From: Cetorhinus maximus
Lineage: Eukaryota
DNA: 64,000 nt
NCBI RefSeq assembly: GCF_964194155.1
Contig: NC_135891.1
Span: 67,208,001-67,272,000 of the forward strand
Reading direction: 5' to 3'
Each line of letters starts with the position of its first letter. The first letter of the stretch is position 1. The notes beneath the pieces are model-generated. The model saw only the letters and a program-made list of their open reading frames with translations, ran no database searches and was not told the origin of the DNA. A program made the position numbers and the translations under genes. Shown piece after piece: positions 1 to 64,000 of this stretch.

Positions 1-425
1 GCATTTGCTCACCTTTCAAGCTTGAGGCAGAAATAGAGCACATCAAAGCTGTTCTGCAGAACATTGGTTATCTTGATCTGATCATTGTTTGCTATGTATT
101 GCTCAAACTTGCAAATGGACCAAAAGTTGTCATTTTTGGACCTGAAAAATGCCCAGTCCATCTCAAATTACCTTGGAAATGCAAATTATCTCCAAAATTT
201 GAACAACATGTTAAGCAAGCTAAAAGCAAAATATTGCGGATGCTGGAAACCTGAAACAAAAACAAAAAATGCTGGAAAAACTCAGCAGGTCTGACAGCTT
301 CAGTGGAGAGAAAAACAGAGTTAACGTTTTGAGTCCATATGACTTTTTCAGAGCTAAATGTTAAGCAAGCTGTTTCACGCTGTCGCTATACAGTGGCTAT
401 GCAAGTGATATTTTCCACTAACAAA
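1..425 (+). mobile_element. Penelope-like element (Poseidon-type) RT C-terminal/linker remnant, interrupted by a younger PLE terminus
   Basis: Reads ICSPFKLEAEIEHIKAVLQNIGY...GPEKCPVHLKLPWKCKLSPKFEQHVKQA and resumes after the insert as VKQAVSRCRYTVAMQVIFST; resembles the PLE thumb/linker (ICS..L..E...I...L..NGY; LPW). Confidence 0.6.
222..357 (-). mobile_element. Short Penelope-like 3' terminus with 14-bp TSD
   Basis: Carries the recurrent motif tgctggaaaaactcagcaggtctgacagc; flanked by the direct repeat atgttaagcaagct at 208-221 and 358-371. Confidence 0.85.
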
Positions 426-714
426 ATTACAGTAATGGTCCCAAGCAGAATGCACTTTATATAGATATATGTATTTTATGTGGATCAATAAGGAATTAAT
501 AGTTCATTCACCGTGTTATATATTTGCATTAATCTTCATGATACCTGTGAACATAAACAGCTACTTTCCAAAATGATTTACACCTAAAAGCTTTGTGGTG
601 GACGTGTAGAGAATACGTTCTAGAATGTCCCTGAGAGTAACTTCCAATTATAGTACTTGCTTTTGAAGCAACTTTCCTTCTTGTTTGAATCTTCATCTTC
701 ATAACAAAATGCTC

Positions 715-911
715 TTAGTCCTCAAGGTACCAGTGCGGCTGTATAGTTGCTGAGGTTTGATCAAGTACGCGATTCCTGTACCAGTGCTCCATACACTTTA
801 CAGTCAGAGGGGATGTTGACATTTCGAATTTATTGGCAAACATATCTGGCTGTGCAATGATCCATTTTAGATCTCTGAGTCCATACACACAGATATCATG
901 GAAATAATGTC
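715..911 (-). CDS. GCNT7: GCNT7-like beta-1,6-N-acetylglucosaminyltransferase, last coding exon
   Basis: Acceptor ttttcag| at 912; translates (G)HYFHDICVYGLRDLKWIIAQPDMFANKFEMSTSPLTVKCMEHWYRNRVLDQTSATIQPHWYLED*. Contains the GT14 C-terminal motifs ICVYG..DL and FANKF. Phase 1, in frame with exon 2. Confidence 0.93.
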
Positions 912-1304
912 CTGAAAAATAAAGACATCCTTTAATAAAGTGCTGATCTTCAGTACGCTACAGCAAAGCTGATAATCTGAGACTGGTAGCTCAATTGTTT
1001 AAACACATGTAGTACCTTATTTCTATCTGCAATTCTCCTGCATAGGAGAGAGCCTTGCACAATGTGAACTTGCACTTGCATACAGAGTTCCTCTCCCAAA
1101 AGTTAAAATTTAACTGTTTTAAGGAATGTCCACACAAAAACAGCACGTTAATTTATAATCCCAGTTCAATGCTGTACAGGAATTATATTCCTTGCAGTAT
1201 TAAGCTATGCAATGAAGGACAGCTTGCTTCAGAGAATCTTGTTCTGTCTTACTTTGGATTGGACCACGACTCCAGAACTGTTAAATTACAATTCAGTGAA
1301 GATG

Positions 1305-1460
1305 CTTAGGAGCATATGGATTAGGAGCAGGAGTAGGCAAGTCGACCCCTTGAGACTGCTCTGCTATTCAATAAGATCATGAATGATCTGATTGTAACTT
1401 CCCGCCTACTCCCGATAACCTTTCACATTCTTGTTTATCAAGAATCTATCTACTTCTGGG
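1305..1460 (-). mobile_element. CR1 LINE 3' UTR fragment
   Basis: ttaggagcaggagtaggc...ctgctctgctattcaataagatcatg, same tail as 32780-32940. Confidence 0.7.
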
Positions 1461-1548
1461 GGAAGTAGAGACATGTGCGCACACAAGCACATAAACACCT
1501 TAAGACGCTTTGACAATAAAATAGGGTTAAGCATTCTCTGCTTCTTAC

Positions 1549-1644
1549 CATAACATTCATCAAGTGATGGTCCTGCAATAGGTGCCCATTTTACTGCCCG
1601 TATATTGCCTTCCCATGAAACATTTGGAGTTGTACCAGGTGCAT
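1549..1644 (-). CDS. GCNT7: GCNT7-like, coding exon 2 (96 nt)
   Basis: Acceptor tttctctccag|, donor |gtaaga; translates (D)APGTTPNVSWEGNIRAVKWAPIAGPSLDECY(G). The PG..P...W.GN.RA.KW motif matches exon 2 of GCNT2/GCNT7-type genes; phase 1 at both ends. Confidence 0.93.
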
Positions 1645-1762
1645 CTGGAGAGAAATGAATAACAGGATTTTCTTAAACAGTATATACCCCAAAATGCCCT
1701 TAAAAATTTCTTTATTTAAACAACATGGAAAGAACATTTTTCCCTACATTGTGGGGTGGTGG

Positions 1763-1982
1763 TGTGAATTGTATAAATTAAGGTTAAGTGCCTACAGATG
1801 GGGGACTGTCAGTAGATAATTACTGGATATGTGCATATATAAAGAGACACTTATTGACACTGGTGGTGGAGTTGTAGAGTTAGGAGCCATACATTTGTAA
1901 TGTCAATTTTGTGAATACATCTTAAACTGTGTGAAGATTGACTTCTGGTTTCCTTCACCAACTGGCTATGAGATGTGTAATA
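1763..1982 (+). repeat. 5' LTR of the Copia element
   Basis: tgtgaattgtataaatt...ccaactggctatgagatgtgtaata, colinear with 7642-7853. Confidence 0.8.
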
Positions 1983-2000
1983 TGGAAGCAAAGGATGGTT
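1983..2000 (+). promoter_or_regulatory. Primer-binding site for tRNA-iMet (degenerate)
   Basis: tggaagcaaaggatggtt is 16/18 identical to TGGTAGCAGAGGATGGTT, the complement of the initiator tRNA-Met 3' end, and lies immediately after the 5' LTR. Confidence 0.85.
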
Positions 2001-4918
2001 GTCTAAAGGTAAAGGTTAGAAGCTAAGATTTTTTTTAAGACAGAAGATTACATTCTGAGTAGCTTTTGTAAAGAATGGCTGAAAACAAGTGTAAATTGTC
2101 AGGGTATGATTACCTAATGTTCTCAGAGTCTGAATCTTATGACCAGTGGAAGAATGAAGTCAATATGTGGGCCTGGTTTACATCTCTACCAAAGAGGAAA
2201 CAAGGTATGGCCTTGGCATTGTCAGTTCCTAACAAAAGTAAAATCAGAAGCCAAGTATTTTTGGTTGGATATGGATGAAGGTTTGGCTCTTCCATTAGGT
2301 TTCATAGATGAAATTTACTAAAAAGATGATCTATTGAATGCCTACCTGACATGGTCAGATTTTGGTAGATTTCAAAGGACGGACAGTCATTCCATGGAGA
2401 ATATTTCATAGACTTTAACGGACTGTATAAAGGATTGCAGAAATTCCATTTGGAGATTCCTTGTTCAGTGCTTTCATTTAAATTATTGGATTGTGCTAAG
2501 GTATCAAACATGAACAGGCTTCTGGTCTTAACTGGCATTTGGTTCTCGGAAAGAGACTAACTCTTGGAGCAGATGGCTGGGGCCTTGGAAAAATTCCTGA
2601 GAAAGCATTCCTTTCCAGCAGCCTTGATGGCACGAGTGGGACATTCTGCAGTGCCACTAAGGATGGAGGAGCCAATGATTGTGGCATTTCAAGATGGTCC
2701 AGATACTGGTTGCAGCTGCCAGCACAAAGGAAGAGCTAAAGACGGAGGCAATGAGCATGTACTTTTGGCAGAATTGGATACCTCAGTAGATGACAGGATT
2801 GGAGCAGCAATACTAGGTGAATGAACCCCTGGAATGCATGGGGAACAATTAACAGATACTTCACATGTGACTCAAAAATATCATTATGCGATGAATGCCC
2901 AAAGCAGAACAGCAGAGTTCTCGAAGTGACATATGACACAGACAATTCAGAGGCTGAAGACGACAATGATCAGTCTGAAGGAATTGTACTACTCACAAGA
3001 AGCTTTAGTCTGGTGATGAGTGTATTAGTCGCAGATTCATTTAACTGTGCAGTGTTGAATAGTGGTTGCACCTTGGCAGTGTGTGTGGAACGGATTGGCT
3101 AAAATGTTATCTAGGTTCACTCAGTGGTGAGGATGGCATACGGTCAGGAAGTATGAAAGTTCTACTTGTTTTAGGTTCGGGCATGACAACACATTGAGGC
3201 CACTAAAAAGTTTGGCGGTGCTATGCAAAACAGCAGCAGTAGGCTAGTACTAATGTAGTCTCCAATGAGATACCTTTGCTGTTAAGTAAGCCTTCCATGA
3301 AAAAAGGCACAAATGGAACTGAACCTGGAGTATGCTAAATCAATTGTTTTTGGAAGGTCAGTGGACCTCCAGTTTTCCCAATCAGGGTGTAATTGTATCC
3401 CTTTAATGAAACCTTCTGTTTCTAATCAAAATATTAGAAAAGTGTTAAAGGCATCAGGTGATATTGTCTTAAAGCTGCATCGACAATTTGCTCACCCTTG
3501 TTAAAGACTAAAAATGCTGTTAAAGGATGTGGGTGCGGTTAATGAGGAGTATACAAGGCTTATCGAAATTAGTGCAAAATTTGAAATACGAAAAGGTATC
3601 GGCACAGACAGCATGTCCTATTGAAAGACTTCCATTGGCACATGATTTTAATGAGAGAGTTGCTGTAGCTCTAAAGGTATGGGACAAAGACTGAAATATT
3701 TACATTTTACACTTTATAGACATGGTAACCAGATTTAGTTTTCAACAGTAATGTATGGCAAGGACGAAAGGTAATTGTAGGTAAAGTCCAAGAGAAATGG
3801 ACAGGGACTGGACTTGGAGCACTGACTTTCTGACTGATGTTGGAGGGGAATTTGCTAATGACAACTTTAGAGATGTGCGAAAATATGAACATTGTGGTTA
3901 TGAAAGTCCTTTCAGCAGTGGAACCTGTGAAAGGAATCACATGGTGGTAGATGATATGCTGCATAAAATCTTAGCAAAGCAACCAAACTTCAAGTTGATG
4001 ACTGCACTGGCATGGGCGGTTCTTGCTAAGAATTTAGGTGGTTGGAGGGTATAGCCCTCATCAATTGGTCTATGGGAGGAATCCCAAATTACCTTCTGTG
4101 CTGGGCCGCAGAGGGAACTATGATTCGTTTCATTTTTTCTGCACGTTTTGAATGCTATACATGCAGGAAAAAAGGCTTTCATCACAGCTGAGATCTCGGA
4201 GAAAATTTAGAGAGCTCCAATGCATCGCATAAGACAGTCTGAGATCATCTTTGATTCTGGGGATCTTGTGTATTACAAAAGAGGGAGCCATAAGGAATGG
4301 AAAGATCCTGGTAAGGGAATTGATGGTAAAACGGTAGTTATCCAACATGTTAATCAAACTATTAAGGTTCATTCCTCACAGTAAATCAGGATTGATTACA
4401 AACCCTCAATCTGAGCAGCTAATAGAAAGTGATGAGGCATCCTGTACCTCACATATTCATGTGTTTAGAAATAGATCAATGTTGAATGGTGGTAGGCTGA
4501 GTGATCATGACAGACAGGATAGTTCTATCACATCCAAAGGCCATTTGCCTAAAGTGGGCACTTGGATGACATATGTTCCAGAAGAGTCCAGTGAATGGAG
4601 TGATACAACTAGCATGGGCGATGCAGGAAAAGCTACTGGCAAGTTTAATTATTGGTTAAATGTTCAAGATGATGGCCAAGAGTTGAGGTCTGTGGACTGG
4701 CAGAATGGGGTAAAAGAATAGAAAGTAAGAAAGCACAGTTCAAGTTCTAATAGTGGGCCTTTAAATAACACTGTTAGAAGACTATCACGTATTGGAGAGT
4801 CTCCAATTGTTTAAGAGAGGATTTTACAGTATTTGTCCCAAGAAACATTGAAGTGCAAGTAGAGACTGAAGCTTGAATAGATTACACAATGCAGTGAGGG
4901 CTCCAGACAGTCTTGAGA

Positions 4919-6026
4919 TGGTCAAGAAGGTAAGAGGCCATGGGATCCAGGGCATTTTGGCAAATTGGATCCAAAATTGCCTTAGTGGCAGGAGGCAGAG
5001 GGTGATGGTCGATGGTTGTTTTTGTGACTGGAAGCCTGTGTCCAGTGGCATGCTGCAGGGTTCGGTGCTGGGTCCCTTGCTGTTTGTAGTGTACATTAAT
5101 GATCTAGACATGAATGTAGGAGGTATGATCAGTAAGTTCACAGATGACACAAAATTGGTGGTGTGGTAAATAGCGAGGAAGAAAACCTTAGACTGCAAGG
5201 CGATATAGACTGACTGGTAAGATGGGCAGAGCAGTGGCAAATGGAATTTAATCCTGAAAAGTGTGAGGTGATGTATTTTGGGAGGACTAACAAGGCAAGG
5301 GAGTACACGATGAATGGTAGGACCCTAGGAAGTACAGAGGACCAGAGGGACCTTGGTGTATATGTCCATAGATCCTTGAAGGCAGCAGGACAGGTAGATA
5401 AGGTGGTTAAAAAGGCACATGGGATACTTGCCTTTATTAGTCGAGGCATTGAATACAAGAGCAGGAAGGCTATGATGGAGCTAGTTAGTTAAGCCACATC
5501 TGGAGTAGTGTGTGCAGTTCTAGAGTTCTGTGTGCAGATCTGTAATTGCACTAGAGAGGGTGTAGAGGAGATTCACCAGGATGTTGCCTGGGCTGGACCG
5601 TTTCAGCTATGAAGAGAGACTGTGTAAGCTGGGATTGTTTTCCTTAGAGCAGAGAAGGGGGAACCTGATTGAGGTGTACAAAATTATGAGGGGCATAGAT
5701 AGGGTAGATGGGAAGAAACTTTTCCCCTTAGTGGAGGGGTCAGTAACCAGGGGGCATAGGTTTAAGGTAAGGGTCAGAAGGTTTAGAGGCGATTTGAGGA
5801 AAATCTTTTTCACCCAGGGGGTTATCTGGAACTCACTACCTGAAAGGGTGGTAGAGGCAGGAACCCTCACAACATTTAAGAAGTATTTAGATGAACACTT
5901 GAAACGCCATAGCATACAAGGCTATGGGCCAAGTGCTGGAAAATGCGATAAGAGTAGATAGGGGCTTGATGACCGGTGTGGACACGATGGGCCAAAGGGC
6001 CTCTTTCCGTGCTGTAAAACTCTATG
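4919..6026 (+). mobile_element. 5'-truncated CR1 LINE inserted between Copia integrase and RT
   Basis: RT motifs QGSVLGPLLFVVYINDL, FTDDTKL, FNPEKCEVM, YEERL..LGLFSLEQRR, followed by a CR1 3' UTR. Confidence 0.92.
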
Positions 6027-7620
6027 GGACTAGAAGCAGATGTCTTTGTGACTGTGAGGTTTTGGTGGCTGCAATAAACTGGAAGGTAAACTATAAAGAG
6101 AGGCAAAACAAAAGTCATTAGATAGTTGGAAGGAATTTGGAGTTTATTCTGAAGTACCAGATAAGGGACAGCCTACCTTGTGTTGTTTGGAAAAGGTCTT
6201 TGCAGATGGGACTTAGAAGGCTAAAGTGAGTCTAGATGCTCACGATTTGAAGAGTGGGCGGTACAGATGTTAGAGCGGACTCTCCCACAGCGGGAAAAGT
6301 AACCCTTTTGGCTCTTTTAGCCCCATATTTTTGGGAATGTAGATCAATTTACATAAAAGCCACGTTACTGCAGGGTGAAAAATTTGAGAGAAGTGTTTCT
6401 GAAACTTTCTAAAGAGGCAAGCGATGCAGAGGGGAAACTGTGGAAACTAAAATGCATTTATGGCCTGAATGATGCCTCAAGGATGTGGTATTTTTCAGTG
6501 AGATCTGTTTTGCTGAAAGTAGACTATGTTCAACTAAAAGCAGAGATCGCACATGTTTTATTGGTACCCAAAAGGGAAACTTTCAGGCATCTTCATGATG
6601 CATGTTGATGATTTCTTATGTGGTGATCCGATGGAATTTGAGAAATGTGTTATTAATTGGATTAAAGTGGAATTTAAGATTGGAAGTCAGGCTTCAGGGG
6701 CTTTTAAATATATTGGTTTAGACATTAAGCAGAATATGTCTGGATTAACTTTGAATCAGCAACCCTATTTAAGGAGTGTTACTCCTCTCCTGGTTAATCG
6801 TGCTAGGTATCAAAGAAAGATTATGTCGCATCTAGTGGAGAAACCGAGCAGTTGCAAAGCTTGATTGGTCAGTTGAATCGGTTATGCACTTGGACAAGAT
6901 GCTAGTTTTGATGTATTGGGACTAAGTACTACAATGCAGCATCCTAAAGTCGATGATGTTTTAAGGGAAAATAAACATTTTTAAAATTAAATATGGAAAA
7001 ATATTTACTCAGTTTCCAGCCTTGGGGGACCCAAAAGACATGAAATTACTCTTTTTTTAAAGGCACTTCTCATGCCAGTCGTCCAGATGGATATTTGAGT
7101 ATTGCTAGGTTTATGATATTTTTGGTAAGTGAAAATTGGAAATGCTGTCCTTTGGCCTGAGAAGCTAAGAAAATAAAATGGGTTGTTAAAGGTACTTTAG
7201 CAGCAAAAACACTGCTTTTTGTGGAAGCAGTGGATATGGAATTCTATTTGTCAAATATTTTAGAGGAAATTGAAAAGGGTGCACTGAAAACAGTTTGCCT
7301 GTTGAATGTTACCTAAATAATTGTTCTTGTAGGATAATGTTCACTCAACAAAAAGTGTGTGAGAAAAGATTAAGGACTGATCCTGCTAGCATGAAATAAA
7401 TGTTAGAAAAAAAGGAAACCTCCAAGATCAAATGGATTGATGCAAGTCATCAATTATCTAATTGTTTCACGAAAAGCGAGGGCTTGTACCAAAAGATTAT
7501 TGGGGGTCCGAGAAGTGGGGCATTTTCTAATGAGATGCTTTATAGAAAACAATGAAAATCATTTTATTCCTCTTTGATTTATTTTGAAATATTGTTTGTG
7601 AGTGTTATTTAGTTTTATTT

Positions 7621-7853
7621 AGAGAAAGAAAAAAGGGAACCTGTTAACTGTATAAATTTAAATGTCTATAGGTAGGGGCACTCATTGGATAATTACTTGC
7701 CCACATATAATGAGACAATTGTTGACACTGCTGAAGGGTACTTGTGGTGTTTGAAGCTATACATCTGAAATGTCTCACTTTGTGAATAAATCTAAAACTG
7801 AGTAAAAATTGACTACTGGTCTCCTCTTCCAACTGGCTGCAAGATGTGTAATG
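7621..7853 (+). repeat. Polypurine tract (7621-7640) and 3' LTR (7642-7853) of the Copia element
   Basis: agagaaagaaaaaaggga, then tgttaactgtataaattt...aataaa...ccaactggctgcaagatgtgtaa. Confidence 0.8.
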
Positions 7854-10274
7854 GGGTGGGGAAGTGATGGCAAGTAAACAGACAAAATGTAGATAAAAAC
7901 AGACACAGTGGCTGTATAAGGTGGCCAGATTTACCCAAAAACTCTAAATTTTTTCAAAGATGCAAGAATTCAAAAAAATGTGTCCAAAAAAGTCACTGGA
8001 GGATAGCTAAAATGAAAACAGAGAACAGAGAGAGTAGACAGCAGCAGTCAGTGGAATCAAAATGAAGATTAAACATGAATTGGAAAGGGTCATTGTACCC
8101 ATCAAATGGGTTCTCTTCACAAACTATTTGCAATGCACTCTCATTTTGAACTTAACCTAACTTATTCAGTCTCCACAGAAAATATTACCCTGGCTAGCAA
8201 AGGTGAATCAAGCAAAACGTTTCTATTCTCGGCATCCTTGGTGAAAGGTTCATGATCTCATCAACTCAGGAACCATCATAATCCATAAAATCTTTCAATC
8301 CTTGGCCTCCATATTTTAACACTCAACCATGTTCTGAACTAAACCTTTATCCTTTTTTCCAAAAATGTTTTTAGTAACTTGTCATTGACTATGGTTCATT
8401 TATTTACTCTGAACTTGGAGCTATAGGACAGGAGTACATAATTAATGAGCCTCAAATAACAATGGAATGTTGAAGAGTCACCCATCCCAGCTCCCTCCAA
8501 ACATGTGTGTAATAATACATTTGTAGAATAGACTCTGTTTAAGTGAGCAAGTTGGAACACTATCTAGTAGGAAAAATTACTGAGTGTTATCGGGCAAGTA
8601 TATCTATAGGTGAAAATATATTAGACTAGAGAGACCTGAGCGAGAGTTTGAATCCTGCCAAGACTGGCTGATCTGCAATTAGTTAGGTTGCAGTGCCAAA
8701 GCAATGGTGAAATAATAGAGAATGCCATCACTATTGCTGTTAAAATCGTAGGAAATTATGGCGTTAGTGAATAACAGCAATGCCATAGTTTGCTGAGATA
8801 TCAGTACTGCTCTGCTGGAACAATTGGCAAAATCTGGAAAGGGTCATGTCAAGGTCCAATTTGTTGCATTTAGGCCCGTTTGATTGCCACTTTAAAACGT
8901 CAGCTTGGAAAGGCACTCGAGAGTTGGGCTCAATAAATCAGTTACTGCTGGGACAATCGTGAGATAGACAATTGATTAAATTTAAACGTAGTGTAGCAAA
9001 AGATGACGTAGTGATACTGCTGATCTTTCAATAACAATATAATGGATATCTGGTCCCAAGGGTGCAAAAATTATACACAATCCATGGGTTGCTTTTAAAA
9101 ATGATAATTACTTTATTCCTACAAAGACCAACCAAGTTATTGAAAGTACTGACTTTTGATAATAATCACCACTTCCTTTTCAGAATTAAACTCAAATTTA
9201 CCTTTAGAAATGTTGAACCAATTGCAGAGGTATAGTTAAATTCTAATTACACTTCTGATTTGGCCATGCTCATTTAGGATTTATGAAATAACAACGTCCT
9301 AGGATGTAACTGCAAAAGTATATTTCAAGAATATCACAAAACAATTTAATATACTAATTTAGAAGAACAGTTGAACAGTAGCACCACTGTCTCTGAATGA
9401 ACCAGCCCTATGCATATGGTTTCTCTGACTAGAGTTCTAGCTAACACTGCTTGAAAACTCCTTGGATCACCATTACTAGCTCTGTGCATATGATGATTTT
9501 CTCAGGGAATCTTGGCTTTGGATCAGAGTAGGAACAACAATCATACTTGTGACAATCGGCGCTAATAACACCAACACAGTAAATTCTGAGCCATAATATT
9601 AAAGTCTCCTGCCTGCTCTGGCTAATAAAAACCCCAAGTGAAATGAATGTCAACCTAGTTCCTAAGGGGCAGTTTGTTAACAGTACAAAACTGCTACATA
9701 TTGGTACATCAGAGAGGACAAATGTAAGAAATAAAAATATTTTTTTATTCATCTAGTTGAGGGTGAATATTACTGAAAAAGGAGCACCTGTACACTTTGA
9801 GTGCCTGGTGTGCAAGTGGTTTAATTTATGTTACAAGGTAGGAATGTACGTACAGTATAAAACCACAATGCTCAGCACTACATCCACAGTCCAAATCTGA
9901 TAGTGCACTTCTACTTATCTGTTGGGCATTCTTGTTTCCTACATTTTATCTTTCTGACACCGCCAGCTAATTTGTATCATTTTGTTCTGTTAACAAATTG
10001 CCTGTTTGAGACTTTGTTCCCTTTATGCAGACCTGAGAACAGACTTTGATATTAACACTTTTTTTTGATAACTATGCAGCCCAAGTGCAGGCTGAATATC
10101 GGCTGCAAGCTGGGCACGCTACCCTCAATGACTGGTTTATGTTCCTGGGACATGAAACCTGGGAAGTGTTTGTTTCTAAAAAGTACCCCAACACGTTCAG
10201 CTCCATTATCCATAAGAAACCTTTCACTTAATGTCTAATTAGCGATTAGTCAAGCTGACTTTTTTTGAGCTTAC

Positions 10275-11238
10275 CCTTTAAGCGATTCAGTGTCACCCAG
10301 TAATGTTCATCAGGGCTGTATGTGTCCTGGGACCACTCGAGAAGTGCTTTGGCATATGCATCTTCTAGTACAAATTGCACAAATTTTCTTGTGAGTGCAT
10401 AGTATGCCGTTCCAAAATAAATAGTGAGCTCCAATGGTGGTTCGGTTTTCTTCTGGTTAAGTTGATAAATGTAAGCGTTACCATTATTGATCTCCTCTTT
10501 GTAACTGTACTTTGTCCTGTATTTCATATTTGGTGGTTGCCGTGTTCCTGGTGTGATATTCTTACCCTCCCATTTACTTTTGATGTGCCAAATGATTTCC
10601 TGGTTAGTTTTAATTGGGAAATCTTGTCCACAGAGGTTGATGACATGCTTCCATTTAACTCTTGAGTTTACAAGATCTTTCATACAATTTATGTCTGCTT
10701 GCAGGCGTGAAAATCCAGCATAAATTACACGTTCTAATTTTGAAGCTATAAAGATATTATCAAAGCAGTCAGTCAAGCTCTTTACCTTTCTCTTGTAATC
10801 TTCTGGTGACTTCTGGTCAATATGAATGCAATAAACATTTTGTGGATTATAAATTGCTCGCAGAAGTTTTACAAACATTTCAAGTTCTTTGTGAATAGTG
10901 ATAATGTAGGCTAGGGGATAGCTGGCTTCTTCTTGTGACAGAATGCTTGTTATGAAGTGATGTTCTTGTTTGATTTGGGAGCAGTTAACTGGATCTTGAA
11001 TGTGAAATGTTTCTGGCTTCCACTGCTTTTGGCAATTGTCTCCAAGTTGGTATGCTTCCTCCTCACCATTTAAAATTGCAGGACAGTATCTACTGAAATT
11101 GCATTGAGACCCACTGTTGCTGTTTTTTTGCACAGTAGCATTCTTAGCATAATATAAAAATATGGTGACTGCTACATATATGATTACACCTATTAGAAGA
11201 GTTGACCCGAAGTACTTTTTCACTCTAGATCTGGTCAT
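10275..11238 (-). CDS. GCNT7: GCNT7-like, large first coding exon (type II membrane GT14 / Branch domain)
   Basis: N-terminal TM segment (LLIGVIIYVAVTIFLYY), then YPLAYIITIHKE, RAIYNPQNVYCIHID, RLQADINCM, VINLCGQDFPIKTN and SPDEHYWVTLNR (catalytic Glu intact). Donor AAGG|gtaagc at 10274, so the ORF-track tail KLKKSQLD is intronic. An upstream acceptor tctttgcag| at 11306 implies a 67-nt 5' UTR in this exon and a further upstream non-coding exon. GCNT7 rather than GCNT2 is judged from the IITIHKEL and KWEGKNITPG motifs, from memory. Confidence 0.9.
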
Positions 11239-11740
11239 ATTAAAGTTTTAACCCTCTGTCAGAAACCATGTCGCAGTTGAGTTGCCAGCTTTCCTGTCTG
11301 TTTATCTGCAAAGAATGATAGCAGGGTTAATGACCTGTTTCGTTTACCTTAAATGCAGCATGAATAAAAAGTTAATATTTTGGATATTGAATTAGATGTA
11401 AAGAGTTGATTACTGCTAATTTCAAGGCACTATATTGTGTTGGATTATATGATCTTAGTAAGGGTAGGATTCAGGTGTGGCAAATACCTGCAGTGTTCAG
11501 GCAGTTCAGTGATCTATACTTGAATATGTGTGCTCTGTGATATAGGGTGAAGACAAGATTTGACTCTCTTGTTGCCCCTTGGTTAAATAAACCAATGACT
11601 TAATCTTCAGGAAAAGACATCAGAAAATTGAGGGGTTTGAAAAAGAGCAATAGTGATCAGTTCTTTCTCCCATTTAGTTATAACCATTTATTTAAGTATA
11701 TTTAATATAAATTTAGCAAGACATAAACTTCACTAGATCT

Positions 11741-12450
11741 TCAATGGCAGGAGCAAGGCTGAATCCCACACTTCTAACATTCTGGGCATTACCATTGACC
11801 AGAAACTGAACTGGACCACACATGTAAATACTGTGGCTACAAGAGCAGTTCAGAGGCTTGGAATCCTGCAGTTAGTAACTCACCTCCTGACTCCCCAAAG
11901 CCTGTCCACCATCTACGAAGCACAAGTCAGGAGCATGATGGAATACTCTCCATTTGCCTGGATGAATGCAGCTCCCACAGCGCTCGAAAAACTTGACACC
12001 ATAAAGGACAAAGCAGCCCGCTTGATTGGCACCCCGCACATCCGCCACCTTCAACATTCACTCCCTCCGCCACTGATGTACAGTGGCAGCAGTGTGTGCC
12101 ATCCATGAAATGCATTGCTGCAACTCAACAAGACCTCTTTGACAGCACCTTGCAAACACGTGACCTGTGCTGCCTAGAAGGACAAAGGCACCAGATTCAT
12201 GGGAACACCACTGCTGCAAGTTCCCCTCCAAGCCACACACCATCCTGACTTAGAAATATATCGCCTTTCCTTCACTGTCGCTGGGTCAAAATCCTGGAAC
12301 TTCCTTCCTATCAGCCCTGTGGGTGTACCTACATGCATGGCTTGCAGCAGTTCCAGAAGGCGGCTCACCACCATCTTCAATGGCAATTGGGAATGGGCAG
12401 TAAATGCAGGCTTCGCCAGTGATGTCCACATCCCGTGAAAGAATAAAAAA
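11741..12450 (+). mobile_element. LINE 3' fragment, 'family B' (CR1/Jockey-group, distinct from the amniote-type CR1)
   Basis: QRLGILQLVTHLLTPQSLSTIYEAQVRSMMEYSPFAW; tail gatgtccacatcccgtgaaagaataaaaaa. Same family at 28697, 38290, 42610 and 44675. Confidence 0.85.
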
Positions 12451-12512
12451 CCATTCTAGTAAATAAAAACTATTGTGTCCAAATTATTGAAGAGGCCAAC
12501 TGTTGTACATTA

Positions 12513-13930
12513 AGATAAAAGCAAAAAACTGCGAATGCTGGAAATCCAAAATAAAAATACCTGGAAAAACTCAGCAGGTCTGACAGCATCTGCGGAGAGG
12601 AATACAGTTAACGTTTTGAGTCCGTATGACTCTTCAACAGAATTAAGGAAAAATAGAAAAGAGGTGAAATATAAGCTGGTTTAAGGGGGGGATGGGACAA
12701 GTAGAGCTGGATAGAGGGCCAGTGATAGGTGGAGATAACCAAAAGATGTCACAGACAAAAGGACAAAGAGGTGTTGAAGGTGGTGATATTATCTAAGGAA
12801 TGTGCTAATAGGTGACATTAAGTGTAGAAAGCAGGACGTGCAAGGTACAGATAGCCCTAGTGGGGGTGGGGCGGGGGGAAAGGGATCGAAATCGGTTAAA
12901 AGATAGAGATAAAACAATGGATGGAAATACATTTAAAAATAATGGAAATAGGTGGGGGAAAAAAAATCTATATAAATTATTGGAAAAAAGGGGGGATTGG
13001 AAAGGGGGTGGGGATGGAGGAGAGAGTTCATGATCTAAAATTGTTGAACTCAATATTCAGTCCGGAAGGCTGTAAAGTGCCTAGTCGGAAGATGAGGTGT
13101 TGTTCATCCAGTTTGCATTGAGCTTCACTGGAACAATGCAGCAGGCCAAGGATGGATATGTGGGCATGAGAGCAGGGGTGGTGTGTTGAAATGGCAAGCG
13201 ACAGGGAGGTCTGGGTCATGCTTGCAGACAGACCGAAGGTGTTCCGCAAAACGGTCACCCAGTCTCCAATGTGGAGGAAACCGCATTGGGAGCAGCAAAT
13301 GCAGTAGACTAAATTGAGGGAATTGCAAGTGAAGTGCTGCTTCACTTGAAAGGAGTGTTTGGGTCCTTGGACGGTGAGGAGGAGGGAAGTAAAGGGGCAG
13401 GTGTTGCACCTTCTGTGGTTGCATGGGAAGGTGCCGTGGGATGGGGTTGAGGTGTATGGGGTAATGGAGGAGTGGACCAGGGTGTCCCGGAGGGAACGAT
13501 CCCTGCGAAATGCCGCCTGGGGTGGGGTGAAGGGAAGATGTGTTTGGTGGTGGCATCATGCTGGAAATGGCGGAGGATGATCCTTTGAATGCGGAGGCTG
13601 GTGGGGTGATAAGTGAGGACACTCCCTCCCAGAACCCTGATAGGGTCCCCCTTGTCCTCATTGTTTTATCTCTACCTTTTAGCCTGTTTCGATTCCCCCC
13701 CCCCCCAACCCCACCCCCACTAGGGCTATCTGTCCCCTGCTCGTCCTGCTTTCTACCCTTAATGTCTCCATTAGCACATTTCTTAGCTAATATCACCACC
13801 ATCAACACCTCGTTGTCCTTTTGTCTATGACATCTTTTGTCTATCTCCACCTATCACTGGCCTTCTATCCAGCTCTACCTGTCCCACCCCCCCACCCCTT
13901 AAACCAGCTTATATTTCACCTCTTTTTTAT
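12513..13930 (-). mobile_element. Penelope-like element (Neptune-type), 3' part with GIY-YIG endonuclease and an inverted segment (13621-13930)
   Basis: Minus strand reads GTFPCNHRRCNTCPF (Cys linker), FTCNSLNLVYCICCSQCG, RFAEHLRSV..VACHFN, LEEQHLIFRLGTLQPSGLNIEF-like. 13660-13930 is the reverse complement of about 12660-12920. Confidence 0.9.
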
Positions 13931-14577
13931 ATATTTGGAAATAGCCCTGTGGAGCTGATTTCAAACCTGTGTTGGTATTTAGTGATTGCAAAGAAGGTAC
14001 AGAGACCTTTTGGATATTTGTAACGTGAAGGAAACTGAAAATTAGGTTTTGCAATACAGTACTGACTGCTCTGTTAACACTGGACTCCTCAATTTTAGTT
14101 TCTAAGAGTCAGTAAGCAAGGAATAGAAATCAGACAATAAGTCATGAAGAGATCTTAAGATCTATAATGTTATCGGAAATTGTTGATAAATTGGACTTGT
14201 GGTAGGGTCTGTGTCTATGAGTGTGTCTCAATTGGATTAAAGCCAGCTAGCCTGGGTGTTTTGATGTATAGTGGTTTGAGATGTTAATTAGATAAACATA
14301 AGCAGTAAAAGATAAAGTGCAATTTGCATTTGTTGAATAAACTGTTCAAAGGAATGGATAAAATCTTGCACCTAGCTGACACCAAGAGTTTATATTACTA
14401 ATAAAATTGGTGGAATGAAAGGATTATTGTTAGGAGAGGTAAAATTGAAAAAACCTAGTAATACAATGGAAAATTTACATTCAAAGGGGAAGCTAGGTAT
14501 AAATAGAAAGGAGTTTGTGGGTGTGAGTCAGAGGCATGTAAGATCTAACCAGCCTGTAAGCCAACAACTGTATCTGC

Positions 14578-14770
14578 AACAAAAACAGAATTACCTGGAA
14601 AAACTCAGCAGGTCTGGCAGCATCGGTGGAGAAGAAATCAGTTAACGTTTCAAGCCTTCACGGCCCTTCGGCAGAACTGAAGCATAGTTAGGAGAAAGGA
14701 GAAATATAAGCTGGTTTAAGGTGGGGGGGGGGCGGAGGGGGGGGGGAAGAGAGAAGTTGAGGGTGTGGTG
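14578..14770 (-). mobile_element. Penelope-like terminus
   Basis: aacaaaaacagaattacctggaaaaactcagcagg...; hammerhead-like fold at 14638-14680. Confidence 0.8.
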
Positions 14771-14945
14771 ATTTTGAATCACCATTTTGAATTTGTAAGG
14801 TCAAATGTGCTTTTGCCTGGTGTCTGTTTAAAGTCTATGGGTTATTGCTGCTTTGGTGAAGATTTACCTGGGAGAGATTAATTTGGGGACTTGTTTAAAA
14901 GTTATTATGGTAGTAATTTGTAGACACATATGTATTTAATTAGTT

Positions 14946-15308
14946 AAAAAATAACACCACACCCCCACTAGAGCTGTACCTTGTGTGTCCTGCCATCCAT
15001 TCTTAATTAGCACATTCTCTTAGATAATATCACCACCTTCAACACTTCTTTGTTCTTTTGTCTGTGACATCTTTTGATTATCTGCTCCTATCACTGCTTG
15101 CTTGACCCTACAACCACCCCCCCCCTCCCCCCCACCCCACTTTTCTCCCCCCACCCCACCCCCACCTTAAACCAGCTTATATTTCACCCCTCTCCTAATT
15201 TTACTCAGTTCTGTTGAAGGGTCATGAGAACCCGAAACGTCAACTTTATTCTTCTCCGCCGATGCTGCCAGACCTGCTGAGTTTTTCCAGGTAATTCTGT
15301 TTTTGTTT
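14946..15308 (+). mobile_element. Penelope-like 3' region with 15-bp TSD
   Basis: Direct repeat tgtatttaattagtt at 14931-14945 and 15309-15323; sequence matches the PLE 3' region at 58210-58513. Confidence 0.88.
15207..15245 (+). ncRNA. Candidate minimal type-I hammerhead ribozyme (variant core), GUC site
   Basis: AGTT-CTGTTGA-A-GGGTC atgag AACCC-GAAA-CG-TC-AACT: stem I, core, stem II, GAAA, palindromic ACGT in place of stem III. Confidence 0.6.
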
Positions 15309-17576
15309 TGTATTTAATTAGTTGTTAACTTAATAAATGTTTAATTTAGTTTTATATTAAAAAACCTCGAGGTTTTGTGGTTTTATTCCTGAATTCAGAG
15401 CTGCATCTCAAACATACCAGTTGAAAATATAGGTTATGACAGGTGTTCAAGTTTCCCTCTGGGATTTAAACAATTCAACCTTTACCAACTGTTGTGTCAT
15501 AACAGTAAAGAAAACTCACCCATAGGGAGATGCATTTAAGGGGAAGCTAGATAATAGACGATATAGAAAGGAACAGAAGGAAATGTAGTAGGGGTGAAGG
15601 AGGCTTCTGTGGCACATAAATACTTGTAGGGCCGAATAGCCAGTTTCCATGCTGTAAATTTAACATAATTCTATGTCGCCGGTATCCTTCCATCTATGAA
15701 CGATGTTGGACACACGGCAAACAGCCCATTTCAGGTGGGGTGTCTTCATATGGCGCACCTTTGCTGATGACTGAAGGGGCCAATCCTTTAGAGGCAGATT
15801 CTGCCACAAGTTCCACACATGAAGCTACCAAGTGTCATTGTGGGTTGTTGTTTTTGGCGTTGGAGTCTGTTACCAAGCTGCTGTAGCCGCTGGTCATTGT
15901 GGTAGTGTACACCGATCCACAGGAGGTGTTGCCATTTTCCTCAGTCTTCAGCTAGTGACTCCCTGGTGTGATGTTTAGGGCCTCCATATTAAGCTTGCAA
16001 GCATCCTTGAAGCAGAGCTTTGGATTTTCTACTAGTCATTTGGCTCCAGCTACCTCACGACACAGAAAGTCCTTGAGCATGTGACCACCTCCATCCTGCC
16101 TCTGCCAATGAAGCCATCTGTGTTTGATGAGTATCAACAAACTTGGGAGCTCTGCCTTTGAGAGGACTGTCGCAGTCATGATTTTATCCTGCCAGGATCT
16201 ACCCATAATTTGCCACAGACAGCGAAGATAGAAATTGTTGATCATCTTTTCTTGATATCTATAAGTTGTCCATGTTTCAATCATACAACAAGGTGCTGAG
16301 AATATAGGCCTTATAAACCATCAACTTGTTCGTAATGGTCAGTTTTATATTAATTCATGTGAGTTTTGAGTCAGCCAAAAGTGGCTGCTTTCCCTGTGCA
16401 TGCATCAAGTTCTGCATTGAGACAGATTGTCTGTCACCATGGCCCTGAGGTAGCAGAATTTGTTAACCACTTTGGGGTGTTACTTCGAGTGATCAAGGGA
16501 GAAGATACAAGGGAGATGTCCCATGATCAGACTTTTTTTGACACTTTATAGTCAGGGAGAACAAGCTACGAGCATGGAAGAGACAGTCTTTGAGAATTGA
16601 AGCTGAGTTTCCGTGTGGGCGACTAGTGCAATGTCGTCAGTGTGTAGGAGTTCCCTGAGTAGGATGTGATGTGTTTTTGTCTTCATTTTCAGTTTTGATA
16701 GATTGTAGAACTTTCCATCTCACCTACTGTGAAAGTTGGACTCCTTCCATATTGGAAGGCAAAGGTCAGGAGCATGGAGAAGATGATGTCAAACAGAGTC
16801 CGGGTTAAAACATAGACCTGTTTCATTCCATTTTTCACTTTGAAGTTGTCGGAAGTGGAGCATCAAACTGTACAGTGCAACGCATGTTGTCTTGGAAGGA
16901 GCGGATGAAACTGAGGAGCTTTGGTGGACAGCCAATTTTCCCCAAAACCTTGCAGTGTCCTGCTCTGCTGACAGTGTTATATGCCTTAGTGAGATCCATG
17001 AAAGTAAGGTAAAGAGGTATATCCCCTGTTCCCTAAACTTGTTTTTGGTGTATGGAGAAAATCATGTCTACAGTAGATCTGCCGGCATGGAAACTGCACT
17101 GTGCTACTGGGTACACTCGGTATGAAAATTGGCGGAGTCTTTTAAATATGACTCAAGCTGAGGCCTTCCCCATTATGCAAAGGAGTGAGATGCCCCTTTA
17201 TTTGTTGCAGCCTCCTCTGTTGCCTTATTTTTTGTATAGTGTGATGATTCATGCATCTCTAGTGGAATGGAGCCTACTTCCCAGCAGAGAAGGAGAAGAT
17301 CATAAAGGTATGGCAATAGATGGGACTGTCAGTGTTTGAGTAGTTCGCCTGGGTCTCCATATTTGCCAGCTGTCTTTATTTTTGCTGAGCAGTCTATGCC
17401 CTTCTTGGGTTTGAGTGTTGAGAGTTCTTCATCTAATTCCATGACAGGAAGCTGTGGGATGTCAATGTTTTATTAATTACATTGTTGAGGTTTAATGTCC
17501 ATTACCTTGTTAACCAAGTGATGGGTATTGGAACGCCTGTAAATGGGGATAGCTGGGACACTGGTGTCTGTCTAGT

Positions 17577-17873
17577 AACAAAAACAGAATTACCTGGAAA
17601 AACTCAGCAGGTTTGGCAGCATCGGTGGAGAAGAAATCAGTTAACGTTTCGAGTCCTCATGACCCTTTGGCAGAACTAAGTATAGTTAGGAGAAAGGTGA
17701 AATATAACTTTCCTAACTATACTCAGTTCTGCCGAAGGGTCATGAGGACTCGAAACGTTAACTGATTTCTTCTCCACCGATGCTGCCAGACCTGCTGAGT
17801 TTTTCCAGGTAATTCTGTTTTTGTTTTGGATTTCCAGCATCCGCAGTAGCTTTTAGCTTTTTGTTTTTATCTC
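17577..17873. mobile_element. Fold-back mini-Penelope: two inverted termini with 14-bp TSD
   Basis: Arms ~17577-17692 and ~17711-17825 are near-perfect reverse complements; TSD ggtgtctgtctagt at 17563-17576 and 17874-17887. Confidence 0.9.
17723..17765 (+). ncRNA. Candidate minimal hammerhead ribozyme (variant core)
   Basis: TCAGTT-CTGCCGA-A-GGGTC atgag GACTC-GAAA-CG-TT-AACTGA; perfect 6-bp stem I. Confidence 0.6.
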
Positions 17874-20344
17874 GGTGTCTGTCTAGTGTTGACTGTGAAC
17901 TAAGTCAATAAACTCTCTCCAGCAAAGAAAGGCACTGTGTCTTAGTTTTAACTTCACCAACCAGTGTGGACCCAATTAAGGATCCAATTAACAGGAGAGT
18001 GTTAAACGTGACTGGGAGATTTCTGTCTCACAGGAGTAGTTCACAGTTGTATTCAGACCAGCAGGACCTCTTTATTTCTGTCAGTGAGTACTTTACAATC
18101 TGCTGACTTCAGGGAGGCAACTTATCTGATGGTAGGACCAAGCCCCCTCTTGATCCCTGCATACATAGTTTGTATATTTCCATTGTCGCAAACAGTTTTG
18201 ATTTCTTGACGTAAGTTGATCCAGTATTAATTTGCGCAGTATCTCCCTGTCTTTTGCATGGCTGTCTTGACTACTTCCAGGTTGTACAGTGTTTTAGCTG
18301 TTGGGTTTATGTTGCTCATCATGTAGGCTTTGTTCTTGCATGAATGACAGATGTTATATCAGCTGAGTAGGTCGCAGAGCAGGCCTTGCTGTTGGTTCCG
18401 CCTTTACTAAATGCTGCTTCACAGAAAATTGAGCTTAGCTACTTCCAGGCTTCATTGATAGCAGCATTGATGCTTCCTGGTAAAATTTTGGTGGCTAGCA
18501 CTCATTCTAGTGACAATGTGAAGTGATGGTATTTAGTTTATTATTGTGCAAGGAATGTTGATGTATGGTTCGTCGTTGTGTTTGGAATGTAAAACTCTTG
18601 GTATTCACCTTCATGTGACGAGAAAGTGGTTGGTGTCATGATCTGCGCTGTGGTAGATGCGGGTGTAGAGAGCACTGGGCAGATCGCACCTTCTCGTGAT
18701 GACCTAGTCTAGTTGCCAATGTCCAGACCTTGGGTGACACCATGATACCTTGTGATGTTTGCCCTGGAAGGAGGCATTGATGATGCAGAGTTCATTCAGG
18801 GCACAATGCTCATGAAGGTGTATTCCATTATTGTTGATCTTGCCCACCCCATGACGACTGGGCAACGTTGGCCATAAATCACTGTCTTGCCTAACTCGTG
18901 CATTGAAGTCACCTAGGATGAATAGCCTCTCGGCACTTTAAATATTCCTCAGAACAATTCTTTGTTGGAGATGCATGACGTATAGTGTTAGTGTGTGGGC
19001 GCATATGATGTTGACTGCACCTCCAGGTGATAGCTGCAGGGAGTTGAAGCGCTCCGAGGTTGTTACTGGTGACTTAATTGACTGTGTCAGCCGGTTGCTC
19101 ACTGCAAAACCTACACCATGCTTACAGTGGTCTTCAGTGCTCTTTCCACACCAATAGAAAGTGTAATTAGCCTCATGAGTAGAGCCTGTGTGGGCTAATC
19201 TGGTTTCTCGTGGAGCAGCAATGTTGACACCAATCTTGTGTACTCCACGGTCAATCAGGACCATTTTGCGTACACTTGCTGTGGAATATGGGGCTTTTTT
19301 CATGCCAGGTCGCACAGTCCTCACATTCCAGCTTCCAAGCCGACAGGTTACCTTTTTATGTTTGCTGCATAGCCTAGGCCAGGTTTTAGAGGGTGCAGAC
19401 TTCCCTAGCATCTATAGGAGTAGCATCGTAAGCTGGTATCCAGAAGAAAGACTAAAGCTTATACGACTGGGGCCTAGTGGTTACAGGAGTTGCCAGAAAG
19501 TGCTAACTTGAGGGAAACACTAACTACCTGATGGGACTGCACTCCAGATTTTGTCAGGTTTACTGTCTTAGCCATTAACTCATGATGATGTTGTAATGGT
19601 TAGAAGGCACTAGCTGGCATGGGCCAGATCACCACAGACATGGATGTAATCTTGTCCTGCAGGCATACCATTCCTTGGCCCTTCTCACGGCAGCCAGTGC
19701 CCCCTCCCAACTCTTGTGCCCAGCCTAGTCGTTGATCCCTCACTAGAATGCCACCTTGGCAAATTAAGCTCAATGTAACCCCTTGACTAGACCACACAAT
19801 TTAATCCCCTCATTAAAACCCACACCTCAATACTAAGCCACCTTAGTAAGCCCCCATTACAGCGTTAATCACCCCTCCCCACAAAGGCCTTCACCAAAGC
19901 ACTAAATTTCCTCCCCACCTGACTAACCTTTACTGTCATAATGGAACTATCTGTAACACTAGCTTCATGATGCTTGTACAATTTGATATGTTTAGCTGTG
20001 CACTTTCGATAGGACCTTAAATTGCAACCATAGAAACGCAGACAATATTGAATGTGTATCAAGGAAGTGAAGCCACTTAGGAAGGAAGAGTGAATCAGCA
20101 ATCTTGCGCAAGGAATGTTTCAGATTGTAGCTCTGTTCCACTTTGGAAAAGTGGAGGCCACTAGGCCTCACTTTAGAAAAAGAGGCATTTCAGCCACAAC
20201 AAATAAGTTCCCCTTACTTGTGATGAGTCATTTATTATGTGGAGAGGAAAGAGATCTTTTCTAAGCACAGGAAAGATGGATGTGCGTTGAATAGGGATTA
20301 CGAATATGTAGCCTTTGCTCTGCGGGGAAATAATTTGACATAAT

Positions 20345-20625
20345 AACATAAGATATAGGAACAGAAGTAGGTCATACAATCCCTGCTCTGCCATTCAGTG
20401 AGATCATGGCTGATCGTTGATTTTAACTCCAGTTTCCCATTCTATTCCCTCATATCTTGATTCCCTTGGTGTCCACAAGTCTTATTGATCTGAGTCTTGA
20501 ATATAATCGATGGTTGAGCATCCACAGCTCTGTGGAGAATTTGAAAGATTCACAACTCTGAAGAAATTTCTCCTCATCTCAGTCTTAAATGGGTGACCCT
20601 TTATCCTAAAGTTGCATTTGTTCTT
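20345..20625 (-). mobile_element. CR1 3' fragment
   Basis: ataggaacagaagtaggtca...gagatcatggctgatc...gaagaaatttctcctcatctcagtcttaaatgg. Confidence 0.75.
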
Positions 20626-22299
20626 GAACTGTATACTGAATTCTTAGCTGTGAAGAGCTGCGTTCTATGTCATATTTGTACTAGCAGGAAATTACAGTAA
20701 ATATAATTTAGTAATTTGGATTGAAGTGTATGAACTCATTTGCAACCTCTGATTGTAATCTTAAGCGACAGAAATATTGCCAGTGTGTTACCATTCAGCA
20801 CTGTCCTGCAAATCTTCACGGCCCCTAATGCTTGAAACATAAGCTCAAGCTTTCCTGAGTTTGCTTTCATGATTTGTTCTTCAAATAACTTTGGATTATT
20901 TGGATTTGGATATAATAACATTGTGTTGATGTTATTACTGCACATGTTGGGAATAGTCTGAGCACTGCATATGATGGACTGCAATAATCTAACCTGTCGG
21001 GGTCCCAACATGAACTGCTCAGCACTCTTCAGAAGCACAGGCATCTGCTTAATGACTGTTGCAGGGGATGCAACTGGATGAGAGCTGGCAGGTGATTAAC
21101 TTGTTCAGTGCATTAGTGTTGGTCCCCTCTAGACTCTCTTCCCTGTTTGGCTACATAATCTTTTTTGAGTTTGAAAAACAAAAATTGATTGAACTTTTCA
21201 CACAGCTTTACTGCTGCTTAGAAATGAGCATAGGTATTAAATTTGTCTAAATCTTTACATGAACCTGATGTCTTCCTTCCAGTTGATCCTGAGCACCTGT
21301 AGGATTTGTGTCACCAACCTGCTGATTTGCTTTCTCTCAGGTATTTTGGAAGAGAGACAATGGTGAGCCTCCCACAGTTGCATGCAGCAGTTTTCTTCTG
21401 AAATGTTTTTGGCGTTTGCTCTCCTTTCTTAAACTGGAGGTGCTGACTCCAGGAGTATGGGCTCATGGACTCTAGTTGCCATCTGGTACCTCAGTCAAGT
21501 AGCTGTTGTAGGTATGTGACTCTATACATTGGTTTGGCAGACAATGAAAGTGCCACAGCTAGTTGTCCTGTGTGCCCTGACCCAGTTGTCGTTCAATGTG
21601 CAGTCACCCACTTTCTGGCCAGAAACACTGATAACAATCAGGAGAGGGTGCTCTAGTCGTTCAGAAATTTAATTTCTGTCTTAGTTAAACATCTTAAAAA
21701 TAAATTAGTCATTTTTGGAATATTTTATTAAAACATTGAAGAGGCAAGCCAGGAGGAATGCAATCTGTTTGAATGAGTTTGTGGTGGTTACATGGAGGAG
21801 CTGAATTAATACATGCACTTGTAAGAATGATCTCACAAGCATGGTCTTTCGCTGTTCATTCAGGCTCCTCCCACAAGCATATAGTTTCTCTGAGTAAGTA
21901 TCTTCTGATGCTGAAGCTCATAATTTTGGGATAAGGATGCCTTTACAAATAGGAAACGCTGAACAAATTTTTTAAAAATGTTGAATTAATTATTTTTGAG
22001 AAGTGGTCCTAAAGTCGAATCTGTTTAAACCTACTACTGAAGTGTATTATAGCCCTAAAATACAGTGACTGCAATCAGTAAAAGTGTTTGTACTTTAGTA
22101 CATTACTAAGGGCTAAAGCCCATCAAATATTGCTGGCAGAACGGGTCCCTTCCTACATAACCCTGGAAGTGAAACTGTTCTGCCACTACAGCAATTTGCA
22201 TCCAGAAAGCATTCCTTAAGAAAAAAATCTCTGAGCGTTTAAGACCGTGAGGTTGTCAATGAGTAGATCAAGGAGAGAAATTTCATGGAAGGAGGAGGG

Positions 22300-23140
22300 G
22301 GTTATCAGGCACAGGCCCTTAAGGGGTTTTTAAGACAGAGTGGTAGCATGGTGCATTCGCTTATGGAGAGAATTTCAGGAGGACTGGTTGCCTGAATCAA
22401 AGGAGTGTGATGATGGTGGTTTTGCAAGGAATTAGGAACCAGTGTCAGGATGAAACGAGATTGTCTGTGAGCATGGGGCCAAGGACAGAACTGCTTTTGC
22501 AAGGTCCAGAGTGCAAATAGTTGGGGTGTCATGGAAGAGACAAGTTTGATAAGACTGAGAAGAAATGAAGCAGGAGGTGGTAGAAATATCTCTGGATACC
22601 GTCAGCTTTAAAAAAACATGTTATGAATTCCTTGCTTTTAGATGTGCAATTCAACTCAGAATTTAGTCTTCTATGAATAAAAATATTTACGTGCAACCAT
22701 GCTGAATCATGCAATACATTGCTCTCCGCAGCCAAAACTGACTACTCCGGTTCATTCTGGAAGCCACTCAATCCAAACTCTTTTTCTTTTTCCCTCATGA
22801 CCATCCATCTCATTAAACCACTTCCTTTCAAATCCCAAATGTGGAAACAAGCTTGTGGATTTCTTTGCTTTGAAGATCCAAATCACTTTCTTTCCTTCTG
22901 CTCCAAAGCTCCTATTATCCTACCAGTCTAGTTCTGAATTCTTATTTTAAATAATAGCTCCATATTTTGCTCCCCACGCTTTCCAAATTCATTTTGTTCT
23001 TGACACCCTTGCTATTACCTTGATTCTTCTCTGACCCAATGCCTAACCACTATCTAGCTGGTCTCCATTCTAGTTGATATGGTCAGTATTTCCCTTTCAG
23101 TGGCCATCACCCCACTCCCTTACAAAATAAGTCATCACAT
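22300..23140. mobile_element. Old L2-like LINE fragments, both orientations
   Basis: LSAAKTDYS...NPNSFSF-type remnant on + and an L2-like tail on -; heavily decayed. Confidence 0.4.
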
Positions 23141-24724
23141 TCCTCCTGAAAAGCTCACCCTCAATCCATGCATCCTCTGCAGGTACCCTCTACTGTCCAA
23201 TGTTCCATTTTGATCAAGTTTATGAATATGTTGTTGACTCCCACCCAGCTCTGTGACCATCTTACTCATAACTCCCTGTTTAAGACATTCATACTGTAAA
23301 ATGAATGTACAGTGCCTTGGCATAAGGCTTACAGATCTCTGCAAAAACAAGCGTGAATGCGAAACTTAGTTTTCAGCCTTATGTGTCCCGAGAAAGTATA
23401 TCAAAATCCAGGATAATCTCTTGGATACAAAGCCACCTTGAGGTTGCAGGTAATGACAGAGCCTGTGCAAAGCAAGTTAAAAAGGTTGACCCCAATGTAT
23501 CGGCAGAACATTACCTGGAAAAATAACAATTCCATAGTGTTTTGGATAGGTACATGAGCACTGTAAAATGAATTCCCTTTTCTTTGGATTAAAAGCAATT
23601 GAGACTTTTCTTGTAAACAAACTGAAATTGCCAATGATCTGCATAAGTTGCAACATCACGTTTAGTGTGCATAATTAAAGTTACTGCATGGAAAATAGTC
23701 AGTGCTATGGGAGCCCATTTGAATGCGACATTAAGTGATCAGCTTTTAGTGAAACCATCACTGTTTCTGCTCATTTAATAAAGACTGCAGCCATTGCAGT
23801 ATTTCGGTAAATGACATTACTTGGTGTAATGGCTATTTCAGCATTGGCAAAAGAGTCCTCCTGATTTGGACGTTGGATAAGGATTGCTTGTTTGTTGGAA
23901 GATGTCAGTGCTATGAAGAAGAGGCTATATTATACAACAGCATCCTGATGGACTCCTGAGTTAATAGAGTTAAAGTCTATGATAAGCCATTAAGTACAGC
24001 ATGTGGATAATTTGAGAGAAAACAAGACAACAGCAAACAAGACAAAGATTTTAGATGTCCAAGATAATGACTGATTGATTAACTGGAGCGCTTGAGTGTG
24101 GAGCTCCTGGTTTAGCAACCAGTAAGGCCATATTAAAACTGTTGAATCAGACCAGGGTGTTTAAAATGATGAGTAATTGGGGAATTAGCGGCAGTCTCAA
24201 ATAAGTATGGGACTGAGGTAGTTTGAAAAGGGTGTGGTGATTAAATTTCCAGTGGAGTAAGGGACTGGGCACAAGAGAGATTAAAGTAATAGTATAGCAC
24301 AGGTGTATGTTTGTCCTGGGACAATGGAATGACTCTGGCAGGGTCCAGAAGATCTTACAATCCTCAAGGGAATTAAACCTCATGTCTGTTACAATGGTCA
24401 AACAAAATAGAGTAAAGAAGAGAAATTCTTAACTAAGATTAGTTCAAGCTAGAATTAGCAAAGTGCGACAGAAATATCAGTAGGATGGATAGGAGGATTC
24501 TTAGAAGTTGATGAGAATCTGAAAGAGGAGTAAAAGTAGTGAAGTCTCACTCCCCTGCACTTTCCCTGTAACCTTTTACGTTTTTTTTCCAAATATTTGT
24601 GCAATTCCATTACAAAACTTGTATCCACTGCCGTTTCTGGCACAGGAGTTCATATATTAATGTTCTTTGTAAAGAAATTTCTCCAAACCTCTCCCTTTAT
24701 TCTTTTGGTGAAGTGAAAGACGTG

Positions 24725-25085
24725 AAAGGATAAGACCAGGTAAAAATGGCAGATTTCCTCCCCTGAAAGTCAATAGTGAACCAGAGTTTTTTTAAACGAC
24801 AATCTGGTAGTTAATGAGACTAGCATTTTAATCCAGATTTATTAATGAATTGAATTTAAATTTCCCCAGTTTTTGTAGTGGAATTTGAATCTTTACCTCT
24901 GAAACATTAGTCCAGGCTTCAATCCGGTAGTTAATGAGACTAACATTTTAATCCAGATTTATTAATGAATTGAATTTAAATTTCCCCAGCTCTTGTGGTG
25001 GAATTTGAGTCTGTACCTCTGAAGCATTAGTCCAGGCTTCTGGATTGCTAATCCAGTAACATTACCACTATGCTACCATTGCCCT
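24725..25085 (-). mobile_element. tRNA-derived SINE with an internal 120-bp tandem duplication
   Basis: Minus strand has A-box-like TAGCATAGTGG and B-box-like GACTCAAATTC; 24801-24920 is repeated at 24921-25040. Confidence 0.75.
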
Positions 25086-25484
25086 CATGGGTTTCATGGA
25101 CAATTATCTCCATGTGTCCTGTAAAATACTGTGACTAATGAATGATTAGTGTTGGAGTGAAAAATGTTACATTGATTTGTGCAGGACAGTCTACTGTTGA
25201 AGGCTCATTGTTGAGACTGTAAAAGGTTACTTTGCATCTGACCAATGCTGTATGTACATAAATTACTTGATTCTAAAATAGGGTGGTCAATTGTTGTTAA
25301 ATAGCACAGACATTCCTACTTTAAGGAGCAAAGTAAAAAAAAAGTTATTTTATTCCACCTATTTCATATTTTGCATAGAAACAGGGGTAGGCCTTTCAGC
25401 TCTTTGAGCCTGTTTTAGCTTGTGGCTAATATATATTTCGGTTCCTTTTATCCACCTTTGATCCATTTTCCTTGACATTCTTAC

Positions 25485-26310
25485 TCTGACTGTGGTAAAC
25501 TGTCCCTCCTCATCCTCATCCACTTGTCTGCAGCTTTTGCATAGTTGACCACATCATCCTCCTGCAACACCTTTCCTCCATTGCTCAATTAGGTGGGACT
25601 GCACTTATTTGGGTCTATTTATATCCAGTAGCGGCCAAAGAAACATCATTTACATGCTGCCCCTCAACACCACCATCTGAAACCACATCAGGTTCCACAT
25701 AGATGTTGACCGCACACTGTTCTAATTCACCACAACATCCTGAACCCATCCACTGCCTCTGTCACGCTGCCAATTAACTTTTGGGAAGACTGAGCCATTG
25801 TTGTTGATCCCCACGTCAAGCACCATTCCCTAGCCACAAACTCCATCCCTCTCCTTGGCAACTTTTTGAGGCTGAAGCAGAACATTTGCAGACCTCGCAT
25901 TCTGTTTGACCCTGTGATATGTTTCCTTTCCCATATCCTCCCCAGGATCAAGATCGTCCACTTCTACCTCTGTAATGTTGCCTATCTTTGCCCCTGCTTC
26001 AGCTGCTGAAACCTTCATCTATCTCTTACTTCTAAGCTCAATTATTCCAGTGCACTCTGGGCCTGTCTTCCACCTTGCACCCTCCTTAAACTTGAACTCA
26101 TCCACAGCTCTGGTACTTGTATATTAACAAGTCCCATCACCCATCTCCCCTGCACTCACTCACATGGGAACAGGAGTTGGCTATTCATCCCTTTGAGCCT
26201 GTTCCACTGTTCACCTAGATCATTACAATAACTCCCAGTCCAGCAATTCCTTGATATTAAAATTCTTGCCCTCAATTTCAAACCCCTGCATGGCCTCACC
26301 TCACCGCCAC
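25485..26310 (+). mobile_element. L2 LINE RT/3' fragments
   Basis: ctcctcatcctcatccacttgtctgcagcttttgcatagttgaccac resembles LLILLDLSAAF..VDH; later ETFI...TSKLNYS-like segment. Confidence 0.65.
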
Positions 26311-26319
26311 ACCAAGGGT

Positions 26320-26960
26320 TATAGATTACCACTACCTTTTGTGTGCAAAATGCTTCCTAATTTCAGTCCTAAATGGTAGAGCCTTGGTTTTAAGATTGTG
26401 CCCCCTTGTTGTAAAATCCACCATAGAGGAGCTATATTCCTTGTTTCTACTTTGAATTGTTTTATCGTTTTAAACAACTCAATTTAATCACCCATCAGCA
26501 TTCTAAACGCAAGAAAATTCAAGTCACGTTTATGCAACCTTTTCTCATAATTACAGTCTTTAAACCCTGCATTATATCTCCTCCAAAAGCATTAGTTTCT
26601 CTTGAGGTTTAGTGTCGAAAACTGAATACAGTGCTCTGGATGAGGTCTGACCAATTCTCTGTACAATTAAAGTATAATTTCTTCCCCTTTGTATTGCAGC
26701 ATCTTGTGATTATAACATTTTATTAAACATGTTTGATTACTGTCCCTGTGCATCAGCTTTTAATGAACTTGTGTACCAGGATACTAAAATCTCTTTCCTC
26801 TTCTGGAGTTTCTCATTAAATATTCTGATTGGTCTTTCTTGGATCCAAAGTAGATGAACTCATGGTTCCTCGTATTGAATTGTATTTGCTACAGGTTTGC
26901 CCATTCATTTAATCTGTCTATTTCTCTTTCTAATTGTCTGCTCCCATCTACCTAATTTTT
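26320..26960 (-). mobile_element. Old CR1 ORF2 3' fragment
   Basis: Decayed LVRPHLEY.VQF and ERL..L-type motifs on the minus strand. Confidence 0.6.
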
Positions 26961-27129
26961 TTAATAACTGATTGTATTAGTACTTGCATTTATGTGGCAC
27001 TTTATCATACTAAAATGTAACAAAACCTTTCTGAGAATTAATATTTGTTTTAGATTATAATGTACATGTATAGTATTTTATTGTGGGATGTTAGCTGAAT
27101 GAAGTATCCTGAAAAGTGAATAGCACATT

Positions 27130-27858
27130 GGCCTGGATTTTGAGGGGTGGGAAAATTGACAGTGACTGCCAGTGTTCACCCTCATTACTCCTCTGAAACT
27201 GATGGTAACTTCAGGATATCCGGCATGTGCTGTTGAGCATGGAAATCCTGAAGTTGCGGTTTGCCACTCAGTGCTCCAACATGGGCTGCACTGTGGACAT
27301 CCCGCAGTGCTAGCGATCACTGAAATCAGACAGAGCTTCAACTTTCCCACCTCATATCATTGTTAGAAACCACATGAAATGTTACAGCTTGTTCAGTCAG
27401 GTGTAATTTAGTTTTTAAAAGTGATGAGATCAGCAAAATTTGAACAACAAAGTTGATACGATAATTTTGTAATTTTGGGGTGCTGCTAAAGGTTTAATAG
27501 ATTTTTAAGCTAATTTTTCTTTTAAATTTAAGAATTTTTTTCAGAATACTTTAGCATCTACCTTCATCCCATATGTATGCCTCTATCTTTAATTTGCTCA
27601 ATGTAAACATTTCTCAAAGTGGTTTTATTTCAGTTGGATGACTGAAAATCTTTCAATGTGATGGGCTGCTTGGGCAGTCTTATGCCATCACTGCAGTCTT
27701 ACACTGTGAAACCCCCAATAAAGAGCGCTGCAGTCAGTTGCAGCATCACTGCATGGTGATAGAGGCGAAATGCTCGTCAGATTGTTCGATTTTCCAATGA
27801 GACTTGCTTTGAGATCAGCGAGTGTCTTTGTTTCTCTGCTGACTACAAACTCCAGGTG
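27130..27858. mobile_element. Possible non-autonomous DNA transposon (MITE-like)
   Basis: cctggattttg (27132-27142) and caaactccagg (27846-27856) form a 10/11 inverted pair; no coding capacity; no clear TSD. Confidence 0.3.
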
Positions 27859-28696
27859 AAAATGACAAATAAGTTAATCATTTACCCCTTAATAAACTTC
27901 CAAACACTTTAGCAATAATTGGATGTTAAAGACAATGCTGGTGGAAGCAGAAAGAAAAATAGTCATTATTAGTGCCAAATTGAATCAGTTACACTGATTC
28001 TATCTGCTGATGAGATTTTCTTATGTTTGTTACTGCAGCTTTGCCTCTGCTTGATGTTTGGGAACATCCAAAGTTAACAACTGCATTGTTGAACACATTG
28101 AGAACAAAAGTTATGAAGCTATTAAGCCCAAGTAATCAATTTTCATTTAAATTCTACCCACCTAAATATGTTCATGTGTTCTACACACTCCTTCTAAATA
28201 TATAATTCTTTAAACAAAATGGAAATATCTGGTCTCTGTTTGAAAACCATAGTTATTTCCTGCACTTCACTTAAGTTAGAGGGTTACAATGGTGGATTTA
28301 GATGAGGAAGGATGGGAGGAGGCTCGACTAGAACATAAACTCTGGCATGAACTGATTTCTACTTTTGCTTTAATTGTGTCAGCATCCCAGACTTTTATCC
28401 AAATATAGCCAACATTTATATGGGCAGCGCTAGCTAAACCAGGCATGACCTGCTGAAATTGTAGTGCTGATAATGAAATCTTTTAAATGGAAATAATCTA
28501 AAGATGAGTCTTGGAGATGTCAAGTAATGGGGCTGTGACTATTTCCTTTAGCAGCTTGTGGTGGGATTGTCCTGGGAAGAAAGATTGGTTGGCCCAGATG
28601 GCCTGTTTCTGTGCTGTACATCCTACATAATGAGCAGTGAACGCAGCATACCAGTTTGGCAGAGCTATATATAAATTGCTGTCTCATGCAGGAGTA

Positions 28697-28975
28697 ATTT
28701 TTTTTTATTATTCTTCCGTGTGATGTGGATGTTGGCCAGAATTTGTTGCCCGTCTCTAGTTGCCCTCGAGAAAGAAGTGGTGAGCCACCTTCTTGAGCCA
28801 CTGCAGTCCACCTGGTGCAGGTACTATTATAAGTGCTGTTATGAAGGGGGTTCCAGGATTTTGACTCACTGACACTGAAGCAATATAGTGAAGTGATATA
28901 GTTCCAAGTTAAGATGGTATGTGGCTTGGAGGGGAACTTGTAGGTGATGGTGTTCCCATCACCATGCATAGTTGT
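28697..28975 (-). mobile_element. LINE family B 3' tail
   Basis: Reverse complement of the tail at 12190-12450. Confidence 0.8.
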
Positions 28976-28979
28976 TTGG

Positions 28980-29395
28980 ATGACGGTAAATGAGTAGCTA
29001 TTGTATCTTGTGCACTTGCGTGGGAAGTATTGAAGTAGGAGAGCAGGTAATAAGAGCGATGGAGATAATGAATCAGAATGTCACAGGAAACAGTCTCATC
29101 AGAAAGTGAGAATGGAGGAGTGGACAAGATGGGATTGTGCTGGAGGCTGTGGAAGTGACAGAAGGCAATCCATTGAATGGGAAAGCTGGTGCCGGTGGAA
29201 GTTGAGGCTAAGGGGGACCTTAAAAAACATTTCTGCAAGGGAGGAGAAGGAATAAGGGCAAACACATGGGAAATGGGATGGGTTCATTAAAGGATCCTTT
29301 GAACTACGATGGAGGAGAAACCTTGGCTAAGGCTAAAGGAGGGCATTGGAGAAATACTGATGTTGAAGGTGGCATCATCAGAGCAGATGCGTTAT
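28980..29395 (-). mobile_element. Old Penelope-like RT C-terminal fragment
   Basis: Minus strand RICSDDATF near 29365-29392, followed by linker remnants similar to 13400-13600. Confidence 0.65.
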
Positions 29396-29784
29396 AATAG
29401 CCAATAGTTTGCTGTCAAAATAATATCTTCTGCACAAATGCTATAGCAACTTCTGATGAAGGCAAATTCACGATTAAACACAAATTCAAAAGCTGCTATT
29501 CGAGATGTGGCACTCTGCCATTAGCTTCACAAAAACAGCATCTCACTATCTTGCTCACAGTTGAAATGAATTGAGCAGTGTGAACTTGCTGTACAAACTA
29601 AATAATATACAAACTGAACTCACCACAGAAAGTTAGAGCTGGTCTGAAATGACAAAGGAGTTTTTTGGAGCCATTTAAAATCTTTGCATATTAATTAATC
29701 CTAGATTAGTGATCAGATTCTTTTAATGCTGTACTAGCCTTTAATTACTGCCAGTGAAACTCTGGCATTGAAAATTAACTATTA

Positions 29785-32015
29785 TCATAGATCGCGGCGT
29801 GTAAGTCAATCTATGAAACCTCGAGAAATCCTTTCAAAAAAGGGGTCGACTTATATGTCGAGTACAAAATGCAAATTGCCAGTGTGGCTGGCCACCATTT
29901 TGAAATGTGAAGAAGAAGCATAATGATAATTCAAATTAATGTGGCATAGTTTATTGAATTAATTAATTGTACAAAGGTACCTTCAACCACAATCAAAATG
30001 GTTTAAAACTGTCAAATTCTTGTCTTCTGCATCAGATGCATAGAGTTCATTGAACTCATTCTGAGTCAGCTTGGTTATGGCATAATTGTGAGGATCCCAC
30101 TCTGGGTCAGATATGGTACTTTTGCTTTAATATTATCCTTCCACAACAAATCATCATCATCATCTCCATCCATTGACTTGGATATTCTTATTTTTTGAAT
30201 GATCTTTTGACACTTGGTGCACTAATAGTGTCCCACAATTTGCCAATGAAATCACACAAAACATCAATACTCATATTCCCACTCCCACTGTAAATGTTTC
30301 TCTCCATCGACCATCCACCTATTCCATTTGGCGTGAACATGATCCTTGAATGGTTTGCTGGGGCACACATCCAAAGGTTGAACTACAGACATTAAACTCT
30401 GGTATAACTGCAATGTGGCTGTTATTTCTTCACAGGCATCTCTTAATTTCGTCAGTTATATGGGATCTGAACATGTCCCACACGAGTAAGCTGCATTCTT
30501 TACCAGGACGCCTATTCTACACATTATCAACCCATAACTTCACTCATTCCTAATCCAACTAGCTGTTGTCATGGACACGCACAAAAACTCCTGCAGGGAA
30601 CTTGATGTTCAGCATGGTTTTATGTTTGAAAATTACCATAGGCTTTAATTTTGTACCATCAGCCATGTCGGCTAGTACCACTGTGCATCTTGTCTCCTCA
30701 TATCCTGTCATTTTCACTAGAAATATTTTCGAACCTTTCCACTCTACAGTTTGGTTGCTGGGCATATTGAAACTCAGAGACTTTCATCGCTGTTGCTGAT
30801 GCGACATAATGGGTACTCGTGTTTTTGCCGCTGCCTGATGATGAATTGCTGGAAGCTGGACATTTTGACATTGAGGTCTTTTGGTAGTCTCCGACCAATC
30901 TTGGTCACCCGCTGCAATGCAAGCCTGTTTTTTTCCCTATTGTGGCTACACCAACTAGCTGTTGGTTTGAAACCTTTGCTGAACTCAGAGTTTGATTTGG
31001 CCCGCTTAAGTGTATTTGCATTTCTGGTGATGATGTAACCATTCCATTGATTTTTGAAGACTCATTCCAACCCATGCTACTCAAGATCTGCCCAGTGGCC
31101 TGTTCTCAAGGTGCATTTGGTCTTGGGTATCTTCTTCAGAGCAGATTCTCCTCCCCTCATTCTCACACCAGTTTTTTTTATTAGCACCAAATTTTCTCGT
31201 TGCAGCATGGTTATTTGATGGATTAGCAACTCCTACGACTGTTAGCTTGAAAACAACTTGCTACTTTGTTCATCTTGCTGGAGGACCCGTTTCTATTTGT
31301 CACTCACCATGCCATGTGCGGTCTGCTGTATATGGGCATGTTAAATTCCTGCGCATTTTCACAGTCCAGCCTGTGTGGCGCACCTTGGCAGTCCAGCCTG
31401 TGTGGCGCACCTTGGCAGTCCAGCCTGTGTGGCGCACCTTGGCAGTCCAGCCTGTGTGGCGCACCTTGGCAGTCCAACCTGTGTGGCGCACCTTGGCAGT
31501 CCAGCCTGTGTGGCGCACCTTGGCAGTCCAGCCTGTGTGGCGCACCTTGGCAGTCCAGCCTGTGTGGCGCACCTTGGCAGTCCAGCCTGTGTGGCGCACC
31601 TTGGCAGTCCAGCCTGTGTGGCGCACCTTGGCAGTCCAGCCTGTGTGGCGCACCTTGGCAGTCCAGCCTGTGTGGCGCACCTTGGCAGTCCAGCCTGTGT
31701 GGCGCACCTTGGCAGTCCAGCCTGTGTGGCGCACCTTGGCAGTCCAGCCTGTGTGGCGCACCTTGGCAGTCCAGCCTGTGTGGCGCACCTTGGCAGTCCA
31801 GCCTGTGTGGCGCACCTTGGCAGTCCAGCCTGTATTGCCTGCTTGATCCCATGCACCAGCTTACAGTGTAAGGTAAGTAAAACATGCATTTCTGGGATGA
31901 AAACTTGAGGCCGACTACTAATGCGAGCATAGCATTTCATACCGGAAAAATACAACAAATGAATGCAAACGCAGATTTTTGGCATCAGGTTGACTTTATA
32001 AACTGCCATCTACAA
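29785..32015 (-). mobile_element. Decayed pogo-family (POGK-like/Tc2-type) DNA transposon
   Basis: DDE_1 motif TGYEETRCTVVLADMADGTKLKPMVIFKHKT...FPAGVFVRVH, with Brinker/CENP-B HTH remnants upstream. Degenerate TIRs tcatagatcgcggcgtgtaagtcaa / ttgactttataaactgccatctacaa are each flanked by TA. Confidence 0.85.
31362..31833. repeat. 27-bp minisatellite, 17.5 copies
   Basis: Unit cagtccagcctgtgtggcgcaccttgg; 31362-31820 is exactly 17 x 27, plus a 13-bp partial copy; one G>A at 31477. Confidence 0.98.
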
Positions 32016-32179
32016 TACTGGTCTTGAGTCTTATTCCTTCAGGCTTTAATTGTTGAACATTTTAAATGTGAAAATAAAAATAAAAGCCACTTTTTAACTT
32101 TTCTATAGCCTTTATTTTTCTCCCAATCTGATCCCTTTTTGACATTGACAAATTAACCCACTGTCATTTACACTAAAGA

Positions 32180-32420
32180 AGGTCTTGTGGCGCAGTGGTA
32201 GCGCCCTGTCTCTGAGCCAGAAGCTCCAGGTTCAAGTCCCACTCCAGGAATTGATGGCCAAGGAAGGTACGTTCGTAATGCTACCAAACAGGTTGAGTAT
32301 CAACTTGTAAGTCCTTCTAACATACACCAGTGGTGGGTGCTAAGAGTTGGAGGGATTCAACATGGGTCAGCCATGTGATGGAGAGAAATTGGTGCCTCTA
32401 CCATCGCTATCCATTACTTC
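32180..32420 (+). mobile_element. tRNA-derived SINE (second family)
   Basis: A box TGGCGCAGTGG at 32188-32198 and B box GGTTCAAGTCC at 32229-32239, then a non-tRNA body; 3' limit uncertain. Confidence 0.65.
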
Positions 32421-32777
32421 TAATCAACCTCCCATTGCATCCTCTAAATGCTCATTGCCTCAGACACCAAATGCGAAGAGTCCGTGAGACTTTATAAGCC
32501 CCAAAACACATGGCATTCAATCTATCACCTCTACCTCCTCAGGTCGCTCTAGCCCCAGCTATACACCTTTTAGGTACTCTATCCCTCGTATATTTCACAC
32601 TTCTTCCTCAATGCACCCCCACTAACCTTATGTCAAGCCCACCACTTTCTCCTTTGACCCGTCTGAGCTGATGATCATCATGTTCCCCATCTCAGTCTCT
32701 GGTTTTCTATACATACTTCAAAACTTTTGTTATTACTGCCCTTCTGAGAGGGTTTATAATAATGCTCCATAATAATA

Positions 32778-33342
32778 TATGAACATACAAACTAGGGACA
32801 GGAGTAGGCCACTTGGCCCCTCAAGCCTGCTCCGCCATTCAATAAGATCATGGCCTCAACTCCGCAGTCCCGCCTACCCCCGATAACCTTTCATATCCTT
32901 GCTTATCAAGAGTCTATCTACCTCTGTCTTAAAAATATTTAAAGACTCTGCTTCCAATGCTTTTTGAGGAAGAAAGTTCCAAAGTCTCTCAATCCGCAGA
33001 GAAAAATTTCTCCTCATCTGTCTTTATTTTTAAACAGTGACCCTTCTAGATTCTTCCATAAGAGGAAACATCCTCTCCACATCCACCCTGCCAAGACCCC
33101 TCAGGATCTTGTATGTTTCAATCAAGTTACCTCTTACTGTTCTAAACTCGAGCAGATACAAGCCTAGCCTGTCCAACCTTTCCTCATAAGACAGCCTGCC
33201 CATTTCAGGTATTAGTCTAGTAAACCTTCTCTGAACTGCTTGCAATGCACTTGCATCCTTCCTTAATTAAGGAGGCCAACACTGTACACAGTACTCCAGA
33301 TGTGGTCTCACCGATGCCCTGTATAACTGAAGCATAACCTCA
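32778..33342 (-). mobile_element. CR1 3' fragment
   Basis: VQRRFTRLIPEMGRLSYEERLDRLGLY plus 3' UTR. Confidence 0.9.
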
Positions 33343-33387
33343 AACAAATTCCCCGACAGCCCACCTTTCATTTGTCCTGGAATGTGT

Positions 33388-34605
33388 TCATAGACTCATA
33401 GACATCTACAACACAGAAGGAGGCCATTTGGCCCACTGTGTCCGCACCGGTCAACAAAGATCTGACTACACTATTCCCATTTTCCAGCGCTTGGCCCATA
33501 GCCCTGAAGGCTATGGCAACACAAGTGAATATCTCAGCACTTCTTAAATGTTACGAGAGTTTCTGACTTGGCCACCCTTTCAGGCAGCGAGTTCCAGACT
33601 CCCACCACCCTCTGGGTGAAAAACTTTCTCCTCAACTCGCCTCTTAGCCTTCTACCTTAGTCCTTATCTTAAATCTATGCCTCCTACTTATTGACCCCTC
33701 TACTAATGGAAAAAATGCCTTCCTATCCACCCTATCTAGGCCCCTCATAATCTTATACACCTCTATCAGGTCCCCTCTCAACCTTTGTTGCTCCAAGGAA
33801 AACAACCCCAGCCTATCCAATCTTCCCTCATATCTCAGACCCTCCAGCCCAGGCAGCATCCTGGTAAATCTCCTCTGCACCCTCTACAGTGCAATCACAT
33901 CCTTCCTATAATGTGGTGACCAGAACTGCACACAGTACTCCAGTTGTGGCCTAACCAGCGTTTTATACAGTTCCAGCATAACCTCCCTGCTGTTGTATTC
34001 TATGCCTCGGCTAATAAAGACAAGTATCTCATATGACTCCTTGACCACTTTATCTACCTGCCCTGCTACCTTCAGGGATCTCTGGATATGTACACCAAGG
34101 TCCCTCTGATCTTCAGTACTTTCCAGGGTCCTACCATTCATAGTGTAATCCCTTGCCTTGTTAGCCCTCCCCAAGTGCATTACCTCACACTTTTCTTGGT
34201 TGAATTCCATTTGCCACTGCTCGTCCATTGATATCCTCCTGCAGTTTATGGCTATCCTACTCGCTATTTACCACCCTACCAATTTTTGTGTCATCCGCAA
34301 ACTTCTTGATCATACCCCCTACATTTAAGTCCAAATCATTTATGTACACCACAAACAGCAAAGGCCCCAGCACTGAGCCCAGCGGAACCCCACTGGAAAC
34401 TAACTTCCAGTCACAGAAACATCCCTCTCCCATCACCCTCTGCTTCCTGCGCCTCAGCCAATTTTGGATCCAACATGCCACTTTGCCTTGGATCCCATGG
34501 GCTCTTACTTTCTTGACCAGCCTGCCATGAGGGACCTTATCAAAAGCTTTGCCAAAGTCAATTTTGACCACATCAAATGCATTACCCTCATCAACACCCC
34601 TAGTT
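33388..34605 (-). mobile_element. CR1 RT and 3' end
   Basis: DFGKAFDKVPHGRL, GVPLGSVLGPLLF, FADDTKI, LVRPQLEYCVQFWSP; closely related to 4919-6026. Confidence 0.93.
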
Positions 34606-35105
34606 ACAGAATCACAGAGTGCAGAAGAGGCCCTTCGTCCCATAGAGTCTGCACCGACATGTGAGAAACACCTGACCTACCTAATCTCATTTACCAGCAC
34701 TTGGCCCATAGCCTTGAATGTTATGACGTGCCAAGTGCTCATCCAGGTACTTTTTAAAGGATGTGAGGCAACCCGCCTCCACCACCTTCCCAGGCAGTGC
34801 ATTCCAGACCGTCACCACCCTCTGGGTAAAAAAGTTTTTTCCTCATATCCCCTCTAAACCTCCTGCCCGTCACTTGAACTTATGTCCCCGTGTGACTGAC
34901 CCTTCAACTAAGGGGAACAGCTGCTCCCCATTCACCCTGTCCATGCCCCTCATAATCTTGTACACCTCGATCAGGTCGCCCTTCAGTCTTCTCTGCTCCA
35001 ACGAAAACAACCCACATCTATTCAACCTCTCTTCATAACTTAAATATTTCATCCCAGGCAACATCCTGGCGAATCTCCTCTGCACCTCCTCCAGTGCAAT
35101 CACCC
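34606..35105 (-). mobile_element. CR1 3' fragment stacked on the previous copy
   Basis: VIALEEVQRRFARMLPGMKYLSYEERL plus 3' UTR. Confidence 0.9.
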
Positions 35106-38100
35106 TGGTCGATACTGCATTAGAGCTGCTATGTCTCTTAGCAGCAAGCACTATCTGAAGCTCATAGAGAAATAAGGCACTTTTTTGAGGGGCGCTGTCA
35201 TATAGCATGCGGACGGAAACCACAGTTTCTTACCTCTGTCTACATCAGAAGTTGAAATGTTTCCTATCTTATTGAAGTATACTTGTAACATGTACTTTTT
35301 CCTTGAGTTGGACTATTGAACTATATGTGAAGTGTTTATTGAAGAGAAGTATCTAACTATAACAATTAGATGTTGTTCTGGTATAAAGTGGAGGTATTGT
35401 GATAATGTGAAGGCAGCTTTAAGGTCATGATCTAGTGCCTTGACTCCATTTCAGGCATTGGTGCATTCACTTTTGTAGAATTGCTCAATAGTGAAAACCT
35501 GCCTTCTCCAGATTCAGTGACCCCTGTCATTCCATGCTATTATTATGTTCTTACAGATTCAGGGCCCTTATATCATTTTGCAGTCCAGTCTGAATTGTTG
35601 ACGGGCAAAACTGTTGTCGGGTTGTGGCATTTGTAATATGCTTTTCCCAAAATCCTTAGACAGATAAGGGCTATAAGCTTCTGCACTGTGAAGAAGGGTT
35701 TTTGACTGTTGAAAGAATGTTCTAACTGATCTGGCCACCGGTGGTTTGTTGCAGTTCTTTCTGGGTGAAAAAGCCATGTGGAAAAGGCAAACAGTTTTTT
35801 TCTTATAACATTCAGAGTTCAAAGCACAGTAACCTTTGAAGGCAAAGACAATGATGCCTGTTTTACGTTTGTACATTCAGCGACGATATTTTTAAAAAAT
35901 GGTTTGAAACAACATGTTCGGACTATGTAGACATGAGCTGAATTTATTTGCTTTGGAAATGCTTGAGGCAACAGAACTGCAGACTTTGTTCCTGTGCTAG
36001 CTCTGGTTTTTAGTGTATCCTTGACACAAGATTGAATTATTTGTGAAGTCTAAATAACTCTTTTTAAATCTTGTTTCCTTTCTATCTGAGTATACTTATA
36101 TCTCTGATGCAGTTATGTAAGAAAGGTTAATGTGGCACATTTCAGGTCCGTAGTGAAATGAAATGTTCTTGGGTAGAATTGGCCTTGTCGCATTGACGTT
36201 TCACTTGCTGTGCATGGACACAGCAATAACTTAATGTATCCGTGCTGTTTTCCTACTTTCTAATGTACAACATTCCCATTTGATCATTTCATTGACTTTA
36301 AATGGATCCATGCCACACTACACTTGTAGTTTTAGCAAGAGTCCCAGCTTTCGGAGATGAGACTGATGGAATATAAAAACTGAGTTTTAAAATGGACACC
36401 TTACCTTGCATCACTGTGATGTGAAATGACAGCAAGCTTTGTGATTAGTCATTCCGTGTAGCACCGTGTAAAATATTTGAGTTTGATGTGAATTCACACA
36501 CTGCTTTCACCAATCAGCAACATGCTGCATTTTCGCCCAGAAAAGCTGGTTGTGTCACAAGCAAGCAGCACTTCCTTAGCTGGCAGCTGCAGTCGACATC
36601 AGCAGTTGACTTAGGAGTTGTTTCTGAGAATTTGCTCAGAAGAGGGAGGAGTTTTTAGCACGATACGGATTGGTTATCATCGTTACACCAATCCATTACT
36701 TTGAATGTTGGCTGCATGATTAACAGGCAACAGTTTTTTTTTAAAAAGGGAACAGGATTTTGTTATATAAGGATCTTATGAGATACTTAATTCTTCTCTC
36801 ACCTCCCACACCGTCTTTATCCAACAGAATCTACCTTGTTCTTCTGATTCTGCTGAAACTATAGGTGGTGCTCCTCTGAACTTAGCACACAGAGCTTTGA
36901 TATGAGCAATCTTAATGTTGTATGTCTAGCCAGACAATACCTGTGCTCTGACTCCCTGCCTTCAAATTGGCAAGCCAGTTCTTTTTCCTTGAAGCAGAAT
37001 AATAGTTTCTCATGTTTGTTGCCTTCCAAATTCTGTTGACATGTTAAGGAAGCTGTCTTCAACAATACAAATGTAAAGATGTTGGCCGCCTGCCCCTGAA
37101 TGACAGAAGCACCAAACATAGTAGTGCCTTGCTGAGTGCTACTCCTTTCCCTGGAGTCATGACTCCTTGCATCCTATTTTAACTTGTGCTTTTCCTAAAT
37201 TTCAAAGCTTTTGAATTCCTGACCTCCAGGTTTCTCTGCCTCCCATAATTTTAAACTTTTTTTAAAAAAAAACCTCACAGTTGACGTCACCTCATGACTG
37301 CTTTCTGATTTACTTCATCTTTTCTCCAAACCTTTATAACCTTGTTTGAAACTGTAGTTGAAACTAATCCTGCATTGAGCACCTCAACTTCTGTTTCTGT
37401 TCCAAGAAGATCCCTTGTAAATTTTACTGTGCCTTAGGTTGAAGACTAATGACCTAGTAAGATGATTAATAATGGTAAAAGCTATTGTAAAATATTGCGC
37501 AGATGCAGGATGAAATTATCACCACCAAGCAGGGCAAGACGGTCACTGAACTAGACCCATATTGATTTAAGAACAGTTTGTTTCAATGTCATTTAAGCAA
37601 CTCTAACCAAAACCAATTGTGGGAGGAGTATCTTCAACCTCTACAGTTAGTTACGACTGAAAACTAAAGCGGAACTCTGCTGTTGGAATTGAACTCTCAA
37701 TACTAATTGTGAAAATCTTTGACTTCTTGAGTGGATTAATAAACAAACCTGTAAAAATGTTGACCCGAAATGGCATAAAAACATTGGCGAATGGTGGCAG
37801 CAATGTTAATGTTTAACTACTCTTCCTAACAGAATTAATTAGTACAGATCAGCACATCTTTATTGCTGCTCTCTGTTCAAAAAGCTAATGTTTGCAAAAG
37901 CCTGCGGTACTATCTATACTGCAAGAACTGGCTGCTCACAAAATACATGCAAAACGCAGACATATATTAAGTGTGAATTTCAAAGTTGCAATCTGGGCAC
38001 TTCATCATGTTTAAAGTTTTGCATCTCTTGGATTTTGACCCCTACTGCAAAAAAACTCCTGCCTTTCTGTTCAAACTGTAATGAGCAAGAAAAATCCAGG

Positions 38101-38289
38101 CTTGAGCCATTGTTACTGACATTACTGCTGTGGTTTTACCCTTCTGAATAAAACTGCTCAGTAAGAACACACTGCCAGCTCCCAATGCAGGGCTGGTGCA
38201 GTTAATGGGAACATGCAAATCAGCCTTAAAAATAAGCAAAAACTGACTAACAGCTGACATCTCAAGAATGCCCCTGTTTATGAATCTGT

Positions 38290-40760
38290 TACTTTTAAAA
38301 ATTCTTTAATGGGGCGAGGCCAGCCTTTTTATTGCGCATCCCTATTTGCCTTCGCAGGTGGTGGTGAGCCACTGCCTTGTACCGCTGCACCCATGTGGTG
38401 TAGGTACAGCCATAGTGCTGTTAGGGAGGGAGTTCCAGGATTTTGATCCAACAACAGTGAAGTAATGGTTATTATAGTTCCAAGACAGGATGGTTTGTGG
38501 CTTGGAGGAGAACTTGCTGTGGCAGTGTTCCCATGCATCTGCTGCCATTCTTTGGGTTTGAAAGGTGCTGTCGATGGAGCCTTGGTGACTTGCTGCACAT
38601 AATCTTGTAGCTGGTACACACTGCTGCCACTGTGTGTCGGTGATGGAGGGAGTGGCTATTGAAGGGGATGGATGGGATGCCAATCAAGTGGACGGCTTTG
38701 TCGTGGATGATATCACATAGCATCATAGTATCTTTACAGTGCAGAAGGAGGCCATTCAGCCCATCAAGTCTGCACTGGCTCTCTGAAAGAGCATTCCACC
38801 TAGTCCCACTCCCCTGCCTTATCCCCATAACCTTGCACATTCTCTCTTTTCAGGTAGCAATCCAATTCCCTTTTGAATATCTCCATCGAACCTGCCTCCT
38901 CCACCCTTTCAGGAAGTTTGTTCCAGACTCCAACCACCCTCTGGGTGAAAAAATTTTTCCTCACATCACATTTACTCCTTTTGCCAATTATTTTGAATCT
39001 GTGCCCTCTAGTTCTTGATGTCCTCTTGAGTGGGAACAGTTTCTCACTACTTACCCTATCCATAACCCTCAGGATCTTGAATACCTCTATCGAGTCTCCT
39101 CTCAGCCTTCTTTTCTCCAAGGAAAACAGTCCTTGGTGTCGAGCTTCTTGAGTGTTGTTGGAGCTGCATTCATCCACGCAAGTGGAGAGTATTCCATCAT
39201 GCTCCTGACTTGTGCCTTGTAGATGGTGGACAGGCTATGAGGAGTCAGGCAGTGAGTTACTCGCTGCAGAATTCCTAGCCTCTGACTTGTTATTGTAGCC
39301 ACAGTATTTATATGGCTAGTCCAGTTTCAATTTCTGGTCAATGGTAACCCCCAAAATGTTGATAGTGAGGGATTCAGTGACGGTAATGCCATTGAATGTC
39401 AAGAGGAGATGGTTGGATTCTCTCTTGTTGGAAATGGTCAGCCGAAGCCTGAAGACTGTCCAGGCCTTGCTGGATATGGGCACAGACTGCCTCAGTATCT
39501 GAGAAGTCACAAATGGTGCTGAACGTCATGCAGTCATCAGTGAACATCCACACTTTGATGTTATGATGGAGGGAAGGTCATTGATGAAGCAGTTAAAGAT
39601 GGTTGGGCCTAGGACACTACCCTGAAGAACTCCTGTAGTGATGCCTTGGAACTGAGATGATTGACCTCCAACAACCGTCTTCCTTTGTGTTAGATATGAC
39701 TCCAGCCAGCGAAAAGTTTTCCCCTTGATTCCCATTGATTCCAGCTTTGCTAGGCCACCTTGATGCCACGCTCAGTCACATGCTGCCTTTATGTCAAGGG
39801 CAGTCACTCTCACCTCATCTCTTGAGTTCAGCTCTTTTGTCCATGTTTGAACTGAGGCTGAAATGAGCTCAGGAGCTGAGTGGGCCTGGCAGAATGCAAA
39901 CTGCGCATCAGTGATTAGGCTGAGTAAGTGCCGCTTGATAGCACTGTCGACAACCCCTTCCATCACTTTACTAATGATGGAGAGTAGACTGATGGGGCTG
40001 TAATTGGCTGGGTTGGATTTGTCCTGCTTTTTGTGTACAGGACATACCTGGGCAATTTTCCACATTGCTGGGTGGATGCCAGTTTTGTAGCTGTACTGGA
40101 ACAGCTTCGCTAAGGGCGCAGCTAGCTCTGGAGCATATGTCTTCAATACTATTGCTAGAATGTTGTCACAGCCCATAGCCTTTGCAGAATCCAGTGCCTT
40201 CAGCTATTTCTTGATACCACATGGAATGAATCAATTGGTTGAAGACTGGCATCTGTGATGCTGCAGATCTCGAGGAGGCCGAGATGGATCATCCACTTGT
40301 CACTTCTGGCTGAAGGCTGTTGCAAATGCTTCAGCCTTATCTTTTGTACTAATGTACTGGGCTCCCCCATCTTTGAGGGTGGGGATATTTGTAGAGCCAC
40401 CTCCTCCTGTTAGTTGTCTAATTGTCCATCACCATTCATGACTGGATGTAGCAAGACTGCAGAGTTTAGATCTGATCCGTTGGTTGTGAGATTGCTTAGC
40501 TCTTGTCAGTTGCATGCTACTTTCACTGTTTGGCATGCAAGTAGTCCTGTGTTGTAGCTTCACCATAGGTATGCCGGATGCTGCTCCTAGCATGCCCTCC
40601 ATTCTTTGTTGAACCAGGGTTGATCCACCAGCATGATGGTAATGATATCCTGGGCCATGAGGTTACAGATTGGTTGTATACAATTCTGCTGCTACTGATG
40701 GCCCACAGCGCCTCATCGGTGCCCAGCTTTGAGTTGCTGGATCTGTTCGAAATCTGCGTG
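38290..40760 (-). mobile_element. LINE family B ORF2 (RT) and tail, interrupted by a CR1
   Basis: LKTYAPELAAPLAKLFQYSY, WKIAQVCPVHKKQDKSNPANY.PISLLS, ALDIKAA, QGSVLGPTIFNCFINDL. Confidence 0.9.
38710..39133 (-). mobile_element. Young CR1 3' fragment inserted in family B
   Basis: GLFSLEKRRLRGDSIEVFKI...RKNFFTQRVVGVWNKLP; nearly identical to 55271-55538. Confidence 0.9.
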
Positions 40761-43700
40761 CTTTGCATGTATTTTGCAAGCAGCCAGTTCTTGCAGTACA
40801 CAGGCTTTGTAACTGAAGTGGGAGTAACATTCCTTCACATATTGAAGAATGTAAAAGCAAAATACATGAAAGCCAATAGGGAAAATCCAAATTCTGAAGG
40901 CTCCAAATTAGTGATGTATACCTAGTGGGGTCAGGTCCTGCATTCCTAAGATCATTTTGAACTTCAGGTACTTCTGAAATGTCTTAAATAATGGATTTTT
41001 GATTTTTTTTATTGAAGAAGGTGAGGCAATTTCAACAGCCCAACCAGGTTATCACCTCCCAAAAGTGACTTAAATCACGCCTACATCCAAAGATCCCCTC
41101 CCAAGTTTATAAAGGTATTCCAAACCCCATGCTTTGATCCAGTAGCAGAGAGATACTGTACCACATCAAACCCTCTCTCTTCACTGAAATACAATCACCT
41201 CTTCCAACCCTGCGAGTTCAAACTCTTTCCACCTCGCATCAACCTGATACTCATCTCCCCTCTGATACAGTTCAAACAGGTACTCCTCTTCCAGCCTCCC
41301 ATTGAAACTTGAATATTTCTCCCCTCCCATTAATATTGATAATGTCTGTCTAATTCTCACTTTTACTGCTTCCATTAATCCTGACATTTCCATTCCTGCT
41401 CTGGCTAAAGTGTTGCTCCCATCCTTTTCCCTTCCCCGTTGCCTTTCATTGCTCCCCTGCTCTTTCTTCATTTACCACCCATTCTTTCATGAATGAATTG
41501 TACTTCCACTCCCTTCTCCTCTTGCCTCCATTTCCCCTTTCCACTCTGCTTCATTGCCATTTATTCCTCAATCCATTAACCCTTTCCTTCCTTTCATTAA
41601 CATTCATTGCCTCTTTCATTGGCCTCTTTCATTACCATCTATTTGACCTTCATCCATTTCCAACCCCTCTCCCACTCCTGCTGGAGTCCAGGTGCTAATG
41701 GGACAAACCATGTGCCTCCCTTCAATCACTTGTCCACTAAGCCACTTTCTACCGCGAATGGCAATGATTTTGCCAGCCGTAAGAGTGAGTTCATGTTCTC
41801 GCATGTTGCCATCTGCAGCAGAGACTGGCTGGGACCACCATCGTGACTGGTAGTGAGAGAGGGATCCCTGATCTAGTGCATCAACAGGGGAAACTGGCAT
41901 TGGGCAGGCCATTGAGAGGAATTGGGGCCCTGATAGGAGCAAGGGCGGGGAGGTGTAACAGTTCTTAACATAGTGTGATTAACGCTGAGTTTTTTTTAAA
42001 AATCAATAAATAGTGACAAATCACTGAAATACTGAAAATTAATGTGCAACTGGTTAATGCGAAACTAGCTTATTCTCATTTGATAACTACAATATGTTCA
42101 TTTATTAACTACAATAAGTAGGTTTGTTAGTTTACTTTCATATTTATCTTACAAATCAGCCTAGTATTAGGAAGGATGGAGAAATGCATATGCAGGCATG
42201 TGTGCGATTTCTGTACCTAGTTCACATAGCAAAGCAGTTTCTTTGTTATGACCCTAAATCTTGCCATTGAATGACAAGTCGTTGAGTAGTGGCCGATGTA
42301 GCCAAAGCATTTTTATAAAGCAGAGTGACAAACTTACTTACGTTGGGCACCTAAATCCACTCTGGAATTTGGAGAATGATGATACCAAGACACTAAAACT
42401 GGAGTTTCTCGACAGGATAGAATTTTATCCTGCCAGGCCCTGGTATAGAATGCGATGTGAAACCAGCTTAAAAAGTATCCCAGAGGGAACATTGTAATTC
42501 TGGTAAAGGAAGTCTGCCTTTGGAAGGAGCATCCCTTGAACCTGGAGAAAGATTGGAATGCGACCAATGGCGGCTTCAGTGTGTTATGCAGGCAATCAAC
42601 ATCTCTTAGAATAAATCAGGAATAAAAAAGTTAGTGTTATTAATGGTGACCATGACGATATCAGATTGTCATAAAAAATCCTTCTGGTTCACTAATGTCC
42701 TGTACCTGGTGTTGACTTGTTCTGGGCTATATGTGACTCCAGATCCACAGCAATGTGATTAACTCTTAACTGTGCTCTGAAGTGGCCAAACGGCTTCAAA
42801 AGGTACAATAACAATCAAACCAGACGTGGCACCTGGTATTGACTGAAGTGTTGGCTTTGGACATGACAAAGACACATCCTGCTCAGTCGACTCTGCAAAG
42901 TCCTCCATGTTAACATGTAGAGACTTGTGCCAAAATTGGAAGAGCTGGCCCACAGATTCGTCAAGCAACAGCCTGACATAATCATACTCAAAGAATCATA
43001 ACTTGCAGCCAACGTCTGAGGGCAGACCTACCACAGTGATATACTGCCCAGGGAAAATGTTACTGGCAATCCTCAACATTGACTCTGGACCCCATAAAAT
43101 CTCATGACATCAGGTCAAACATCGGCAAGGAAACCTCCTGCTGGTTTCCACCTACTGCCCTCCCCCATCTAATGAATCTGTATTGCTCCATGTTGAACAC
43201 TGCTTGGAAGAAGCACTGAGGATAGAAAGGGCACAAAGTGTACTGTGAGGAGGAATTTAATATCCCATTTCTAAGAAAGGCTCAGTAGCATCAGTACTTC
43301 TAAGCTGGCCAAGTCCTGAAGGGCATAGCTTCCAGATTGGGCTTGCAGAACGGTGGTGAGAACAAACATGAGGGAAAAATCCATTTGACAATACTTGTCA
43401 TAGATCCATCTGTCCATGCTAGTATTGATCAGAGCGACCAGCACTCAAACTTTGTGGCGACTAACCCTGGCTCAATGAGGACTTTGGGAGACCATGCCAA
43501 GAGCAGCACCAGGTGTACCTAAAAATGAGATACTAACCTGTGAAACCACAAAACATGACAGAGGTAAGTGATCCCAAAGTCAAAATTCTTCAGCCACATA
43601 GAGTCATGAATGTTGGCGGACATTTAAACAACTAATGAGCAGAGAAGCCTCCATGTATATACCCTTTCTCAATGATGGCGGAGTCCAGTACGAGTGCAAA

Positions 43701-44332
43701 AGACAAGGCTGAAATGTTTGCAGCCATGTTCAGCCAAAAGTGCCAAGTGGATGATCGATCTCGGTTTCCCACTAAGGTCGCTATCATCGCAGATGTCAGT
43801 CTTCTGCCAATTTAGTTCACTCAATGTGATGCCAAGAAATGACTGCATTGGACACAGGAAAGACTATGGGTATCCCAGCTGTACTGCTGAAAACTTGTGC
43901 TCCAGAACTAACTATGCTTCTAGCCAAGTTGTTCCAGTCCAGCTACAACATTGCCATCTGCATTGAGTGCGCAGATTGTGAAGCCAGGAGTTAGGTGAGT
44001 GAGGGGGTTCGGTGAAGAGGGGAACTATAAATTAATGAAGAAAAATAAATTTAAGTAACACAAAGATTGCAGGACAGGTGATGTGCCGCAGCTGCAGCAT
44101 GTGGGAGCTCCTCTGTGCCACCACAATCCATGACAACCATATCTGTAGTAAGTGTCTGCGGCTTGAGGCGCTCTGGCTCCGAGCTAATGAGCTGAAGGCT
44201 GAACTGCAGACATTGCGATACATCAGGGAGGGGGAAATTTACCTGTACACTTCTGCTCCAGAAGGCAATCTCACCCCTTAGGCTAGCATTGTCTGATTTT
44301 GTCAGTTGGCAGGGACAGGAGGATGTGATTGC

Positions 44333-44445
44333 GAATTCAAATTCCACCACCTGCCGTGGAGAGATTTGAACCCAGGTACTCAGAGCACTACCCTGGGTCT
44401 CTGGATTACTAGTCCAGTGACAATACCACTATGCCACTACCTCCC
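44333..44445 (-). mobile_element. tRNA-SINE head (same family as 24725-25085)
   Basis: Minus strand A box TGGCATAGTGG and B box GGTTCAAATC. Confidence 0.75.
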
Positions 44446-44674
44446 ACCGAATTAGAATGCATTAGTACTGTAGTAAGCGATGACTTCGTTCTAAAGATCA
44501 AGATGTAGCATCAGTATGGGTGGAACTAAGAAACAGCAAGAGGCAGAAAACATTGCTGGGAGTTGTTTAAACAGCAGGGGTAATGTAAATCACAGTATAA
44601 ACCAGGAAATTAGAAGCATGTGTAACAAAAGTAATACGGTAATCATGGGGCATTTCAAACTATATATGGATCGG

Positions 44675-45785
44675 GTTTTTTTAAAATTCATGCATGGGCT
44701 TTGCTGGCTGTGGGCCAGCATTTATTCCCCACCCCTAGTTGTCCTTGAGAAGGTGGTGGTGAGCTGCTGCTTTGACCCACTGCAGTCCATGTGGTGTAGG
44801 TACACCCATAGTGCTGTTAGGAAGGGAGTTCCAGGAGTTTGACCTAGTGACTGTGAAAGTACGGTGATATATTTACAAGTCAGGATGGTGAGTGATTTGG
44901 AGGGGAACTTCCAGGTGGTGGTGTTCCCATCTGTCTGCTTTACTTGTCCTTCTAGATGGTACTAGTTGTGGGTTTGGAAGGTGCTGTCTAAGGAGCCTTG
45001 GTAAATTACTGCAGTGTATCTTGTAGATGGTACACAATGCTGCTACTGTGCGTCGGCGGTGGAGAGAGTGAATGCTTGCGGATGTGGTGCCAATCAAGCA
45101 GGCTGCTTTGTCCTGGGTGGTGTCAAGCTTGAGTGTTGTGGGAGCTGCACTCATCCCGGCAAGTGGAGAGTATTCCATCACACTCCTGACTTGTGCCTTG
45201 TAGATGGTGGACAGGCTTTGGGGAGTCAGGAGGCAAGTTACTCGTCGTACAATTCCTAGCCTCTGACCTGCTGTTGTAGCCACAGTATTTATATGGCTAG
45301 TTCAGTTCCTGGTCAATGGTAACTCCCAGGATGTTGATAGTGGGGGATTCAGCAATGGTAATGCCATTGAACGTCAAGGGGCGATGGTTGGATTCTCTCT
45401 TGTTGGAGATGGTCATTGCCTGACACGTGTGCCATGAATGTTACTTGTCATTTGTTGGCCCAAGCCTGGATATTGTTGCATTTGGACATGGGCTGCTTCA
45501 GTATCTGAGGAGTTGAGAACGGTGCTGAACATTGTGCAATCATCAGCAAACATCCCCACTTCTGACCTTATGATGGAAGAAAGGTCATTGATAAAGTAGC
45601 TGAAGATGGTTGGGCTGAGGACACTACCTTGAAGAACCCCTGTAGTGATGTCCTGGAGCTGAGATGTCAGACCTCCACAATCACAACCATCTTTCTTTGT
45701 GCTAGGTATGGATCTAACCTGCAGAGAGTTTTCCCCAATTCCCATTGACTCCCGTTTTGCTAGGTCTCCTTGATGCCACACTCGG
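44675..45785 (-). mobile_element. LINE family B 3' fragment nested in the CR1
   Basis: GQRLGIVRRVTCLLTPQSLSTIYKAQVRSVMEYSPLA; MFADDCT. Confidence 0.9.
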
Positions 45786-47320
45786 TAAATCTAATTAGTA
45801 CTAATGTTGTGGAGGATGAATTCTTGGAATGTATGTGAGATAATTTTCTAGAGCAGTATGTTGAGGAACCAACTACGGAGTGCGCTATTTTAGACCTAGT
45901 ATTGTGCAATGAAAAGGGGCTAATTAATAATTTTGTTGTAAAGGAGCCTTTAGGAACGAATGACCATAATATGATAGAATTTTACATTAAGTTTGGAAAT
46001 AATGTAGTTCAATCAGAAGCTAGGTTCTTAAACCTAAACAAAGGAAACTATCAAGGTATGAAGGGCAAATTGATTATGGTGAATTGGGAAACTACCTTAG
46101 AAGGTATGACGGTAAATAGGTAATGGCTAGCATTTAAAGAACTAATACATAGTTTACAACAAAAATACATTCCTTTAATATATAAAAACCCAGCAATGAA
46201 AGTGTCCCAATTGTGGCTAACAAAAGAAATCAAGGATTGTATTAGATCTAAGGAAGAGGTGTAGCCTGAGGATTGGGAACATTTTAGAGTTCTGCAAAGG
46301 AGGGCAAAGAAGAAGATTAAGAAAGGAAAAATGGAATATAAGAGTAAACTAGCGAGAAACATAGAAGTGACTGTAAAAGCTTCCAAAGGTATGTAAAAAG
46401 GAAAAGATTAGCAAAAACAAATGTGGGTCCATTGCAAACAGGGTCAGGAGATTTTGTAATGGGGAATAAGGTAGTGGCAGAGAAACTAAACAATGTTTGT
46501 GTCTGCCTTCACGGAGGAAAATACCAAAACCTCCCAGAAATACTGGACAATTCAAGGGATTAGTGTAAACAAGAAACTGCAAGATATTAATATTAGTTTA
46601 AAAATAAATAGTACTAGAGAAATTAATGGGACTTAAAGTAGGTAAATCCCTTGGACCTGATGATCTATGTCCCAGAGTGTTGAAAGAGGTGGTTGAAGAG
46701 ATAGCAGATGCACTGGTGGTCATCTTTCAAAATTCTATACATTTTGGAATGGTTTCTACAGATTGAAAGGTGGCAAATGTAACCCCACTATTTAAGAAAG
46801 GAGGGAGAGAGTAAACGGGGAACTACAGATCTGTTAGCCTAACATCAGTTGTGGGGAAAGTGCTTGAATCTATAATAAATGATATGATAACAGGACACTT
46901 AAAAAATAATGGTAGAATTGGGCAGAGTCAACATGGGTTTATGAAAGGGAAAGCATGTTTCAATAGACTTGTTGGAGTTTTTTGAGGATGAAACTAGCAG
47001 AATAGATAAGGGGGAATCGGTGTATGTGGTATATTTAGATTTTCAAAAATCTTTTGATAAGGTTCCACACAAGTGGTTAGTAAACAAAGTTAGAGCACAT
47101 GGGATTGGGGGTATATGGATTGAGAACTGGTTAACGGACAAAAAACAGAGAGGAGGAATAAATTGGTCATTTTCAGGTTGGCAGGCTGTGACTAGTAGGG
47201 TACCGCAAGGGTAAGTGCTTGGACCCCAGCTATTCACAATCTATGTCGATGATTTGGATGTGGGGATTAAATGTAATATTTCCAAGTTTGCAGGTGACAT
47301 AAAATTAGGTGAAAATATGA

Positions 47321-47455
47321 AATAAAAACAGAAAATGCTGGAAAAACTCGGCAGGCCTGGCAGCATCTGTGGAGAGAGAAACAGAGTTAACGTTTTGAGT
47401 CTGTATGACTCTTCTTATTTCAGATTTCCTGCACCCACGGTATTTTGCTTTCATT
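47321..47455. mobile_element. Mini-Penelope insertion with inverted tail and a degenerate ~16-bp TSD
   Basis: ttaggtgaaaatatga (47305-47320) versus ttaggcggaagtgtga (47456-47471), differing by transitions only. Confidence 0.75.
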
Positions 47456-50400
47456 TTAGGCGGAAGTGTGAGTTGTGAGGAGGATGCAAAGATACTTCAA
47501 GTGGATTTGGAGATGCTAGGCGAGTGGACAAAAATTTGGCAGATGTAATACAATGTGGAGCAATGTGAGGTTATTCACTTCAGTAGAAAAAAACAAAAAT
47601 ACGAGCATTTCCTAATTGGTGAGAGGCTGCGATATGTTGAACTTCAAAGCGACTTGGATGTTCTTGTTCATGAGTCTCTGAAAGCTGGCATACAGATACA
47701 GCAAGCAATTCAGAAGGCAAATGGTACGTTAGCTTTTATTACAAGAGGATTTGACTATATAAGTAAAGATGTAATACTGCAATTATATAAAGCCTTGGTG
47801 AGACCACAACTTGGAGTATTGTGTGCAGCTTTGGCCTCCTTACTTATGGAAAGATATACTTGTCTTAGAGGGAGTGCAAAGAAGGTTCACCAACTTAATT
47901 CCTGGGATGGGGGGATTGTCCTACGAGGAAAGATTAAATAGACTGCGTCTTTATTTTTTCGAGTTTAGAAGAATGTCGGGTGATCTTATTCAAACATACA
48001 AAATTCTTACAGGACTTGACAGGGTAGATGCAGGAAGGATGGTTCCCCTGGCTGGAACAGTCTCCAAATAATGGGCAGGCCAAATACGACCGAGATGAGT
48101 AGGAATTTCTTCACTCAAGAAGCTGGTGAATCTTTGGAATTCTCTGCCCCAGAGGGCTGCAGAGGCTCAGTTGTTGAGTATGTTCAAGATTGAGATTGAT
48201 ATATTTCTACATATTAAAAACATCAAGGGATATGGGGATAGTGCAGGAAAATGGTGATGAAGTAAATCAGCCATGATCTCATTGAATGGCGGAGGGGGCT
48301 TGAAGCGCTGAACGGCCTACAGCCCCTATTTTTTATGCTCTTAGCTAACCAAAAAAGTGAAAAATTACCCAGCTCATGTCCTTTCCACCAAAAGCAGAAC
48401 AAGTGCAATCCACCCATTTACCACCCATCACAAACAATACTTACTCAGCAACAACCAGCCCACTGCTCAGTTTGAGTTCCCCCAGGACTGCTCAGCTCCA
48501 GACCCCCTTACAGCCTTATAGACAAAAGAGCTGAATTCCAGAGATGAGGTGAGAGTCACAGTCCTTGACATCAAGGCAGCATTTCACGGAGTGTGGCATC
48601 AAGGAACCCGAGTGAAATTAAATCATGGGAATCGGGTGGAACTTCTGCAGTGGCTGGAGCCATACCTAGCACAAAGTAAGGTGTTTGTGATTGTTGGAAG
48701 CGAGTCATCGCTGCAGGAGTTCGCCAGGGTAGTAAACAGGCCCAACCATCTTCAGCTGGTTCACCAATGACCATTATAACATCAGAAGTGGGGATGCTTG
48801 CTCGTGATTCCATGTTTGGTTCCATTTGCAATCTTTAAATAACAAAACAGTCTCTGGATACATAAAGCATGATTAGGACAATATGCAGACTTGGGCAGAT
48901 GAGTGGCAAATAACAATAGTGCTGCACAAGGCATTGACCATCCCCAACAAGAGAGAATTTAACCACCTGTTTGTAACATTCATTGTCATTACCATCATTG
49001 AATTCACCTACTGTCAGCATCTTGGGGATCACCATTTATCATATATTTAACTGGACCAACCACAAAATTACTGTGGCCTCAAGAACACAACAGAGGCTAG
49101 GTATTCTGTGGCAAGTACCTCATTTCCTGGCTCCCCAAAGCGTTTCCACAATCTACCAGGCACAAGTCCGATGTAATGGAATATTCTTTGCTTGCTTGGT
49201 CGAGTGCAGTTCCAACAACACTCTAATCTTGACGCAGTCCAGGACATAGTAGTCTGCTCGATAGGGACCTCATCCACCACCTTAAACATTCAGTCCCTCC
49301 ATCGGCACAGTGTGTACCATCTACAAGATGCACTTCAACTCTGCAAGGCTACTTTGAAAGTACCTCCTAAACGCAAACCCTACAACCCAGCAGGCACATG
49401 GGAACGCCACCATCTCCAGGTTCCCCTCCAGTTACACAGCATCCTGACTTGGATTTATATCACAGTTCCTTCATTGTTACCGTCTCAAAATCAAGACTTT
49501 TAATGGCACACAATCATGAGGTGTGAACAGCTGTTGGAGTGCCCAAAATAGTTGACATAGTTTAAGGAGCACCAGTATAATTGGCACCTATAGCAAATAA
49601 TTTGGGACAGTGTAAGTGTTGTGAACATATATATTCCTTTGCCTATTTACTTAAACCATGCCAGTTTAAGGCTTAAAATGGCAGTAGGAACATCTTCGGG
49701 CCAGTGGTACAAATTTCAACTTCTAATTAAATTGATCTTTTGTGATTGCTACATGTAAGTGTCTCTCGCTATTTGTCATTGTTTGCCTTCCCTCCCCCAT
49801 CTGTGCCTTTGCCTCAGGGATCAGTTAGGAGAATGTTTACAATTTCTTACTATCAATAAAATTCAGATGATGAGGTTTTGTTTGTTTTCAAAATTCAAAT
49901 TAAAAGTTCAAATGATTTTGAAGAATGAGGGAGCGTGTCTCAGTCAGCTCTCTCAAATGAGGGTATTTACATATCAAAACCAACAAAAGCTGCAAAAGGT
50001 GTGGAACCTGTACAGTCTGCCATGTTTTTAGCTCTCTCTCGCATATACAGAATCTCGTTGAAATTTGACCTCTACCTTTTCTTAGAAAATAGCCAAACAT
50101 AATTTATTAGAGATTGAGATATGTATCTCATTATTTGGCTAGCTCAAATGCAATTTCTGCATTTTGGGAAATTGTGCACTGCAGTTTAGACCACAGGATC
50201 TGCCTTCAATTTACAGAATTACCACACTGCGGAAAAAATTCCATTCTCAGGCAAGAATTTTGGAAGAGATTGTTCTCCAATCTTTAATGAAGATAATAAA
50301 CACGTAAGACAATTCAGTGGATGAGTTAAATCATATTGTGAAATATGTATTTTTTTTGTATCTACAACCTTACATGGATTAGAAAGTTGAGTCAATAAGA

Positions 50401-50784
50401 AAAAAAACAAGGAATTGCTTAACAGAAAGCTTTTTGAGTGACCTTGATTGGTTTACCAATGGAGTGCAATGGTGAAATTTTGAGATTTGATGAGATTTTG
50501 CCATTATAAATGCTTACATAGGAAGTTGATGTTGGCTGAAGTCTTCCATTCCCCAGGAGGCCATACCCCAGAGGTACCCGAGAAGAGGCGATGGGGGACA
50601 CCCTGGAAGTCCCCACACAAGGGCTGCACGGGAATTGCTTGGGAAGTTTAAACTCCGTTGAGAAATTACCCAATTTAAATCAGAGATTTCAAATGGTTCT
50701 GACTCTTTTAGCAGAATAATTAACTATCCAGGAAAATATAGAAATATTAAAACCACTTCTCACTCCTGGGTAACTGTACTAGTG

Positions 50785-51200
50785 ACCTGACACCCTGATT
50801 ACCCTCCCATCCCCATTGCCCCCCAATTACACCCCAACCCCAACTACCCTACTGATCCCCCGACTTCCCTGCGACTACCCACCCGATGTCCTGACTACCA
50901 CCCTGACTCCCCCAACTCCCAACTACCCTTCAGACTCCCCCAACAGCACCCCCCATCCTCTGACTACCACCCCCTCACCTCCCAACTGACCTGCTCCCCC
51001 ACCACCCCAGACCATTCCCTCAACCCCCTGAGCAACACCCCCGACTACCCACTTTCCCCCAACTACTCCCTCCACACTCCAACCCCCACATCCCTGATTA
51101 CACCCCACCCCAATTGCACCACCGACCCCACCCCCGACTACACCCCACCTGTCCTCTGACCATCCGACTCCCGCTCAACCCATCATACTTTACCTTACAC
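50785..51200. repeat. C-rich low-complexity tract of degenerate (cc)gactacc(c) units
   Basis: Strong C/A skew with many C3-C6 runs and a recurring gactaccc/aactaccc. Confidence 0.8.
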
Positions 51201-52039
51201 CGGCACATGCCTTACCTTATCTCCTCTCCTGTCAAATTGGCTCTTATCTCCTCTTCTGTCAAAGTGACTGGGATCTTTAAACTGGTTGATGGCAGCTTGT
51301 GCTATAAAAATGGGGTGTGGTTTCACTTCCCCCAGCGCTTGCTACTCTGGACAGAAAGGACTCCTGGAGCTGCTGGAAGTCTGGGTGAGAAAGCCCCAGA
51401 CTTGGGTATGTAAAAAAGGAGCCGAGTGGCAATCCAATGATGGTTGCCAATCCATGGAAGTTCTGGGCCAATGTCGAAGCGGCATTTGTGCCTGGAGGTA
51501 CATACCATGGAAAGACCTTTATTTAGTATATAGGTTTAAGAACAGTTTCAGGTTTAGGACCTTATTTGCTCAACCAGCCCTCCACTTTACCATTCACATC
51601 TACTAATTTAACAATTACTCAGCTAGAGTTCCTACTCTTGATTGCTGTACAAAAATGTAGTTATACTGAGGGCAAGATGGGGCTTGGCTGTTGTCTCTCT
51701 GGTAGCATATAGCCGAGGCTCACATTTGGGGTAGACCTAAAGGACAGCTCAGGAGGAACCAGGCACTTCAAGGTTGCTCCTTTAGGAAAGAAAGGGAGAG
51801 AATTGGTGAGGTAATGAAAGCATAATTTTTTTTGGTGATAATTTGGAAATTTTCAGTAAGGTTGTTGCAATAAAATGTTAAATGCTATCAGTCTATACCG
51901 TTAAAGTTAAAACTAAGCAAATTGATAATCTTTATCCGTATCTTCAATTATTTAATTATTTATCACAAAAATTTATAAAACACTTTCAGCAAAAACTAGA
52001 GTATTTTATCCAAATCAGGGCACTGCCTTTTAAGGGAGG

Positions 52040-52520
52040 ATGTATAGACCTTAGAGGGTGCAGCAAAGATTTACAAGAATTGTTCCAGGGACGAAAGTCT
52101 TAGGTAAAAGGGATATATATATGAGAAGCTGGGGTTATTCGCCTTAGAATTAAGAAGGTTGCGAGGAGATTTGATAGAGGTGTTCAAAATTGTGAGGGGT
52201 CTTGACAGAGTAGATAGGGAGAAACTGTTCTCAGTGGCAGATGGATCTAGAACCAAAGGAGACAGATTTCAGTTGATTGGCAAACAAACCAAAGGTAATA
52301 TGAGAAAATCTTTTATACGCAGTGAGTGGTTATGACCTGGAATGCATTGTCTGAAAATGTAGTGGAGGCAGATTCAATCATGGCTTTCAAAAAGGAATCA
52401 GATTAGGGAAAAAATGCAGGGCGACAGGGAAAGGAGTGGAGTGGGACTATCTGGATTCCTCTTGCAAGACTTGATGGGCCCAATGGTGGCCTCCTGTGCT
52501 GGAACCATTCTATGATTTTC
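52040..52520 (+). mobile_element. CR1 3' fragment
   Basis: LGLFALELRRLRGDLIEVFKIVRGLDRVD plus 3' UTR. Confidence 0.85.
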
Positions 52521-54009
52521 AGTCATAAATGATTAAAACTTGCTTTACAGTTCGAGCTTGTCAGTGCTGCAGTTACTTTCTGCCTCTTACTGTGCACCAA
52601 ATTATTACGAGATCTAATATAAAATAACTCCCATGAGTGACGTTTGCTTCTGTCCAGGCATCTAAAAAGTTCAGACTTTGGACCATGGAATAAAGCATTT
52701 CCCACTCAAATTTGAATAGGTTTACTTTCAACCCTGGGAAAAGAACATGAGTCTGAAGTGAAAACAGTCAACTGTAAAGTATGAAACATTGAACTGTGTT
52801 TGACCTCACTTTGTCCTTGAATCATGGAGAATAATCTGTCAGTCAGAGGTTAAAAACAAAAATAACCGTTTCAGTGTACAGTAACAGATCACCAGCAAAT
52901 ATGATGTTGAGAAGTTAATATTTGAATAAAAAGAGAGAATGTAAAGAATACAGAGCAACAGGTCCTTCAGGAGACAGAAAAGACAAGTTAATGTTTTAGA
53001 TATGGACCCCTCGTCTTTGCTGCAGGATGTGAGCCCTTTAGTCAAATTAAAGAAAACGAAATGGGAGAAGAAGAGATACTGGATAGGATGCCAAAAGAAG
53101 CCTTTTTCATAACTAGAATTGAAAACTGGCTGCTATTTGAAGATCTCAATGTGACAATGAAAAAGCATTAAAAGAGCAACAGAGTATGAAATAAGTTTGA
53201 GGGGTCAATGGGGAATAAAATGAATAATTCATACATCCAGAAATCTCAATTAAAAACATACAATTTTGGAGTACAGAACAAACCCCAAAGCAGAAGATGC
53301 CTCACAACATCTTGAGCTGTAATTCTACAGTAGTTATCACAGTTTTTGGATTTTCATGTTAGATATTCTCGTGAGGTCATTGTTCATTCCCACAAGCAAA
53401 CCATGTGTCCTCTACTATCAGTAGTGCACCTTTTTTCTGGTTATTATTTTATTCAATAATAGTATGACCCAGGGATTGAAACAGAATCTTTACTCCGTAT
53501 ACTATCTGTTGATATATCATGTAGTGCAATGTGAATTCAGCTCAGTTTACGGTAGCTGACTGAAAAAACATGTTGGCTAAGAGGAATAGCTTCAGACGAC
53601 AGATGGTTTATTTACAAGTTTTTGCTCAATTGTGTGGTAGGCAGTATGTCTTTTTGGACTTAACGGCAGCATCCTGTTAATAGAAAGTAGCCACAGCATA
53701 GTAGCAGTGTGAAATGGCTTGCTTAATCTGTTGCTCAGATATTTGAAATACTTTGCCTGCGAGCTTGGCAAGCCGATAGTGCCCCTTTGCAACATCTTGG
53801 CCAATCAGAGTCAACTTGCCAGCCAGTCAGTGGCTTTTTCTCCTGTAGCGTGGATTTTTGTGGTCATTTGGGATTTGGCGTTCATGCATTTGTCCTGATG
53901 AGTGCAAGGCTAGAAGCTTCATCAGCATGTACCTCTTTGAAAACAAGGAAGTGTTGGAGAACTTTATAAAACACTGATTTGCCCTCAACCGGACTATTTT
54001 GTTTTATTC

Positions 54010-54625
54010 TAGACAGTACACTTAGGAAGAATGTGAAGGCATTAGAGAGAGTGCAGAAAAGATTTATGACAGTGGTTCCAGAGTTGAGGAACTACAGTTA
54101 TGTGGATAGATTGAGAAGCTGTGTTGTTCTCATTCAAGAAAAGAAAGTTGACAGGAGAGGCGTTCAAAATCATGAGGGGCCTGGCCTGGAAGATGGAGAA
54201 AAATTTTCCATTGCCATTGAGTCGAGAACCAGAGAACACTGTCTTAAGGTGTTTGACAAAAATACCAGAGGTGACATGAAGAGCTGTGACCTGCAAGACC
54301 ATGGACCTAGTCAGGTAGGATTATGTTGAGTAGCTCTTCATTGACCAGCATGGACACGGTAGGCTGAAAGGTCTCCTGTGTCATAAATTTTCTATGATTT
54401 TTATGATATCAGACAAAGCCTTCTTAGGATGCAGTGCCTGAGAATGTGGTGTAGGCAGATACAATCATGTCTTTCGAAGAAAAATGGATAATTATCTGTA
54501 CAGAAAAAAAACTACGGGAAAAGAACGAAGGAGTGGGAGTAGTTGAACTGAACTTGGAGAACTAACATGGCCATGATGGGGTATATTGCCTCCTTCTGTG
54601 CTTTAACCTTCTATGGTTCTATAAT
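54010..54625 (+). mobile_element. CR1 3' fragments (two tails)
   Basis: RKNVKALERVQKRF; two ttctatga/ttctatgg-type tails. Confidence 0.7.
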
Positions 54626-54984
54626 CAGTGATGTAAAAATGTTTAAGCCTTAAGTGTTTGGTTCAGTACACTGTGCTGTAGTGGTGGTTGTTTGATGCCA
54701 AGTCTTGTGGGTTGGTGACTGATACAATATTTAAGGTATGAAACAGATCACTGATTTTGCAATATGTAGCTGAGTGCTACAAGAACTATACGCTGCTGAA
54801 TGTCCTAATAAAAAAAGTGGTTTGTTTAATATCCAATTGAGGTCAAAAGGTTCTGACCTTTGATAGAGGACCTAACTCTCTAAACAGTTCTCATCCATTA
54901 TACAGTCCCAGATTTATTTTTTGTAAGGGACTCCATTTTTAGATGCATACACAATTGCATACACAGTTTGGAAATGCTAGCATT

Positions 54985-55565
54985 CTGTGGGGGTCCAGAA
55001 CCAGGGTACACTATCGCAGAATAAGAGATAGGCTATTTAGGTCTGAGATAAGGAGGAATTTCTTCATTCAGAGAGTGATGAATCTTTGGAATTCTGTACC
55101 CCAGAGGGTTGTGGAGGCTCGGTCATTGAGTATATTCAAGACACAGGTTGATAGATTTCTAGACGTCAAGGGATATGTGGATAGTGTGGGAAATTGGCGT
55201 TGAAGTAAATGATCAGCCATGATCTAGTTAAATGGTGGAGCAGGCTCAAGGGGCCGAATGGCCTACTCCTATCACAGTATCTTTACAGTGCAGAAGGAAG
55301 CCATTCAGCCCATCAAGCCTGCATTGGCTCTCTGAAAGAGCATTCCACCTAGTCCCACTCCACTGTCTTATCCCCGTAACCTTGCACATTCTCTTTTTTC
55401 AGGTAGCAGTCTAGTTCTTTTTTGAATACTTTGATTGAGCCTGCCTCCACCACCCTTTCAGGAAGTTTGTTCCAGACTCCAACCACCCTCTGGGTGAAAA
55501 CATTTTTCCTCACATCACACTTTTTCTCCTTTTGCCAATCCTGTTCCTATTTCCTATGTTCCTAA
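54985..55565 (+). mobile_element. CR1 3' end with an antisense CR1 3' end (55271-55538) inserted in its tail
   Basis: RRNFFIQRVMNLWNSVPQRVVEA; the host tail gcctactcct...tcctgttcctatttcctatg is split, with tcct duplicated. Confidence 0.85.
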
Positions 55566-55926
55566 CACATGAATGTGAAGTACAGTTTCCATACAGTAAG
55601 ATCAAGCTGTTTCCTAATATTCTGTTTATGAAAAACAAAGCTTCAATTTATTGTCCCTAAAGATGGATTTTCCTTCTCTAGCTTATGATTTCTCATCAAA
55701 GTCACAAATAACATTCTGTGATTGTGACAAAGATAAACTTGCCCTTGTCCTCCTTGATCAAGGTTGATCACACCATCCTCCTGTTGCGATCCTCGTAGAG
55801 ACCAATAACTTTAAAAGACAAATGTGAACTTCCAGTTGATACCTGATAGGATGACACAGCCAAGATTTCATGTTTTCAGACTTTAACAGACTAAAAGTAT
55901 TATTCACTAAACACTATTGTTGTAGG

Positions 55927-56911
55927 TGTTACAGACGGGGAGAGGTGGTGGGATCGCTTTTCCCCTTTTCATTCACCTTTTTCTTGTCCTCAACAAGATG
56001 TATATTTTTAGAGGGAGTGTTTTAAACCCGTTTATTAGTGTTGTGACTCTAAAGAATAGACATGAAACAGGCTTTCTGATAAGCTTAAATCAGAAGAAAA
56101 GATAAATGTTTATTCACATAACACCCCAAAATGTAAACATAATTAAAATGCTCACTCCTTCAAAACTGACAGACGTACATGCGCATACACACAAGAAAAT
56201 ATGAATTCTAGAGATGAAGCATGCACTTGGGTTATTAACAAAATAACAAGACATGAAATCATGTGTTTAAATCAGCCCTTTTAAGATGCAAGCATTGCAG
56301 GCCTAGAACGAATCTCTCATGGTTCTTTGAAGGTAAATGAAGGTTAAAAGTCTGCGTTTTTCTTATGAAGTTGTAGCCAAGCTTCAGGAAAAAGGAGTTT
56401 TCTTTTTCAGGTGGAACAAATTAGTGCCTCTCTCTCCGCCTCAGCTAACTAGCTGTTAGGAAAGGGCCCTGTCGTCTTCCTGGACAATGATTTGTCTTGT
56501 GTCCTGTTGGTCTTCAGACTGAACTGCTCCTGACTAGTTCTGCTTGTGATAAACTAGTTTCACCTCACTCCCGTTGTTAAAATTTCTTGTTCGCAGACAC
56601 TGATTCTGGAAGTCTGGAAGGATCATTATATTTGAATTTTTGTAGATGTCCAGATAATAGGAAGTGTAAATTCATAAGTGATTTTGTAGCCAGAATGCCT
56701 TTTCAAAGAAGAGGACTCCACGCATGTATATTTACATTTTAATGACTTTCCAGAGACGTGAGTTAGTTCTTGTAGACACATGCCAGGTCAACTGACCTAT
56801 GGCCACCTTTACAGCTTTTTTAAAAATAAAGGCCCGTTTTAAAGGGTCCACATTGAATAAAGTTCGTATCTTAATAGTCACAAATATGACAGGCCATGAC
56901 TGGGCATGACA
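55927..56911 (-). mobile_element. Solo LTR, 985 bp, perfect 4-bp TSD
   Basis: TG...CA termini (tgttac / atgaca), TSD tagg at 55923-55926 and 56912-56915, AATAAA on the minus strand. It sits inside another LTR-like stretch (~55782-57195). Confidence 0.7.
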
Positions 56912-57845
56912 TAGGCAACTTATACTTTAGACTACAGAACAGAACTTTCCCCTTTTACTTTTAACACAACCAAAAAGTCCACCTCACCGGTATACGATGT
57001 CCCTTAAGTTTTCATTTGATTTTCCCAGTCCAAAGTGATTCTTAGCTTCTGGGGGTTTACTTTAGTTCCTTTCCTTTCCTACTCTGGTAACTACCAACTG
57101 CAGAACTGTCTTTCATGGTGAGGGTTTCTCCTGGCTATAATCCCTCTGGTGCAAACTAGGCAAATCTTTCAGCCTCATTTCAAACCCTCACGAATCAGAG
57201 TACAAGCTTCCAATGTATTGTGGTCTAATCAATGTTCCATATATATTTAACATAACTCCCTTGCTTTTCAATTCTATTTCTCTACAAATGAACCACCACA
57301 CACCAGTTTTTTTTAATGGTTTTGTTAATTAAATTGTTACTTTTAAAGATTTGTGAGTGTGTCCTTCTAGATTTCTTTCTCCACTACACCATACAGACTC
57401 TGTCATGAAGCTATTAATGTATATAACATTTTGGAAAATATTTTGCTTGTAAAATAGAGGTTTAATCTGCGGGGGTGTCTTGATTGGATTAAAGCCAGCT
57501 AGTCTGGGTGCTTTGATATGTACTAGTTTGAGATCCAGAATTGCAGGGCTTGTCTTATGAGGAGAGATTGAGCAGTTTAGGCCTATACTTGCTAAAGTTT
57601 ATAAGGATGAGAGGAGATCTAATTGAGGTATATAAGATGCTAAAGGGGATAGACAAAGAAGACATGGAGTGGATGTTCCCCCTTGTGGGGCATTCTAGAA
57701 TGAGAGGTCATAGTTTTAGGCTAAGGGGTGGTAGATTTAAATCAGAGGTGAGGAGGAATTACTTTTCTCAAAAGGTCGTGAATCTGTGGAATTCACTACC
57801 TCAGAGTGCAGTGGATGCCGGGACACTGAATAAATTTAAGGAGGA

Positions 57846-58513
57846 TAAAAGCAAAACACTGCAGATGCTGGAAATCCAAAACAAAAATTGCCATTTTAAC
57901 ACTCCACCCTGCTCTCGTGCCCACATGTCCGTCCTTAGCCTGCTGCATTGTTCCAGTAAAGCTCAACGCAAACTGGAGGAACAGCACCTCATCTTCCGAC
58001 TAGGCACTTTACAGCCTTGCGGACTGAATATTGAGTTCAACAGTTTTAGATCATGAACTCTCTCCTCCATCCCCACCCCCTTTCCGATACCCACACCCTT
58101 TTTTTCCCAATAATTTATATAGATTTTTCTTTTCCCACCTATTTCCATTATTTTTAAATGTATTTCCATCCATTGTTTTATCTCTAACTTTTAGCCTATT
58201 TCGATCCCTTCCCCCCACCCCACCCCCACTAGGACTATCTGTACCTTGCTTGTCCTGCTTTCTACCCTTAATTAGCACATTCCTTAGATAATATCACCAC
58301 CTTCAACACCTCTTTATCCTTTTGTCTATGACATCTTTTGGCTATCTCCACCTATCATTGGCCCTCTATCCAGCTCTACCTGCCCCACCCCCCAAACCAG
58401 CTTATATTTCACCTCTTTTCTACTTTTCCTTAGTTCTGTTGAAGAGTCATACGGACTCGAAACGTTAACTGCGTTCCTCTCTGCAGGTGCTGCCAGACCT
58501 GCTGAGTTTTTCC
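57846..58513 (+). mobile_element. Penelope-like 3' region (end of GIY-YIG plus terminus) with inverted tail and 14-bp TSD
   Basis: CHFNTPPCSRAH...LEEQHLIFRLGTLQPCGLNIEF; TSD aaatttaaggagga / aaatttaagaagga. Confidence 0.9.
58432..58470 (+). ncRNA. Candidate minimal hammerhead ribozyme (variant core)
   Basis: AGTT-CTGTTGA-A-GAGTC atacg GACTC-GAAA-CG-TT-AACT; perfect 5-bp stem II. Confidence 0.6.
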
Positions 58514-60803
58514 AAATTTAAGAAGGAGATAGACAGATTTTTAATTAGTAACGGGTTGAAAGGTTATGAGGAGAGGGTGGGAAATTGGAGTTGAGGCCAA
58601 AATGAGATCAGCCATGATCGTATTGAATGGCGTGGCAGGCCCGAGGGGCTGAATTGCCTACTCCTGCAAACAGAGGTAGAGTGTATTTGCATTTTTTGAA
58701 GAGAACATTCAAAATGTGGGCTGAAAACTTGACCCCTTTCTAGCAGCTACCAAGCAATATTTTTATATTACTAATAAAATTGGTACTATGAAAGGGGTTT
58801 CATTGTTAAAAGGAAAAGTTCAAAGAGACTGGTGAGACAATAAGAATTTGAATTCAATCAGTGGTGGTAGGTATAACTTCAGTAGTTTTCGGGTGTGCAG
58901 AGCAGAAGCAATGTAAGATCAAAGGCAAGTTTTAAGCCTCCAACTTGGCTCCACAATGAAAAGAACCTAATTTTGAAAACGTAAGGTGAAAATGCTTTGT
59001 CTGGTGTCTGGTTAAGTCTATGGGTTGCTGTTGCCTTAGTGGAGATTAGTTTGGGAATTTGTTAAAAGTTATGATAGTAGTAATTTGTAGCCATGTGTGT
59101 ATATATTTTTAACCTGTGTAAATTAATAAAATGTTTCAATTAGTTAATGTAAAACCTTGAGAACTGGTGGTCTGATTCCTGAAGTTTAGTCGCACCTCAA
59201 ACATAACGTTTAAAATTATAGGTTATGACAGTTGCTTAAAGATTCCCTCTGGGATTTTTAAGTAACTCCACTTTACCAACTGCATCGGTCATAATAACTT
59301 GTATTTTCCAAGGAATGGCATTCTTATTCCTCCTACCAAAATGCAGCAGCTCATACTTATTTACATTAAAATGTATTTGTCATTTACACATCCATTCTGC
59401 AAGTTCATTAATGCCATTTGTGTTTTGTCACATCCTTTCTCAATAATAACTATAAGCCTTAGCATGGTGTCCTCTGCTCAGGTTCATTACCCATTACTAA
59501 GTCTAGCAGTGATTCTGCTCTTGCTAGATTTCTTACATACTGCGTAAATGAAGACCTGTTTAAAAACTGCATTCCACTTTCACTACCTCTTGCTGGTTTA
59601 TTTGAGGGTGGGGGAGGGATAGTTGCAATCTCCGATGATTATTATGTTGTTCATTTCAAAAATTTACTTGCACAATTCCTCTTCTACTTTCCTTCTACTA
59701 TCGGGTGGTCAGTGGGATATTCCTATTATCCTGATGGATCCCTTCTTGCCCTTTCTCAATCCACATGGGGATTCTGTTTCTATCTTAATGTTAGTTATGT
59801 CCCTTTATTCAATTGCTGTTAAATTGGCTCTAATTAGTACAGCTACCTCTCCTCCCTTTCTACATGCATTTTAATCTGCAATATTTTACTGCCAGTCATA
59901 TTCATTATGAGATTATGAGGCCAGTTCCCTCAATAGGCATGGGCTAGAGGTTGACAAAATAGGAAAGTGTTCCATTTTTCAGTAGTAAAATTCCCTATCT
60001 TGACGATCATGCAATATTACCAGATTTTTAACCTAGTATCACACTGTTATGGACCACATGCAACGTAAATTAGAATTTGTACATGAATAGACATAAAGAC
60101 ATGAATGCATGCAAGAGCTGTGTCTCGGATGCTAAGGCTAAACTGTGATCTTAGAGAAAGTCATCCAAGGCTCTCAATCTAGGATTTCAATGGTTTGGGA
60201 CAATCATTTTTTTTAGCAATTCATTATGACACAGACATATGACCAGGTATGCGTAGGTTCCATATCTTAAATAATATAAGTGACTTTTATAAACATCCAT
60301 TTGCAATTCTATGTTTCAACTAATATTGACTGAACCAAAAACCTTTTTGGAAACACCCTATGACTACATTTATCCATTGCATAAGTTGGAGTTCAATTAT
60401 AGTTGCAGACAATTCTTAGAATGTTCTTGTTGAAAATTGCACAGCAATTTGCCTCAGCACTTTGGGCTTGGTAGGGCAAAAATTGTGCAGAATCTAAACA
60501 TCTGATTATTGTCCATTGACTCTTCTGCGTTTATCCGTTTGCAACGTGTGGATTAGGGTTGCCTACTCTAGCTCGACATGTCCTGGGAGATGTCAGTGGA
60601 AGTAATGTCACAGAATCCCAGCAGGGTAGTGCAAACGGGGTGGGGTGGGGGGGCAAAATCCAAAGCCCCAGACATTAGCGAGAGGGGTTAGTCTTCTTTG
60701 CACATAAATGAACAAAAGAGTTACCACTTTTGTCTTAATATCCTTGTTCAGGTAATGCTGCGTTGGGTGCCTGCTGGAACCATGACCAGGTGACGGCCCT
60801 TTA

Positions 60804-60957
60804 NNNNNNNNNNNNNNNNNNNNNNNNNNNNNNNNNNNNNNNNNNNNNNNNNNNNNNNNNNNNNNNNNNNNNNNNNNNNNNNNNNNNNNNNNNNNNNNNN
60901 NNNNNNNNNNNNNNNNNNNNNNNNNNNNNNNNNNNNNNNNNNNNNNNNNNNNNNNNN
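60804..60957. other. Assembly gap (154 N)
   Basis: Run of n. Confidence 1.
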
Positions 60958-61864
60958 ACACAATACACATGCACACTCTCTCGCTCACACAGTGGAAACA
61001 CACATGGGCAATGACGTTTGAGTGTAGTACCCAGTCGTGACCCATGTCTGTACCAGTTTATGCTTTATGTCACCACACTGGCAAGTACGCCATCAGATCA
61101 CAGTTTTACAATGAATGATGAGCTTCTGTGTATGAATTATTGTGCATCTTAATTTATTTGCTAAAAATAATGTTTAATATCTCCTGGATTGCTTTCAATA
61201 GCCACTGGGAGGTTGATGCCGATTCCAGGAGGCTCCCGGCCACTCTCTAGTGTGGATATCAAAAGAGTAACTAAGCTCACCTCTGATGCCCTCCACACCA
61301 AGTAGCCCTCAATAGTCTTTTAGGCTCACAAATGGTTAATTGGGTGAGGCATTGCAGGTCTGCTAACACCTGTGGAATAATATGCTACTAAGTGGGGGCA
61401 TGTGGGAGAACAGGGTAGAAAATTAGATGTGAGTTTAACATCTCATTTGAAAGATGTGACCTATGACAACTGAAGTTTGTAGAAATTAGGGCTTAATATG
61501 ACTATTATATATGGCTTGTAGCCTGACTAATAGTAAAAGACAAATATTTAATTAGTTAAATGAAAGAAAGTCCTTGTATGCATCATGTAACATAACCATT
61601 TAAGTCATACAAAACTGTTTGGTTTATGCTATTTTTATGGGATGGTGGGTTAATTGCAACTAATGGGAGGTGTTCTTGTGAAATGGTAAAGAAAGGGATA
61701 ACGTTTTTGCAAGTCATCTTTATGTAGAGTGGTGAGAACGTAAAACTCATTATCACATAGATTGGTTGAAGCAGATAGCAATGCGGCATTTATGGGGAGT
61801 GGGAATGATTGGATTGCTCCTCAGGGACTCAGTGGCCTGAATGGTCTCCTCCCGTGCAAGAAAT

Positions 61865-63760
61865 GACTCTATCCTGTCGGCCCTCTTAACCACCTTACCT
61901 ATTTGTGCCTTTAGCTTCAGGGATCTGTGGACTTGCACTCCAATATCCTTCTGTTGCTCTCCCCTCTCAGTACCCTTCCATTTATTGTGTATTCCCTTTC
62001 CTTGTTTGTCCACCCCCAAATGCATTATTTCACTTTTCTCTGGACTGCATTCCATTTGCTTCTTTTCTGCCCACCTAACCATCCATTGATATCTTCCTGC
62101 ACTTTACTGCCGCCTTCCTCACTATCAATCACATGCTATCAGCCACATGCCAATTTCCATATTATGTGCAAACTTCTTAATCATGCTTCGTATGTTTTGT
62201 CTCAATCAATGATATATACCATGATAAGCAAGGGGCTTAGTACTTCCTTCAGAACCTGACCTGAAACTGCCTTCCAGTCTCAAAAACAAATGTCAACCAT
62301 AAGCCTTTGCTTCTATCACTGAGCCAGTTTTGGATCCAGCTTGCTACTTGCCCTTGGATCCCCTGGGCTCTTACTTTTCTGATCAGTCTGTCATGTGGAA
62401 CCTTGCCAAAAGCTTTGCTAAAATCCATATAGAAAACAGCAAAGGTTCTACCCTCAATGACCCTCCATGTTACCTCCTTAAACATTTCAATCAAATTAGT
62501 CAAACATGGCTTTCCATTATCAAATCCATACTGACTGCTGTTGATTAATCCATGCCTCTCTAAATGATGATTTATACTGTCCCTCAGAATTTTTACCCAT
62601 GTCTTCCACCACTTCTGTAATATAAAAGCAAAATACTGTAGATGCTGGAAGTCTGAAACAAAAACAGAAAATGCTGGAAAAACTCAGGTCTAGCAGCATC
62701 TGTGGAGAGAGAAACAGATTTAGCGTTTTGAGTCCGTATGACCCTCCTTCAGAGCTGAAGAGAAGCGTTTCTATTTGGTCTTATGTTTTCTTTCGTTATC
62801 CTCTTTTTATTTATTTATAAAATAGCTTTGCAGTTTCCTTGATTTTACTTGCCAATATATTTTCATGCCCTCTCTTTGCTTTCCTAATTTCCTATTTAAT
62901 TTCACCTTGCACTTCTATACTTCTTTAGACTTTCTGCAGTATTGAGTTCTCTGTAACTGATGTGCTTCCCTTTTTTGCCTTATCCTACTCTGTATACTCT
63001 TTGACATCAGTGAGGTCTAGATTTGGGAGTCTATCTCTCTTTCTTTGTGGGAGCATATTTGTTCTGAGCCCCCTTTAGCTCCTCCTTGAATGCCTGCCAT
63101 TGCCCTGACACTTGTTTACCTTGCAGAAACTGTTTCCAGTCCACGTTTGCCAAATCGTTTCAATTAGTAAAATTGGACTTTCTACAACTAGAAACTTTTA
63201 CTCTTGGTCTATCCTTAGCCTTTTCAGTAACTGCTCTAAATCTAACTGAATGTTCTCCCACCGATACCCAGTCCACCTGTCCAGCTTCATCCTGAAAACT
63301 AAGTCCAGAACCATGCCCTCTCTTTAGGCTTGCTAGGCATTGGCAAAAATAGTTCTCAATTGCATTTTAAGAATTCTGTATCCTCTATATCTTTTACACT
63401 AAATTTATTCCAGTTAATATCAGGGTAGTGGAAATCCCTCTACTGTTATTGCCCTATTATTTCTGCACTTCCCTGCTGTTTGCCTGCATATTTGCTCTTC
63501 TCTCTGCCTTTGACTGTTTGGGGAGTCTATTGTATACTTCTCGCAATGTGATTGCCCCTTTTTGTTCCTCTGTTCAACCCATATGGCTTTATTTGATGCT
63601 CCTTCTAGCATATCACCCCTCCTGACATCTGTGAGTGTTTATTTAACCAATATTGTGATTCCCTTCCTCATGCTGCTTTTCTACACCCTTCTCAATGCCA
63701 TTTGAATCCCTGTAACTAGGAACGTTAAATTGGCATTTCTGTCCTTTAAGCCATTTTGGT
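61865..63760 (-). mobile_element. Decayed CR1 ORF2 (APE and RT pieces) with a PLE terminus at ~62621-62765
   Basis: YMDFSKAFGKVPHDRL; WAEKKQMECSPEKSEIMHLG; APE remnant EEQICRQ...KCRNNRAITV. Confidence 0.8.
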
Positions 63761-63914
63761 CACACCAGCCAGCAAAACGTTCCAAGAACCAAGAGGCCAC
63801 CTGTGAGCAGGTGAAGGAGAAGGGAACTGAGGCCTGAGGAGCAATTTGCAGGGGGAAAACAAGAGGTGGGAGGATCTTTGATTTTGATAGTAAGTAAAGG
63901 TAACTCATTGAAAT

Positions 63915-64000
63915 TGAATCATAGAATGGTAATAGTGCAGAAGGAGGTCATTTGGCCTATTGAATCCATGCCAGCTCTCTGCAAGAGAAACTCCACTAGT
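63915..64000 (-). mobile_element. CR1 3' tail running off the window end
   Basis: gaatcatagaatgg...gcagaaggaggtcatttggcc. Confidence 0.65.

Follow-up and report, generated by a model that had tools for sequence, protein, structure and literature searches.

A tRNA-headed Zenon LINE of sharks and rays, its SINE derivatives and its putative transcription by Pol III

Described elements that combine LINE and SINE parts

By the usual working division, LINEs are transcribed by Pol II into capped, coding RNAs and SINEs by Pol III into non-coding ones. As precedents, ruminant BovB elements are said to carry SINE pieces at their 5′ end, and the human L1 promoter was, in an old report, reportedly Pol III-dependent.

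As far as the accessible portions of the papers cited here go, Tx1-Mar LINEs begin with a small-RNA head (U1/U2) that they have in common with SINEU elements (Kojima 2015, PMC4494074) and in this respect resemble the element described below, but they belong to another clade and their snRNA heads come without an internal promoter; most SINEU families contain oligo-T, a feature that in the author's view rules out Pol III. Bipartite SINEs derived from RTE and Vingi elements take their body from the 5′ part of a LINE and their tail from its 3′ part (Kojima 2018, PMC5786205), as do the SINEs considered here. That survey names only RTE and Vingi as body donors and places the tRNA head on the SINE, whereas Zenon is a CR1-group donor whose coding LINE is itself headed. 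In Lepidoptera, the Persaeus SIDE comprises non-autonomous deletion derivatives that keep 5′ and 3′ parts of Zenon and have arisen several times, much like the short elements of sharks, but Persaeus is described as having neither tRNA homology nor a Pol III promoter (PMC6740152), while in shark Zenon both the LINE and its derivatives are headed.

Zenon elements have been reported from five elasmobranchs as always ORF1-less, with a poly-A tail and a consensus length of 2.9-3.3 kb (Stuart et al. 2026, PMC13343379). The main text of that paper holds no match for tRNA, promoter or Pol III, and SINE occurs once, in the title of a reference. The full-text literature searched, which also included PMC4824008, PMC7245038, PMC4758252, PMC11481361, PMC8620236, bioRxiv 443036 and PMC5804259 (supplement), yielded no account of a Zenon with a tRNA head or with transcription by Pol III; subscription papers, Repbase or Dfam notes and several supplements could hold one. 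The sequences themselves are already published; the head, the SINE derivatives, the T-run loss and the missing AUG have gone unremarked in the literature searched.

The headed family and its decayed copy in the window

The window analysed here is a 64-kb stretch of the Cetorhinus maximus genome. Judged by alignment and reading frame, positions 42611-49492 (+) of this window are a dead, decayed and truncated copy of an abundant shark-and-ray Zenon LINE, the full-length form of which is 3.3 kb long and ORF1-less. The column majority of 19 near-full copies (3325 nt) served as the family reference; the target copy covers approximately 145-1092, 1280-1856, 1867-1940 and 2001-3135 of it at 68-79% identity, with both ends missing and a nested CR1 splitting it in two. 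Using a profile derived from the head/body region of 29 natural copies, we located the SINE-type body of the Zenon 5′ module at 42611-42786 (+; alignment and nhmmer match to profile positions 120-299, E 8e-27). The match begins only at position 120, just past the expected position of the B box, and the tRNA-like head is missing from this 5′-truncated copy, as had been seen in the sequence-only reading. That reading had also likened 42610-42700 to the body of a minus-strand SINE at 24760-24845, and a local alignment to about 24770-24845 with a score of 40, compared with a mean of 19-20 and a maximum of 29-31 in 300 shuffles, bears the homology out. The body continues on the same strand into the start of an endonuclease near 42900, again as proposed, on the evidence of translation and of Pfam endonuclease and RVT_1 matches in relatives.

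Body and endonuclease are separated by a linker at 42787-42899 (+), the boundaries of which, drawn from alignments and reading frames, are approximate. In better-preserved copies the linker, read in the frame of the endonuclease, extends its N-terminus by an Arg-rich stretch, and it has a conserved out-of-frame ATG inside. The decayed endonuclease domain and the start of the RT-proximal region follow at 42900-43959 (+; translation, and majority up to 1092 and 1280-1856 at 68-69%); this stretch is broken by frameshifts and stops and has lost ~190 nt internally. The interrupting element at 43960-48349 (+) is a canonical CR1, identified by matches to CR1 loci at 44454-44676, 45780-47321 and 47456-48349, with its first 370 bases assigned by eye. 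Beyond it, the decayed RT and C-terminal region occupies 48357-49492 (+; majority 1867-1940 and 2001-3135, 73-79%). An ORF running through the RT to a tail near 49500 had been predicted for the element once the CR1 is removed; the RT stretch was found, but the tail was not, as the copy stops at 49492, which is majority position 3135 and ~100 nt short of the ORF end at 3232 (the tail starts at 3235). Full-length copies have A-rich ends, and poly-A is missing from the target copy because it is 3′-truncated.

The nested CR1 itself holds further inserts, among them an isolated tRNA-like head of the young subfamily at 44333-44448 (-; 90% to majority 5-120, E 2e-31) and a younger, 5′-truncated Zenon copy with an intact tail at 44676-45789 (-; 89% to majority 2157-3296). 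Also nested in it is one copy of a short, often inverted or paired repeat family that occurs in the window at 217-347, 12511-13197, 14572-14739, 14955-15315, 17577-17861, 47310-47468, 57888-58514 and 62618-62765. More 5′-truncated Zenon pieces lie at 11733-12450 (+), 28694-28960 (-), 38313-38715 and 39134-40755 (both -), at 77-84% to the majority, and a tandem array with a period of 54 bp and ~98% identity occupies 31351-31833. The minus-strand SINE at 24733-25083, of the older subfamily, consists of a tandem double tRNA-like head and a partial body (profile matches 24733-24913 and 24943-25083) and is cut off at family position 240, its tail absent. Within it, at 24800-25040, a 120-bp head unit is duplicated in tandem with 93% identity, which makes it a double-headed SINE fragment.

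Natural copies match Exo_endo_phos(_2) and RVT_1 in Pfam, and the traits by which Zenon is recognised, namely endonuclease and RT in one frame, no ORF1 and a poly-A tail, are all present. The nearest named proteins overall come from moth, amphioxus, sponge and shark; the nearest non-shark proteins, of which the named ones are from moth, amphioxus and sponge, are ~35-41% identical over the query, and PDB offers distant L1 and R2 matches only. Seven published consensuses from five shark and ray species (CarCar, HypSab, RhiTyp and ScyCan Zenon-1 and SquAca Zenon-1 to -3; PMC13343379 supplement) begin with the same head, body and linker, almost letter for letter over the first 400 nt as compared by eye. 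Judged by these 400 nt, the family is the published elasmobranch Zenon and not a different element. Two hagfish and one coelacanth Zenon consensuses start differently over the same length, also by eye; these being headless, and Persaeus being without tRNA homology or a Pol III promoter, the head was likely gained on the elasmobranch line. As side observations, two annotated shark proteins, a zinc finger (P0002) and an aldo-keto reductase (P0007), include pieces 68-71% identical to the Zenon frame, probably through annotation read-through into repeats, and a 302-codon intronless, membrane-transporter-like open frame that may be a retrocopy or a large exon adjoins a Zenon copy at L064:4964-5869 (-).

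Full-length Zenon runs from a tRNA-like head with A and B boxes (at nt 17 and nt 81 of the majority) through a short body and a single endonuclease-RT frame to an A-rich tail. A query across the junction gave 6054 candidates in the 3.99-Gb genome, of which 40 were scored, but such a query selects for the junction; we also searched with endonuclease DNA only, so that the junction was not preselected. Among 29 other copies obtained in this way, 19 are preceded on the same strand by the head (with an insertion in one and deletions in two), 26 retain at least a portion of the head, the body or the linker, and three start at the endonuclease with no 5′ module; no second common 5′ sequence appears in the majority line of this set, 18 of the 29 rows of which were displayed. 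The 5′ start is fixed, with homology stopping sharply a few bases ahead of the A box. Of 36 long loci fetched, 19 could be aligned in one piece with a reference copy over 2.8 kb or more, a proportion that is not a frequency, the loci having been chosen from earlier matches. The SINE-endonuclease junction, on the uniqueness or generality of which the original proposal hinged, is found family-wide and in the seven published consensuses.

The tRNA likeness of the head is visible in a fold that ARAGORN, run with relaxed settings, places at the same position in most of 29 heads, calling Thr(AGT) in 19 of them; as such settings often produce calls by chance, the isotype assignment is provisional. 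When the head was compared with 22 distinct genomic tRNAs of five isotypes, the best match was Thr(TGT), with a score of 34 that only marginally exceeds the null maximum of 32. Rfam returned no match to tRNA or another family at the head, and the 5′ module folds no better than its shuffles (z -1.42).

Target-site duplications are short or absent, the best exact matches being 4-9 nt in 15 copies and 10 nt in one case by eye, with no null for comparison. A 12-bp deletion between short direct repeats at the end of the body marks a subfamily (L032, L035-L037, L040, L043 and L045) and preserves the frame of a short upstream ORF. The head/body profile matched none of 80 metagenomic LINE loci, which are distant (24-49% identity) and in many cases without a 5′ end, and the body motif found no match in viral contigs or in the full text of papers. 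Coral metatranscriptome contigs have the same variant pattern as other runs; we treat them as probable carry-over and do not count coral as a host.

SINEs with both ends of Zenon

Head and body occur in short elements as well as in the LINE. Among 57 head/body matches, 16 continue into the endonuclease and 34 are SINEs that end in the Zenon tail, which answers the question, raised with the original proposal, of whether stand-alone SINE copies terminate in the tail of this LINE family. With a young head/body query (n = 29), 14 matches were LINEs, 13 were tailed SINEs and 2 fell in neither class; with the window's older SINE as query (n = 28) the corresponding numbers were 2, 21 and 5. In young SINEs position 298 is mostly joined to 3223, and older SINEs have several other junctions. 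The short derivatives have the hallmarks of tRNA-derived SINEs (SINE2), namely A and B boxes in a tRNA-like head and the 3′ tail of a partner LINE.

Our first guess for these short derivatives had been SacSINE1 or another Deu-SINE, which are likewise tRNA-headed shark SINEs with a conserved body (Luchetti et al. 2017, PMC5499810). SacSINE1 has a Deu domain and an L2 tail in that account, whereas the Zenon SINEs have a Zenon tail and a body that, by eye, is unlike the Deu alignment of EbuSINE1/2 and AmnSINE1; the alignment is that of the hagfish paper's supplement (PMC7245038) and does not include the SacSINE1 sequence itself. The identity was rejected.

In a tree of 86 head/body copies, the bootstrap of which had not converged, three subfamilies were recovered, each with LINEs and SINEs in it, and the LINE/SINE label changes 10 times compared with 25.7 in shuffles. 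Such a tree is consistent with a succession of LINE masters that repeatedly underwent deletion, or else with repeated exchange of heads. The SINEs found include none with a Zenon 5′ body and a different tail, and no pre-existing SINE donor was found among them. The idea that a SINE had been captured as the 5′ UTR of the LINE is thereby only half sustained: a tRNA-type head does sit on the LINE, but the capture of a ready-made SINE is not supported, given that all tailed SINEs found carry the Zenon tail. The LINE may have gained no more than a tRNA-derived head, placed before a 5′ UTR of its own.

T-run loss, translation and the choice of polymerase

Pol III terminates at runs of at least four T on the non-template strand. 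On the coding strand of the 3325-nt majority, such runs (T4+) number 0 where 4.7 are expected (P=0.008) and runs of at least three T (T3+) number 6 where 22.4 are expected, and runs of A, C and G are not depleted. As a control we used a single family from the same genome, the resident CR1, the majority of which (24 loci) has 42 T3+ runs with 37 expected and 10 T4+ runs with 10 expected. When copies were pooled, 19 Zenon copies (59 kb) contained 19 T4+ runs against 99.6 expected (ratio 0.19) and 24 CR1 copies (48 kb) contained 208 against 150 (ratio 1.38). The target copy has 0 T4+ runs in sense, with 6.8 expected, and 19 in antisense, with 14.6 expected; taken alone, it has no T3 depletion (29 runs, 28 expected), and the three other Zenon pieces tested in the window are too short for T4 significance.

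The result depends in part on the null. Recoding the frame with the base weights of fourfold sites leads to an expectation of 4.8 T4 runs (P=0.004), and shuffling the element's own synonymous codons to one of 2.1, which is not significant (P=0.09); the T3 depletion is significant under both. A first-order Markov null likewise leaves the T4 loss non-significant (P=0.18), and both this null and the codon shuffle retain part of the bias under test. Most of the 43 metagenomic LINE loci long enough for the test are at or above expectation. Two are T4-poor and have no head, which indicates that T-run loss can have other causes: L245, a distant, unheaded LINE with no B box found upstream (T4 10 vs 30.6, T3 52 vs 84), and the short L232 (1.7 kb; T4 0 vs 2.2). 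For Zenon, the T-run loss is a strand- and family-specific signal, albeit an indirect one, and full-length copies are probably transcribed by Pol III from the tRNA-like head.

The majority contains one 975-codon frame with two stops, which opens at nt 308, after a TAG, and has the endonuclease motif from nt 446. Residues 47-245 of this frame hold the endonuclease motifs, and no in-frame Met occurs before residue 291 of 975, past the endonuclease. Upstream there is only a frame of 60-90 codons that overlaps the start of the endonuclease; the sequence-only reading was right that an ORF1 is absent, which is normal for Zenon (PMC13343379). Of 46 copies, 41 retain the out-of-frame ATG of the linker. 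Two copies had hinted at an in-frame start at the body ATG, but this was rejected, as the spacing from it to the endonuclease preserves the frame in 13 of 38 copies and breaks it in 25. Read-through may also follow the second ATG, where codon three is TAG in 18 of 42 LINE copies and GAG in 9; some subfamilies have a further stop. Of 37 variants shared among the 19 copies, CpG sites excluded, 21 fall on third codon positions, compared with 355 of 1118 singletons, and this bias suggests that the headed masters were likely under selection for their protein. No intact copy was seen, the longest open frame listed for the element being 751 aa, and the family may be inactive in the Cetorhinus maximus genome for that reason.

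We consider it probable that Zenon is a LINE transcribed by Pol III, translated non-canonically and shedding SINEs by internal deletion. An ancestral Zenon would have acquired its head by a template switch onto a tRNA-like RNA, no later than in the common ancestor of sharks and rays. Every new copy would then have brought its own Pol III promoter, and selection would have stripped oligo-T terminators from the coding strand. The uncapped RNA would likely be translated by a non-AUG or internal start, by stop read-through after an upstream ATG or by frameshift from the short overlapping upstream frame. SINEs, copied in trans by the LINE protein, would have arisen repeatedly through internal deletions that spared ~300-350 nt at the 5′ end and ~70-150 nt at the 3′ end. 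The fullest form of this claim, that since the shark-ray common ancestor an autonomous 3.3-kb LINE has been transcribed end to end by Pol III, purged of oligo-T, translated without cap or AUG and productive of its own SINEs by deletion, we regard as evenly poised between true and false.

The dense packing of SINE and LINE pieces in the window would have allowed the two parts at the target locus to be chance neighbours, a SINE having inserted beside a 5′-truncated LINE. The identical junction and spacing recur at dozens of loci and in consensuses of five species, and a contig from another organism also bridges head/body and endonuclease; the endonuclease-only search and the published consensuses refute this reading, to which we give practically no credence. 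The choice of polymerase is a different matter. Capped RNA is easier to translate, and Zenon could be a Pol II element on which the head is a passenger or weak accessory promoter, with transcription from the body or by host read-through and with T-run loss as a codon or RNA-composition bias. The T4 loss does not reach significance with either conservative null, L245 is T4-poor yet headless, and the crocodilian Tx1-Mar elements, with their promoterless U1/U2 heads and the oligo-T of SINEU (PMC4494074), suggest that RNA heads can ride without Pol III. We nevertheless find a Pol II element unlikely: A and B boxes are retained in the seven consensuses, from sharks and a ray, and the loss affects only T and only the coding strand, while the resident CR1 and all but a few of the 43 metagenomic LINEs lack it. 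Moreover, a capped RNA should keep an in-frame AUG, and the predicted proteins of most close relatives begin with a Met 1-30 residues before the endonuclease.

Labour might instead be split, such that the Pol III RNA is the template that is copied, protein comes from occasional Pol II read-through of intact copies, and the element amounts to a long SINE that keeps its frame. This would account for both the T-run loss and the poor start-codon situation without cap-independent translation, but the Pol II RNA too would have no in-frame AUG, and the third-position bias points to a functional protein having been maintained in the copied lineages, as is more readily achieved when one RNA is both copied and translated; we regard such a division as quite improbable. 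Transcription by Pol III together with non-canonical translation of the same RNA is the reading we retain.

Deletion of a headed LINE would be a direct route of SINE birth, in a clade outside the SINE-body donors reported in the survey cited above (PMC5786205). If the preferred reading is true, Zenon would be SINE and LINE in one unit and would provide a natural test case for the translation of uncapped Pol III RNA, and the division of LINEs and SINEs by polymerase would no longer hold, given a very abundant LINE that has its tRNA promoter intact but neither terminators nor a start AUG.
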